NCBI GenBank assembly: GCA_029261635.1
Contig: JAJDAW010000029.1
Location: 1-45,148, forward strand
DNA length: 45,148 nt
DNA from: Nitrospinaceae bacterium
Lineage (GTDB): Bacteria; Nitrospinota; Nitrospinia; Nitrospinales; VA-1
Direction: 5' to 3'
Shown here: positions 1 through 45,148 of the stretch, piece by piece
How the letters are laid out: each line of letters begins with the position of its first letter
Position numbering within the stretch: the stretch's first letter is position 1
Position numbers and translations under genes: made by a program
The notes under the pieces: generated by a model
Seen by the model: only the letters and a program-made list of their open reading frames with translations
Told to the model about the DNA's origin: nothing
Database searches by the model: none

Positions 1-1
1 T

Positions 2-427
2 AAAGAGCCTGCTCACGCTTCTGGATCAAAAGAAGACGGAAGCAAGTCTGGCGGCGCTGGCGATATCAGCAAGCGTGGATCTTATGTTGACTTTGGTATG
101 GGTAAAAACGAAGGCGTGTACAACTCGGGTCGTGCTACCGGTAACATGCTTTCTGATGCTTCAATGCGCGTATCTCCAGTTGAAGATCTGAATGCAGAAG
201 GGTTCAGTACCCTGACCACTCAGGCTCATCAGGATGTAATGGGCAATGGCAACTGGTCTAACAACCGGTGGTCTGTTGTTTTCAAACGTTCGTTGACAAA
301 CTCTGATTCTAACGATACGCAGTTCTCTGGTGGTAAAACACCTATGGCTATTGCGATTTGGAATGGTCAGAATAAAGAAAGAAATGGCCAGAAGGGCGTA
401 ACTCAGTGGAATACACTTGAGTACTAG
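2..427 (+). CDS. 3' part of a gene for an EB_dh-type heme-b (gamma) subunit of a type II DMSO-reductase-family enzyme (NxrC/EbdC/SerC-like); 5' end outside window
   Basis: The frame is open from base 2 (KEPAHASGSKEDGS...), so the listed Met at 98 is internal. The C-terminal ...TPMAIAIWNGQNKERNGQKGVTQW... resembles the conserved tail of ethylbenzene-dehydrogenase-gamma-like proteins (recognised from memory). A strong terminator follows. Confidence 0.55.
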   Translation, partial: KEPAHASGSKEDGSKSGGAGDISKRGSYVDFGMGKNEGVYNSGRATGNMLSDASMRVSPVEDLNAEGFSTLTTQAHQDVMGNGNWSNNRWSVVFKRSLTNSDSNDTQFSGGKTPMAIAIWNGQNKERNGQKGVTQWNTLEY

Positions 428-462
428 CCTTTAGCGCGGAGCAATCCGCCTGTACAACGAAT

Positions 463-513
463 AAACCCAGGGAAGAAGCCGTTAACGCGGCTTCTTTTCC
501 TGGGTTTTTTTTT
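463..513 (+). terminator. Rho-independent terminator between convergent genes
   Basis: Hairpin cccagggaagaagccg (466-481) / cggcttcttttcctggg (488-504), followed by T9 (505-513). Confidence 0.8.
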
Positions 514-526
514 GCCAAATTCAAAT

Positions 527-847
527 TTATCTCTCAGTGGGCCAACCCATTTGTCCCCAACGTTCCATTCCACCATTGCCAACGCAAACAACATTAGTCA
601 ATCCAGCACCCTCCAACGTCTCAGAAGCCATTTTTGCTCGCCCACCCATTTTGCAATGAACATAAACTGTTCCATAAGACTTTAATTCATCAGCAATACC
701 AGCAACAGATTCATGGCCCTCATTACGAGCACCCTTGATGTGGCCTGAACTGAATTCCTCGGGCGAACGAACATCAAGAATCAAATCATTGTCGCCAATT
801 CCCGCTATTTTTCCGTGTAAATCATCAATTGAAATAATATCCATCAC
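527..847 (-). CDS. Single-domain rhodanese-like sulfurtransferase
   Basis: 106 aa. DVRSPEEFSSGHIKGARN motif and active-site loop HCKMGGR, typical of PspE/GlpE-type rhodaneses. Confidence 0.85.
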   Translation of the reverse strand: MMDIISIDDLHGKIAGIGDNDLILDVRSPEEFSSGHIKGARNEGHESVAGIADELKSYGTVYVHCKMGGRAKMASETLEGAGLTNVVCVGNGGMERWGQMGWPTER

Positions 848-1111
848 GTCCTCACTTTGGTATTTTCATTAAAATTATTACGATTATAGCATGTCAATAA
901 AAGATTCATTAATGCCAAAAATAACAAAATAAACAACCATTACAAATACAAAAAAAATAAGGATTATTGACTCTAGCGGAATAAACTTCCACAATTTTTT
1001 GACGAATTAAAAAATTTCTAACAACAAGATAAAACAAGATAATTAAATAAACATATATATTTAAAGGCTTAACAGGGTAATAAGAATGGGATAAAAAGCA
1101 AATATATTTTT

Positions 1112-1127
1112 TGGTACAGCTTTTGCT
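1112..1127 (+). promoter_or_regulatory. Candidate sigma54 (RpoN) -24/-12 promoter upstream of flgF
   Basis: TGGTACAGCTTTTGCT matches TGGCAC-N5-TTGCW with correct GG/GC spacing. It lies ~130 nt upstream of the flgF ATG. Confidence 0.55.
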
Positions 1128-1256
1128 TAATAACAAGAAAAACAACTGGGTAACCTCGAGGTTAGCAGACGGGGTATCCAATAAAGAAATTTAGAATAAA
1201 ACCGTGGAAAGCCACGAAAATAAACCCACGAGTGGGAATAAAAAGAAAGCTATTTT

Positions 1257-2045
1257 ATGCACGAAAGTATTTACATTGCCGCATCAGCCGGAATAAAACA
1301 GGCAAGAAAAATGGAAATGATTGCCCAAAACTTAGCAAATGTAAATAACACGGGTTACAAAAAGGATGCTCTGGTATTTAAAGAAATGATGCCTCCTTTC
1401 CCACCCGATTCAGGTTTTGATGCAGGTAAAAATGCTCTCTTATCTCCTGATAAATCCAATAAAAATGTTTCATATGTGGGAATAACGGATTACTACACAG
1501 ATTATACGCCTGGAGAATTTAAAAAAACAGGAGGAGCTCTTGATTTAGCACTAGATGGAGAGGGCTTTTTTAAGGTTCAAACACCCAACGGCTCTCGATA
1601 TACAAGAAACGGTAATTTTCGAATTAATACAAATAATCAATTGGTAAACCAAAACGGTAGTCAAGTATTGGACCGAACAGATCAACCGGTTGTTATTGAT
1701 GCGCCGGGTGCAATCACAATAGATGGGGGCGGAAATATTTCAGCTGGAAATGGACTTTCTAACACGCAGGTTGGAAGTATCAAACTTGTTCGATTTGAAA
1801 ATGAAAAATCACTTGAAAAAATGGGAGATGGTCTCTACCGGCAAATAGAATCAGAAGATAACGAATTAGAAGCACCTGAGACAAAAATGCATCAAGGGTT
1901 CCTTGAAAATTCAAACGTAACATCGGTGGAAGAAATGACTGAAATGATAAGCACAGTAAGAATGTTTGAAACGTATCAAAAAATGATTCAATCAATAGAC
2001 AGTATGGACGATCAATCTGTCAATACAATAGGTCGGGTAGGTTAA
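1257..2045 (+). CDS. flgF: Flagellar basal-body rod protein FlgF
   Basis: 262 aa. N-terminal IYIAASAG...QNLANVNNTGYKKD rod-protein motif and C-terminal GFLENSNV...EM..MI...R.FE rod motif. Sits directly upstream of flgG. Confidence 0.85.
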   Translation: MHESIYIAASAGIKQARKMEMIAQNLANVNNTGYKKDALVFKEMMPPFPPDSGFDAGKNALLSPDKSNKNVSYVGITDYYTDYTPGEFKKTGGALDLALDGEGFFKVQTPNGSRYTRNGNFRINTNNQLVNQNGSQVLDRTDQPVVIDAPGAITIDGGGNISAGNGLSNTQVGSIKLVRFENEKSLEKMGDGLYRQIESEDNELEAPETKMHQGFLENSNVTSVEEMTEMISTVRMFETYQKMIQSIDSMDDQSVNTIGRVG

Positions 2046-2081
2046 AAAAAAATTATTTAAAAAGACGAAAGGTAATTAAAA

Positions 2082-2870
2082 ATGATTCGATCTTTATATA
2101 CAGCAGCGACGGGGATGAATGCGCAGGACACGAATGTCAGCGTCATTGCTAATAACCTGGCCAACGTCAATACCGTAGGTTTTAAAAGAAGCAGGCCGGA
2201 ATTTCAAGATCTTCTTTATCAAAACCTGCGTTTGGTAGGAACACTTTCTCCAAATGGTAATCAAGTGCCGACAGGGGCGCAATTAGGTTTGGGAACAAAA
2301 ACGGCAGCAATCCAAAAAATATTTTTACAAGGGGATTTTTCACAAACGCAAAATCCATTAGACATAGCAATTCAGGGCAAAGGTTTTTTCCAAATTACTC
2401 AACCTGACGGAACACTAGCATATTCTCGGGCAGGATCTTTCAAGCTGGATAATACCGGGCGAGTTGTAACAGCAGATGGTTTGGCATTAGAGCCAGCTAT
2501 AACTATCCCCAATGATGCATTGACAATATCCATCGATCCACAGGGTAGCGTTGCCGTAACACAACCGGGAGCAACGGCACCAACAGTTTTGGGTAATATC
2601 CAACTGGCAACATTCCAGAATGAAGCAGGCTTGCAAGCGGTAGGGTTCAACTTGTTTCAGCAAACAGATGCGTCAGGGACACCAACTATTGGTAATCCTC
2701 AAAGTGTTGATATTGGATCAACACAGCAAGGATTCCTAGAACTATCAAATGTAAGTGTTGTGGAAGAAATGGTGAACTTAATTGCAGCGCAACGTGCTTA
2801 CGAGGTTAATTCGAAAACGGTTCAGACGGCAGACGAAATGCTTCAAATCTCAAATAATATGAAACGGTAA
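2082..2870 (+). CDS. flgG: Flagellar distal rod protein FlgG
   Basis: [47 protein letters not shown] is near-canonical FlgG. C-terminal [25 protein letters not shown]. Confidence 0.95.
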
Positions 2871-2876
2871 TAAAAA

Positions 2877-3614
2877 ATGATTAATCCTAAAAACAAATTC
2901 AAAATATTTAATATTTTATTCGTTTGTTTTTACCTGTCCACATCTTTGGGAAACTGGGCTAACGCCGAAGAACCACAGATATTGACAGCAGACGAAATTG
3001 AAAAAGGTGCAGTAGATCACTTAGAAAAAACATTGCCGTGGGAAAAGGATTCTCTTGAAATAAATGTGTACTACAAAGGTAAGGAAATTACCCTTCCGCC
3101 TGGGAAAAAAGAATTAATCTATAAAACAATGGGAAGCCATCAAAAAGCAGGAAGAATTCCAATGTATCTGGAAATAAGGGTAAATAACAATTTCCAAAAG
3201 AAAATCCGTTTGAATAGCCGAGTGTTGGTATCGCAGGAAGTAATCAAAACAACTCGCTCGGTCAGAAAAGGAGATATTTTATCCAACGATGACATTCATG
3301 TGGAAACAATTAAAACAGAGCGCCCATGGAAAAATGCGATTAGAAATATTGATCTTGCATTGGGATATGAAGCGGCAAGAACATTATCAATTGGAAAAAT
3401 ACTCATCCCAAACTTTATAAAGAAACCGGCATTAGGAAATAGAGGAGATAAAATTTTAATTCTGGCTGAAAAAGGTGGAATGAAAATAACCGCACCGGGA
3501 ATTTTGAAAGAAGATGGATATGAAGATGCAATGGTCCGAGTTTTAAATATGGAGTCCAAGAAAATGATTTACGGCAGGCTTGTAGATTCTAATACAGTGA
3601 AGGTGAGCTTCTAA
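2877..3614 (+). CDS. flgA: Flagellar P-ring assembly chaperone FlgA
   Basis: 245 aa with a signal peptide and a SAF-like C-terminal part (VLVSQEVIKTTRSVRKGDILSNDDI..., GDKILILAEKGGMKITAPG). Position is between flgG and flgH. Its stop overlaps the flgH ATG by 1 nt. Confidence 0.8.
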   Translation: MINPKNKFKIFNILFVCFYLSTSLGNWANAEEPQILTADEIEKGAVDHLEKTLPWEKDSLEINVYYKGKEITLPPGKKELIYKTMGSHQKAGRIPMYLEIRVNNNFQKKIRLNSRVLVSQEVIKTTRSVRKGDILSNDDIHVETIKTERPWKNAIRNIDLALGYEAARTLSIGKILIPNFIKKPALGNRGDKILILAEKGGMKITAPGILKEDGYEDAMVRVLNMESKKMIYGRLVDSNTVKVSF

Positions 3615-4342
3615 TGAGAATTCAAATTTCAAATAATAAAATTCTTGGAATTATCCCTATATGTTTGGTGTTTGTTTTTGGGGCTTGTTCTACTTCACAT
3701 AGGGCGGTAGATAGTAGGTCAACAGTCATTCCAAAGAACTTATATACCAAACCAAGTAATCAAAAACCTGCGGAAGGTGCACTTTGGCCAGGTAATACCC
3801 GGGGTAATTTTTTGTTTGGAGATGATAAGGCTTCAGTCGTGGGTGACATCATCACGGTGACAATCAACGAAAATGCTTCATCAACCCAATCTGCTACAAC
3901 CAATACAGCAAAAGATACTTCGTTGAATATGCAAGCACCCAACGTACTAGGGTTACCGTCCAGTCTGGGTATTCAGAATTTTTTAAATATGGGAACCCAA
4001 TTTGATCCATCGGTTAATGCAACCGTCGCTAACTCAATGCAGGGAACAGGAACAGTAACTCGAAACGGAACTTTAACGGCAACTATTTCCGCAATCATTA
4101 CGGATGTTTTGCCCAGTGGAAATCTTAGGATTGAAGGTCGAAGATCGGTAACGGTTAATCACGAAGAACAAATTATGGTATTGCGAGGAGTTGTTCGACC
4201 GCAAGATATTAATTTTGATAACACAATTCCCTCAACCTTAATTGCTGATGCGGCGATAAGTTATAGAGGTGAAGGTGTGGTCGCTGATGAACAAAGAAAA
4301 GGATGGTTGGCAAAAGTTTTTAGTAAGGTCTGGCCATTTTAA
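3614..4342 (+). CDS. flgH: Flagellar L-ring lipoprotein FlgH
   Basis: Lipobox VFGAC, then LF.DDKA..VGDIITVTINENASS and NLRIEGRRSVTVNHEEQIMVLRGVVRPQDI, all typical FlgH motifs. Confidence 0.9.
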   Translation: MRIQISNNKILGIIPICLVFVFGACSTSHRAVDSRSTVIPKNLYTKPSNQKPAEGALWPGNTRGNFLFGDDKASVVGDIITVTINENASSTQSATTNTAKDTSLNMQAPNVLGLPSSLGIQNFLNMGTQFDPSVNATVANSMQGTGTVTRNGTLTATISAIITDVLPSGNLRIEGRRSVTVNHEEQIMVLRGVVRPQDINFDNTIPSTLIADAAISYRGEGVVADEQRKGWLAKVFSKVWPF

Positions 4343-4348
4343 AAATAT

Positions 4349-4747
4349 ATGAATAATTTTAAATATATTAAAAGATTATCTCTTTCAATATTAACCGCTG
4401 TCATAATTTTCATTGGCTGCCAGGCAGCAGTGGAAGATATAACGGGTCCGAGTGCATTAGGAAATACACTAGGCATTCAGGGGTTATTTGGTGGAGCCGG
4501 AATTCAAAATAATGGTGCAAGTCAGGCAACCATTCGAGTTGAAGTGTATTCAACTCAGAATATTCCAACGGTTGGTGCAACCGTTACCCTGACAACTACT
4601 TTAGGAACGTTAGGAGCAGTATCGCTGACCACGGATGCATCGGGAACAGCGACCACTACCCTTACTTCCGGAACAGTCACAGGTACGGCTTTTATAACAG
4701 CTACAGTTGACAATGTTAGTGCAACAACAGCTGTACCTATAATTTAA
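4349..4747 (+). CDS. Small lipoprotein with one bacterial Ig-like (Big_1/invasin-like) domain
   Basis: Lipobox FIGC. ATIRVEVYSTQNIPTVGATVTLTTTLGTLG...TDASGTATTTLTSGTVTGTAFITATV fits the Big_1 pattern. Tightly packed between flgH and flgI. Confidence 0.6.
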   Translation: MNNFKYIKRLSLSILTAVIIFIGCQAAVEDITGPSALGNTLGIQGLFGGAGIQNNGASQATIRVEVYSTQNIPTVGATVTLTTTLGTLGAVSLTTDASGTATTTLTSGTVTGTAFITATVDNVSATTAVPII

Positions 4748-4767
4748 TTTCAATAATTAAATATTTT

Positions 4768-5430
4768 ATGAAAAAACATTTCAATAAATTTTTAATAGAA
4801 AATGGGAAAATAAGGAAGGATTGGATTCTTTGTTTTCTAGTAGCAATTGGTTTTATTGTAGCCTGCGAAGGCGCATTAGAAGATGGTAACCCCTTTGGGC
4901 CTTCGAACTCGAGTATTGTAATCAACCCATCAACCCCACAAGTTAATAAGGGCGGAGCTTTAACCTTCGTAGCATTTGGTGGAACTCTGCCTTTGTCATG
5001 GAGTCTATCTAATACTCAAATTGGAGCTATAGATGCGCTGACAGGTGTGTTCACATCTATTCAGGCGGGTGGGGTCCAGGTAGCAGGAACTTCTACCGTT
5101 ACGGTGGTAGATGCGGTAGGCGATTCTGATACTGCAACAATTCAAGTGTTGCCGAATGCTATTGTAATGACTCCTGGATCTGCGACTCACATTACTGCTG
5201 GTACACAAGATTTTGATGCGCCAAATGGTACGAATGTGACAGCCACAATCGCAAATAATAATACATCGAGTACTTTTGCCTTACCAACCCTTGTTGTTGC
5301 TGCCGAAAAGGTTACGGTCACTTTTACCATACCTACTACTGCAGAAGGCAACCAGACTTTAACTATTAGTATTTCAGATACAGTAAATGGGGATGTGGGA
5401 TCTGTTGTTCTTACATTGATTGCTCCGTAA
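4768..5430 (+). CDS. Lipoprotein with two Ig-like (Big_2-like) domains
   Basis: Lipobox IVAC. INPSTPQVNKGGALTFVAFGG..LSWSLSN..IGAIDALTGVFTS fits the Big_2 pattern, and a second beta-rich module follows. Sits between flgH and flgI. Confidence 0.6.
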   Translation: MKKHFNKFLIENGKIRKDWILCFLVAIGFIVACEGALEDGNPFGPSNSSIVINPSTPQVNKGGALTFVAFGGTLPLSWSLSNTQIGAIDALTGVFTSIQAGGVQVAGTSTVTVVDAVGDSDTATIQVLPNAIVMTPGSATHITAGTQDFDAPNGTNVTATIANNNTSSTFALPTLVVAAEKVTVTFTIPTTAEGNQTLTISISDTVNGDVGSVVLTLIAP

Positions 5431-5451
5431 AAAAAAAGAATTGAGGAAGAA

Positions 5452-6579
5452 ATGTTTAAAGATAAATTCGCTATAAAGTTCTGTGCAGGATTGGCTTTAC
5501 TGTTTTTTCTAACAGGCTCGGTTGAAGCTGCAAGAATAAAGGACCTGTCGGGTATAAAAGGAGTTCGAAATAATCAGCTGATCGGATTTGGGCTGGTTAT
5601 TGGTTTGACAAAAACAGGTGATAGTGCGGTTAATGTATTTTTCTCTATTCAGGCAATTGCCAGTATGTTGAAAAAATTGGGTGTTACGGTTCCCACAGCA
5701 GAAGTTGGTCAGTTGCAATTTAAAAATATCGCAACGGTTATCGTGACTGCCGATCTACCTCCTTTTGCCAAACAAGGGGATAGTATTGATGTAACGGTAT
5801 CTTCTTTGGGTGATGCCAAAAGCCTTCAAGGTGGAACTCTATTGATGACTCCGCTAAAAGGTTCTGACAACAATACCTATGCTGTTGCTCAAGGCCCTAT
5901 ATCAATAGGTGGTTTTGCGGTGCAGGGTGGTGGGCGCGGCGTTCAGAAAAATCATCTCACAGTGGGTCGAATTTCCAGTGGGGCATTGGTTGAAAAAGAA
6001 ATAAAATATAATTTTAATGTTAAGGATGAAATCATTCTTGCTTTGAAAAAAACTGATTTTACGACAGCCAGCAGAATTGCAAAGGCGATCAATAATAATA
6101 TGAAGGATGAAATTGCATTCATGATAGATGGCGGGACGGTTCGTGTAAGCATCCCAGAATTTTATAAGAATAATGCTTCTAATCTTGTTACCAAAATCGA
6201 AAGCATTGATGTTGCGCCCGATTCCCAGGCAAAAGTAATAATCGATGAACGTACGGGAACTGTGGTAATGGGAGAGAATGTTAAAATTTCTTCGGTTGCA
6301 GTTGCGCATGGCTCTTTGTTCGTTCAAATAAAAGAAGAACCTGTTGTTTCACAGCCTCCACCACTGGCTCCAGAAAATGCAGGAACGGTTGTCCTACCTC
6401 GAACTCGTGTATCAGTTGGAGAAGGTCAGGATAAACTACTGGTTATTCCCAAAAGCGTATCTCTAGGGGATGTCGTTCAAGGGCTAAATTCTATTGGCGT
6501 AACCCCCAGAGATTTAATTTCCATTCTTCAGGCGATTAAATCCTCCGGTGCTCTTCATGCCCGTCTTGAGCTTATCTAG
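5452..6579 (+). CDS. flgI: Flagellar P-ring protein FlgI
   Basis: Signal peptide, then RIKDLSGIKGVRNNQLIGFGLVIGLTKTGDS and C-terminal SIGVTPRDLISILQAIKSSGALHARLELI, canonical FlgI. Confidence 0.95.
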   Translation: MFKDKFAIKFCAGLALLFFLTGSVEAARIKDLSGIKGVRNNQLIGFGLVIGLTKTGDSAVNVFFSIQAIASMLKKLGVTVPTAEVGQLQFKNIATVIVTADLPPFAKQGDSIDVTVSSLGDAKSLQGGTLLMTPLKGSDNNTYAVAQGPISIGGFAVQGGGRGVQKNHLTVGRISSGALVEKEIKYNFNVKDEIILALKKTDFTTASRIAKAINNNMKDEIAFMIDGGTVRVSIPEFYKNNASNLVTKIESIDVAPDSQAKVIIDERTGTVVMGENVKISSVAVAHGSLFVQIKEEPVVSQPPPLAPENAGTVVLPRTRVSVGEGQDKLLVIPKSVSLGDVVQGLNSIGVTPRDLISILQAIKSSGALHARLELI

Positions 6580-6726
6580 TCCAATGAAGGAAACAGGAAA
6601 ATTTTTCCCTTTTCCAGTATTGCTTACCAAATTCGTTTTAACACCACATAATCTGATATTTAAAAGAACCTTATTTTATAACAAGTTAAGAGGTTTTTTT
6701 GGGGCTAAAGGGTTAGCTGAATGGTT

Positions 6727-6742
6727 TGGTATGGTGTTTGCA
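6727..6742 (+). promoter_or_regulatory. Candidate sigma54 (RpoN) -24/-12 promoter upstream of flgJ-flgN-flgK-flgL
   Basis: TGGTATGGTGTTTGCA has GG and GC at the canonical spacing. It lies ~34 nt upstream of the flgJ ATG, in the only sizeable intergenic gap of the cluster. Confidence 0.6.
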
Positions 6743-6775
6743 ACTAATTTAACAACTATGAGTTGAGGATTGATT

Positions 6776-7249
6776 ATGGGACCCCTAAGTTCGGTTCAGA
6801 TGCAAAAAGATTTATTTTCGCAGATGTCAGAAAAGAACATTGAAAGATTAAGAAACTCGTCTTCCTTTGGGCAATTGAATTCGGATAAAGATATTGAAAA
6901 AGTTTCTCGTGATTTTGAATCTATATTTTTGAACAAGCTATTATCTTCCATGCGTAAAACGGTACCAAAATCAGGTCTGTTGGATAGTTTCGCAACAGAT
7001 ATGTTTCAGTCCATGATGGATGAAGAAATGTCTAAAGAAATGGCAAAAAATAAAGGTATGGGTATGGGAGAGATGATTTACAACGATCTTAGCAATATCG
7101 ATCGTGTGAGTCGTGGTAAAGCCGTTCAATCAACTTATACGAATATTAAATCGGCTCCGGTAGCTTCAGGAATAAAGTTGCCTGACTCGACAGCACCAGG
7201 AATTAAATTACCGGACCCAACAGTCTCGGGAATAAAATTGAAGGAGTAA
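6776..7249 (+). CDS. flgJ: FlgJ-like rod-binding protein (no muramidase domain)
   Basis: FESIFLNKLLSSMRKT...MFQSMMDEEMSKEMA fits the Rod-binding domain pattern. ATG at 6776 is preferred over the listed TTG at 6770 because GAGGA sits 6 nt upstream. The C-terminus carries 3 tandem GIKLPD-type repeats. Confidence 0.8.
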   Translation: MGPLSSVQMQKDLFSQMSEKNIERLRNSSSFGQLNSDKDIEKVSRDFESIFLNKLLSSMRKTVPKSGLLDSFATDMFQSMMDEEMSKEMAKNKGMGMGEMIYNDLSNIDRVSRGKAVQSTYTNIKSAPVASGIKLPDSTAPGIKLPDPTVSGIKLKE

Positions 7250-7252
7250 TAT

Positions 7253-7756
7253 ATGAATAGGCTATATAAGAACCTTCAGGACTTATTGGAACAAAAAGCT
7301 CGCTTGTATGAAAAATTCATCCAACTGCTGAATGAAGAGTGGAAATGCGTGACTGAGTATTCCTACGATGGTTTGCAGGAAATTATTGCTAAAAAAGATG
7401 ATCAAGTAATGCAAATGCAGGCTTTGGAGAATAGCAGATGCAGCTTGATGAAAAAAATTGCGGCCCATCTAAAAGTGGGGCAGTCTGGATTAACCTTAAA
7501 AAAACTAATTCAATATAAAGAAAATCCCTATCGCGTAAATTTATCAAAGTGCAGAAAAAATTTACTTTCAAAAATCCAAAAAATAAATATTCTAAGCGCA
7601 AAAATAAAAGCTCTGATGGATCACTCGGCGCTTTCTTTAAAGAAGTCGCTTGCTTTCATTCATTCTGAAGGTGAAAAAGCTCATTCCCCCTATGAGGCCA
7701 ACGGCCAAGTAACGGAAGGTAGAGTGCAGAGTAGAATGGTTAGTGTTGATGCTTGA
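7253..7756 (+). CDS. flgN: FlgN-like flagellar export chaperone
   Basis: 167-aa helical protein (LQDLLEQKARLYEKFIQLLNEEWKCV...) located immediately upstream of flgK/flgL, as FlgN usually is. The call rests on position plus pattern. Confidence 0.5.
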   Translation: MNRLYKNLQDLLEQKARLYEKFIQLLNEEWKCVTEYSYDGLQEIIAKKDDQVMQMQALENSRCSLMKKIAAHLKVGQSGLTLKKLIQYKENPYRVNLSKCRKNLLSKIQKINILSAKIKALMDHSALSLKKSLAFIHSEGEKAHSPYEANGQVTEGRVQSRMVSVDA

Positions 7757-7785
7757 TCTTATGGTTATAAAAGGATCTTTGTTAA

Positions 7786-9468
7786 ATGTCTTCTAATGTT
7801 TTTGGAATTTTAAATACAGCCAAAGTAGGTTTGCTGGCGCAGCAATTAGCAATCGAAGTAACCGGTCAGAATATTGCCAATGTTCAGACAGAAGGTTACT
7901 CTCGCCAGGAGATTAACTTTGAAGCACTGAACCCCAGAAGTTTTAACCTGGGTCAGCTTGGAACAGGCGTGCGTGTTGTTGGTGTAGAAAGATCGCATGA
8001 CAAGTTTTTGTTTTCTCAAATTCTGGGTGAGGGGGATGCTTTTGGTCAATATGGAGTTCGCAAAGATGTCTTTGAGCAGCTAGAAATTTTATTCAGTGAA
8101 TCAAATGGTCAAAGCCTGAACCAAGGTTTAGGTAATTTCTTTTCCAGCTTACAAGACCTTTCTTCAAATCCCGTTGGATTGCCTGAGAGATCAAGTGTCC
8201 TTGCAGAAGCGCAAAACCTTGCTTCTACATTTAACAATCTGGGCGAGTCTCTTTTTCAGATTCGAAGAAATTTGGATGCAACGATCCAAGTAGAAGTAGA
8301 AAGGATCAACAGTCTTACTTCCGAAATCGCTGAACTCAACCAGGCCATTCATGCCAATGAACCGGTTGCTTTCAGCGCAAATGATTTAAGAGACAGGAGA
8401 GATCAAAGGGTTAAAGAATTATCTGAGTTAATTGATCTAAATTATGTAGATGAGATGGATGGGCAGATTAGCCTGACATTAAATAATGGTACGCCGCTTG
8501 TTCTACAGTCAACCTCTTTTGATTTGAGCACTCAGATAAATGGAAACAACAAGGGTTTTCAAGATATCGTAGTTGCCGGGTTAAATGGCACCAGTACAAA
8601 CGTGACTTCATCTGTGACCGGGGGTTCTTTAAAAGGACTTATCGATATGCGAGATACGGAAGTCACCGATGTTAAAGATAAACTGGACCGCCTAGCTGCA
8701 AGTATTATTCAAGAGTTCAATAATATGCACCAAGGGGGTTTTGGTATAGATGGTACTACAGGGAATAATTTTTTTGCACCCCCTTCAGTGATCACCGAGA
8801 TCAATACAAGTAATACTGGATCAGCAACCCTAACGGCTACGAATGGCAATCCATCTGCTATTTCCAACGACAAATTTGAGATCACAGTTACAGGTTCGAA
8901 CACGTTTACTTTAAATAATCTCACCACAGGATTGAGTGAAGGAAGTTTTAGTTATACTCCGGGTTCTACATTTAATCTCGCCGGAGGATTTGCAATAACG
9001 ATTTCTGGCGGGGCAGTAGCTGGAGATAGATTTAAACTTTCGGTTTCTGAGGATGCGGCTCAGACTTTTTCTGTTTCAAGTGATGTAGCATCAAACTCCA
9101 ATAAAATTGCAGCGGGTCAAAATTCAAGCTCGGATGGTGCAAATGCTTTAAAGTTAATAGGTTTGCAGTCAAGACTGTCGTTTAACAGTGTTACTCATGT
9201 ATCCAATGGATCAGGTGCGTTCACATTCGATGAATTTTATAGTTCAATAGTAAGCAACTTGGGGATCCAGTCATTCTCTACGCAGGCAACCTTTGCGCAG
9301 CAGGAAGGAATTCTATTGCAATTAAATACTCGAAGAGAAAGTGTATCCGGCGTTTCAATAGATGAAGAGTTTATTAATATGGTCAAGTTTCAACAGGCAT
9401 ACAATGCTTCTGCCCGTTTAATAGGGATAGTTGATGAACTTCTTGATACGGTCATTTCGCAAGTTTAA
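7786..9468 (+). CDS. flgK: Flagellar hook-associated protein 1 FlgK
   Basis: N-terminal GLLAQQLAIEVTGQNIANVQTEGYSRQE and C-terminal VSIDEEFINMVKFQQAYNASARLI, canonical FlgK. Confidence 0.9.
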   Translation: MSSNVFGILNTAKVGLLAQQLAIEVTGQNIANVQTEGYSRQEINFEALNPRSFNLGQLGTGVRVVGVERSHDKFLFSQILGEGDAFGQYGVRKDVFEQLEILFSESNGQSLNQGLGNFFSSLQDLSSNPVGLPERSSVLAEAQNLASTFNNLGESLFQIRRNLDATIQVEVERINSLTSEIAELNQAIHANEPVAFSANDLRDRRDQRVKELSELIDLNYVDEMDGQISLTLNNGTPLVLQSTSFDLSTQINGNNKGFQDIVVAGLNGTSTNVTSSVTGGSLKGLIDMRDTEVTDVKDKLDRLAASIIQEFNNMHQGGFGIDGTTGNNFFAPPSVITEINTSNTGSATLTATNGNPSAISNDKFEITVTGSNTFTLNNLTTGLSEGSFSYTPGSTFNLAGGFAITISGGAVAGDRFKLSVSEDAAQTFSVSSDVASNSNKIAAGQNSSSDGANALKLIGLQSRLSFNSVTHVSNGSGAFTFDEFYSSIVSNLGIQSFSTQATFAQQEGILLQLNTRRESVSGVSIDEEFINMVKFQQAYNASARLIGIVDELLDTVISQV

Positions 9469-9504
9469 TAAATAGAATAATTTTTAGACATCAGGAAAAC
9501 GAAA

Positions 9505-11025
9505 ATGGTTACTCGTGTTACAAGTCAGGCACAGCAAGCAAATTCTCTACAGAATATTTTTCGAATAACGGAAAATCTGTTTAAAGCCCAACAGGAAATT
9601 GCATCAGGAAAACGTATTAACCGTCCATCGGATGACCCTGCGGGTATGCGAGATGCCCTCCTATTGCGGACAGGTGTAAATCAGGCAAATCAATTCATTC
9701 GAAATATTGACAATAATCGAATTTTTATTCAGGCGGGCGATACATCTCTTCAATCGATTAATTTGAACTTGATCCGCGCAAAGGAACTGGCGGTAAGCGA
9801 ATTGGGCGGAGCTTCAACCGCAGAGACTCGTAGTTTCGCGGCCTCAGAATTAGATCAGATTATTTCGCAGGTCTTCGAAACAGCAAATACAAAAGTAAAA
9901 AATCAGTTTATTTTTTCTGGAACTAACTTCAGAGTAGAACCCTTTAGTTCAGAAGCATCTGGTGCGGTTTATCTGGGTAATTCTGAAAGTTTTCAGGTTG
10001 GGGTGGCAAATAATATTAGCATTGATTTTAGTATTCCCGGCTCTCAAGTTTTGGCCGCAGATCTCAATCCACAAATAACGAGTAATACATCACTATCATC
10101 CTTAAATGGTGGCGTTGGTATTACGTCAGGTTCATTTTCAATTTCTGATAGAGCAGGCAATACCGCATCCATTTCTGTAAACCCGACAGATACTATTGGA
10201 AGTTTAATTTCCAATATAAATAACGCGGGTGTGAACGTAACGGCATCCATTAATTCAAATGGGAATGGTTTACAGCTTGTTGATAATAATTCAGTTATTA
10301 CTCAGTCTATGACGATTTCGGAGGTGTCTGGAGGCAGTACGGCAATGGAATTGGGTATTTTGGGAAAAAGGGATGGAACTCTTTCTGGGTCGGATTTGAA
10401 CCCAGTTATGACAACCTCTACACTTATATCAAACCTTGAGGGCGGCAATGGTTTGACTTTAAATGATATCAATATTGTCAATGGTGGTGCCTCGGGTGCG
10501 GTTACACTGAGTTCGGCAACCACCATGGGTGATGTAATAAATTTAATAAACAATGCAGGGTTAAATGTTACAGCCTCGATAAATAGCGCAGGAAATTCTT
10601 TGCAAATTACCTCCAATGATTCCTCTACAGTTGCAGTGGTGAGAAATGTTGGTACGGATGAAACGGCGGAAAACTTGGGGTTGGGCGGAGGAAAAAATAT
10701 TTTTACTACGTTATTTAAGCTTAGGGATGCGTTTCAAAAGGATGATGCATCTGCAATTTTAGCTTCTCTGGATACTCTTGACTCTAGCTTGGCATCAATA
10801 AATAATTCGAGAGCGATAATTGGTGCATCGCTGTCACGTGTAGATACTTCTAGTTTTGTTCGCGCACAGGAAATTGTTGATCGTTCAGAGCAATTGTCAA
10901 AAATCGAAGATGTAGATGCTATAAAATCTGCCTCAGACTTGGCAAATTTGCAATTTGCTTTGCAAGCAACATTGAGTTCTACCGCACAGATATTACAACC
11001 TACCTTACTGGATTTTCTTCGTTAA
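9505..11025 (+). CDS. flgL: Flagellar hook-associated protein 3 FlgL (enlarged, with two internal flagellin-IN-type repeats)
   Basis: N-terminal QQEIASGKRINRPSDDPAG, flagellin-like C-terminus, position after flgK. Internal ~65-aa duplicated module ends in INNAG[VL]NVTASINS.GN.LQ. Confidence 0.85.
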   Translation: MVTRVTSQAQQANSLQNIFRITENLFKAQQEIASGKRINRPSDDPAGMRDALLLRTGVNQANQFIRNIDNNRIFIQAGDTSLQSINLNLIRAKELAVSELGGASTAETRSFAASELDQIISQVFETANTKVKNQFIFSGTNFRVEPFSSEASGAVYLGNSESFQVGVANNISIDFSIPGSQVLAADLNPQITSNTSLSSLNGGVGITSGSFSISDRAGNTASISVNPTDTIGSLISNINNAGVNVTASINSNGNGLQLVDNNSVITQSMTISEVSGGSTAMELGILGKRDGTLSGSDLNPVMTTSTLISNLEGGNGLTLNDINIVNGGASGAVTLSSATTMGDVINLINNAGLNVTASINSAGNSLQITSNDSSTVAVVRNVGTDETAENLGLGGGKNIFTTLFKLRDAFQKDDASAILASLDTLDSSLASINNSRAIIGASLSRVDTSSFVRAQEIVDRSEQLSKIEDVDAIKSASDLANLQFALQATLSSTAQILQPTLLDFLR

Positions 11026-11048
11026 GTTTTATAACTTAATGGGCTTTA

Positions 11049-12290
11049 TTAGTCTTGAATGGGGAGGTTGATGATAACGGTGGTTCCTACACCCACTTTA
11101 CTATCAATTTCCAGAATCCCTCCATGTCTTTCAATTATCGAATAAGAAATAGATAAGCCCAACCCTGTTCCTTTTTCTTCAGGTTTTGTTGTGAAAAAAG
11201 GTTCAAAAACTTTTTCCAGATCATCTTTCTTTATTCCTGCACCGGTATCAATAAATTTAATTTGAAAGGTTTTATTAAGCTTGCTGGAGGGGGTTTCTTC
11301 AGTAGGTATAGATTGCAAGTTTGAACCGCTAATCTTTATCTCCGTGGATATGGTCAATGTTCCTCCATTACTGATAGCGTGTTTAGCATTGTTCAAAAGA
11401 TTAAGAAAAACTTGACGTATGCCATCAGTATCTACCATCACCCTCGCGGATGTGGATTCGAAGTCTCGTACAATTTCAATTCCTTCGAGGAGCATATCTT
11501 TTTCCACAAGAATCAGTACGGATTCTAGTTCTTTAACAATATTAGAACTTTTAAGTTCTATATTGCCTTTCCGGGAAAACTTTAATAATCCCGTTATAAT
11601 CTTTGTAATACGTCCGATTTCTTCCATGATGGAATTTAAATCTAATTTTAGCGGCTTGTCAGTTACGCGTTCCATTAAAAGAGTTTGCGTGTGCCCTGAA
11701 ATAATGTTCAGTGGATTTAAAATTTCATGACAAACCCCGGCAACCAGTCGGCCTATTCCTGCAAGTTTTTCAGATATGATTATTTGTTTCTGGGCGGTTT
11801 CTAGTTTTCCAATGGATGTTTGTAGTTCCTCGTAAGCTATAGCAAGTTGGGCGTGTGATTTTTTGAGTTTTTCTTCTGCTTGCTTCCTTAGCTCAGCTTC
11901 TTTATGAAGCCCCAATACATAACGGATAGACTTGGTAACTGATTCAATGGAAAGTTTTCCTTTGGTAAGATAATCTGTTACACCTGCCTTCATAGCTTCA
12001 ACAGCCACTTCTTGGTCACCTTGACCCGTCATAAGTATTATTGGGATATTGCAGTTTTGGTGTCGAAAATTACGAACCAACTCAATTCCATTCGTTTTCC
12101 CAAGCCGATAATCAAACAGGGCCAAGTCATAATCGAAAGGGTTTATTTGTTTGAGATTTTTATCTACGGAAGAGAAATGCTCAACATTAGGGAGAGGGCT
12201 GCCTAAGCCTTCATTTAAAATATCTTTAATATAAAAGGCATCATCTTCATCATCTTCAATTAAGAGAATTTTTAAAGATTTATTTTCCAT
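11049..12290 (-). CDS. Cytoplasmic hybrid sensor: N-terminal receiver domain + HisKA + HATPase_c histidine kinase
   Basis: ILLIEDDEDD...DLALFDYRL...LTKGKL (REC). H-box CHEILNPLN. N/G boxes LLNNAKHA, DTGAGI, GTGLGLS. No TM segments. Confidence 0.85.
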   Translation of the reverse strand: MENKSLKILLIEDDEDDAFYIKDILNEGLGSPLPNVEHFSSVDKNLKQINPFDYDLALFDYRLGKTNGIELVRNFRHQNCNIPIILMTGQGDQEVAVEAMKAGVTDYLTKGKLSIESVTKSIRYVLGLHKEAELRKQAEEKLKKSHAQLAIAYEELQTSIGKLETAQKQIIISEKLAGIGRLVAGVCHEILNPLNIISGHTQTLLMERVTDKPLKLDLNSIMEEIGRITKIITGLLKFSRKGNIELKSSNIVKELESVLILVEKDMLLEGIEIVRDFESTSARVMVDTDGIRQVFLNLLNNAKHAISNGGTLTISTEIKISGSNLQSIPTEETPSSKLNKTFQIKFIDTGAGIKKDDLEKVFEPFFTTKPEEKGTGLGLSISYSIIERHGGILEIDSKVGVGTTVIINLPIQD

Positions 12291-12305
12291 TATTTAAAAT
12301 GATAA

Positions 12306-12746
12306 TTAAGGAAGTTTTACAGTGTGTACCCAGTACTTAAAAAAATTTTCCATCATGGAGCTAAAGTCGGCATACTTAAAGGGTTTTTGGATAAAGGAGT
12401 TAGCGCCTAAATCGTAAACTTTTTGGATGTCCATTTTAGCTTGTGATGTAGTAAGGACTATTACCGGAATATTTTTAAACTTCGAATGAGATTTTATTTC
12501 TTCGAGAGCTTCTCGCCCGTCTTTTTTAGGCATATTCAGATCAAGAAGGATTATGTCAGGCACTTTTTTATTGCCAACTTCGTGGTCACTGGTAGAGTTT
12601 AGGAACTTAAGAAGTTCTTCGCCATCTCTCACCCAATTTACTTGGCAATTGTTTTTTGATGATTTAATTGAGTCTATGATAAGGGTGTAGTCATCTTCAT
12701 CGTCTTCTGCGATCAGGATATTAATTATGTTGTCATTATTTTTCAT
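12306..12746 (-). CDS. Stand-alone receiver (CheY-like) response regulator
   Basis: ILIAEDDEDD...ILLDLNMPKKDG...VIVLTTS...GANSFIQKP. No output domain. Confidence 0.85.
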   Translation of the reverse strand: MKNNDNIINILIAEDDEDDYTLIIDSIKSSKNNCQVNWVRDGEELLKFLNSTSDHEVGNKKVPDIILLDLNMPKKDGREALEEIKSHSKFKNIPVIVLTTSQAKMDIQKVYDLGANSFIQKPFKYADFSSMMENFFKYWVHTVKLP

Positions 12747-12751
12747 TTAAA

Positions 12752-13183
12752 TTATAAATCCGCTTGCTCTGATCGGGCTTTTACTTCTTTGATAAATTTT
12801 TCACGATCCAGCTGCAATTTTTCTTTAAATTTTTCAATACCCCCATACTCGTTTTTATAGAATTCTCGGATTTCAGCAACGGTTTTTATGTCATCACCAC
12901 TATCTCCTACCAGGCATCTTTCTTTTATATCACATGTCCAAATTGGAAAATCTTTTTCAATTTCTAATCTTAAATCTTCTGGAATATTTTCCCTATGGGG
13001 CAAACTAGAATAATTTGGATCGGTTCTTTCTTCGATCCGATCAATTTCTTTAACTAAATCATCTATACATTCCCCATTCCAATCACCAATATGATCATCT
13101 CCATCTGCTGAAAAAATTTTATTCTTCAGAATAGGATCGATCGTAACTTTATCTAGAGAAAAACGCCTGCCTATTTCAGCCAT
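12752..13183 (-). CDS. Hypothetical acidic protein, first gene of the REC/HK operon
   Basis: Clean 143-aa ORF, 5 nt from the next gene. No recognisable motif. Confidence 0.5.
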   Translation of the reverse strand: MAEIGRRFSLDKVTIDPILKNKIFSADGDDHIGDWNGECIDDLVKEIDRIEERTDPNYSSLPHRENIPEDLRLEIEKDFPIWTCDIKERCLVGDSGDDIKTVAEIREFYKNEYGGIEKFKEKLQLDREKFIKEVKARSEQADL

Positions 13184-13399
13184 GATTTTTTATACTCGAT
13201 TTCGTGTAAGCAATATAAAAGTAAATATTTAATGGAATTATTATATTACTTTTATTAGCTTTCAGAACTAAAAAAGTTGCAAAGCCGTGACTTGATTTAG
13301 TCAATTTTATTGATAATATAACTTTAAGTCTCTTGGTATCTATTTTTATTAATTTGTCTGTTTTGGTTGAAAATCAAATGGGTCAAAGGCGCGAGATCT

Positions 13400-14218
13400 A
13401 TGGATAAGGTTCTTAAAGTTCTGATAATTGATGATGATAGGTCATTTCGCAAGATTATAACCCGAATGATGGCACGAGCTGGTTTAAATGTAGAAACTAC
13501 TGAAGCTATTAATTGTGCCGAAGGAGTAGAGAAACTTAATAAAAATGTTTATGACTGCGCTCTTCTGGATTATCAGTTGCCAGATGCGAATGGGATTCAT
13601 TTATTACAAGAAGTTTTGCATTTTGGAGGTACCAGTACCCCAATAATTTTTGTTACAGGAAAGGGCGATGAAACGATTGCCACGCAAGCTCTAAAAACGG
13701 GAGCATTGGATTACATTCCTAAAGAAAAATTATCGCCAGAACTTTTATCTCAATCCATCCACAATGTGATCAAAGTTCACGATCTGGAGTTGAGAGCTAA
13801 TCAAGCTGAATATTTATTGGTAGAGACTGAAAAGCAATATAAAAGGATTGTAGAAACAATTTCAGAAATTGTTTTTCAACTGGATTCTTCAAGAAATATA
13901 TCTTTTGTCAATTCATCCGCTCGTTCACTTGGCTTTGAGCCTGCGGAATTAATTGGAAAACCGTTGAATACAATTCTCGATATTACGGATGACGATTTGC
14001 CACAAGTTGCAACAAACCGAATAGGAGAACGTGCGACATTTAATTTTGATGTTATGTTTAAAGTGAGAAAAGGCTCGCCTCTATGGTCTGAAACGGCATT
14101 CCTTCCTGGTCAGATTGATTCTTATGGGTTGTGGAATGTGTCGGAAGAACTGGCTTCTATTAAAGATATAGACAAAGAATTGCAAGGCACCCTCTGCCTG
14201 GGAAGATTTATCCGCTAA
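13400..14218 (+). CDS. Response regulator with receiver + PAS domain, no obvious output domain
   Basis: VLIIDDD...ALLDYQLPDANG...IFVTGKGDE...DYIPKEKL, then a PAS-like YKRIVETISEIVFQLD...FVNSSARSLGFEPAELIGKPL. ATG at 13400 is preferred over the listed TTG at 13367. Confidence 0.8.
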   Translation: MDKVLKVLIIDDDRSFRKIITRMMARAGLNVETTEAINCAEGVEKLNKNVYDCALLDYQLPDANGIHLLQEVLHFGGTSTPIIFVTGKGDETIATQALKTGALDYIPKEKLSPELLSQSIHNVIKVHDLELRANQAEYLLVETEKQYKRIVETISEIVFQLDSSRNISFVNSSARSLGFEPAELIGKPLNTILDITDDDLPQVATNRIGERATFNFDVMFKVRKGSPLWSETAFLPGQIDSYGLWNVSEELASIKDIDKELQGTLCLGRFIR

Positions 14219-14358
14219 AATAATTTTTTTCTACAAAAGAATTTCCATAGATAAATTTGATACCCCAAATTTTATTTTTAGTATTCAGTTGATCTTACCT
14301 TATATAGTATGGTAATTCTTTATCCAGAAATTAAATAACCCTTGTAAAGGAGTACAGG

Positions 14359-14532
14359 ATGACACACGATCAAATTGTTTCTGCTTACGAAACTTATCTT
14401 GCGGAAAGTGAAAGTTTTGAAACAAAAAATATTAAAGCCGCAGCAGCGCGGGCAAGAAAAGCTTTGGGCGAACTGGGAAAATTAACAAAAGTCAGAAGAG
14501 CAGAAATTCAAGAAAGTAAAACCAATATGTAG
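14359..14532 (+). CDS. Small (57 aa) histone-H1-like / Hc1-like basic protein; below the ORF-track length cut-off
   Basis: ATG preceded by AAAGGAG. MTHDQIVSAYETYLAESESFETKNIKAAAARARKALGELGKLTKVRRAEIQESKTNM resembles the ~58-aa bacterial histone H1-like proteins (..NKAAG.RARKAL.E.K.L....R). A strong terminator follows. Confidence 0.6.
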   Translation: MTHDQIVSAYETYLAESESFETKNIKAAAARARKALGELGKLTKVRRAEIQESKTNM

Positions 14533-14549
14533 TTCATCCACCTGCGAAA

Positions 14550-14578
14550 CCCCGCCCGCATCGGGCGGGCTTTTTTTC
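14550..14578 (+). terminator. Rho-independent terminator
   Basis: cccgcccg / catc / gggcggg hairpin followed by T7. Confidence 0.75.
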
Positions 14579-14664
14579 TTCCATCCAATGATGTTCTAAT
14601 CCCATTCCTGCAACGGTAGATCTATTCTAGTTGCTAACTTCTACATTAGGTTCTCGCTGATATT

Positions 14665-15165
14665 GCTGCACTTCACGGGCATCCTGCTCAACCTTTCCTG
14701 CGATCAAATCTACATGTTTAAACTTCATTGCAGCAATGGCTTTATCTCGAGTCCCGGTATGTAATGTGAACGCGACTTGAGCATGGTTCCAGAGTAGAGA
14801 CCTTCTGTTCACGACGGGCCATTGCGACGCGCATGTCTTTATCGGATATATTGCAATAGTGAGCGGGGCTTGTATTCCGACTGACCTGAAAGCCACTTGA
14901 AGATTTTTTGAGGATTGCCAGAGTAGAATGTAGGGGCGCCTTACTTTGTCGTTTGGCTTCCTCCTTTTAAAAAAGAAAAGTAACAGCGCTAGATTCGTTC
15001 ATTATTGGCATTGTGTGTTGTCATGGTCTGATGCTTTCTATCTGAAGTTACTGTTTAAGGTGGGTTGGTTACTATCTACTATGTGTCGCAAGCCCTCCGG
15101 AAAAGTGATGCTCACTATTCCTTGAATTTGAACTAATTTGTCTAAACTGGATGTGTGAGTATTGG
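14665..15165 (-). pseudogene. Decayed 5' half of a tyrosine recombinase gene, plus the 3' tail of its HTH partner; paralogous to 16907-17615
   Basis: Collinear nucleotide similarity to the intact copy (e.g. gggcatcctgctcaacctttcctgcgat.aaatctacatgttt.aacttcattg; ctatctgaagt.actgttta.ggtgggtt.gttactatctactatgtgt). It has several internal deletions and the catalytic half is missing. The listed ORF 14627..14896 is a fragment of this remnant. Confidence 0.8.
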
Positions 15166-15278
15166 CGGGCCATTTGAAAGTACCTTACTTAATAGCATAA
15201 ATTCGTGTAGTATATTCTTTTCGTTACTCGTCCAGCTGGTTTCTGCTACGAACTACTGACAATCGAAGTAATAACTCT

Positions 15279-16001
15279 ATGTCATTAGACATTATACTTA
15301 TAGTCGCAGGAACTTCACTAATACAATCTATTCTGGGTGTTGGTGTATTACTTTTCGGAACCCCAATTCTATTGGCCCTAGGAAATGATTTCATAAAAAC
15401 GATAACCATCCTTCTCCCAATCTCCCTTACAATTAACCTTTTTCAAATTGTCAAAAATTATGAGGTGATAGATACAGTATTTTATAAAAAAATTATCACC
15501 TACACTATACCGTTTGTAGTTTTATTTTTATTTGTTGTGACGACATCTAAGATAAACATTGGATTAATCGTTGGATTATTTTTATTGATCATTGCCTCTA
15601 AAGATTATTTCCTTCAATTAAACATTGTCAGCAAATCTTTAAGAGAACATGAAAGCTTATATTTAGTAGCCATGGGCATAATTCATGGAGCTACCAATCT
15701 TGGAGGCTCATTGCTAACAGCAATAGTTCATAATAAAAAATACGAAAAAAATGTTACTCGTGCAACGGTTGCAGCATCCTACGCAACTTTTGCAGTATTT
15801 CAGATTGCAACTTTGTTCTTTTCAACCCAGCCATCAGATATTAGCTTGGAAGAGAATGGCTTTTATTTAATTATTGGTATCATAGTTTTTATACTTACAG
15901 AGGCAACCGTATATACAAAAGTTAACAGCAAAAGATACGCTGACTTTTTTTCTCTATTCCTATTTGGCTCTGGCTTATTTTTATGTTTTAAGTCTCTCTA
16001 A
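15279..16001 (+). CDS. TSUP (TauE/SafE, DUF81) family membrane permease
   Basis: 240 aa, about 7-8 hydrophobic segments, N-terminal SILGVGVLLFGTPILLALG motif typical of the family. Very AT-rich. Confidence 0.65.
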   Translation: MSLDIILIVAGTSLIQSILGVGVLLFGTPILLALGNDFIKTITILLPISLTINLFQIVKNYEVIDTVFYKKIITYTIPFVVLFLFVVTTSKINIGLIVGLFLLIIASKDYFLQLNIVSKSLREHESLYLVAMGIIHGATNLGGSLLTAIVHNKKYEKNVTRATVAASYATFAVFQIATLFFSTQPSDISLEENGFYLIIGIIVFILTEATVYTKVNSKRYADFFSLFLFGSGLFLCFKSL

Positions 16002-16230
16002 AAAGCTCCATCAAAGCTATTAGTGAAACCGGACGTATTTTATCTCAGGTCTCTTCACGGTATTCTTCCAAGCTGTTCTTATAGAACAACGCTTTTCTCA
16101 CCTATTCTAAATAATGGAGCAAGCCGTGCGTGTTCAATTTCTCATGCCCTGCCTAAAGAAATTGAAGGTGAAATGGCACTGCTACTTGATTATCAGGGCT
16201 ATTCAGAATTGGAGGAGACTTCCAGATGCT

Positions 16231-16309
16231 AAAAACAAAAAAACCCAGCAAAATTGCTGGGTTATGGATGCTATTGGATTTCCTGGTATGTAAAGTTGGT
16301 GGGGCGGGG
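16231..16309. repeat. Distal direct repeat (att-like): copy of the ssrA terminator plus the last ~14 nt of tmRNA
   Basis: Matches 31579-31658 with only a handful of mismatches. Similarity ends at ...ggtgg[g/a]gcgggg. Confidence 0.85.
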
Positions 16310-16398
16310 ACTACCAAACAATCTACATAACTTTATATGTTTAAATAGTTAATGTGATTTGAGTTTTTCGAGATGCCCCCAAAGTTGCCCCCGAAGAT

Positions 16399-17514
16399 TT
16401 ATTCTGACTGGCCTAGAACAGCCTTTGCAAGTTTTATAGCATCCAGATTCATAGCTTTTTGTTGCGGTGTAGACAAGCCCCTGATGATCTCGCCTTGACG
16501 CTCATTCCCCACCTCACCATAGCTATAGAAAGTTGTCAGCACTTTTTCATGACCGAGGTTTTGACTCCATGCCTTGAACTGTTCGGGAGTTTGACAAATC
16601 GTTTCGCCCAATCCTACGAGAGTGTTTCTAAAGCTATGTGGATTAAAATAGGATAATCTGCCACTTTCAAACGCATCACGAAAAATTTTACGAATCGGCG
16701 TGGCATTACTCCAGTGCTTCCGATCCAAGCCGACTGCTTCAAACTGATGGTTGACCCCGACCTTCACCAGTGTAGCTGGAAATATTGGATCGTCATTTCC
16801 CCAAAGTTTTTCCTCACACAAATATGTCACCCAGTCAGTAACAATTTCGAGAAGCTCATTACCAACCGGAAAAAAGAAAGTCGTGAAGGTTTTGCTGAAT
16901 TTAGTCTTCACTTCGCGGGCATCCTGCTCAACCTTTCCTGCGATTAAATCTACATGTTTCAACTTCATTGAAGCAATGGCGCTATCCCTCGCACCAGTGA
17001 GAAGCGTAAATGCGATTAGGGAGCGATTCCTTCTTTCGATCTCCGTACCTATCGGCATTGTTGAAATGATATGCTTTACCTGTTCCAAGGTTGGGGCTTT
17101 CTGTTCTCGCTGGGCCGTTGCGATCCGCATGTCTTTATCGGATATATTGAAATACTCAGCATCGCAGTAGTGAAAGCGGGATTTGTATCCCGACTGACCG
17201 GAAAGCCATTGAAAAAATCTTTTAAGATTTGCGAGAGTCGAGTGAAGAGTCGCTTTGCTCAGCTTTTTCCCAGTCTGTTGGTTGTTCTGCTCAGCAAGAT
17301 GATTTTTGAAAGCAACCGCTTGCTCATAATGAAACTTCTTAAAGTCCCGGTATTTCGTATAAACCTCGAATCGGTTCAGGGCTTTGGCCATCGCGTCTAC
17401 GGTCGGTTCACTTTGCCGCTTGGCTTCCTTCAAAAAAGAAAAGTAACGGCGTTTAATTCGTTCGTTATTAGCATTGTGTGTTGCCATGGTTTTATACTCC
17501 CTATCTGAAGTCAC
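16399..17514 (-). CDS. Tyrosine recombinase / site-specific integrase (intact)
   Basis: 371 aa. SAM-like N-terminal part; catalytic residues visible (LLTGARDSAI, HSFRNT, LGHEKVLTTFYSYG). Confidence 0.9.
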   Translation of the reverse strand: MTSDREYKTMATHNANNERIKRRYFSFLKEAKRQSEPTVDAMAKALNRFEVYTKYRDFKKFHYEQAVAFKNHLAEQNNQQTGKKLSKATLHSTLANLKRFFQWLSGQSGYKSRFHYCDAEYFNISDKDMRIATAQREQKAPTLEQVKHIISTMPIGTEIERRNRSLIAFTLLTGARDSAIASMKLKHVDLIAGKVEQDAREVKTKFSKTFTTFFFPVGNELLEIVTDWVTYLCEEKLWGNDDPIFPATLVKVGVNHQFEAVGLDRKHWSNATPIRKIFRDAFESGRLSYFNPHSFRNTLVGLGETICQTPEQFKAWSQNLGHEKVLTTFYSYGEVGNERQGEIIRGLSTPQQKAMNLDAIKLAKAVLGQSE

Positions 17515-17527
17515 TGTTTACGGTGGG

Positions 17528-17971
17528 TTAGTTACTATCTACTATGTGTTGCAAACCCTCCGTTAAAGTGATGTCCAATATCTCTTGAATTTGAACTAAT
17601 TTGGACAGACTGGTGCGGCGGTTCATGCCCACTCCACAGTCTGGACAAATTCCAAAAAGGTTTCCCAGTGTTTCGGTTGCAGGTTGGTAGTCCACCATAT
17701 TCCCGGCTGGAACTTTGGGGCTACGGCACCGGAGACAATACATTTGATTTGGTTTGCATGGCCGTTTTTTTTTCACCCGTCGAGCCTGGAGAAAAGCGGA
17801 AAGATCACGGCCAAGAATCAGCATAGGACGTTTTTCATAAATGCAGGGAAGACCTTCCTTGATCCAAATGCGTACAGTATTTTTGTGGACACTGAGCAGA
17901 GAGGCGGTTTCTTCCACGGTGTAGTTGCGATGGATTTTTACCAGACGATAGTTGGAGTTTCGTTTTCCCAT
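17528..17971 (-). CDS. Excisionase-family HTH protein with C-terminal CxxC...CxxC zinc ribbon
   Basis: YTVEETASLLSVHKNTVRIWIKEGLP (HTH_17-like). CLRC...CPDC. Lies 13 nt upstream of the recombinase in the same operon. Confidence 0.65.
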   Translation of the reverse strand: MGKRNSNYRLVKIHRNYTVEETASLLSVHKNTVRIWIKEGLPCIYEKRPMLILGRDLSAFLQARRVKKKRPCKPNQMYCLRCRSPKVPAGNMVDYQPATETLGNLFGICPDCGVGMNRRTSLSKLVQIQEILDITLTEGLQHIVDSN

Positions 17972-18132
17972 TGTTCAACCTGAAAATATGGAGCAAGAGT
18001 TAATCTTCACGTTGATCTCCCTTGCCAAGAATCCATTTCTCGAAACTAAGAGGCAACCAACCCCAGACGGTAAAAGTGATGATCCACGATTTCACCCAAG
18101 ATTTAATGAGGCAATAAAAGTTCTTATGTTTT

Positions 18133-18345
18133 TTATTTGGGCTCATTGCTTTTGCCCTCTGCACGACTGGTTTCAATTTGCCGTTCTAGCCATCTCTGAA
18201 TTTCAGCTTCCACCCATCCCACAGCACGCGCTCCGAGGTTCACGGGTTTTGGAAACGTGCCTTGCGAGACACGAAGGTAAATAGTGCTCCGAGAAAGCCC
18301 GGTGCGATTTTTTACAGTGGGAAGTCTTAATATGGTGTGTGTCAT
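18133..18345 (-). CDS. alpA: AlpA-family prophage regulatory protein / excisionase
   Basis: ILRLPTVKNRTGLSRSTIYLRVSQGTFPKPVNLGARAVGWVEAEIQRWL is the canonical Phage_AlpA pattern. Confidence 0.85.
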   Translation of the reverse strand: MTHTILRLPTVKNRTGLSRSTIYLRVSQGTFPKPVNLGARAVGWVEAEIQRWLERQIETSRAEGKSNEPK

Positions 18346-18585
18346 CTTTAAATCTCCTTAAGCGTTAATGAACTTGTCGAGACCTAAATTAATTGTGCGA
18401 TTTGGGCGATGCAAAGGCATGGCTGAGCACAACCCAACCTGGCGATTCTTTTAAAATTAATGAGTTATAGTTTTTGAGTGGTGCGATTTAAGCGGACGAG
18501 CAGGTTGGAGGCTATCGGGAATAGCATATAAAATAAGGGGCTAACGGGTGGGTGAGTTGGGCGTAAAATTTCCGCCCAGCTTTTT

Positions 18586-19368
18586 TTACTTTTTCATGTT
18601 TTTGCGGATGGTTTCCGGGCTATAGTTTTTCCCAATGTGCATATTGACAATCTGTAGAGCATACCAATTGTCTGATCTATCAGAATTTTTTCTTTTCAAT
18701 TCTCGATAGGCTTTCTGCCAGCCCTTATGTCTCGCCTGGGTATCCAGTTTATTGACTTCGCGCCTGGCTATTGAAGGGTCATATCGGTTTGCAGGGGGAG
18801 ACCGATCAACCATATTGAAAATGGCCTTCTGATCTATCTTGATTCCGCTATTTTCAAAATAAATAATTTCATTCAGCAGGAGTGAATACTCAGAAACTTT
18901 CAGCGACACGCGTTCCCCGCAAACCAATTCCAAAGAGCCTGTTTTTTTATTACCCTGCAAATCCCCGAGAAGAAAAATTTTGGTTTTCTTATCCTTTTTG
19001 GGTTTGGATTTTATACCAAGTTCTTGGCTAATCCATCCCGCAACCTGTCTTTCGGTAATTTGCCATTGTTTAAGGTAATCCAACGGAATGGGTATTCGTC
19101 CCATATCGTCACGCCGGTCACAAGCAACAAAGGCTCGTATGGTTTTTGCATTTACTGTTGGGGAAACATGTACCGGCATGAAACAGTTTTCTTCGCAACC
19201 CGGACACACTACCGACTTGGCAGGTTCTTTTGGCTTAATCCAACCCGCATTGAGAAATATTTCCAGCGCACCCTCTGGCCATTGGCGAATCTGTTCCCAT
19301 GAAACTGTGTCACCTTTTTTTAAACCAAGAGTCTGAGTCAGATCATTTAGAACATCATCCAATTTCAT
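18586..19368 (-). CDS. Hypothetical protein (260 aa) with a CPGCEENC motif; second gene of the island operon
   Basis: Long clean ORF. Its start overlaps the upstream stop (ATGA). Basic C-terminus. No family recognised. Confidence 0.6.
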   Translation of the reverse strand: MKLDDVLNDLTQTLGLKKGDTVSWEQIRQWPEGALEIFLNAGWIKPKEPAKSVVCPGCEENCFMPVHVSPTVNAKTIRAFVACDRRDDMGRIPIPLDYLKQWQITERQVAGWISQELGIKSKPKKDKKTKIFLLGDLQGNKKTGSLELVCGERVSLKVSEYSLLLNEIIYFENSGIKIDQKAIFNMVDRSPPANRYDPSIARREVNKLDTQARHKGWQKAYRELKRKNSDRSDNWYALQIVNMHIGKNYSPETIRKNMKK

Positions 19369-20555
19369 GAGGCGTTTTTGTCTTCGGTTGTTTCAAGTTC
19401 AATGGGTTCAATGCCGGAATCAGTCAGCATATTGCGGATAACCAAATCCCTTCCATCGTGACTAAGGGCGCACCAGTTGGGGTAACTTATTTTGAAGGTG
19501 CGTGTCCGGCTTCGGGTTTCGGGTGTTGGGGCAAAAACAACTTTTATCTCTGCCTGGGTGACATGAAATGGCGGTAGCTTGAGTTCTTCAATCAAATCAT
19601 AAATGGCTTTCGTATCAGGGGTAGGATCAGACTCAACAGTCACCCGCCGTTTCTCCCCAATTTTCAAACTCAATCTTAACTTTTTCACTGCCACTTCTTC
19701 TATTCCACAGTCCACCGGATACTTAAAAATAAAATCCCGATCCGTTAAAGTATCCAGAGCATATACTAGGTTGTCACCGACAAACTCTTCAAGCTCATCG
19801 AACCCGAGAACAGCATCCGCAAAAATCTGTTGTAATTGAGGAACGGACTTCGTATTGCGCGGAGCATAAATATCCAGCGATCCCTCAGCCTGAGTGTAAA
19901 CAAAGATAATTTCAAAAGCGGGTTGTCGGGCGCGATTGGAGAGAGAATTGCGAACCCATTCTATTCCGGACTGGGCGAAGTCCTCTGGGTAAGCAAAGAA
20001 ATACTCCTTTTCATTGCGGCGGAAAACCTCCACCTTGCAATTGCGCCCCCGGCCCTCCTTACTATAAAAATAGTTGCTGAGGGCATCCTCTAACTGTTTG
20101 GTGCTCTCTTCATTCACATTAGGTGGTAGGTGAGGCAAATCATTGCGTTTCTTCCAGAGAGATTCCGAAATGTTGTCCGAGTGTAGGAACAACCAGGCCC
20201 CAGCCCAGTATTTAGGATATTCTAAAAAAGTCCACATAACCTTGCCATGGAATCCATCAACTTTAGAAATAGCCTCGGGAAACTTTGTATCGTTATGATA
20301 ATTAGCCTCATCGGTCAATGCCATCACGCCACCTTGGTTGGCCATAGTGTCGATGTCCTGAAATTCCGCCCCAATTTTGGCTTGTTGCTCGGGGAGTAAG
20401 GCGATGAAGGCATGAAAAATAGGGTTAACCTCTGTTTCTTTTAATTGTTCAAAGTCGATCTTCTGCAACACGTTTTTCTTTTCTTGAAAATATCGCCCAA
20501 GCAAGACATTGGGAACGCGGCGGAAAAATTGGGTAGGAGAGTATTGGTGGGCCAT
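19365..20555 (-). CDS. Hypothetical protein (396 aa); first gene of the island operon
   Basis: Long clean ORF with an ATG start. No family recognised. Confidence 0.65.
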   Translation of the reverse strand: MAHQYSPTQFFRRVPNVLLGRYFQEKKNVLQKIDFEQLKETEVNPIFHAFIALLPEQQAKIGAEFQDIDTMANQGGVMALTDEANYHNDTKFPEAISKVDGFHGKVMWTFLEYPKYWAGAWLFLHSDNISESLWKKRNDLPHLPPNVNEESTKQLEDALSNYFYSKEGRGRNCKVEVFRRNEKEYFFAYPEDFAQSGIEWVRNSLSNRARQPAFEIIFVYTQAEGSLDIYAPRNTKSVPQLQQIFADAVLGFDELEEFVGDNLVYALDTLTDRDFIFKYPVDCGIEEVAVKKLRLSLKIGEKRRVTVESDPTPDTKAIYDLIEELKLPPFHVTQAEIKVVFAPTPETRSRTRTFKISYPNWCALSHDGRDLVIRNMLTDSGIEPIELETTEDKNAS

Positions 20556-20854
20556 AATTAAAGCTCCCTAGTTTTAAGGTTTTCTGTTGTCATTTTTAAC
20601 AAGAAAATGAGAATAAAGAAACAGATTTCAAAAATACGAATACGATCTATATAATAAGGAACCTTATTCATAAATCTTCCAACCTTCCTTTATTTTGCAA
20701 TCCGGTAAAATCTTTCTGTCTCCCCTAAATTTGTATATCGTTAAAAATTAAACAAAAGTTTTTTCGTCAGGAATTTCACTGCTATGCGATATATCCGAAG
20801 TTGGCAAGAAGTGGTTGTGCAGAACTGTCACAATTACGTCACTCATCATAAGTA

Positions 20855-20864
20855 CCCCCCCCCC
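20855..20864. repeat. Homopolymeric C10 tract in the control region upstream of the fibre locus
   Basis: agta-cccccccccc-tattaggg, counted directly. Its 3' end is part of the palindrome CCCTA-T-TAGGG. Confidence 0.9.
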
Positions 20865-21038
20865 TATTAGGGTATTGCCCTACAATGGGTAAGTGTGATA
20901 AATTGACATCTGCTGTAAACTAATATCGGATTGCCAATATGGGATGTTAAAGGTAAGATCCTAAATTTAGTAACACTTGGTATTCCAGTTCAAGCACGAG
21001 CAGGTAGTTTTCTGAGTTTTAGTTCAAATGGGGTGGTA

Positions 21039-21611
21039 ATGTCGATGTCTGTTTTAAAAGTTTTGCTGGCTTGCAAAGCTGTCATTTTATTCCTGCTTTT
21101 TGCTACCTCTCTTTATGCAGACAATGGGTCGATTGATAACTCGTTTTCCAGTAAAGATAGCGACTCCGAAAAGCTACTAGTGAGAACTCTGCGCAACCTA
21201 CAGTTTGGGGATGTGATTCCCATTAGGCAGGGTTTAGTAGTAGTTATTGAGCCTGCCACCGGAAATAAGACGGTTTTAGAAGGTATTGACGGAGGGGGTC
21301 GGTATGGTCCGGCTAAATTCGAGGTAAAAGGTCAGCCAAACAAGCAGTTTGTGGTTACGTTGCCCGACCAAATAGTCATGCTGGGGACGGGCATTAGGTC
21401 TGAGCTTTCCAGTTTTACGGCTTATCTTCCTCCCGATCAGGGAACCAGTCCCAACTCAAGTGGGCCAAAGACGAGTATGAGAGATGTCGTTGGTAGTCTG
21501 GATCAGTACGGTAAAGCCATAATTCTGGTTGGAGGGAAGTTCGTTTCGCGGGGTCGCCAAGCGGGAATAGGTATGTGTGTATTCTCGGTATTTGTAGATT
21601 ATTTACCCTGA
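21039..21611 (+). CDS. Divergent DUF4402/SCPU-like fibre subunit (first gene of the locus)
   Basis: Signal peptide (VLKVLLACKAVILFLLFATSLYA). LQFGDV...AKFEVKGQPNKQFVVTLP...LVGGKF...VFVDY follows the DUF4402 layout. ATG at 21039 is preferred over the listed TTG at 20931. Confidence 0.55.
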   Translation: MSMSVLKVLLACKAVILFLLFATSLYADNGSIDNSFSSKDSDSEKLLVRTLRNLQFGDVIPIRQGLVVVIEPATGNKTVLEGIDGGGRYGPAKFEVKGQPNKQFVVTLPDQIVMLGTGIRSELSSFTAYLPPDQGTSPNSSGPKTSMRDVVGSLDQYGKAIILVGGKFVSRGRQAGIGMCVFSVFVDYLP

Positions 21612-21638
21612 ATGGAGAGAGTGCCATGATGGGTTGTC

Positions 21639-22310
21639 TTGGAGGGCAATTTGTTAGATAAACGGTTATTTGGCGTAAGGCTCATTTTTGTAATGACGCT
21701 CTTACTGCCATGCTGGATGCCAAAAAACATAGATGCAGGAGTTGTGGGCGCAGGGCGGGGAACGGCGACCGTAACTGTGCCAGTAGTGGGCTCAATAACC
21801 AAGCCGCTCAAATTTGGCCTGATCTTACCCGGAGGGCGAAGAGGCAGCGATGGAGTGGTTGTGGTCACTCCCCAAAACAGACGTTTTACCAGGGGAGGTG
21901 TCAGGCTGGGTAATTGCGGTGATGACGGAGACAAAGACAAGGGCAAAGACAAGGACAAAGACAAAGACAAGGACAAAGACAAACATCGAGAAAGTAATCA
22001 GCGCGGAGGTAGAAGCAATCATGGAGATTGCACATTTAGCCGGGCCGAGTTCAATATGGCAGGTGCACCCAACACTTCTTTCATTGTTACCCTGTATAGC
22101 TCACCCGCTAGCCATACTGGCGGACATGGAAAAAATTTGCAGATTGCAAACCTCAAAAGTTTCAGTGTTACGCAAGGCGCTAATAGCTCGACAGGTCTGT
22201 TTGACGCGAGTGGTAAAGAAACAATCTGGGTGGGTGGCTCCCTTCAAGTTCCGGCACGGGCGAAAAAGGGCAGCTACACAGGAAAGATTACCTTGACGGT
22301 TAACTTTTAA
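21639..22310 (+). CDS. DUF4402/SCPU-like subunit with a Cys-flanked (Asp-Lys)n insertion
   Basis: GRGTATVTVPVVGSITKPLKFG... and C-terminal VGGSLQVPARAKKGSYTGKITLTVNF. The start is uncertain (TTG at 21639 or ATG at 21693). Confidence 0.6.
   Translation: MEGNLLDKRLFGVRLIFVMTLLLPCWMPKNIDAGVVGAGRGTATVTVPVVGSITKPLKFGLILPGGRRGSDGVVVVTPQNRRFTRGGVRLGNCGDDGDKDKGKDKDKDKDKDKDKHRESNQRGGRSNHGDCTFSRAEFNMAGAPNTSFIVTLYSSPASHTGGHGKNLQIANLKSFSVTQGANSSTGLFDASGKETIWVGGSLQVPARAKKGSYTGKITLTVNF
21930..21983 (+). repeat. In-frame hexanucleotide microsatellite (GACAAR)9
   Basis: gacaaa gacaag ggcaaa gacaag gacaaa gacaaa gacaag gacaaa gacaaa encodes DKDKGKDKDKDKDKDKDK. Confidence 0.95.
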
Positions 22311-22502
22311 GAATTGTTGTTTTTTTGTGGAGAAGAAATAACAAGCCAGACCACCCTCTGAAAGTCGATCTGGTCAAAAAAACTCACCGCTTTCAAAGTG
22401 GTAGTAGCAAAACTCGCAGTTTGAGGCTATGAGATTAGTAAAGGGTTAATCGTATAGCGCGATCCATTTATCTAAATTTTCTTTATTTTAAGGAATACGA
22501 TT

Positions 22503-22994
22503 ATGAAAATAAAAAGCATGTTGAAAATGGTAGCAGCAGTTCTTTTGATCACCAGTATGGCAGCTTCAAATGCATTGGCCGCAGATGGCACGGGTACGGC
22601 CACCGCTTCGGTGGTGATACCACTCGCCATGACAGAAATTAGAGTTTTAAATTTTGGTTCATTTTCGCCCAGTGCTTCTCCAGGGGTAGTACATATCGCA
22701 AACGGTTCATGGACTGCCAGTGGAGGGGTAACACTTATAGCGGGTGGTGGCGGTATCACTGGTATATTTGGTTTAACTGGACAACCCAACACAACCTATT
22801 CCCGCTCGATTGACTCAGTTATGACCCTGAGTAATGGTTCGGATATAATGACTGCAAACCTCAATTCTTTGGGTTCACTTATAAATTCAGGCGGAACTGG
22901 AGCAGTTGTGGTAGTTGGTGATCTAAGCGTTGCAGCAAATCAGCCAACGGGTGTTTATACGGGAACCTACAATCTTTCCGTTAACTATAACTAA
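22503..22994 (+). CDS. DUF4402/SCPU-like fibre subunit, tandem paralogue 1
   Basis: Signal peptide ...ASNALA/ADGTGTATASVVIPLA. C-terminal NQPTGVYTGTYNLSVNYN. RBS present. Confidence 0.8.
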   Translation: MKIKSMLKMVAAVLLITSMAASNALAADGTGTATASVVIPLAMTEIRVLNFGSFSPSASPGVVHIANGSWTASGGVTLIAGGGGITGIFGLTGQPNTTYSRSIDSVMTLSNGSDIMTANLNSLGSLINSGGTGAVVVVGDLSVAANQPTGVYTGTYNLSVNYN

Positions 22995-23044
22995 ATAACT
23001 GTTCCTAGTTTTCTTATAATTCTTAATTCGGGGAGTAATGCATT

Positions 23045-23551
23045 ATGAAAGTAAAAAGCATGTTGAAAATGGTAGCAGCAGTTCTTTTGATCACCAGTAT
23101 GGCAGCTTCAAATGCATTGGCCGCAGACGGTACCGGTACGGCCACCGCTAATGTAGTCGTGCCTCTCGCTATTACTAATACCATTGATTTGAACTGGGGT
23201 ACTTTTGCTCCTGATCCAACAACGCCAGGTACTGTTGAGGTTCCGGCAGCACAAGCGGGCCCCTTCAATTCAACGATCGTATCTTTATTGGCTCAAGGCT
23301 CAACTGGAACCATGGCTTTGACTGGTGACAACAACCGAAATATTATTACCACTATGAGTGCCAACCCTCATATTTTTACGGGAACCAATCCTGCAAACAT
23401 CATGACCGGAAACCTCAGTGTCCTTTCCCCTACTGCAACAGATTCTTTGGGAGGGGGAACAGTTTATATAGGTGGAGTTTTGGATGTGGGTGCGGGCCAA
23501 CCTGCAGATGTATACAGCGGTAACTATACGATTACTGTTAACTATAACTAA
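23045..23551 (+). CDS. DUF4402/SCPU-like fibre subunit, tandem paralogue 2
   Basis: ADGTGTATANVVVPLAITN..LNWGTF...GAGQPADVYSGNYTITVNYN. Confidence 0.8.
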   Translation: MKVKSMLKMVAAVLLITSMAASNALAADGTGTATANVVVPLAITNTIDLNWGTFAPDPTTPGTVEVPAAQAGPFNSTIVSLLAQGSTGTMALTGDNNRNIITTMSANPHIFTGTNPANIMTGNLSVLSPTATDSLGGGTVYIGGVLDVGAGQPADVYSGNYTITVNYN

Positions 23552-23560
23552 AATAATTGG

Positions 23561-23583
23561 ATGGGTCGTGTAACGCGATCCAT
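23561..23583 (+). promoter_or_regulatory. Intercistronic RNA stem-loop, copy 1
   Basis: atgggtcgtg-taa-cgcgatccat, a 10-bp stem including G.U pairs, 10 nt after the stop codon. Confidence 0.55.
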
Positions 23584-23604
23584 GTTATTTGAAGGAGTAC
23601 GACT

Positions 23605-24102
23605 ATGAAAGTAAAAAACATGTTGAAAATGGCAGTAGCAGCTCTCTTGTTTTCTGGAATGGCAGCATCCAGTGCATTGGCCGCAGACGGTACCGGTACG
23701 GCCACCGCTAACGTTGTTGTGCCTCTGGCTATTAATGAGGTTAGTCCTCTGAATTGGGGAACATTTGCTCCTGACCCAAGCAGTCCAGGTACTGTTACGG
23801 TTGGTACAACGGGTGTCCCTTCTTCAACGGTTGTATCTTATTTGACTCTAGGTGACCCAGGAATATTCAGTGTGACAGGTGACGGGAGTCGATCTTTTAT
23901 TACCAGTTTAAGTGCTAACCCTCATACCTTTACGGGTGCCAATCCTGCAAATACTATGACCGGAAATCTCGTTTTCCTTGCCCCTCCTGCTCTTACTGGT
24001 GGCGTTGCTGGAGTTCAAGTAGGAGGAACTTTGGATGTGGGTGCGGGTCAAGCTGCAGATGTGTACAGCGGTAATTACACGGTTACCGTTAACTATAACT
24101 AA
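23605..24102 (+). CDS. DUF4402/SCPU-like fibre subunit, tandem paralogue 3
   Basis: Same conserved ends. GAAGGAG RBS. Confidence 0.8.
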   Translation: MKVKNMLKMAVAALLFSGMAASSALAADGTGTATANVVVPLAINEVSPLNWGTFAPDPSSPGTVTVGTTGVPSSTVVSYLTLGDPGIFSVTGDGSRSFITSLSANPHTFTGANPANTMTGNLVFLAPPALTGGVAGVQVGGTLDVGAGQAADVYSGNYTVTVNYN

Positions 24103-24111
24103 AATAAATAG

Positions 24112-24136
24112 ATGGGTCGTGTAACGCGCGATCCAT
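24112..24136 (+). promoter_or_regulatory. Intercistronic RNA stem-loop, copy 2
   Basis: atgggtcgtg-taacg-cgcgatccat. Confidence 0.55.
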
Positions 24137-24162
24137 CCATACAGTGATAAAGGAATGCGACT

Positions 24163-24663
24163 ATGAAAGTAAAAAACATGTTGAAAATGGCAGTAGCAGC
24201 TTTATTGTTTTCTGGAATGATAGCTTCAAATGCATCGGCTGCAGACGGTACCGGTACGGCTACCGCTAGCGTTGTTGTGCCTCTCGCGGTTACCAATGTT
24301 CTTGATCTTAACTGGGGTTCTTTTTCTCCCGACCCAACAGTCCCCGGCACTGTTTCAGTTCCTGCGGATGGCAGCGCTGCTTCTTCAACGGTAGTATCAA
24401 TATTGTCGACAGGCTCGCATGGGCACATGACTGTGACGGGTGATGGTAGCCGGAGCTTTACCTCTTCTATAAGTGCTAACCCTCATACTTTTACGGGAAC
24501 CAATCCTGCAAACACCATGACCGGAAACCTCAGCCTTGACGCAGAAATTGCTCTCGTTGGTGGTTTTGGTGATATTGATGTGGGCGGAGTTTTGAATGTT
24601 GGTGCGGGTCAACCTGCAGATACATACAGCGGAAACTACACGGTTACTGTTAACTACAACTAA
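24163..24663 (+). CDS. DUF4402/SCPU-like fibre subunit, tandem paralogue 4
   Basis: Same conserved ends. Confidence 0.8.
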   Translation: MKVKNMLKMAVAALLFSGMIASNASAADGTGTATASVVVPLAVTNVLDLNWGSFSPDPTVPGTVSVPADGSAASSTVVSILSTGSHGHMTVTGDGSRSFTSSISANPHTFTGTNPANTMTGNLSLDAEIALVGGFGDIDVGGVLNVGAGQPADTYSGNYTVTVNYN

Positions 24664-24672
24664 AATAAATGG

Positions 24673-24695
24673 ATGGGTCGCGTAACGCGGCCCAT
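24673..24695 (+). promoter_or_regulatory. Intercistronic RNA stem-loop, copy 3
   Basis: atgggtcgcg-taa-cgcggcccat. It differs from copy 1 at paired positions while keeping the pairing. Confidence 0.55.
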
Positions 24696-24716
24696 GTTAT
24701 TTGAAGGAGTACGACT

Positions 24717-25214
24717 ATGAAAATAAAAAACATGTTGAAAATGGCAGTAGCAGCTCTCTTGTTTTCTGGAATGGCAGCATCCAGTGCATTGGCCGCAGAC
24801 GGTACCGGTACGGCCACCGCTAATGTAGTCGTGCCTCTCGCTATTACCAATAGCCTTGACCTTAACTGGGGTACTTTTGCTCCCGATCCAACAACCCCAG
24901 GCACTGTTACAGTTCCGCCCATTGGTGCTCCCAGTTCAACGGTTGTGTCTTATTTGAACCCAGGTACTGTAGGGTTAATGAATGTGACAGGTGATGGTAA
25001 CCGGAGTTTTGAGACTTCCATAAGTGCTAATCCTCATACCTTTACGGGTGCCAACCCTGCAAACACCATGACTGGACAGGTTGTTATTGTGGCACCTCCC
25101 GCTCTTGCTGCTGGTGTTGCTCAAGTTTTAGTAGGCGGAGAATTGGCTGTTGGTGCGGGTCAAGCTGCAGATGTGTACAGCGGTAATTACACGGTTACCG
25201 TTAACTACAACTAA
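24717..25214 (+). CDS. DUF4402/SCPU-like fibre subunit, tandem paralogue 5
   Basis: Same conserved ends. The 5' end is a mosaic of paralogues 3 and 2. Confidence 0.8.
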   Translation: MKIKNMLKMAVAALLFSGMAASSALAADGTGTATANVVVPLAITNSLDLNWGTFAPDPTTPGTVTVPPIGAPSSTVVSYLNPGTVGLMNVTGDGNRSFETSISANPHTFTGANPANTMTGQVVIVAPPALAAGVAQVLVGGELAVGAGQAADVYSGNYTVTVNYN

Positions 25215-25328
25215 ACAGTTGATCATTTGTAACTGGGTTTGGAGTGCCTTTTCTTGTTCTCTTTTCAGACAATAAAGGCTAATATAGGGGGTTGAATTTT
25301 GTGTTTAACATAAAGAGGCCGTGAAATT

Positions 25329-26264
25329 ATGAAAAGGGTTTTTGAATTAGGCAGTGGGTCTTTTTCTTCAAAGTTTTTAAAAGCCAAAGGGCTTGTGTCT
25401 TTTTTTAGTTGTTTCCTTTTTCTTACCCTCGCGGTAATGGGGCAGGGTATGGCTTTTGCGCAGGAAAAAGAAGGTGGTGTTGGTAGTGTTATGGTTGCCC
25501 CGACCCGCATTGTTTTCGAGGGCCGTACACGGTCTGCGCAAGTGAAAGTGATCAATCAGGGCACTAAAGCAGGTACCTATCGCATCAGCTTCAAAGATAT
25601 GCGTATGAAGGAAGATGGAACCTACGAAGATGTTAAAGAAGCTCTGTCCGATGAAAAGTCCGCTAAGGATCTAATTCGCTATTCCCCTCGTCAGGTAGTG
25701 TTGAAGCCAGGAGAATCCCAAACAGTTCGCTTGCTTTTGCGAAAAAAGAAGGGGCTCCCGGAAGGTGAATATCGTTCTCATATGTTATTCACTGCTCTTC
25801 CTCCTGAAGATGCAGGGGCAGACATTGAGTCTCTTGCTGGTAAAGATGGTGAGGTGACTTTGAAGTTGTTCGCCATCTTTGGTGTGTCTATCCCAGTCAT
25901 TGTTCGGCATGGAAAGGGTTCGGCATCAGCAGAAATGGCCGACCTCAAGCTCAAAGAACCTGAAGAACCCGACGCCCCCGATGCCCAAAAGACTGTTTCC
26001 ATACGTCTTAACAGGAAGGGCAACCAATCTCTTTATGGCGATATTCATGCCAAATTTACACCCAATGGTGGTGGCGAGGAGTTGGAGGTTGGTGTGATAA
26101 CAGGGGTGGCCGTCTACGACCCAAATAAAACCCGAGTGATTAATCTAAAGTTGAACCCTCCAGAGGGAACGGAACTTAAGCAGGGACGTTTGCATGTGGT
26201 TTATCGAGACGACCCAGATAAGAGTGACAAAATTTTGGCTGAAAGCCAGTTACAGATACCCTAA
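25329..26264 (+). CDS. PapD-like periplasmic pilus chaperone
   Basis: Signal peptide, then VMVAPTRIVFEGRTRSAQVKVINQGTKAGTYRISF and RYSPRQVVLKPGESQTVRLL, the PapD_N-type pattern. Position is between the subunit genes and the usher-like gene. Confidence 0.75.
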   Translation: MKRVFELGSGSFSSKFLKAKGLVSFFSCFLFLTLAVMGQGMAFAQEKEGGVGSVMVAPTRIVFEGRTRSAQVKVINQGTKAGTYRISFKDMRMKEDGTYEDVKEALSDEKSAKDLIRYSPRQVVLKPGESQTVRLLLRKKKGLPEGEYRSHMLFTALPPEDAGADIESLAGKDGEVTLKLFAIFGVSIPVIVRHGKGSASAEMADLKLKEPEEPDAPDAQKTVSIRLNRKGNQSLYGDIHAKFTPNGGGEELEVGVITGVAVYDPNKTRVINLKLNPPEGTELKQGRLHVVYRDDPDKSDKILAESQLQIP

Positions 26265-26272
26265 GGCGGTAT

Positions 26273-29200
26273 TTGAAATTATGTTTTGGGAAAATATTCC
26301 GATACGTATTAATGCGTGCATATATTTGCATTTTGGGCGTTGCCTTTCTGGTAATGTCCGGGGTGGCATTTCCACTTTTTACCGAAGCCAAAGGGGCGGC
26401 GACCCCTGTGGTTTCGCAGGAGCCTGATAAAAAGACCACATCCTCCGAAACACCCTCCCCCGCAACTTCGCAAGCTCCTGATAAAACAACCGAACCCTCA
26501 GTTACGCTTCCACCAGATAAAGCAGGATCACCTTCTGCAAAAGATACTAAAGCAGATCAGGTTGAGGCAAAAGCTCCCGGGAATAGTCAGGAAAGTGTTT
26601 TTGACCTCTCCAAAGCAGAGTTTCTGGTTCTAGAACTTCGGTTTGACCGTTATATTTTGAATGATGCTTTACTCGGTTATCTTTATCGCGATAGATTGCT
26701 GCTCCCCTTGGGTGAAGTGGTGCGATCTCTCGACTTTGCTATCAATGTTGATGTTGATGCAAAACGAGCTGAGGGCTGGTTTCTTTCTGAGAATAGGCGG
26801 TTTTTTCTTGATGTAGGCCGCAATGAGCTAGTGATAAACGGACGCGCAAAAAGTTTTGATCCTAATCAGGTGGTTCTTGATCCCGAGGACATTTTTATCG
26901 ATAGTACTCTGCTGGAAAAATGGTTTCCGGTGAATTTCGAGTTTAGCCTTTCGTCCTTGCTTGTAAAAGTAACATCGGAAGAAACACTGCCCTTTCAATC
27001 CCGTTTGCTACGCGAAGAGGCGCAGTCCACTATAGGGCGAGGCTCAAAGGCAGAAAAATACCCGCGGCAAGAACTCCCTTATGTTTTCTTGGACTGGCCT
27101 TCCATCGATTCAAGTTATAATTTTGATTACAGCAATGCTGATGAAGGAAACCTGGGAGCTAATTCCAGTACCTTGATCAGCGGCGATTTCCTTTTTATGA
27201 ATACAGAAGTATTCACGACAGGTAACAAGGATGATGTCATTTCCAGCCTGCGAATGAAAATGGGTCGGGAAGATTCGGATGCAAAGTTACTGGGGCCTCT
27301 CAAGGTCACCGAGTTTTCCATGGGCGATATTTCCAGCCCACAGTTACCGTTGGTAGCCAGAGGTGCAACAGGTGTTGGCCTTCAGCTTTCTAATTTCCCC
27401 TTACGTCAGGAGTCTGAGTTTGACCGGATCAATCTGCGAGGAGAGTTGCAAGCAGGTTGGGAGGTAGAACTATATCGAAATGAAATTCTACTCAACGTTC
27501 AAAGCGAGCCTGATGCTAACGGACGCTATGAGTTTCTGGATGTTCCTTTGTTATTTGGTTCCAATGTGCTACGTCTGGTGTTTTATGGGCCGCAGGGCCA
27601 GAGACGAGAAAAAATTCAGCGCCTGAATGTTGGAGGAGACCAAGCTTCACCTGGAAAACAGTATTTTCGTTTTTCCACAACCTATCAGAACGAAAAATTA
27701 TTTGAAGTAAGTGATCAGGAAACCGATATCTTTGTTGAAAAAGGTGATGGCAAAGCGCGCTATACCCTCGAATACCAACGAGGCCTCAACCGGTGGCTGT
27801 CAATGGATGCAATTTTTGCCAGTCTGCCATTACCGGATGGACGACGTTATTTTAGCACTTTGGGACTAAAAACGGGGCTTTTCGGGGCATCCACACGTGT
27901 GAATTTGACGAAAAATGATGTAGGTGGAACTGCTTTTGAATCTTCTGTTTTGATGGGGTTGGGTCCTCTCAGCATGTTTTTTGAGCATACCCAATTTTTT
28001 GATTTTCTAAGTGAGCGGGAAACCAACACAGGAGATTCGGTTGTCAGCCGCAGTGAAACGCGTTTGGACAGTTCGATACCAGCGTGGTTGTTTGTCCCGC
28101 GTATTCCCTGGTCTATAAGCGGGTCCATGGAAGTGCAAGAGTCAGGTTTAAAACAAATTGAACTCAGTAACCGTCTTTCAGTACTTTATTCAGGAGTTTC
28201 TGCCTCAAACACAACCGATTGGTCGTTAACCCGAGGCGGCGATGCTGAACCCAGCACAAGTGGTTCGGGTTCAGCTCAGTTGAGTGGGCGTATATCTAAT
28301 GTGTCTCTGCGTGGTACTTTGAGTTATGAAATTTTACCAAATACCATTTTCAACAGCGCTTCCCTTAGTAGTGATTTCAAGATCAGTCAGGATTTCAGTG
28401 CTAACCTTGGGTTGAACAAGCAACTCACTGATGATGGGCTGACCAGTTATAGCGCAGGAATTAACCGTCGATTCACGGCATTTTCTATTGGTCTCAATGC
28501 TTCTTATGATAATACCGGTGCCTTTTCTGCGGGTACTTCCATTACTTACAGCCTGGGTCGCGAACCCAGGAAAGGGAGTTGGGGCCATAGTTCTGATCGA
28601 ATGGCCAGTTCTGGTATGGTATCTGTTCGAGTGTTTCTCGACACAAATGCGAATCAGGTTTTTGATGAAGGGGACGAGCCTTTAAAGGGGGTTAAAGTTG
28701 CACCGGGCGGTGATGACCAAAAAACCGATGAGGATGGGATTCTTCTGCTGAGAGGATTGAGTAGTAGCCAGCCCACCAATATCGTTCTGGATACAGATAG
28801 TCTGGAGGATCCCTATTGGGTTCCTTCACGAAAAGGTTATGAAGTGATCGGTCGACCGGGACGGCCCATTATGCTGGAGTTCCCCGTCACCCCTACAGGA
28901 GAAATTGATGGGACTGTATACTTGCTTACGGGTGACTCTGAAAAACCTGTGGGCAACGTGCAGATACAACTGGTAAATGACAAGCAGGAAGTGATCCAAG
29001 AGGTGAAGAGCGAGTATGATGGATTCTACTTGATACAACTGGTACCTCAAGGGCGGTACAGTCTTATAATTTCTCCGGATCAGATCAAGCGGCTGGGCTT
29101 GAAAACTCCTGATCCAAAGGAAGTGATTATTGCAGGAGAAGAAACTCTACAGAGTGGAGTGGATTTACTACTTGAGCAAGTTAACCCTGTAAAAAACAAA

Positions 29201-29662
29201 GCAAAAAAAGAAAAATCCAAATCAGTCAGTGAAAAGTCGACTAATGAAAAATCAGCCAGCTACAAATCCGCTGATGTAAAAAAACCAACTGCTGAGGAGT
29301 CAGATATAGTGGAAATGTCCTCAATGGTCTTTGGACCACTTAACCAACCTCCAAATCAGAGTAAAACTCCTGAAATAGAGACTTCAGATAGCCGGAAATT
29401 GAGTGCTCCCGAGAAAACCCTCAAATTTATTGTAAAAAAAATAAAAGTTGCAGGTAGCAGCCTTTTTCCAAAAGAGGAACTCGAAGCACTGGTGAAGCTT
29501 GACGGCGGTAAAGAGGTTGGCTTGGAGGAGTTAATTTTACTGGCACAGAAACTCACTTCTTATTATGTTTTACACGGTTATTTTTTGTCTAAAGCCTATA
29601 TTCCCGCCCAAAAGCTAATAGATGGGAGTGTTGAAATTTATATGACTGAGGAAAAAAATTAA
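26273..29662 (+). CDS. Giant outer-membrane usher-like protein with a C-terminal beta-sandwich pair, Lys-rich linker and ShlB-type POTRA domain
   Basis: Signal peptide and S/T/P-rich linker. AGWEVELYRNEILLNVQSEPDANGRYEFLDVPLLFGSNVLRLVFYGPQGQ resembles the usher middle-domain motif. C-terminal VRVFLDTNANQVFDEGDEPLKGVKV and GEIDGTVY...GFYLIQLVPQGRYSL modules, then a POTRA_2-like tail. Start is TTG at 26273 or ATG at 26312. Confidence 0.6.
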   Translation: MKLCFGKIFRYVLMRAYICILGVAFLVMSGVAFPLFTEAKGAATPVVSQEPDKKTTSSETPSPATSQAPDKTTEPSVTLPPDKAGSPSAKDTKADQVEAKAPGNSQESVFDLSKAEFLVLELRFDRYILNDALLGYLYRDRLLLPLGEVVRSLDFAINVDVDAKRAEGWFLSENRRFFLDVGRNELVINGRAKSFDPNQVVLDPEDIFIDSTLLEKWFPVNFEFSLSSLLVKVTSEETLPFQSRLLREEAQSTIGRGSKAEKYPRQELPYVFLDWPSIDSSYNFDYSNADEGNLGANSSTLISGDFLFMNTEVFTTGNKDDVISSLRMKMGREDSDAKLLGPLKVTEFSMGDISSPQLPLVARGATGVGLQLSNFPLRQESEFDRINLRGELQAGWEVELYRNEILLNVQSEPDANGRYEFLDVPLLFGSNVLRLVFYGPQGQRREKIQRLNVGGDQASPGKQYFRFSTTYQNEKLFEVSDQETDIFVEKGDGKARYTLEYQRGLNRWLSMDAIFASLPLPDGRRYFSTLGLKTGLFGASTRVNLTKNDVGGTAFESSVLMGLGPLSMFFEHTQFFDFLSERETNTGDSVVSRSETRLDSSIPAWLFVPRIPWSISGSMEVQESGLKQIELSNRLSVLYSGVSASNTTDWSLTRGGDAEPSTSGSGSAQLSGRISNVSLRGTLSYEILPNTIFNSASLSSDFKISQDFSANLGLNKQLTDDGLTSYSAGINRRFTAFSIGLNASYDNTGAFSAGTSITYSLGREPRKGSWGHSSDRMASSGMVSVRVFLDTNANQVFDEGDEPLKGVKVAPGGDDQKTDEDGILLLRGLSSSQPTNIVLDTDSLEDPYWVPSRKGYEVIGRPGRPIMLEFPVTPTGEIDGTVYLLTGDSEKPVGNVQIQLVNDKQEVIQEVKSEYDGFYLIQLVPQGRYSLIISPDQIKRLGLKTPDPKEVIIAGEETLQSGVDLLLEQVNPVKNKAKKEKSKSVSEKSTNEKSASYKSADVKKPTAEESDIVEMSSMVFGPLNQPPNQSKTPEIETSDSRKLSAPEKTLKFIVKKIKVAGSSLFPKEELEALVKLDGGKEVGLEELILLAQKLTSYYVLHGYFLSKAYIPAQKLIDGSVEIYMTEEKN

Positions 29663-30107
29663 AAAGATTCATGTTGCCGACATTAAATATTTTAATAAAA
29701 AACCGGTTGATACGAAGCGCATCAAAGCAAAACCAAGTAGTAGAAAACCAGCCAGCCACAAACCCATTGATGCAAAAAAATCTACTGCTTCTAAACTAGC
29801 TATCGAAGAAGATTTGTTAGACAGGTTTTTACCGTCCCCAAAGTCACCTTACGAATCTTCCCCTAAGGCTGAAGCACCTGAAATCAATGTTCAAGATAGA
29901 CGAGAACCAGTTGATCCCGAAAAAGGCCCCAAACTCCTTGCAAATAAAGTTGAAGACGCTGGTAACAGCCTTTCCCTAAAGGAGGAACTAGAAGCATCGG
30001 TGAAATTGAATGAAGGTAAAGAGAGAGGCATGGGGGTGATGTTTTATTGGCGGGCTGCTGCATTTACTTATTTCGGAGCGTGCTTCTTTCTATGTATCTC
30101 AGGATAA
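29663..30107 (+). pseudogene. Out-of-frame (+1) continuation of the usher-like gene: rest of the POTRA strand plus a truncated divergent duplicate of the linker and POTRA start
   Basis: The +1 frame from 29649 reads (E)KIKKIHVADIKYFNKKPVD...KPASHKPIDAKK...KVEDAGNSLSLKEELEASVKLNEGKE, paralleling 29248-29520. Similarity is lost after ~30030. Confidence 0.5.
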
Positions 30108-30276
30108 TTTTTTATTTAAAGTCGACATTTACGCCAAAAACTAACAAATAGGATTGTTAAAATTAGAGTGGGCTTCATTGACTAGACAGTTTTTCATGGA
30201 AATAAGATAGTAAGAATGTGTAAGTAGCAGGTCCCACGGGCAATAAGGAGTGGGGAAATAAAATAAGCACAAATCC

Positions 30277-31482
30277 TCAAGCCCCTCGCCGTAACGGAAT
30301 CACTTCCGCACCAGCTTTTAGTTTGTCAAGATAATCCGCCCATTGTTGCATCATCTTCTTACGTTCGTGAAGGTGTGCTGTTCTGTTATACGCCCGTCCA
30401 TTAGGATCACGCACGGCATGGGCTAGTTGGTGTTCAATGAAGTCGGGACGAACTCCCAACACTTCATCCAGAATCGTTCTGGCCATAGCTCGGAATCCGT
30501 GACCGCTCATTTCTTCTTTGCCGATTCCCATGCGCCGCATTGCCGCGAGGATAGCGTTGTCGCTCATAGGTCGGTCTTTGCTACGCGCTCCCGGAAAAAC
30601 ATAACGTCCGTTTCCCGTTAGAGGTTGTATTTCCTTTAAGATTTCTACAGCTTGCCAGGACAAGGGAACAATGTGGAGGGTGTCGGTTTTGGTCACTGTA
30701 TAACGCCATTCCAGTTTTTCAAAATCAATATCCTTCCATTCGGCTTTGCGCAATTCGCCGGGGCGAACGAATACTAAAGGCGCAAGGCGTAGAGCACAGG
30801 CAACAATAAGGGAACCTTCATAGCCATCGATGGCCCGCAAAATTTCTGCCACTTGTTTGGGTTCTGTAACGGCGGCGAAGTGCTCACCCTTTGCCGGGGG
30901 TAATGCGCCACGAAGGTCGCCGGAGGGATCGCGCTCGGCGCGTCCGGTAGCAACCGCATAACGGAAGACTTGCCCACAGTTTCCCAAAGCCCGGTGCGCT
31001 GTTTCCAAGGCTCCTCGCTTTTCAATTCGCTGTATCGCAGAAAGCAAAACTGGTGCGGTTACGTTGGCAATCGGTTTGTCACCAATCCAAGGGAACACAT
31101 CCCTTTCGAGACGACGAATGATTCGACCACCATGATCGGCGGTCCAGTTCGTAGAGTATTTGGCGAACCACTCCCTTGCAATAACTTCAAAACTGTTTCC
31201 TCCACCGTTTGCTAACTTTTGAGCTTTCCGATTTTCGCTCGGATCAATACCATCTGCTAACAACTTACGGGATTCATCACGCCGTTCCCTTGCCATCTTC
31301 AAAGTCACGTCAGGGTAAACGCCAAGGGAAAGGCGTTTTTCCTTTCCATTAAATCTATACTTTAACCGCCACCACTTTCCACCGTTCGGGGAGACTTCCA
31401 TATATAGGCCGCGTTCATCATATAGTTTGATGGTCTTATCGCCGGGCTTGGTGTTTCGGATTGCGGTGTTGGTTAGAGGCAT
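30277..31482 (-). CDS. int: P4/CP4-57-type (DUF4102-containing) tyrosine integrase
   Basis: MPLTNTAIRNTKPGDKTIKLYDERGLYMEVSPNGGKWWRLKYRFNGKEKRLSLGVYPDVTLKMARERRDE is the canonical N-terminus. Catalytic HGFRAMART...HQLAH. ATG at 31482 has AAGGAG 8 nt upstream and is preferred over the listed TTG at 31521. Confidence 0.9.
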   Translation of the reverse strand: MPLTNTAIRNTKPGDKTIKLYDERGLYMEVSPNGGKWWRLKYRFNGKEKRLSLGVYPDVTLKMARERRDESRKLLADGIDPSENRKAQKLANGGGNSFEVIAREWFAKYSTNWTADHGGRIIRRLERDVFPWIGDKPIANVTAPVLLSAIQRIEKRGALETAHRALGNCGQVFRYAVATGRAERDPSGDLRGALPPAKGEHFAAVTEPKQVAEILRAIDGYEGSLIVACALRLAPLVFVRPGELRKAEWKDIDFEKLEWRYTVTKTDTLHIVPLSWQAVEILKEIQPLTGNGRYVFPGARSKDRPMSDNAILAAMRRMGIGKEEMSGHGFRAMARTILDEVLGVRPDFIEHQLAHAVRDPNGRAYNRTAHLHERKKMMQQWADYLDKLKAGAEVIPLRRGA

Positions 31483-31578
31483 GGGGGCAACTCCTTTTTG
31501 GGGCAGGCTAGTAGCCCCCAATTATGCCCCCAGTTGCCCCCGGATGTCAATAAACTCTATGGGGCAAATCTGGACAGT

Positions 31579-31658
31579 TAAAAGCAAAAAACCCAGCAAA
31601 ATTGCTGGGTTACGGATGCTATTGGATTTTCTGGGATGTCAAATTGGTGGAGGCGGGG
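31579..31658. repeat. Proximal direct repeat (att-like) overlapping the ssrA 3' end and terminator
   Basis: Partner of 16231-16309. Confidence 0.85.
31584..31610 (-). terminator. ssrA terminator
   Basis: On the minus strand: cccagc-aatttt-gctggg followed by tttttt. Confidence 0.75.
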
Positions 31659-32003
31659 GGAATCGAACCCCCGTCCGAAAGGTTTTGGTCAAAGGCGTCT
31701 ACATGCTTATCTTCTGATTTAAATCTTGTTCCGACGAACTCCCAGAAGCAGGATTAAGTCGAAACCAGTTCCTAAAAATCTCGTCCCATTTACTCGGAAC
31801 ATGTAAACAGAACCAGTTCGCTGAGTGACGTCCGACCCACATCCCGCGAACATGGACATGGCGGACGGTAACCGTTTAAATTAAGCGGCTACAGCTACAT
31901 CATAATCGTTGGCGATTATGTAAAAGCCGTTTTTTAACGGGCCAACGGCATCCCGTGCATGCAACCCTTGCGTCTGCTCTCCCGTCGAATCCGGATCGCC
32001 CCC
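31645..32003 (-). ncRNA. ssrA: tmRNA (SsrA)
   Basis: Minus strand 5' GGGGGCGAUCCGGAUUCGACGGGA...GCAUGC...GUUGGCC.GUUAAAAA... and 3' ...GGACGGGGGUUCGAUUCCCCCCGCCUCCACCA. Acceptor stem has a G3:U pair. Tag reading frame GCC AAC GAU UAU GAU GUA GCU GUA GCC GCU UAA gives ANDYDVAVAA (31881-31913). Confidence 0.92.
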
Positions 32004-32033
32004 CAATACATATTGGAATACTACGCTACTTCT

Positions 32034-32062
32034 AATATATAGTAATAATGATAAGGTTTCAA
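32034..32062 (-). promoter_or_regulatory. Candidate sigma70 promoter of ssrA
   Basis: Minus strand TTGAAA-N17-TATATT, placing a start ~25 nt upstream of the mature tmRNA 5' end. Confidence 0.45.
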
Positions 32063-32157
32063 TGGCTACCCAAGCGGAGCCTCTGTTAATATCTAGCCTG
32101 AAACATGACCCGGAACTCTTGAAATTCCTATCCTGAAACGAATTCTGTTTTATCATT

Positions 32158-33393
32158 ATGGACAGACCTCAACAAAAACTTACGATTCTATCTCTGCAAT
32201 ACCACTGTTATCCAGATGAAATTGGTGGGGCCTGGGGTCTGACTTATGAAATCAACAAGCGTCTTGTGGCAAGAAGGCATAAAGTTTATCAGATAACTTG
32301 CAAATCTTCCGAAAACCAGCCGTCACAGGAAGTGATAGATGGGATTCAATATTTCCGAGTTTCTCTCCGAGAAAGTAAAGGCATACTACCCCTTTGGAAT
32401 GCTATTAGAAAAAAGGTGAAAGCCATATTAAAGCTTGAGACCATTGATCTTATCCATATTCACAATCCGCTCATTGGATTTCTTATATTGCTGCAACCCA
32501 GTTTATGGAAGGTTCCTAAGGTTTATCATTTTCATAGTTCTTGGTTCGATGAAGAAAGGATCAACTCTGTTGGTATGGCTCGAATATCCTTAGGGCTAAG
32601 GTTACGTCTGGAAATGATTCGAATTATGGAATGGGTGTGTTACAGATTTTCTAGAACCCTGCTTTTTCTAAGTGAATATTCTAAAAACCGTTTTAAAGAT
32701 TATTATTCTCTGTCCAACCCTGATCTGATAATAATTCCCGGGGGCGTGGATTTGAAATGCTTTCACCCTTTAGAACCCGAAGAAGATAACAATGCTATTC
32801 GTGAAAAGCTAAATTTGGAAAAAGATGTGCCGTTAATATTGACAGTGCGGAGATTGGAAGAAAGAATGGGACTGGAGAACTTGATCTTGGCTATAGAAAT
32901 TCTTCTTAAAAATAATCCAGATAAAATTTTCCAACTGGCTATGGTTGGGAAAGGAAGTTTGCAGCAAAGACTGAAAGACTTGATAGCGGAAAAAAAACTA
33001 TCTGATACCATTCGACTTACAGGCTTGGTTCCCCGAGAAGCTTTACCTCTTTATTTTAGAGTAGCTGATTTATTCGTTCTCCCCACAACAGCCATTGAAG
33101 GATTCGGTCTGGTAACGGCGGAAGCCTTTGCAAGTGGTCTGCCGGTAATGGGAACCCCTGTTGGAGCAACGAAAGAAATTTTAGCTCAGGTCGATCAAAA
33201 CCTGATTCTTCAAGGGACGTCACCCGAATCTCTGGCAAAAGGCATGCAACACTTTCTTGATAACCCAGAATACTATTCTCAATTAAAACCCAAATGTAGG
33301 GAAACGGCTGAAAGAAACTATTCTTGGGAGAAGGTGACGGATCAAACGGAAGAGGAGTTTATAAAAAATATTTTCGGTAATTCTCCTTTATGA
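32158..33393 (+). CDS. Glycosyltransferase family 4 (GT-B, group 1)
   Basis: C-terminal EGFGLVTAEAFASGLPVMGTPVGATKEIL motif and N-terminal GG.W/G..y pattern. Confidence 0.85.
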   Translation: MDRPQQKLTILSLQYHCYPDEIGGAWGLTYEINKRLVARRHKVYQITCKSSENQPSQEVIDGIQYFRVSLRESKGILPLWNAIRKKVKAILKLETIDLIHIHNPLIGFLILLQPSLWKVPKVYHFHSSWFDEERINSVGMARISLGLRLRLEMIRIMEWVCYRFSRTLLFLSEYSKNRFKDYYSLSNPDLIIIPGGVDLKCFHPLEPEEDNNAIREKLNLEKDVPLILTVRRLEERMGLENLILAIEILLKNNPDKIFQLAMVGKGSLQQRLKDLIAEKKLSDTIRLTGLVPREALPLYFRVADLFVLPTTAIEGFGLVTAEAFASGLPVMGTPVGATKEILAQVDQNLILQGTSPESLAKGMQHFLDNPEYYSQLKPKCRETAERNYSWEKVTDQTEEEFIKNIFGNSPL

Positions 33394-35465
33394 ATATAAA
33401 ATCTCCAAAACTATTTTTGTCTCTATTAATTGTATTGGTTTATAGCAATACAATTTTAAACTCTTTTCATTTTGACGACATTCCTTCCATACTGGAAAAA
33501 CCCTGGATCCGGGGATGGGATAAAATACCTCAATTTATATTCAGTATTTTTCAGCGCCCTCTGGTCATCCTTTCGTTTAACCTGAATTATGCCATCAGTG
33601 AATTTGAAGTATGGAGTTACCATGTTTTTAATATCTTATTCCATATAATAGCAAGTCTGCTGGTTTTTAAGCTTGTCCAGCAGATAATATTTTTTCTTCA
33701 AGATATTTCGACTAAAAAAAATCCGCACCTTTTTTCATGGCCATATATTACGGCATTGGTTTTCGCGCTCCACCCTCTCAGCACACAATCTGTAACTTAT
33801 ATATCGAGCCGTTCATCCATTTTGGCAACGATATTTTATCTTTCAGCTCTAATTTTATTTTTTAAAGGTTTCAGTGAGCGAAAATTTAAAAAGAACCCAG
33901 GTCGCATTCATTTTTTTGGTGCTACTTTTTTTCTCTTGCTGGGAGGATTAACCAAAGAAATTATAGTCACACTCCCAGCGGCATTATTTCTTTTTCATTA
34001 CTATTTCATTTCAAGAGAGAGTCCTGGAAAGTGGGTATCTAAAAACTTAAAGTGGATTTTATTGCTACTGATCCCTTTGTTGGCGTGGGTGGGATATAAA
34101 CAATTTTTGGGTGGTGGATTTTTAGCCGCATCTTCAGCCAAACTGCCCTCATCTACCTGGCTTTTGACGCAAACTTCAGTTGTCCCGTTTGAATATTTTC
34201 GAAAATTTCTTTTCCCATTTAATCTGAATTTAGATATCAACTTTCCTATTCTTAGTAATTGGCTTAATCCAAAAAATTGGCTGGGAATATTATCTTTGGG
34301 TTTGCTAATAACCTTGTGGGTTCGAATATCAATCAGCATTAAAACAAAAGGACCTTGGGAAATTGAAAAGCGGTGTGCTGGATTTTCTCTGGCATGGATA
34401 TTCCTAACTCTTTTGCCGACTTCAAGTTTTATTCCACTATTAGATGCGGTGATGGAGCATCGCACCTATTTGCCTATGGTCGGATTTGCTTTGCTGGGAA
34501 CCTCTATCTTTAGTTGGGCATATAGAACTGTGACGAATCTAAATTCAGATAATTTTCCCATATCTCTTGTGCAAACTGGATTGCTTTTAATTTTAGTTTT
34601 GTTTTCTCTGATTATTATGAATAGAAACAAAATTTGGAAAGACGAGTTGGCATTGTGGGCAGATGCCAAGCATAAATCTCCAGGCCTTGTAAGGCCTTAT
34701 AATAACTTGGGTGAAGCCCATGACAAGTTAGGAAATTATGATCAGGCGATTGTAGAGTTTAAGGGGGCTTTGAAAATCAATCCCAATTATTTTTTTGGTT
34801 TAAATAATCTTGGAAATGTATATGGGAAGCAAGGAAAGTATGAAGAGGCAATAAGTAATTTTCAAAAAGCCTTGGATCAAAAATCTGATTATAGTCCTGC
34901 GTATTATAATATTGCCCGAGCGTACCATCTTGTTGGTAAGAAGCAGGAGGCAGCAGAATCATACAGAAAAGCGATCCGGTTTAATCCATATTTCGAGCAA
35001 GCATTTTACAACCTGGCCTATTTATCTATGGAACTGAGTGGATTCGACGAGGCCATTGAAAATTTCAACAAATTTATAAAAATGCAACCCAATCATTCCA
35101 GAGCACATTTTGGATTGGGAAATGCTTTGATGATGAAAGGTCAACTGGACCTTGCAATGTCGGAGTATCGTCTTTCGGGAAAACTTAATCCTACCTTTGC
35201 TCTTCCTTATATGAATATGGCCAGCATCCAGATGCAGACAAAAAATGTTTCTGCTGCCATAGAGAATTACGAAATAGCATTGGAAATCAACCCTGGCTTG
35301 CCTGCCATTCATTTGAGCTTGGGAATGATTTACTATCAATTTATGAATAATGCTCCTAAAGCACTCGGTTATTTGAAAGAAGCTCTTCGCCTCAATCCAA
35401 ATCAGCAAGGTGTCACACGACTTAAGTCCCTTATAGTAGAGTTGGAAAATAAGCAGCCTGCGTAA
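33390..35465 (+). CDS. TMTC/PMT-like polytopic GT-C membrane protein with C-terminal TPR repeats
   Basis: N-terminal YSNTILNSFHFDDIPSILEKPWIR, more than 10 hydrophobic segments, then about 7-8 TPR units (YNNLGEAHDKLGNYDQAIVEFKGALKINPNY...). 4-nt overlap with the GT4 gene. Confidence 0.75.
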   Translation: MNIKSPKLFLSLLIVLVYSNTILNSFHFDDIPSILEKPWIRGWDKIPQFIFSIFQRPLVILSFNLNYAISEFEVWSYHVFNILFHIIASLLVFKLVQQIIFFLQDISTKKNPHLFSWPYITALVFALHPLSTQSVTYISSRSSILATIFYLSALILFFKGFSERKFKKNPGRIHFFGATFFLLLGGLTKEIIVTLPAALFLFHYYFISRESPGKWVSKNLKWILLLLIPLLAWVGYKQFLGGGFLAASSAKLPSSTWLLTQTSVVPFEYFRKFLFPFNLNLDINFPILSNWLNPKNWLGILSLGLLITLWVRISISIKTKGPWEIEKRCAGFSLAWIFLTLLPTSSFIPLLDAVMEHRTYLPMVGFALLGTSIFSWAYRTVTNLNSDNFPISLVQTGLLLILVLFSLIIMNRNKIWKDELALWADAKHKSPGLVRPYNNLGEAHDKLGNYDQAIVEFKGALKINPNYFFGLNNLGNVYGKQGKYEEAISNFQKALDQKSDYSPAYYNIARAYHLVGKKQEAAESYRKAIRFNPYFEQAFYNLAYLSMELSGFDEAIENFNKFIKMQPNHSRAHFGLGNALMMKGQLDLAMSEYRLSGKLNPTFALPYMNMASIQMQTKNVSAAIENYEIALEINPGLPAIHLSLGMIYYQFMNNAPKALGYLKEALRLNPNQQGVTRLKSLIVELENKQPA

Positions 35466-35597
35466 ATAATTTTGTTAGGTTTACTGGTTAAGGGACACTA
35501 ATCGATTAACCTCTTTGCTTTCCTTTTGTAATTAAGCCAAAGAGCAGTGCCAAATATAAAAGCAGCCTATGGTACTAAAAATAAAATTCTAGGAGAC

Positions 35598-36932
35598 ATG
35601 ATGAATATAGCGAGAAAAATGTTTACTACAGCAAAACCTGGGCAAAGCCAATCATCAGAGTTCAATACATCTTTCAATATCAACAATGCTCTTGAAAAAA
35701 CCCGAAAACGTATGGGCCAATTTTTCAAAGGAAATCAGATTTTGGGAAGAAAAGGAACAATTGGTTGTGTTTCTCTAGAAATAACTCAGCGTTGCAATTT
35801 GGATTGTTCGTTATGCTATTTATCGGAATCCTCTGCATTAGTAACGGATATGCCGATTGAGGAGTTATATAGAAGATTAGATGAAATTATTAATGTTTAT
35901 GGTCCGGGGACAAATGTTCAGATCAGTGGAGGTGACCCCACACTTCGAGATAAGGAGGAGTTGCTGGCTATTGTGAGTTATGCAAGAAAAATAGGCTTGC
36001 ACCCTGCGTTGTTTACCAATGGCAAAAAATGTTCCAGGGAATTGTTGGAAGATCTTTCTGAGGCTGGATTGAGCGATGTTGCTTTTCATGTCGATTTAAC
36101 ACAAAACTTGAAGGGCTACGAAACAGAAGTAGATCTCAATAGTTTGAGATCAGAGTTAATTGAAAAAGCCCGCGGCCTTCCTCTTCTTGTGATTTTTAAC
36201 ACAACGGTTCACGAATCCAACTTTAAAGAGATACCGGCAGTCGTCGAATTCTTTATCAATAACTCGGATGTGGTGGGCATGGCATCTTTTCAATTACAGG
36301 CAGATACAGGTAGAGGGGTTCTGCATCAGCGACCAGAACCTATTAGTTTGGAAACGGTACAGAAAAAGGTTTCCCAAGGAGCGGGTAATCCTTTGCCTTG
36401 GGATACGATTTTGATAGGGCACCCCAAATGCCACACTTATGTTCCTACTCTGGCGGTGAATGGCAAGGCTTTTGGAATCATTGATGATGGGCAAATATTC
36501 TCTGATTTTCTCAAAGATTTCAGCCATGTAACACATGATCGGCGAGAAGGCCCTATGAAAATTGCCTGGACTTATTTAAAGAATTGTATCAGGCACCCGG
36601 AATGGATACTTCGCGCATTAACTTACTTTTTACCTCGAATATGGGAAATAAAAAAAGATCTAATTGCAGGTAAGGGAAGAACTAATAAAATTTCTTTTTT
36701 CATTCAAAATTTTATGGACGAAAACAATTTGGACTCGGAACGGATAGATGCATGTTCATTTATGGTAATGACGAAAGAGGGGCCGGTTTCGATGTGCAAA
36801 CATAATGCAAATCGCGATGACTATATTTTGCAACCTATCCAGATTGAGGATGGGGATAAAACATTTTATCCGCTTCCATCCGATAGAAAATCAGAATCGG
36901 TCATGATGGAATCTACAACTTTGGTTAATTAA
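35598..36932 (+). CDS. Radical SAM enzyme
   Basis: CNLDCSLCY (CxxxCxxC) cluster motif and GGDPTL SAM-binding motif. AGGAG lies just upstream of the tandem ATGs at 35598/35601. Confidence 0.85.
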   Translation: MMNIARKMFTTAKPGQSQSSEFNTSFNINNALEKTRKRMGQFFKGNQILGRKGTIGCVSLEITQRCNLDCSLCYLSESSALVTDMPIEELYRRLDEIINVYGPGTNVQISGGDPTLRDKEELLAIVSYARKIGLHPALFTNGKKCSRELLEDLSEAGLSDVAFHVDLTQNLKGYETEVDLNSLRSELIEKARGLPLLVIFNTTVHESNFKEIPAVVEFFINNSDVVGMASFQLQADTGRGVLHQRPEPISLETVQKKVSQGAGNPLPWDTILIGHPKCHTYVPTLAVNGKAFGIIDDGQIFSDFLKDFSHVTHDRREGPMKIAWTYLKNCIRHPEWILRALTYFLPRIWEIKKDLIAGKGRTNKISFFIQNFMDENNLDSERIDACSFMVMTKEGPVSMCKHNANRDDYILQPIQIEDGDKTFYPLPSDRKSESVMMESTTLVN

Positions 36933-36934
36933 AA

Positions 36935-37738
36935 ATGCCTCATAAAATGTTTAAGTCCTGTGCTTATTTTGTCGCACTACTTTTATTTTTGTCTGGATGT
37001 GCTACCAAGGTTTTATCCCCTGAATTTATTATTTCAAGCGAAAATCAAAGGGGAGAATTTTATGGTTCGCGTTCTTGGAAAAAGACTCTTGAAAAATATG
37101 TAGACGTCAAAGGAAGAACGGCTTTTAAAAAACTGGCTTCAGATCATGTAGACCTGCTTTTTTATTTGGACTATATAGCGAAAACAAGCCCTCAACTCAA
37201 CCCAAAAAGTTTTCCAGATGAGAATCATAATTTGGCTTTCTATATCAACTCATATAATGCGCTGGCTATGTATGGGATTGTGTACCATAAGATTCCAAAG
37301 GATTTTAATAGGTTCATAGATCGTGCGCGGTTTTTCAAATTCACAGAATATAATATTGGAGGTATGCATATATCCCTTTATGATTACGAAAACAAAATTA
37401 TCCGACCTCGGGGAGACCCGCGTGTTCATTTCGCGTTAAATTGTATGGTAGTTGATTGCCCTAGATTGCCTGATAAACCCTTTGCCCCAGAACTGCTTGA
37501 TTCTCAATTGAATGAAGCATCTGTAGAGTTTTTAAATGACCCTAAAAAAGTATTTGTAGACCATTCCAAAAAAGAAGTGACGGTTTCGGAAATTCTAAAA
37601 TTTTATGAAGAAGATTTTGTGAATCCCAAACAGGCGGCATCTCTTTTGGAATATATAAATCGTTTTAGGAAAGAAAAAATCCCTTCCTCCTACAGTATAG
37701 GATTCTTCAAGTATGACTGGACCGTTAACAGCCAATAA
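36935..37738 (+). CDS. DUF547 family lipoprotein
   Basis: Lipobox LSGC. LAFYINSYNALAMYGIV and RVHFALNCMVVDCPRL are the DUF547 hallmark motifs. Confidence 0.7.
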   Translation: MPHKMFKSCAYFVALLLFLSGCATKVLSPEFIISSENQRGEFYGSRSWKKTLEKYVDVKGRTAFKKLASDHVDLLFYLDYIAKTSPQLNPKSFPDENHNLAFYINSYNALAMYGIVYHKIPKDFNRFIDRARFFKFTEYNIGGMHISLYDYENKIIRPRGDPRVHFALNCMVVDCPRLPDKPFAPELLDSQLNEASVEFLNDPKKVFVDHSKKEVTVSEILKFYEEDFVNPKQAASLLEYINRFRKEKIPSSYSIGFFKYDWTVNSQ

Positions 37739-38156
37739 AAAATTAGAGCTGGGCCTGCGATATTTTATTGCCTCGGTTCTGCTTCTAACTGGGATAGGGA
37801 AATTACTGGATGTGCCTGGTTTTATAAAAGTTATAGATACCTATGAAATAATTCCCACATTTTTACAACCAGCTATAGCAGTATCAATGGTATTGGTTGA
37901 GCTTAAAATTGCAGAAAATTTATTTCGCAAAATAAATTTAAAAATAACTGCCTTGGCAGCCGTAGCTTTACATATTTGCTTTACTCTTTTAGCAACTATG
38001 ACACTCTTGCGTGGAATAGAGGTAGCCAATTGTGGATGTTTCGGCGTTTTTTGGGCCAGACCTTTAACTTTTATAACTGTGGCGGAGGATATTTTTATGG
38101 TGGGGATGTGCGTTCTTCTGTTAAAGCTCTTGCATAGAAAAGAGGAGCGGATTTAA
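37713..38156 (+). CDS. MauE/DoxX-like small membrane protein
   Basis: Four hydrophobic segments; LLTGIGKLLD and the ANCGCFG motif typical of MauE-like proteins. Overlaps the DUF547 gene end. Confidence 0.6.
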   Translation: MTGPLTANKKLELGLRYFIASVLLLTGIGKLLDVPGFIKVIDTYEIIPTFLQPAIAVSMVLVELKIAENLFRKINLKITALAAVALHICFTLLATMTLLRGIEVANCGCFGVFWARPLTFITVAEDIFMVGMCVLLLKLLHRKEERI

Positions 38157-38422
38157 AAGACAATCCTGCTCAATAAAAATCGGTTAATACCATAACGGAC
38201 ATGGATTAAATCGAGCTTGATGTCCTTTCCCTTTAGTTCAGGAAATGAATCGCTATTCTGAAATGATTTTTCAGCATCCGGGAAATTATTAAAATATTTT
38301 TGGGATGTAGCAGAATCGTCGACGGCAGGGTAATCCTCTTTTTTACTATTCCATACTCTTGCGGCAAGAAGAAAATAATCATCGACATCCACGTTTTTTT
38401 CGCTATCAATTGCTGCGTTCAT
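38153..38422 (-). CDS. Hypothetical protein (weak call)
   Basis: 89-aa ORF convergent with the MauE-like gene. No motif recognised. Confidence 0.3.
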   Translation of the reverse strand: MNAAIDSEKNVDVDDYFLLAARVWNSKKEDYPAVDDSATSQKYFNNFPDAEKSFQNSDSFPELKGKDIKLDLIHVRYGINRFLLSRIVF

Positions 38423-38696
38423 TTCAACACTCCTTAAATTTAAATCCTTAAATCGGTTTTAATATAATATTTTCACAAACCAAAGTCACCATTTTGATAA
38501 ACTTATTTCTTGAGAAATTGAATAAAATAACTAAAATTGAGGTCTAACATATCGAAGGTCGCCTATCCAAAGAGAGAGGTATGTTTTACCGACGGAGATA
38601 CCAGCCCTTGAAGGATAGAAAGCTATGTAAATCAGGGGGTTAACGCTCTGATTCTTATCAACTTTAGAAGCTGAATTTTTTTAAAACAGGTGCCAA

Positions 38697-39197
38697 ATGA
38701 TGAAAAAAATGATATTGACTGCTCTTCTCCTGGTTGGATTTTCTATTCCGGCCGCCGCTCAAAATTCTATCGAAAATTTATATTGCAGTGATTATCATGG
38801 AAATCGAGTCCAAGTTATTCCAGATTCTTCTGCAAGATTGATTGCCGAAGCAGGCATCAGCACTTATGGTGTGCCGCAAATTCGGATTAATCCGATGCAA
38901 TTGAAGGATCTATCGCCAAATGCTAGAGCTTTTGCGGTTGGCCATGTTTGCGCAAACCTTACATTGGGCCACCTAGTAAGGTCTGTGGATAATATTTATG
39001 ACCATTATGATCGAGTGGGGAACGCCGATTGCTCAGTTGCAGCGAAACTTTTTTATAGTGGCCAGGTAAACAAAGAAGGTATTGATGCAATCGAGGAAGA
39101 AATAAATCAAATGAGTCGAGAACAATGGTCTCATTTCCCCGGTCCTGTCCGCGTTGTGACTCTGAATGAGGTTTGTGAGTTAAAACCTATGAATTAG
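38697..39197 (+). CDS. Hypothetical secreted protein
   Basis: Signal peptide MMKKMILTALLLVGFSIPAAAQ. A terminator follows. Confidence 0.55.
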   Translation: MMKKMILTALLLVGFSIPAAAQNSIENLYCSDYHGNRVQVIPDSSARLIAEAGISTYGVPQIRINPMQLKDLSPNARAFAVGHVCANLTLGHLVRSVDNIYDHYDRVGNADCSVAAKLFYSGQVNKEGIDAIEEEINQMSREQWSHFPGPVRVVTLNEVCELKPMN

Positions 39198-39219
39198 TAA
39201 ATTACCGATTTTTAAATTA

Positions 39220-39260
39220 GCCGTAGCTGGAAACATTTTTTCCAACTGCGGCTTTTTTTG
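39220..39260 (+). terminator. Rho-independent terminator
   Basis: gccgtagctgga / tccaactgcggc hairpin (with G.U pairs) followed by T7. Confidence 0.65.
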
Positions 39261-39301
39261 TCTTATTCCAACCAATTAAATTTTTGAAAAATTATTTACA
39301 G

Positions 39302-40093
39302 TTATCCAACGATACGATAATGGGATTCCAATTTATGAACCAAACGGGAAAGTAAAAGGGTGAGTAGCAGGTAGGTCAATGCTACATACGTATAGGTTTC
39401 AAAAAAATTGAAATGTTTGGTGGCATATTCATTTCCCACGCGCAAAATATCAGAAATCGCCAGAACGGAAACCAAACTGGTGTCTTTCAACATTCCCAAA
39501 GTTTGGTTGCCAATAGCTGGAATGATGGTTCTCATGGACTGCGGAAGAATGATTTGAGTCAAAGCCTGTTTTTCGTTCATTCCTAAACTGCGGGCCGCCT
39601 CGCCCTGCTCTTTCGGTATCGCTTCAATGCCCGCACGAAAAACATCTGCCATATAAGCTCCGTAGCTAAATCCGAATCCGACCACAGCTGCCACAAGCGC
39701 GGGCATGTGAATGAACTCTCCCAATGCATAATAGATATAAAATAAAAGAACAAGTAGCGGTACACCGCGGAGAATCTCTGTGTAAAAAGATACCGAAAGA
39801 CGAATAGCTGGGTTTTTAGAAAGTTTTCCCAATCCGACCAGAAGTCCAACTAGAATGGCGGCAGCGCTGCCCAAAAAAGTAACCAGCAATGTGTAAAAAA
39901 TTCCAGTAGGTAATAGCGTTAATAGCTCCAGATACCCTCCGGATTGCTCGCTGGTAGATAGTGCTTCCTTAGACGGCAGGTAAATCAAAAATACGACACT
40001 GATCAAGACAGCGATATTCCACGCTCCGGCTTGCGTATTTATTATTTTTTGTTTGGGCAATATTTCTGGCATGAGGCTATAGGTGATGAGCAA
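39302..40093 (-). CDS. Polar amino-acid ABC transporter permease (HisM/GlnP type)
   Basis: EAARSLGMNEKQALTQIILPQSMRTIIPAIGNQ is the EAA-loop pattern of this family. The start is uncertain (TTG at 40093 or ATG at 40072). Confidence 0.85.
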   Translation of the reverse strand: MLITYSLMPEILPKQKIINTQAGAWNIAVLISVVFLIYLPSKEALSTSEQSGGYLELLTLLPTGIFYTLLVTFLGSAAAILVGLLVGLGKLSKNPAIRLSVSFYTEILRGVPLLVLLFYIYYALGEFIHMPALVAAVVGFGFSYGAYMADVFRAGIEAIPKEQGEAARSLGMNEKQALTQIILPQSMRTIIPAIGNQTLGMLKDTSLVSVLAISDILRVGNEYATKHFNFFETYTYVALTYLLLTLLLSRLVHKLESHYRIVG

Positions 40094-40099
40094 CTATTG

Positions 40100-40876
40100 T
40101 TAAGGAACTTGAGCCGCCTGACCCAAGTCCCATTTCTTATGAAGCTGGGCAACGGTTCCATCGTCGATTAATTCTTTTAAGGCAGAATTTACCTTTGCCA
40201 TAAGTTTGGTTTCATCTTTTCGTAGAACCACTGCATAGAATTCATCGGATAGAATTTCTCCAACCATTTTTATTTCTTGAAAAATCGGCTTATTTCTAAA
40301 AAACAAAGTTCCAGAGCTTTCACCTAAAACCGCGTCGACTTTTCCATTGACCATATCGGTTATGGCATGACCGTACATCTGATATCCCTTTGTTCTTACT
40401 GAAGATTCTTTTTCCAGAAAATAATAAGAGGTGGTTCCCACCTGAGCTCCAATCAACGCGTTGCTTTTCTTAGCATCTTCAAAAGACATTATTTCCTTTT
40501 GATCTTTGTGGACAACAAGAGTAAGTCCACTTTTGAGATAAGGCATGCTGAAGCTCATTCGTTGCTTTCTTTCTTCGAGAACGGTCACAGAACTTATGAC
40601 CATGTCGAACTTTTTGGTGATCAAACCACCAAAGAGTCCAGCCCACTCTACATTGACGAGGTGGACATTGAATCCTGCTCTATCGGCTATGGCACGTATT
40701 AAATCGGGTTCGAATCCGATCATGTCGTTCCCCACACTCATAAACGACATGGGTGGCAGGGTTGCATCGGTAGCAACAATATAGGTATCGCCTTCAGTAT
40801 CACCGTTGCCTCCACAGCCGAGTACCAGACCGAAAAAAAATAAAAATATGACAGTACTGATTTTTTTAATTCTCAT
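40100..40876 (-). CDS. ABC transporter substrate-binding lipoprotein (SBP_bac_3, polar amino-acid type)
   Basis: Lipobox VLGC. YIVATDATLPPMSF...GFEPDLIRAIA...W..L...L...K.D. Confidence 0.85.
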   Translation of the reverse strand: MRIKKISTVIFLFFFGLVLGCGGNGDTEGDTYIVATDATLPPMSFMSVGNDMIGFEPDLIRAIADRAGFNVHLVNVEWAGLFGGLITKKFDMVISSVTVLEERKQRMSFSMPYLKSGLTLVVHKDQKEIMSFEDAKKSNALIGAQVGTTSYYFLEKESSVRTKGYQMYGHAITDMVNGKVDAVLGESSGTLFFRNKPIFQEIKMVGEILSDEFYAVVLRKDETKLMAKVNSALKELIDDGTVAQLHKKWDLGQAAQVP

Positions 40877-41939
40877 TTATTTGAAATACATCAGCGACCG
40901 CGAACAATACGCGGACTTGATCTCCTGTTGAAATTTTATGGTGTGTTGTTTTCCTGTGGTGCAGTGAAACTTTAAAAATAGAACCATCGGCAAGCTCAAC
41001 CTGATATCGCGTATGGTTTCCAAAAAAATCAATATTGACGAGAATCCCTTGGAGACTGTTCATCGGTTCTTTATGTTCTTGAGCGGAATCGAAAAATATT
41101 TTTTCAGGGCGTATATAACATCGCTGTTTTTTACTATCATCAGCTCCTGCAATAAACTGAACCTTCCCGTTTTTACCCAAAGAAAGTGTAATCATGTTTC
41201 CGGTCTTCTGTTCAACTATTCCAGTCAGACAATTAATTTCTCCAAGAAAAGTAGCAACGAAGGAAGAATTTGGACGCTCGTATAAATCAGCAGGAGTTCC
41301 TGATTGTTTTATAGATCCTTTTTCCATGATGCACATTTTAGTAGCCATACTCATGGCTTCTTCCTGATCGTGAGTGACAAAAAGAAAAGTGATTCCCAGA
41401 GCCCTTTGCATTTCGACAAGTTCTTCCCGCAGATGTTTTCTCAGGCTCGGGTCGAGAGCAGAAAGGGGTTCATCGAGTAGCAGTATTTTGGGGCGATTTA
41501 TAACCGCTCTTGCTAAAGCGACACGTTGAGCTTCGCCGCCGCTGATATTTTGCGGATAAGAGTTTTTTAAATCCCGCAAATGCGTGATTTCCAAAAGTTC
41601 TTCAATTCGTTTTTCGATTTCAGATTCTGCAAGTTTTCTCACACGCGGTCCGACAGCGATGTTGTCATAAACCGTCATATGCGGAAATAGGGCATAGTTT
41701 TGAAATATCATCCCAACAGGTCTTTTTTCAACAGGTAGAGAACTTATTTCATGGCCCTCAATCCAAATCTTTCCTTTGTCGGGATACTCAAAACCCGCAA
41801 TCATGCGCAAAAGAGTGGATTTGCCACAACCGCTTTGACCTAAAAGGGTGAACCTTTCGCCTTTATCGATTTCCATGGAAATATCATGGAGAACGGGTTT
41901 ATCGCCAAACGATTTAGAAATCGATTCCAGCTTTAACAT
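40866..41939 (-). CDS. ABC transporter ATPase of the PotA/MalK type with a C-terminal TOBE-like domain
   Basis: Walker A GQSGCGKST, signature ISGGEAQRVALARA, Walker B ILLLDEP. ATG at 41939 (MLKLESISKSF) is preferred because the listed start at 42068 would overlap purD. Confidence 0.9.
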   Translation of the reverse strand: MLKLESISKSFGDKPVLHDISMEIDKGERFTLLGQSGCGKSTLLRMIAGFEYPDKGKIWIEGHEISSLPVEKRPVGMIFQNYALFPHMTVYDNIAVGPRVRKLAESEIEKRIEELLEITHLRDLKNSYPQNISGGEAQRVALARAVINRPKILLLDEPLSALDPSLRKHLREELVEMQRALGITFLFVTHDQEEAMSMATKMCIMEKGSIKQSGTPADLYERPNSSFVATFLGEINCLTGIVEQKTGNMITLSLGKNGKVQFIAGADDSKKQRCYIRPEKIFFDSAQEHKEPMNSLQGILVNIDFFGNHTRYQVELADGSIFKVSLHHRKTTHHKISTGDQVRVLFAVADVFQINEN

Positions 41940-42029
41940 TTCAGGTCTTTTTAAGTAAACAGAGTTGCAACACGCATTCATTTTATATAAATTCTGTAAG
42001 GAATTATACAAGCATTCGAGGAAGAGAAT

Positions 42030-43298
42030 ATGCAGGTCTTGGTTATTGGTGGTGGCGGACGCGAACATGCACTGGTCTGGAAGATAAAACAGAGCCTAAA
42101 GGTCGAAAAAATCTTCTGTGCGCCGGGAAATTCGGGAACAGCAGAACTTGCTGAGAACATCCCCATCGCGGCAGATGATATTAATGGCCTTTTGGAATTT
42201 GCATTACAAAAGAAAATTGGACTGACAGTGGTGGGTCCTGAACAACCCTTAGTAAAAGGAATCGTTGATCGATTCGAAGAAGCAGGATTGCGCATTTTTG
42301 GTCCCAATGCGCGTGCCGCTGAACTGGAAGGCAGTAAATCTTTTTCAAAAGACATTATGAAAAAGTATGGGCTCCCAACCGCTGAGTATAAAACCTTCAA
42401 CTCTGCAGATAGCGCATCAAAATATATCGAAAGTAAAAATTGCCCCTTGGTTGTAAAAGCAGATGGCCTTGCAGCAGGCAAAGGAGTGTTGTTGTGCCAA
42501 ACTGTAGATGAAGCTCTGGCTGCTGTTGATTCGATAATGGGAAAGAGATCATTTGGTGAGGCGGGAGACCAAATTGTCGTCGAAGAATTTCTTGAAGGAG
42601 AAGAAGTTTCTGTTTTGGCTTTTAGTGATGGGCAGACGGTTTTACTGATGGATTCAGCACAGGACCATAAAGCCGCATATGATGGTGATAAAGGTCCTAA
42701 TACAGGCGGTATGGGGGCTTATTCTCCGGCACCGATTTTTACTGAGACAATGCGGCAAAAGGTTCGCGACAAGATTATGTTGCCTATGATTCGGGCCATG
42801 CAACAGGAAGGTCGACCCTATAAAGGAGTTCTTTATGCTGGTTTGATGTTGACTAAAACGGGTCCGCAGATTCTTGAGTTCAACGCTCGTTTTGGTGATC
42901 CTGAAACTCAACCCCTTCTTGTACGAATGGATAGCGATATCATCCCAATATTTGAAGCATGTATCGATGGAACGTTGGATGAATGTCCACTGCAATGGAA
43001 AAACGAATCGTCTGTTTGCGTGGTGATGGCTGCAAAAGGCTATCCGGACTCTTATGAAAAAGGAAAGCCCATATCAGGATTGAAAGATGCCAACTCTCTT
43101 CCCGGTGTTGTTGTATTTCATGCGGGCACTAAAGAACAAGACGGAAAGGTGTTAACTCAGGGAGGGAGAGTTTTAGGTGTCACTGCTGTCGGAGAAGATA
43201 CTGCCACTGCCATCTCCCGTGCCTATGAAGCGGTAGAAAAAATTGAGTGGGATGGTATCCACTATAGAAAAGACATCGGTCATCGAGCCAGTAGCTAA
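42030..43298 (+). CDS. purD: Phosphoribosylamine-glycine ligase
   Basis: MQVLVIGGGGREHALVWKI..., GPEQPLV.GIVD.F, VVKADGLAAGKGV, EFNARFGDPETQ, canonical PurD. Confidence 0.95.
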   Translation: MQVLVIGGGGREHALVWKIKQSLKVEKIFCAPGNSGTAELAENIPIAADDINGLLEFALQKKIGLTVVGPEQPLVKGIVDRFEEAGLRIFGPNARAAELEGSKSFSKDIMKKYGLPTAEYKTFNSADSASKYIESKNCPLVVKADGLAAGKGVLLCQTVDEALAAVDSIMGKRSFGEAGDQIVVEEFLEGEEVSVLAFSDGQTVLLMDSAQDHKAAYDGDKGPNTGGMGAYSPAPIFTETMRQKVRDKIMLPMIRAMQQEGRPYKGVLYAGLMLTKTGPQILEFNARFGDPETQPLLVRMDSDIIPIFEACIDGTLDECPLQWKNESSVCVVMAAKGYPDSYEKGKPISGLKDANSLPGVVVFHAGTKEQDGKVLTQGGRVLGVTAVGEDTATAISRAYEAVEKIEWDGIHYRKDIGHRASS

Positions 43299-43374
43299 TT
43301 ATTTTTATTTTAACGGGAAACCCCGGCTTACCGATTTTCAAAGAAAACCGGTAAAACTCCCAAGCCCGGAAATT

Positions 43375-43677
43375 TTAACCGGGATTTCCCTTCTTTTTCT
43401 TTGCCAGATACAATTTCTTTTGGCATTCATGTGAACAATATTTTGAATTGGGATGTCGGGGGTGGAATTCTCTCTTACATACCACACAAACTTTATCGTA
43501 GAACTTTGTGTTCTTATTCTCTTCAACAGCGGGTTCTTTAAACCTCTTTATTAGAGAACGAATTTTTTTAGTTGAAGGTTGATTAAAAAATTCTTTGCTC
43601 TCTTTAGTTACCTGGCCTTCCCGCAATATTTTTTTAAGTTTTCCATTTTTATCATAAACCTTACATTCATAAGCCAT
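43375..43677 (-). CDS. Hypothetical small basic protein with a zinc-ribbon motif
   Basis: CVVCKREF...CSHEC. Confidence 0.45.
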   Translation of the reverse strand: MAYECKVYDKNGKLKKILREGQVTKESKEFFNQPSTKKIRSLIKRFKEPAVEENKNTKFYDKVCVVCKREFHPRHPNSKYCSHECQKKLYLAKKKKGNPG

Positions 43678-43713
43678 AATATGGCCGCCATTTCTAAGGC
43701 TATATAAAACCTC

Positions 43714-44223
43714 TTATTTTTTTATTAATCGAAAAATATTCCATCCGGAATATTGGTCTGTTTTTGCGTGCCTCTCATTTTTGTAAGTAAATACCTTAAT
43801 CAGACAACCAGAGTTGTTTTTCTCTTTTTTAAAATCCATTTGGACTAGATGAGGGCGTATTTTTAAGACAGTTCCATTTTGGTTGTTAACAGGTTTTAGT
43901 TTAATTTTTACGTATTGTTTTTTAGAAATATGAGTAGATTCTCTAATTCCAATTTTGTGTGTTTCATCGCTTTTAGAGGTATATGTTACCTCGCGATTAT
44001 TAATTGAAAGGAACCTTAAGTCTGTGGTCTCAGGGTTATCGGCGGCCCATTTTCCTGATACTGTTTTCGGGCAACCCGATTGAAGCCAATCTTCATCGTT
44101 CCAACCAAGAGAATAGCCAGGAGAAATGAATAAGGACAAAAGACCCGCAAGTGTAAAAACAGGAGTAATGAGTAGACCTAATATATGATTTCTATATTTA
44201 ACAAAGTATTTTGGATTAGACAT
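43714..44223 (-). CDS. Hypothetical membrane-anchored protein
   Basis: Single N-terminal hydrophobic segment. No family recognised. Confidence 0.45.
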   Translation of the reverse strand: MSNPKYFVKYRNHILGLLITPVFTLAGLLSLFISPGYSLGWNDEDWLQSGCPKTVSGKWAADNPETTDLRFLSINNREVTYTSKSDETHKIGIRESTHISKKQYVKIKLKPVNNQNGTVLKIRPHLVQMDFKKEKNNSGCLIKVFTYKNERHAKTDQYSGWNIFRLIKK

Positions 44224-44238
44224 TTTATATTGATGAGT

Positions 44239-44787
44239 CTAAACAGAAGACTTTTTTGAAAAGTTAATTATGTGATCTGATAAAAGATTTGAAAAAACAT
44301 CCAGATCATAGGGCCAGGCATACTGAAAGCTCATATTCGGATACTTAAGGCGTAGCGCCTCTACTTCCTCGGGTATTTCTCTCTCGGAATGCGATCCACC
44401 CGGAGTAATCATTGTGGTTATCAGTATGACTTCCGTAACATTCTCTTCTGCCAATTGGTCAGCCGCTTGTTCTATCGACGGAAAACAAAACTCATTGTAG
44501 GCCGTTTTCAAAATATAACCGTCTAGCCGAGGAGCAAGGTGAGAAGCGAGATTTTCTAATCCAGTTTTATAGGGATCTGATTCAGGCGTTCTTTCCCAAT
44601 TTCTAATGGTAGCTTCCAGCTCTTTTTCTTTTGAGGTTATGGAGGTGCCCATTCGTATTCTTTGCTTATGAATTTTCATAAAATCTTCAACGACTTCTTT
44701 GGGTATATCGCTGGGCAATCCACCATGTCCAATGAGTATTACTGCTTGCTTGGGAGTTTCCATTTTTTTATCCATTTCTAGGTTCAA
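44239..44787 (-). CDS. CbiX/SirB-like sirohydrochlorin chelatase (small form)
   Basis: AVILIGHGGLP... N-terminal motif and size fit CbiX(S). Confidence 0.6.
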   Translation of the reverse strand: MNLEMDKKMETPKQAVILIGHGGLPSDIPKEVVEDFMKIHKQRIRMGTSITSKEKELEATIRNWERTPESDPYKTGLENLASHLAPRLDGYILKTAYNEFCFPSIEQAADQLAEENVTEVILITTMITPGGSHSEREIPEEVEALRLKYPNMSFQYAWPYDLDVFSNLLSDHIINFSKKSSV

Positions 44788-44811
44788 AACCTTTATTCGA
44801 AAAATATTAAT

Positions 44812-45148
44812 TTAAACTGCAGTTGATAATTGTTTTTCAAAATTTTCCAACCAATGGTTGAAGTTATTGAAGTCTTCTATCTTTGTGATTCCGGGCAAAT
44901 TATCTGGAGTACCTTTCCCTCCTGAAATCAGAGTCACATTTTTGTTCAACTCGTTTTTTATCTTTAGAAGACAATCTTCTGTATCTAATAATTTTTTTCC
45001 GCAGGAAACGCTGAGGCAAAGAAGTTTGGGTTCAAAATTATTAGCCGTTGAAATAATATCTTCCAATGGAGTATTAAGACCTAGGTAGAAGATCTTCGCT
45101 CCAGAAAGTCTTGCCACAACAGCAGACATAAGCAGCCCCTGGTTATGA
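44812..45148 (-). CDS. B12-binding-domain protein, C-terminal part (5' end outside window)
   Basis: The frame is open to the window edge (HNQGLLMSAVVARLSG...). H-x-x-G, then LCLSVS and ISGGKG, fit the DxHxxG...SxL...GG cobalamin-binding signature. Confidence 0.65.
   Translation of the reverse strand, partial: HNQGLLMSAVVARLSGAKIFYLGLNTPLEDIISTANNFEPKLLCLSVSCGKKLLDTEDCLLKIKNELNKNVTLISGGKGTPDNLPGITKIEDFNNFNHWLENFEKQLSTAV

Follow-up and report, generated by a model that had tools for sequence, protein, structure and literature searches.

In PapC and FimD, ushers of the classical chaperone-usher (CU) systems, the plug is inserted between strands 6 and 7 and divides the strands 6 + 18. In the archaic Csu system the usher CsuD is recognisable as such by sequence. 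CU chaperones have a single invariant proline, located in strand D1 (PMC4654587). In the archaic chaperones, a non-classical carboxylate anchor combines an arginine in strand F1, about 30 residues past the invariant proline, with a Tyr and an Arg in domain 2 (PMC4654587). The Pfam family DUF4402 (PF14352) has no described function, and the literature searched did not mention it, which upholds the claim of a preliminary description of this DNA that its subunit family lacks a characterised member.

We identified nine consecutive intact plus-strand ORFs at 21039-29662 of the window (the whole stretch of DNA analysed, 45,148 nucleotides), at the positions given in that description. These back-to-back genes encode seven secreted DUF4402 proteins, then a 311-aa periplasmic protein of the PapD_N family, then an 1129-aa outer-membrane protein with an usher fold (Table 1). 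The nine genes probably form one complete operon for a very divergent CU-type secretion/assembly system. This variant of the CU pathway is an uncharacterised, unstudied branch with no characterised member. The complete CU-like locus with DUF4402 subunits that had been proposed earlier was borne out by DUF4402 and PapD_N scores above the Pfam thresholds, by the fold and domain order of the usher, and by conservation of the three-part gene order.

Table 1. Features of the DUF4402 locus and its island. Positions are counted from the first nucleotide of the window; aa, residues of the usher-like protein.
Feature	Position	Strand	Basis or remark
Left-hand direct repeat, other island boundary	16232-16309		Repeat D8; 87% over 78 nt
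Subunit gene 1, class A	21039-21611	+	DUF4402 42.8 bits; signal peptide; ends DYLP
Subunit gene 2, class B	21639-22310	+	DUF4402 59.2 bits; ends VNF
Five tandem class C subunit genes	22503-22994, 23045-23551, 23605-24102, 24163-24663, 24717-25214	+	DUF4402 57.7-70.5 bits
Conserved intergenic hairpin (ATGGGTCGYGTAACGCGRYCCAT) after class C gene	23561-23583; copies 24111-24137, 24673-24695	+	dG -13.7 to -19.3 kcal/mol
Periplasmic PapD-like chaperone, 311-aa precursor	25329-26264	+	PapD_N 28.4 bits
Usher-like outer-membrane protein, 1129 aa	26273-29662	+	AF2 and Foldseek
Usher signal peptide and disordered S/T/P/K linker	aa 1-108	+	AF2 model
Usher N-terminal domain	aa 116-235 (nt 26618-26977)	+	AF2 model
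Usher 24-strand barrel	aa 277-763 (nt 27101-28561)	+	AF2 model, DSSP
Usher plug, between strands 6 and 7	aa 385-453 (nt 27425-27631)	+	AF2 model
Usher C-terminal domains 1 and 2 (sandwich)	aa 781-969 (nt 28613-29179)	+	AF2 model
Usher disordered K/S/E tail	between C-terminal domains and POTRA_2	+	~80-residue linker
POTRA_2 domain of usher	aa 1051-1126 (nt 29423-29650)	+	56.8 bits
Decayed second copy of POTRA-coding segment 29369-29638	29877-30164	+	Local alignment, roughly 70% identity (estimate), indels
P4-type tyrosine integrase adjoining ssrA, island end	30277-31521	-	Arm-DNA-bind_3, Phage_int_M, Phage_integrase
Right-hand direct repeat	31580-31657		Repeat D8
tmRNA gene (ssrA), integration target	31645-32003	-	ARAGORN

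The AF2 model of the large protein (mean pLDDT 78, mostly >90 over residues 110-970) was matched by FimD and PapC at all of ranks 1-18 of a Foldseek search of the PDB (E 1.3e-27 to 2.9e-13, about 920 aligned columns). Like these classical ushers, it has an N-terminal domain, a plugged 24-strand barrel and two C-terminal sandwich domains, and DSSP placed 6 strands before the plug and 18 after it. The protein as modelled has the architecture and domain order of an usher; the middle motif that had been called usher-like there (GWEVELYRNE...FYGPQGQ) sits in the plug, residues 385-453 of the model. Unlike CsuD, however, the protein is not recognisable as an usher by sequence. PF00577 gave no match to it at E<=1 and faint matches in 7 of its 38 relatives (best E 0.0029), hhalign with FimD aligned no more than 57 columns, all in a C-terminal domain (E 0.057), and the family profile matched no solved CU protein. 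The proposed HMM test therefore fails for the usher, and only the fold reveals it. Unlike those of classical ushers, its C-terminal domains resemble SdrD_B and CarboxypepD_reg.

The lack of an usher HMM match would also suit an unrelated outer-membrane barrel (LptD-like or TonB-receptor-like), in which case the linkage to DUF4402 would have some other meaning, and LptD and TonB-dependent receptors are among the lower Foldseek matches. However, FimD/PapC outscore them by 20 or more orders of magnitude (1e-27 vs 1e-6), the N- and C-terminal domains and the placement of the plug are as in ushers, and a PapD_N protein is always adjacent. We consider an unrelated barrel very improbable.

The 311-aa protein contains VMVAPTRIVFEG and clears the 23-bit cut-off of PapD_N (PF00345), confirming the PapD_N-like protein reported after the subunits; 53 of the 60 members of its family matched PapD_N at E<=0.01. 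RefSeq names the homologue on a Polaromonas plasmid 'fimbria/pilus periplasmic chaperone'. Domain 1 is followed by about 110 residues, PapD_C (PF02753) had no Pfam match in the window chaperone, and the family profile matched no solved CU protein by sequence. Three motifs are conserved in the family: P58-T-R60, R117-Y-S-P120-R121 and G146-E-Y-R149-S-H. In an hhalign comparison with FimC that was not significant (E 0.013, probability only 3.4%), the A1 and F1-G1 motifs of FimC were paired with those of the window protein, PTR lying opposite ATR and L.xGEYRSH..F.A.P opposite LPQDRESLFWMNVKAIP, while P120, invariant in 60/60 members, lay opposite PP of FimC, and R60 (59/60) opposite Arg8 of classical chaperones. 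P120 is a candidate equivalent of the one proline that never varies among CU chaperones (PMC4654587), a point in favour of the CU reading. Unlike in classical chaperones, an Arg8/Lys112 anchor pair was not found, the position aligned to Lys112 not being conserved (R in 30, Q in 20, T in the window). The conserved R149 (59/60) is found 29 residues past P120 and may be the counterpart of Arg89, which follows Pro59 in a similar way in the archaic chaperone CsuC (PMC4654587).

All seven subunits matched DUF4402 (42.8-70.5 bits; Pfam gathering cut-off, 25.2 bits), as did 142 of 142 small ORFs adjoining usher-like genes elsewhere. The preliminary description had seen seven secreted proteins sharing an L.FG/LNWG motif and a C-terminal VGG.L.V...Q..G.Y.G...VN[YF] motif; both are present and prove to be family-wide, with F51 in 128, G52 in 136, Y157 in 131 and the penultimate Y in 115 of the 142. 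The further statement that the proteins end in YN is true of five, the exceptions being genes 1 and 2. All are single-domain proteins of 163-223 aa and none of the seven is a two-domain tip adhesin, as had been noted. The locus thereby differs from classical CU systems, as it does in having all subunit genes 5' of the chaperone, and from Csu, with its two-domain tip CsuE.

The subunits fall into three classes. Gene 1 (class A) can be extended to a TTG at 20931, but an ATG at 21039 or 21045 is the more likely start. Its N-terminal segment is polar/charged (SFSSKDSDSEK), without an alternating-hydrophobic extension, and it shares 46% identity with gene 1 of the chromosomal Nitrospina locus L087; it is a candidate distal-end (tip) subunit. 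Gene 2 carries the N-terminal segment GTATVTVPVV and a K/D-rich loop insert encoded by a (GACAAR)n repeat at 21924-21982 (repeat family D10), and is 50% identical to gene 2 of L087, which also has the insert. The class C proteins (163-168 aa, 44-81% mutual identity) have nearly identical signal peptides, mature N-termini (ADGTGTATA[NS]VV[VI]PLA) and C-termini (Y[ST]G.Y.[ILV][TS]VNYN), and their genes hold repeat families D1-D4 and D6 at a spacing of about 555 nt. These are candidate major or alternative shaft subunits. The intergenic hairpin is possibly an attenuator or mRNA-stabilising element.

We modelled subunit gene 4, of class C, with AF2 (pLDDT 92, pTM 0.82). About 30 of the top 33 Foldseek matches were CU pilins (CfaB, Caf1, CS17, the pilin domains of PapG and CsuE, CsuA/B and FimA/F/G/I), at a best E of only 2.5e-3 and TM 0.40-0.51. 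The best of these, CfaB of alpha CFA/I and Caf1, are weak matches (E 2.5e-3 to 1e-2, TM 0.41-0.51), and unlike those systems, to which there is no sequence relationship, the window carries seven subunit genes that fall into three classes. None of the strands of the model includes residues 1-15, and the DUF4402 domain begins only at precursor residue 41. Across the family, positions 33/35/37 are hydrophobic in 76%/86%/81% and positions 34/36 in 7%/15%, while C-terminal positions 161, 163 and 165 are 98-99% hydrophobic and are followed by the penultimate Tyr, giving the alternating C-terminal strand seen in classical CU subunits. Identity to the classical systems is about 10%, and unlike them the window has no PF00577, PF00419 or PapD_C match; PF00419 was also absent from the 142 relatives. 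The preliminary description had proposed kinship to the SCPU/Csu-type subunits, which our results do not support. None of the seven window subunits matched SCPU (PF05229) at E<=1, 2 of the 142 relatives did so at noise level (E 0.04), DUF4402-subunit profiles matched no solved pilin by sequence, and CsuA/B ranked 23rd by Foldseek (E 0.15), behind CfaB and Caf1. Of the four HMM searches suggested there, PF14352 and PF00345 gave matches in the window and PF05229 and PF00577 did not.

The order subunit-chaperone-usher recurred in all 44 fully flanked loci, each with a chaperone and 1-6 DUF4402 genes; at least eight phyla are represented. Nitrospinaceae, a Ridgeia endosymbiont and a Polaromonas plasmid are among the sources, and the usher-like family comprises about 3,300 clusters at 50% identity. 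The DUF4402/PapD_N/usher-fold trio has been kept across phyla, and this divergent branch of CU pilus machinery is common among environmental bacteria. Like Csu, it has several small subunit genes before the chaperone and usher and a broad, non-enteric distribution. The closest homologues come from Nitrospina/Nitrospinaceae, and the host may be the nitrite oxidiser suggested in the preliminary description. Seven subunits, considered unusually many in the preliminary description, is the top of the range (1-6 in the 44 loci), but L087 also has seven, of the same three classes and in the same order.

We infer that fibres form by donor-strand exchange. Subunits would pass the inner membrane via Sec and each be capped by the chaperone through donor-strand complementation, for which the conserved alternating SH-[LM]-x-F-x-A-[VIL]-P is the candidate G1 strand; R60, R149 or both are candidates to anchor the subunit carboxylate. 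The usher N-terminal domain would recruit the chaperone-subunit complexes, whereupon the N-terminal extension of the incoming subunit would oust the chaperone strand from the previous one. The putative donor extension is the mature sequence ADGTGTATANVVVPL, whose alternating small/hydrophobic pattern is family-wide. The fibre would then exit via the 24-strand barrel after the plug swings out. Gene 1 lacks a donor extension and would therefore be incorporated first, at the distal tip; gene 2 may be an adaptor, and the five class C paralogues, with near-identical ends and variable surfaces, may serve as shaft subunits, either interchangeable or mixed.

Most probably the operon gives rise to a thin fibre for adhesion or biofilm formation. 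The same chaperone/usher-type export could instead yield an amorphous capsule-like polymer, as with Caf1 (F1 antigen), or a surface or cyst coat made of DUF4402 proteins, as with Myxococcus spore-coat-U, the paralogues then providing coat diversity. All subunits of the window system are single-domain, as in Caf1, which is also one of the best structural matches; a two-domain adhesin is absent, and the locus holds many single-domain paralogues. Three conserved subunit classes in fixed order nevertheless resemble a tip/adaptor/shaft division, and although nothing here tells coat from fibre, we regard a coat or capsule as unlikely.

The whole operon is on an ssrA-integrated island of about 15.3 kb. 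This context, described previously, was corroborated by the tmRNA gene, the integrase and a 78-nt direct repeat (87% identity), the left-hand copy of which, read directly, duplicates the ssrA terminator and the last ~14 nt of ssrA. The island operon is probably complete and intact, with a surface fibre as its product. Decay of the island copy to a non-functional state, with loss of the usual LuxR/GerE regulator and fusion of the usher gene to what remains of the 5' part of a two-partner-secretion transporter gene, appears improbable. POTRA_2 occurs in only 1 of 38 usher-family members, with the ORF stopping right at the domain end, a degraded duplicate of the POTRA segment lies downstream, and the GerE regulator present upstream in L001 and L087 is absent from the window; this unusual C-terminal fusion could disturb usher function. 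However, all nine ORFs are intact and retain conserved family residues, the POTRA domain sits behind a disordered linker of about 80 residues, past complete C-terminal domains, and relatives tolerate other C-terminal add-ons (SPOR in 7/38). A two-partner secretion transporter itself (TpsB/ShlB/FhaC, with POTRA domains, a 16-strand barrel and a TpsA partner) was rejected, as there is one POTRA_2 domain only, at which the ORF ends. From 29662 to the integrase the DNA contains nothing but short ORFs and the decayed copy of the POTRA-coding segment, with a remnant ORF at 29814-30107.

All nine plus-strand ORFs that the preliminary description had read as a fibre operon (21039-29662) were present as described, seven encoding small secreted proteins and the last two a putative chaperone and a 1129-aa usher-like protein. 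NCBIfam had no name for any of the nine products, and a consensus promoter scan did no better than on shuffled sequence. At the level of sequence families, the proposed identity of the large protein as an usher was not borne out: the usher family (PF00577) gave no match at E ≤ 1, and the sole above-threshold Pfam match was a ShlB-type POTRA_2 domain at the extreme C-terminus; below threshold, CarboxypepD_reg and SdrD_B also matched around residues 880-935. Sequence searches of solved structures with the large protein returned a TpsB POTRA as the only match and no chaperone-usher (CU) protein, and its profile matched an SdrD B domain. Its homologues (880-1230 aa) are labelled 'hypothetical' or 'carboxypeptidase regulatory-like' and extend from Nitrospina, at 61-72% identity, to many other lineages.

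The usher claim was upheld by structure prediction. An AlphaFold2 model built on a 38-sequence alignment had a mean pLDDT of 78, mostly >90 for residues 110-970. When it was searched against the PDB with Foldseek, ranks 1-18 were all FimD and PapC ushers (E 1.3e-27 to 2.9e-13), with approximately 920 columns aligned to full-length ushers and barrel-only structures likewise matched; the next barrels, LptD and TonB-dependent receptors, appeared near 1e-6. The predicted layout comprises an N-terminal domain, a 24-strand barrel with a plug between strands 6 and 7, and two C-terminal domains, which is the arrangement of PapC and FimD. Judged by its modelled fold, the large protein is an usher. Faint PF00577 matches were found in 7 of its 38 relatives (best E 0.003), and hhalign comparison of the usher family profile with the single E. 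coli FimD sequence gave a weak score (E 0.057).

Coordinates of features in the operon, the island and the compared Polaromonas locus. Residues are those of the 1129-aa usher-like protein.
Feature	Position	Strand	Remarks
N-terminal domain	residues 116-235		Secondary-structure string of model
First six barrel strands	residues 277-373		Secondary-structure string of model
Plug, small sandwich	residues 385-453		Secondary-structure string of model; holds the GWEVELYRNE...FYGPQGQ motif of the preliminary description
Further eighteen barrel strands	residues 463-763		Secondary-structure string of model
Two C-terminal sandwich domains	residues 781-969		Secondary-structure string of model
ShlB-type POTRA_2	residues 1051-1126; 29423-29650	+	Pfam, above threshold
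Decayed copy of POTRA-coding segment	29877-30164		Indels; roughly 70% identity (estimate); ~500 nt downstream
(GACAAR)n in-frame repeat	21924-21982		Encodes (DK)n run in loop of subunit 2
GC-rich hairpins ATGGGTCGYGTAACGCGRYCCAT	23561-23583, 24111-24137, 24673-24695		Spacers after class C genes 4, 5 and 6
Two overlapping genes, 260 and 396 aa	18586-19368, 19365-20555	-	Directly upstream of operon, divergent
Second tyrosine recombinase	16399-17514
Recombinase-like fragments	14666-15150 vs 16906-17613		78-84% identity
L085 operon	3161-8502 of L085 (NC_007950, plasmid 2 of Polaromonas sp. JS666)		Three subunit genes, chaperone, usher-like gene; 66-72 kb of NC_007950

The 311-aa protein proposed as the chaperone passed PapD_N (PF00345; 28.4 bits against a threshold of 23). 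Of 60 homologues collected from adjoining genes at other loci, 53 also matched this domain. Solved structures searched with the chaperone queries gave nothing significant, and hhalign comparison of the family profile with the single E. coli FimC sequence was weak (E 0.013, probability 3.4%), pairing VAPTRVVFEG with GATRVIYPAG of FimC, and LxxGEYRSHLxFxAVP with LPQDRESLFWMNVKAIP. The apparent fit to FimC rests on inspection of these motifs, not on the hhalign score. Within the family P120 is invariant and R60, R117, R121 and R149 nearly so; the position that the same weak pairing sets against Lys112 of classical chaperones is variable. R149 follows P120 by 29 residues, a spacing resembling that of the non-classical anchor of CsuC, in which Arg89 is 30 residues past Pro59 (PMC4654587). 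Candidates for the carboxylate anchor are R60, R149 or Arg/Tyr residues of domain 2.

The seven small proteins all exceeded the threshold of DUF4402 (PF14352), as had been predicted (42.8-70.5 bits against 25.2). The kinship with spore-coat-U/Csu subunits suggested alongside was not found in Pfam, including 142 family members, in solved-structure profiles or with Foldseek, and searches of solved structures with the subunit queries gave nothing significant. Word-indexed searches returned only 6 homologues from one subunit and 21 from the 142-sequence alignment, so the subunit model rests on a shallow 23-sequence alignment. The model of the mature gene 4 product (pLDDT 92, pTM 0.82) leaves residues 1-15 outside any strand. 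It had no strong Foldseek match (best E 2.5e-3); CU pilins made up about 30 of the first 33, among them CfaB, Caf1, CS17, the PapG and CsuE pilin domains and FimA/F/G/I, with CsuA/B at rank 23. Across the 142 family members, small or hydrophobic residues alternate with polar ones directly past the signal peptide, and the C-terminal strand carries alternating hydrophobics followed by a penultimate Tyr. As read from the alignment, such patterns are what donor and acceptor strands would be expected to show. On this reading, a groove beside the C-terminal strand YTITVNY would be filled by the chaperone strand SH[LM]xFxA[VIL]P and afterwards by ADGTGTATANVVVPL of the next subunit. The operon is real, intact and very divergent. 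That it encodes a CU-type machine is well supported, and we infer fibre formation and donor-strand exchange. The system extends a mechanism already known and does not represent a new one.

A chromosomal Nitrospina locus (L087), whose usher shares 61% identity with that of the window, likewise carries seven subunit genes, arranged in the same order. Its gene 1, 46% identical to ours, ends in DYLP and lacks the hydrophobic N-terminal extension, and its gene 2 (50% identical) contains a K/D-rich insert at the place of the (DK)n run in the window's subunit 2. Among the five paralogues of class C, identity is 44-81% within a genome but 32-39% between genomes (22503-25214 against 5989-8920 of L087), which points to either concerted evolution or independent expansion; their signal peptides, N-terminal extensions and C-terminal strands are almost identical. 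This suggests that gene conversion has acted, or that the genes expanded in parallel under constraint at their ends. We infer that the distal tip comes from gene 1 and the shaft variants from class C, with gene 2 supplying an adaptor. The (GACAAR)n repeat is a possible slipped-strand length-variable region. The three class C spacer hairpins are nearly identical (dG -14 to -19 kcal/mol), with a partial copy upstream of gene 3. Through attenuation or by stabilising the mRNA, they could adjust the ratio of subunits to machinery.

The usher-like ORF stops exactly where POTRA_2 ends, and among 38 usher-family members only the window protein has this tail. A two-partner-secretion reading of the domain was ruled out, there being neither a barrel nor a TpsA with it. 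A disordered K/S/E linker precedes the POTRA and is also present in the closest relative. The domain is possibly the remnant of a tpsB gene.

In a collection limited to one genome per species, a pattern scan picked out at least 562 stretches that code for relatives of the large protein. Nearly all lie in metagenome-assembled genomes; the lineages are Zixibacteria, Nitrospinales, Nitrospirales, Alpha- and Gammaproteobacteria, Desulfobacterales, Acidobacteriota, Akkermansiaceae and Rickettsiales. Every fully flanked locus (44/44) had a chaperone homologue and 1-6 DUF4402 genes. By exhaustive HMMER search (E ≤ 1e-30), the family comprises 3,284 clusters when grouped at 50% identity. Among cultured bacteria, it is carried by plasmids of Polaromonas, Sphingopyxis, Novosphingobium and Pseudoalteromonas. 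RefSeq annotation of the plasmid from Polaromonas sp. JS666 labels the middle gene a fimbrial chaperone but the usher a carboxypeptidase-like protein. That operon (L085) lies between two IS6 transposase genes; the plasmid is conjugative and the strain is in culture. It is a second example of operon mobility and a convenient experimental entry point. DUF4402 went unmentioned in the literature searched; searches for usher together with Nitrospina found nothing, and we know of no member of the large-protein/DUF4402 family that has been studied.

CU pili, a textbook case of fibre assembly that does not depend on ATP, are targets for drugs and vaccines, and their catalogue was built on recognisable usher sequences. 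By that criterion, the usher of the large family to which the locus in the window belongs goes unrecognised. Tentatively, and with somewhat more doubt than confidence, we read the DUF4402 loci as a separate, deep-branching clade of the CU superfamily, found in environmental bacteria, mainly uncultured, of eight phyla or more and invisible to standard usher-based classification because PF00577 misses its ushers. Their fibres would be heteropolymers of three classes of subunit, of which the shaft class would evolve in concert within each genome with constant donor and acceptor ends and a variable surface, and the window usher would also have captured a periplasmic POTRA module. Were donor-strand polymerisation of DUF4402 proteins shown, a Pfam DUF would gain a function, the pathway would reach Nitrospinota, Nitrospirota, Acidobacteriota, Zixibacteria, Desulfobacterota and others, and there would be a distant outgroup for ancestral CU features such as the carboxylate anchor type and the fold of the usher C-terminal domains.

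The operon does sit on an ssrA island, as proposed, of roughly 15.3 kb. At its right end is ssrA, followed leftwards by a P4-type integrase and the operon; beyond the operon come two genes, an HTH_17 gene, a second tyrosine recombinase and finally the 78-nt ssrA-end repeat. In relatives the operon has an ordinary chromosomal location, and a GerE/LuxR regulator lies upstream of it. By this comparison, the copy in the window seems to be an operon of Nitrospinaceae type that was transferred. The two overlapping genes, which had no Pfam match, sit where relatives carry that regulator. The gene for the second recombinase is located immediately within the island's left boundary, and fragments resembling it lie immediately beyond. 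This suggests that the fragments are left over from another island, earlier or in tandem, that used the same ssrA site.

What the first reader, a model, noticed from the sequence alone, without database searches (positions are those of the whole stretch)
28613..29662. Usher-like protein ends in a ShlB/FhaC-type POTRA domain, an unusual architecture
Seen:
- After the presumed barrel region come two beta-sandwich-like modules: VRVFLDTNANQVFDEGDEPLKGVKV...DEDGILLLRGL (SdrD-B-like) and GEIDGTVYLL...VQIQLVND...YDGFYLIQLVPQGRYSL (CarboxypepD_reg-like).
- A Lys/Ser-rich linker follows.
- The last segment is KFIVKKIKVAGSSLFPKEELEALVKLDGGKEVGLEELILLAQKLTSYYVLHGYFLSKAYIPAQKLIDGSVEIYMTEEK (29423-29659).

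Known: that last segment fits the POTRA_2 pattern, which normally sits at the N-terminus of TpsB (ShlB/FhaC) two-partner-secretion transporters. Classical ushers instead end in two Ig-like CTDs.

Inference: there are two possibilities. One is a new usher accessory module, a periplasmic substrate-docking POTRA appended after CTD-like domains. The other is a fusion or truncation scar with a lost TpsB-like gene.
Basis: partly seen in the sequence, partly recalled or inferred. Interest (0 to 1): 0.65.

Follow-up and report, generated by a model that had tools for sequence, protein, structure and literature searches.

The report
Pilus usher with captured POTRA tail
A pilus-assembly pore protein on a genomic island of a marine nitrite-oxidising bacterium carries at its end a copied piece of an unrelated secretion protein; this is a one-off gene-fusion remnant, not a conserved new machine, though the piece still looks foldable.

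Summary
ORF 26273-29662 (1129 aa) ends in a complete ShlB-type POTRA_2 domain (Pfam E 2e-15; AF2 model closest to the TpsB4 POTRA1 structure). Its core has the FimD/PapC usher fold: NTD, 24-strand barrel with plug, two CTDs.

The gene closes an operon of seven DUF4402 pilins and a PapD-like chaperone. The operon sits on a 15.3-kb island at ssrA in a Nitrospinaceae genome.

The tail is not a family feature. None of 119 aligned homologues, 83 related loci or the protein-database hits listed (top 150 and 6) combines an usher with a POTRA. Relatives end after CTD2, or add a SPOR domain (~30%) or a Lys/Ser-rich tail.

The last 125 residues match residues 36-159 (H1 region, linker, POTRA1) of this clade's conserved chromosomal TpsB (61% aa identity, E 4e-36). 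No POTRA2 or barrel sequence exists in the window.

The captured piece plus about 20 linker codons was duplicated in tandem. Copy 2 (29709-30175) is now broken. Copy 1 ends at a stop made by one extra A in an A7 run, exactly at the POTRA1 boundary.

Verdict: a lineage-specific chimera or scar that yields an usher with a tethered periplasmic POTRA. Weak signals (dN/dS 0.14, frames open longer than neutral drift predicts) leave about 30% for a working accessory domain.

The parts
20931..25214 (+). Seven tandem DUF4402 (PF14352) pilin-like genes: 20931-21611, 21639-22310, 22503-22994, 23045-23551, 23605-24102, 24163-24663, 24717-25214
   Evidence: Pfam E 1.5e-10 to 2e-17. Nitrospina relatives have the same operon of seven genes plus chaperone plus usher.
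25329..26264 (+). PapD-like periplasmic chaperone (311 aa)
   Evidence: PapD_N PF00345, 28.4 bits against a cut-off of 23, E 1.8e-6.
26273..29662 (+). Usher-like outer-membrane gene, 1129 aa from TTG 26273. The gene caller's product P0001 is 1116 aa, which would fit a start at ATG 26312.
   Evidence: ORF list; P0001; AF2 mean pLDDT 82, above 90 for residues 110-970; Foldseek top 18 hits are FimD or PapC.
26618..26977 (+). Periplasmic N-terminal domain (residues 116-235), preceded by a signal peptide and a Pro/Ser/Thr-rich disordered stretch (residues 30-110)
   Evidence: AF2 secondary structure and pLDDT. Foldseek alignments to full-length FimD span about 920 columns.
27101..28561 (+). 24-strand beta-barrel (residues 277-763), with a six-strand plug (residues 385-453, nt 27425-27631) inserted after strand 6
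   Evidence: DSSP on the AF2 model gives 6 strands, a 6-strand sandwich, then 18 strands. Matches PapC and FimD translocation pores at E 1e-15 to 1e-13.
28613..28852 (+). CTD1-equivalent beta-sandwich (residues 781-860)
   Evidence: AF2; conserved across the family.
28862..29179 (+). CTD2-equivalent beta-sandwich (residues 864-969). The conserved family core ends here.
   Evidence: AF2; sub-threshold CarboxypepD_reg and SdrD_B hits at 879-936. All homologue matches end at query residues 967-1009.
29180..29284 (+). Lys/Ser-rich disordered linker (residues 970-1004), shared with the closest homologue P0002
   Evidence: Alignment A2; tail list; pLDDT below 50.
29285..29659 (+). TpsB-derived unit 1 (residues 1005-1129). 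It holds the H1-region and linker equivalent (29285-29425) and a complete POTRA_2 (29426-29650).
   Evidence: tblastn with the L087 TpsB: residues 36-159, 61% identity, E 4e-36. Pfam; AF2 and Foldseek.
29652..29662 (+). A7 run (29652-29658) and the stop codon TAA (29660-29662) that it creates. One A fewer would restore the TpsB frame (…EEK IKKIHVAD… against TpsB …AEGK INKIEVSG…).
   Evidence: Sequence; translation of the next frame; alignment with TpsB orthologues. Logan contigs agree.
29664..29708 (+). End of unit 1 in the +1 frame (KIHVADIKYFNKKPV), corresponding to the first strand of TpsB POTRA2; no longer translated
29709..30175 (+). Decayed tandem copy (unit 2). It holds a Lys/Ser-rich piece (29709-29792) and a TpsB-derived piece (29793-30175). 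It is open for 148 codons in the +1 frame, then broken by a 19-nt insertion, a 1-nt deletion and a stop.
   Evidence: Direct repeats with spacing 496-527, 72-74% identity; DNA alignment; tblastn E 4e-14 to copy 1 and 6e-17 to TpsB; translation. Not detected by the POTRA HMM.
30277..31521 (-). Integrase with Arm-DNA-bind_3 and Phage_int_M domains, at the island's right end
   Evidence: Pfam E 1.9e-37 and 3.9e-29.
31586..31650 (.). Right copy of the 65-bp direct repeat, overlapping the 3' end of ssrA (tmRNA 31645-32003, minus strand)
   Evidence: blastn 92% over 65 bp; ARAGORN and Rfam tmRNA.
16238..16302 (.). Left copy of the 65-bp direct repeat, marking the left end of the ~15.3-kb island (G+C 0.44-0.47 against about 0.38 in the flanks)
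   Evidence: A second integrase (16399-17514, minus strand) and an HTH_17 gene lie next to it.

Best explanation
The gene encodes the outer-membrane usher of a DUF4402-type chaperone-usher pilus system. The system is cargo of a 15.3-kb integrative island at ssrA in a Nitrospinaceae bacterium. The usher is complete: NTD, 24-strand barrel with plug, CTD1 and CTD2.

How the tail arose (shown or strongly inferred):
1. Behind CTD2 the gene already had the Lys/Ser-rich disordered tail also seen in its closest relative.
2. A roughly 400-bp copy of the 5' part of a TpsB (ShlB/FhaC-type) transporter gene from the same bacterial lineage was joined to it in frame. The copy covers the mature N-terminus: H1 region, linker, POTRA1 and the first strand of POTRA2. 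It lacks the signal peptide, the rest of POTRA2 and the barrel.
3. The captured piece, together with about 20 linker codons, was then duplicated in tandem.
4. One extra A in an A7 run later created a stop exactly at the POTRA1/POTRA2 boundary. The second copy has since collected frameshifts and a stop.

What the product is (inferred): an usher with one intact POTRA domain hanging in the periplasm on a disordered tether of about 80 residues. Both ends of an usher face the periplasm, so the topology is compatible.

The tail is a one-off, lineage-specific accretion that is already being trimmed. Most likely it is tolerated baggage and is not needed for pilus assembly.
For: Origin of the tail:
- Tail residues 1005-1128 match TpsB residues 36-159 at 61% aa identity (70% in the POTRA), E 4e-36, and 71% nt identity.
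- Copy 2 matches the same TpsB stretch and keeps ancestral residues that copy 1 lost (PVDPEKGPKLL, YVSQ).
- The two copies share an upstream Lys/Ser-rich piece that TpsB lacks (74% over 68 nt). This points to duplication in place, after the fusion.

Donor and host:
- The TpsB is a conserved chromosomal gene of the host clade. The window's PurD is 95% and 92% identical to two Nitrospinales/Nitrospinaceae MAGs. Both MAGs carry the TpsB at 91-95% identity to L087.
- No other TpsB part is in the window.

Uniqueness:
- No POTRA_2 was found in the top 120 homologues or in 83 related loci scanned with a POTRA HMM.
- Among the best 150 of 1386 POTRA matches in 1.84 billion representatives, nearly all lie in the N-terminal part of TpsB-type proteins, and none lies at the end of a long usher-sized protein.
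- A search with CTD2 plus tail found no protein covering both halves.
- Relatives end after CTD2, or add SPOR or low-complexity tails.

Decay:
- Copy 2 is broken.
- The stop arises from a frameshift relative to the TpsB frame.
- The donor TpsB is itself decaying in several lineages.

Usher identity. Island. Not an assembly artefact.
Against: - Copy 1 is fully intact. Its POTRA shows dN/dS of 0.14 against the parent TpsB.
- Under simulated neutral drift at the observed divergence, copy 1's 160-codon tail would stay free of stops in only about 1.4% of runs, and copy 2's 127 open codons in about 3.6%. This suggests the tail was kept translatable for a long time.
- The frameshift stop trims the protein exactly at a domain boundary.
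- The family accepts functional periplasmic C-terminal domains (SPOR).
- All of these are compatible with a tail that is, or recently was, useful.
- Only one instance exists, at about 5x depth, so population-level evidence is absent.
Confidence: 0.6

Rival explanations
1. The tethered POTRA is a working accessory module. It acts as a periplasmic docking site on the usher. It could bind extended polypeptide by beta-augmentation, for example chaperone-free pilin, the N-terminal extensions of DUF4402 subunits, or a TPS-domain protein. It could also contact the resident TpsB or the BAM machinery. It would have been acquired by domain shuffling and kept by selection.
For: - The POTRA fold is intact at high confidence.
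- dN/dS is 0.14 for the POTRA against TpsB.
- Both units stayed open longer than neutral simulation predicts (P about 0.014 and 0.036).
- The stop lies exactly at the domain boundary.
- The periplasmic topology fits.
- Relatives carry another periplasmic domain (SPOR) at the same place in about 30% of cases.
- POTRA_2 has also been recruited to other outer-membrane proteins, for example the BcsC-like P0167.
Against: - It is a singleton among hundreds of family members and billions of database proteins.
- The second unit is decaying, and the frame was cut by a homopolymer frameshift.
- dN/dS between the two copies is 0.77, that is, weak constraint since the duplication.
- Much of the low dN/dS against TpsB may date from before the capture.
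- No TpsA-like partner is in the island or next to the donor TpsB.
- The tail POTRA has about 4-5 times more amino-acid change than TpsB orthologues show among themselves.
Confidence: 0.3
2. The stop in the A7 run is bypassed by a +1 ribosomal frameshift or transcriptional slippage, or it is a sequencing error. The real product would then run on to 30107 (about 1277 aa) with a second unit.
For: - The downstream +1 frame is open for 148 codons and continues the TpsB homology across the run.
- Homopolymer runs are slippage-prone (general knowledge).
- Depth is only about 5x.
Against: - Two assemblies of the run agree on A7.
- Seven A's is short for efficient slippage.
- The extension would only add a linker and a POTRA already destroyed by a 19-nt insertion, ending in unrelated residues.
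- No recoding signal was looked for or seen.
Confidence: 0.04
3. The join of usher and POTRA is an assembly chimera between an usher contig and a TpsB contig of the metagenome.
For: Low depth in a mixed Nitrospinaceae community. Logan unitigs break at 28574/28586 and 30004/30019.
Against: - The core-tail join (29180-29290) lies inside a single 1434-nt Logan contig with no differences.
- Sample X4 bridges the break at 28574-28586.
- The tail is only about 71% identical in DNA to the clade's real TpsB and is not followed by POTRA2 or a barrel. It therefore cannot be that gene mis-joined.
- The in-frame fusion through a linker shared with P0002, and the diverged tandem copy, are not what a chimera would give.
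Confidence: 0.03

Closest known systems
Chaperone-usher pilus ushers (FimD, PapC; Pfam Usher PF00577)
   Same: The predicted architecture matches: periplasmic NTD, 24-strand barrel with a plug after strand 6, and two C-terminal beta-sandwich domains. Foldseek's top 18 hits are FimD or PapC. The operon also holds a PapD-like chaperone and several small pilin-like subunits.
   Different: About 10% sequence identity. No PF00577, PapC_N or PapC_C hit and no PDB profile hit. The subunits are DUF4402, not fimbrial or SCPU pilins. The protein has a long disordered N-terminal spacer. The extra C-terminal linker plus POTRA has no counterpart in described ushers (no paper found).
TpsB / Omp85 transporters of two-partner secretion (FhaC, ShlB, CdiB, TpsB4/LepB)
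   Same: The tail is homologous to the mature N-terminus and POTRA1 of a bona fide TpsB of the same clade (61-70% identity). It fits PF08479 end to end and models onto the TpsB4 POTRA1 at 1.7 A.
   Different: There is no signal peptide in front of it, no POTRA2, no 16-strand ShlB barrel and no TpsA partner. It sits at the C-terminus of another outer-membrane protein rather than at the N-terminus of its own barrel.
SPOR-tailed and Lys/Ser-tailed members of the same DUF4402-associated usher family (e.g. P0050, P0057, P0002)
   Same: Same core, ending at the same CTD2 boundary, followed by a periplasmic C-terminal appendage. About 35 of 119 have a ~93-aa SPOR-like tail, one has two, and P0002 shares the Lys/Ser-rich tail.
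   Different: SPOR tails recur across many genomes and usually follow CTD2 directly or after a short spacer. The POTRA tail occurs once, sits on an 80-residue disordered tether, and comes with a decayed duplicate.
TpsB-like proteins with several tandem POTRA_2 domains (P0121-P0125, P0128)
   Same: They have repeated [linker-POTRA_2] units, as in the window's two units. They were the top-scoring hits for the tail.
   Different: In those proteins the repeats precede an intact ShlB barrel. Identity to the tail is only 30-36%. The window's units share a linker piece derived from the usher tail, which argues for duplication in place.

Membership tests
Chaperone-usher usher (FimD/PapC type) | 24-strand outer-membrane beta-barrel with a plug domain inserted between strands 6 and 7 | tested here: met
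   On a predicted structure only. AF2 DSSP gives 6 strands, a 6-strand sandwich (385-453), then 18 strands, with pLDDT above 90. Foldseek matches PapC and FimD pores at E 1e-15 to 1e-13.
Chaperone-usher usher (FimD/PapC type) | Periplasmic N-terminal domain and two C-terminal beta-sandwich domains | tested here: met
   AF2 domains at 116-235, 781-860 and 864-969. Alignments to full-length FimD and PapC span 750-950 columns, E 7e-27.
Chaperone-usher usher (FimD/PapC type) | Sequence membership in Pfam Usher PF00577 (with PapC_N and PapC_C) | tested here: not met
   No hit at E up to 1. A family profile finds no usher in the PDB. It has the usher fold but is not a member of the Pfam family.
Chaperone-usher usher (FimD/PapC type) | Operon with a PapD-like chaperone and pilin subunits | tested here: met
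   PapD_N above cut-off. Seven DUF4402 genes lie upstream. The same operon is conserved in Nitrospina relatives.
Chaperone-usher usher (FimD/PapC type) | Subunits polymerise by donor-strand exchange at the usher | not testable with these tools
   The DUF4402 profile has no PDB sequence match. No complex modelling or experiment was possible.
TpsB / ShlB-FhaC transporter | ShlB-type POTRA (PF08479) | tested here: met
   56.8 bits, E 2e-15, profile positions 1-75 of 76. Fold confirmed.
TpsB / ShlB-FhaC transporter | Second POTRA and a 16-strand ShlB barrel (PF03865) C-terminal to POTRA1 | tested here: not met
   No PF03865 hit. tblastn with a full TpsB finds only residues 36-159 in the window.
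TpsB / ShlB-FhaC transporter | Own signal peptide, with the POTRA at the N-terminus of the protein | tested here: not met
   The homologous stretch starts just after the TpsB signal peptide and is preceded by the usher and a Lys/Ser linker.
TpsB / ShlB-FhaC transporter | Adjacent TpsA substrate gene with a TPS domain | tested here: inconclusive
   No large exoprotein-like ORF is in the island or the window flanks that were scanned. None lies within 5 kb of the donor TpsB. Not every ORF was scanned.
Integrative island at ssrA | Integrase next to the tmRNA 3' end, with a direct repeat of that end at the far border | tested here: met
   tmRNA 31645-32003; integrase 30277-31521; 65-bp repeat at 16238-16302 and 31586-31650; G+C shift.

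The most novel reading that the evidence does not exclude
The tail is a natural domain transplant that works. A substrate-recognition POTRA from a two-partner-secretion transporter would be tethered to the periplasmic exit side of a pilus usher. There it would capture extended polypeptide (pilin subunits or a TPS-type protein) or link the usher to the TpsB or BAM machinery. That would make it the first usher with a POTRA accessory domain, in a chaperone-usher class (DUF4402 pilins, ushers invisible to Pfam, often SPOR-tailed) for which no description was found in the paper library searched here.
Probability: 0.25. Interest if true: 0.65.

Novelty: new variant of a known kind. Interest (0 to 1): 0.4.

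Why it matters
As a one-off chimera the tail says little about how pili are generally built. It is, however, a well-resolved example of domain shuffling between two outer-membrane secretion systems. The donor gene, the junctions, the tandem duplication and the later trimming can all be read from the sequence.

If the tail were functional, it would show that a POTRA can operate at the C-terminus of an unrelated barrel protein.

The background finding may matter more. DUF4402 operons encode a widespread chaperone-usher system (at least 571 loci in species-representative genomes) in marine and sediment bacteria. No paper in the library searched mentions DUF4402. Standard sequence models miss its usher, and about a third of the ushers examined carry a peptidoglycan-binding SPOR tail.

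Tried and rejected
- The word-index protein search with the tail alone found nothing. The exhaustive representative search and the metagenome scan were needed.
- A single-protein scan of genome contigs with the usher found no close relative. The alignment-based scan did.
- PDB sequence-profile searches gave no usher for the core and nothing useful for the DUF4402 pilins.
- NCBIfam gave no name for the usher, pilin or island ORFs.
- Literature searches for DUF4402, for chaperone-usher with Nitrospina, and for POTRA with usher fusion found nothing relevant.
- The first AF2 run could not model the tail, because the alignment had no cover there. It was redone with POTRA homologues.
- I considered a multi-POTRA TpsB as the donor of both units. 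I rejected this in favour of duplication in place, because both units carry the usher-type Lys/Ser piece.
- I considered that island insertion had truncated a resident TpsB. I rejected this: the fragment lies inside the island, the TpsB site in relatives is elsewhere, and no barrel remnant exists.
- The second sample X4 holds parts of the usher and integrase but has no contig over the tail, at 2-5x depth. This is uninformative.
- A loose contig end at 28619 was not reproduced on a narrower stretch.
- PADLOC on the island's unknown ORFs gave nothing convincing.
- The promoter and terminator scan of 29000-30400 was no better than shuffles.


Full report
**What is at the locus**

ORF 26273-29662 (+) encodes 1129 aa. 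Upstream lie seven DUF4402 (PF14352) genes of 163-226 aa (20931-25214) and a PapD_N-type chaperone (25329-26264). Downstream lie about 600 bp of non-coding DNA, an integrase on the minus strand (30277-31521; Arm-DNA-bind_3, Phage_int_M) and ssrA (tmRNA 31645-32003, minus strand).

A 65-bp direct repeat (31586-31650 and 16238-16302, 92% identity) bounds a 15.3-kb island, together with a G+C step from about 0.38 to 0.44-0.47. The island also holds a second integrase, an HTH_17 gene and two ORFs without matches.

The host is a Nitrospinales/Nitrospinaceae bacterium. The flanking PurD is 95% and 92% identical to two such MAGs. The sequence comes from a biofilm metagenome.

**Checking the observation**

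- Pfam places POTRA_2 (PF08479) at residues 1052-1126, covering 75 of 76 profile positions, at 56.8 bits (cut-off 24) and E 2e-15.
- Modelled with an alignment of POTRA homologues, residues 1051-1125 fold with pLDDT above 90 into a beta-alpha-alpha-beta-beta unit.
- The nearest solved structure is the N-terminal POTRA of the P. aeruginosa TpsB4 (rmsd 1.7 A over 74 columns, 32% identity). CdiB, FhaC and BamA POTRAs follow.
- The two beta-sandwich modules and the Lys/Ser-rich linker are present as described. The weak CarboxypepD_reg and SdrD_B matches, however, both fall on the second module and are below Pfam's cut-offs.

**Is it an usher?**

Sequence methods say nothing. There is no PF00577 hit, no NCBIfam name and no usher in a PDB profile search.

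The AF2 model (119-sequence alignment, pLDDT above 90 for residues 110-970) shows:
- an N-terminal domain (116-235);
- six strands, a six-strand sandwich (385-453), then eighteen strands, that is, a 24-strand barrel with a plug after strand 6;
- two C-terminal sandwiches (781-860 and 864-969).

Foldseek's top 18 PDB hits are all FimD or PapC, at E 7e-27 to 8e-13 and about 10% identity. Together with the chaperone and pilin-like genes, this supports a chaperone-usher system.

The protein is a whole usher plus a tail.

**Is the tail a family feature?**

No.
- 303 homologues were found. The best 120 (34-72% identity) carry no PF08479 apart from the window's own protein.
- In alignments, the conserved core ends at window residue ~968.
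- Of 119 aligned members, 82 stop within 50 residues of that point.
- About 35 add a ~93-aa tail. Three of these were tested and are SPOR domains (one member has two).
- P0002 (the closest, 72% identity) and P0043 have long low-complexity tails.
- Only the window has a POTRA.
- A genome-collection scan found at least 571 loci of the family across Nitrospinota, Zixibacteria, Rhodospirillales, Acidobacteriota, Desulfobacterales and others. In the 80 loci kept, matches end at query residues 721-1009, most at 967-1009.
- A POTRA HMM run on six-frame translations of 83 related loci (up to 6 or 8 kb of flank) hit nothing.
- In Nitrospina the operon (GerE regulator, seven DUF4402 genes, chaperone, 920-aa usher) is followed by a convergent glycosyltransferase, not a TpsB.
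- A search with CTD2 plus tail returned six proteins, each covering only one half.

**Where the tail came from**

An exhaustive phmmer search of 1.84 billion representatives gave 1386 hits. Nearly all of the 150 listed have the match in the N-terminal part, none at the end of a long usher-sized protein, and eight of the ten scanned with Pfam carry a ShlB barrel. The best listed hits are only 25-47% identical to the tail.

A metagenome scan then found much closer relatives (70% in the POTRA). This is a canonical 575-613-aa TpsB: signal peptide, H1 region, linker, POTRA_2, second POTRA and ShlB barrel.

That TpsB is a conserved chromosomal gene of the host's own clade. It lies between nadC and an M48 peptidase gene, followed by a Glu/Leu dehydrogenase gene, with no TpsA within 5 kb. 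It is present in the two MAGs closest to the window, at 91-95% identity to L087, and its N-terminal 135 residues are almost invariant in those checked.

Window residues 1005-1128 align without gaps to TpsB residues 36-159, that is, from just after the signal peptide to the end of POTRA1 (61% identity, E 4e-36, 71% nt identity). Nothing else of the TpsB is in the window.

**The tandem duplicate and the stop**

DNA 29709-30175 is a diverged copy of 29216-29700. It shows 72-74% identity in the best blocks and 62% over 105 aligned codons.
- It matches copy 1 at E 4e-14 and TpsB residues 40-155 at E 6e-17.
- Both copies begin with a homologous Lys/Ser-rich piece that TpsB lacks and that continues the usher's own tail. 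The duplication therefore happened in place, after the fusion.
- Copy 2 keeps ancestral residues lost in copy 1 (and YVSQ). It is nonetheless broken by a 19-nt insertion, a 1-nt deletion and a stop, and it no longer scores as a POTRA.

Copy 1's stop (TAA 29660-29662) follows an A7 run. With one A fewer, the frame reads …EEKIKKIHVAD…, parallel to TpsB …AEGKINKIEVSG…, which is the first strand of POTRA2. So the stop is a frameshift product that happens to cut exactly at the domain boundary.

An independent Logan assembly of the same run reproduces the join, the A7 run and copy 2 with no differences, at about 5x depth. A second sample bridges the only nearby unitig break.

**Scar or module?**

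For decay:
- The tail is a singleton.
- Copy 2 is broken, and the stop was made by a frameshift.
- dN/dS between the copies is 0.77 (dS 0.69).
- The tail POTRA has dN 0.17 against TpsB, whereas TpsB orthologues differ by 0.04.
- The donor TpsB is itself frameshifted in L090/L091 and internally deleted to a 234-aa POTRA-only ORF in L084/L088/L182.

For retention:
- Copy 1 is intact, with dN/dS of 0.14 against TpsB in the POTRA.
- In a neutral simulation at the per-branch divergence observed (0.26), a 160-codon tail stays stop-free in 1.4% of runs, and the 127 open codons of copy 2 in 3.6%.
- The C-terminus of an usher is periplasmic (established for FimD and PapC), which is where POTRA domains work. 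Relatives also carry SPOR domains at this position.

These tests rest on short, partly low-complexity sequence and on one genome. They do not settle the matter. I put about 0.6 on a tolerated, decaying chimera, about 0.3 on a currently useful tethered POTRA, and the small remainder on read-through or artefact.

**Comparison and novelty**

The core works like, and folds like, a FimD/PapC usher, but it fails sequence membership in PF00577. The tail is a true homologue of TpsB POTRA1, but it lacks every other defining part of a TpsB.

No paper in the library mentions DUF4402, and none describes an usher-POTRA fusion.

The fusion is a new variant of a known kind with modest interest. The DUF4402 chaperone-usher family and its SPOR-tailed ushers are probably the more useful lead.

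Noticed in passing
window 20931-29662; L001-L083: DUF4402 pilin-like genes, a PapD-like chaperone and a 900-1200-aa outer-membrane protein form a chaperone-usher system whose usher is visible only by predicted fold. At least 571 loci occur in species-representative genomes of many phyla, and no paper in the library mentions DUF4402.
   Followed up: partly
homologues P0040, P0044, P0050, P0057, P0063, P0070-P0105 (tails after window residue 968): About 30% of the 119 aligned family ushers end in a ~93-aa tail with a conserved Cys pair (…WCNPL…). Three were tested and are SPOR domains; one protein has two. This suggests that many of these ushers are tied to peptidoglycan.
   Followed up: partly
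window 16238-31650: A 15.3-kb island at ssrA is bounded by 65-bp direct repeats. It has two integrases (16399-17514 and 30277-31521, both minus strand), an HTH_17 gene (17528-17971) and two overlapping ORFs of 260 and 396 aa (18586-20555, minus strand) with no Pfam, NCBIfam or PADLOC match.
   Followed up: partly
L087, L176-L180 (intact); L090/L091 3885-4968; L084, L088, L182 8001-9082: The Nitrospinaceae TpsB sits between nadC and an M48 peptidase gene, with no TpsA nearby. It is frameshifted in one lineage and internally deleted in another, where a 234-aa ORF with only a signal peptide and POTRA domains remains (P0271). It looks like an orphan transporter that is being lost repeatedly.
   Followed up: partly
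P0121-P0125, P0128, P0132, P0167: Some TpsB-type proteins have two to four tandem POTRA_2 domains before the barrel. A 1429-aa BcsC-like protein has two N-terminal POTRA_2 domains ahead of TPR repeats and a BCSC_C barrel. POTRA_2 is therefore shuffled more widely than its Pfam description suggests.
   Followed up: no
window 21639-22310; P0004-P0008 and P0027: One DUF4402 paralogue carries a (Lys-Asp)n low-complexity insert. Several Nitrospinaceae ushers carry a ~75-residue insertion inside CTD2.
   Followed up: no
window 22503-25214: Five of the seven pilin genes are close paralogues: four share 67-81% identity and the fifth 44% with the reference, all with near-identical signal peptides. This points to recent tandem amplification of the major subunit.
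   Followed up: no
window 28619 (runs X1, X4): In both samples one contig matched the window only from 28619 (the start of CTD1) onward, with 255 unlike bases before it. It may come from a related usher gene sharing the 3' part. It was not recovered when a narrower stretch was laid.
   Followed up: partly
window 1257-11025: The left flank is a flagellar gene cluster (FlgI 5452-6579, FlgK 7786-9468, a flagellin-like gene 9505-11025) in a Nitrospinaceae genome.
   Followed up: no
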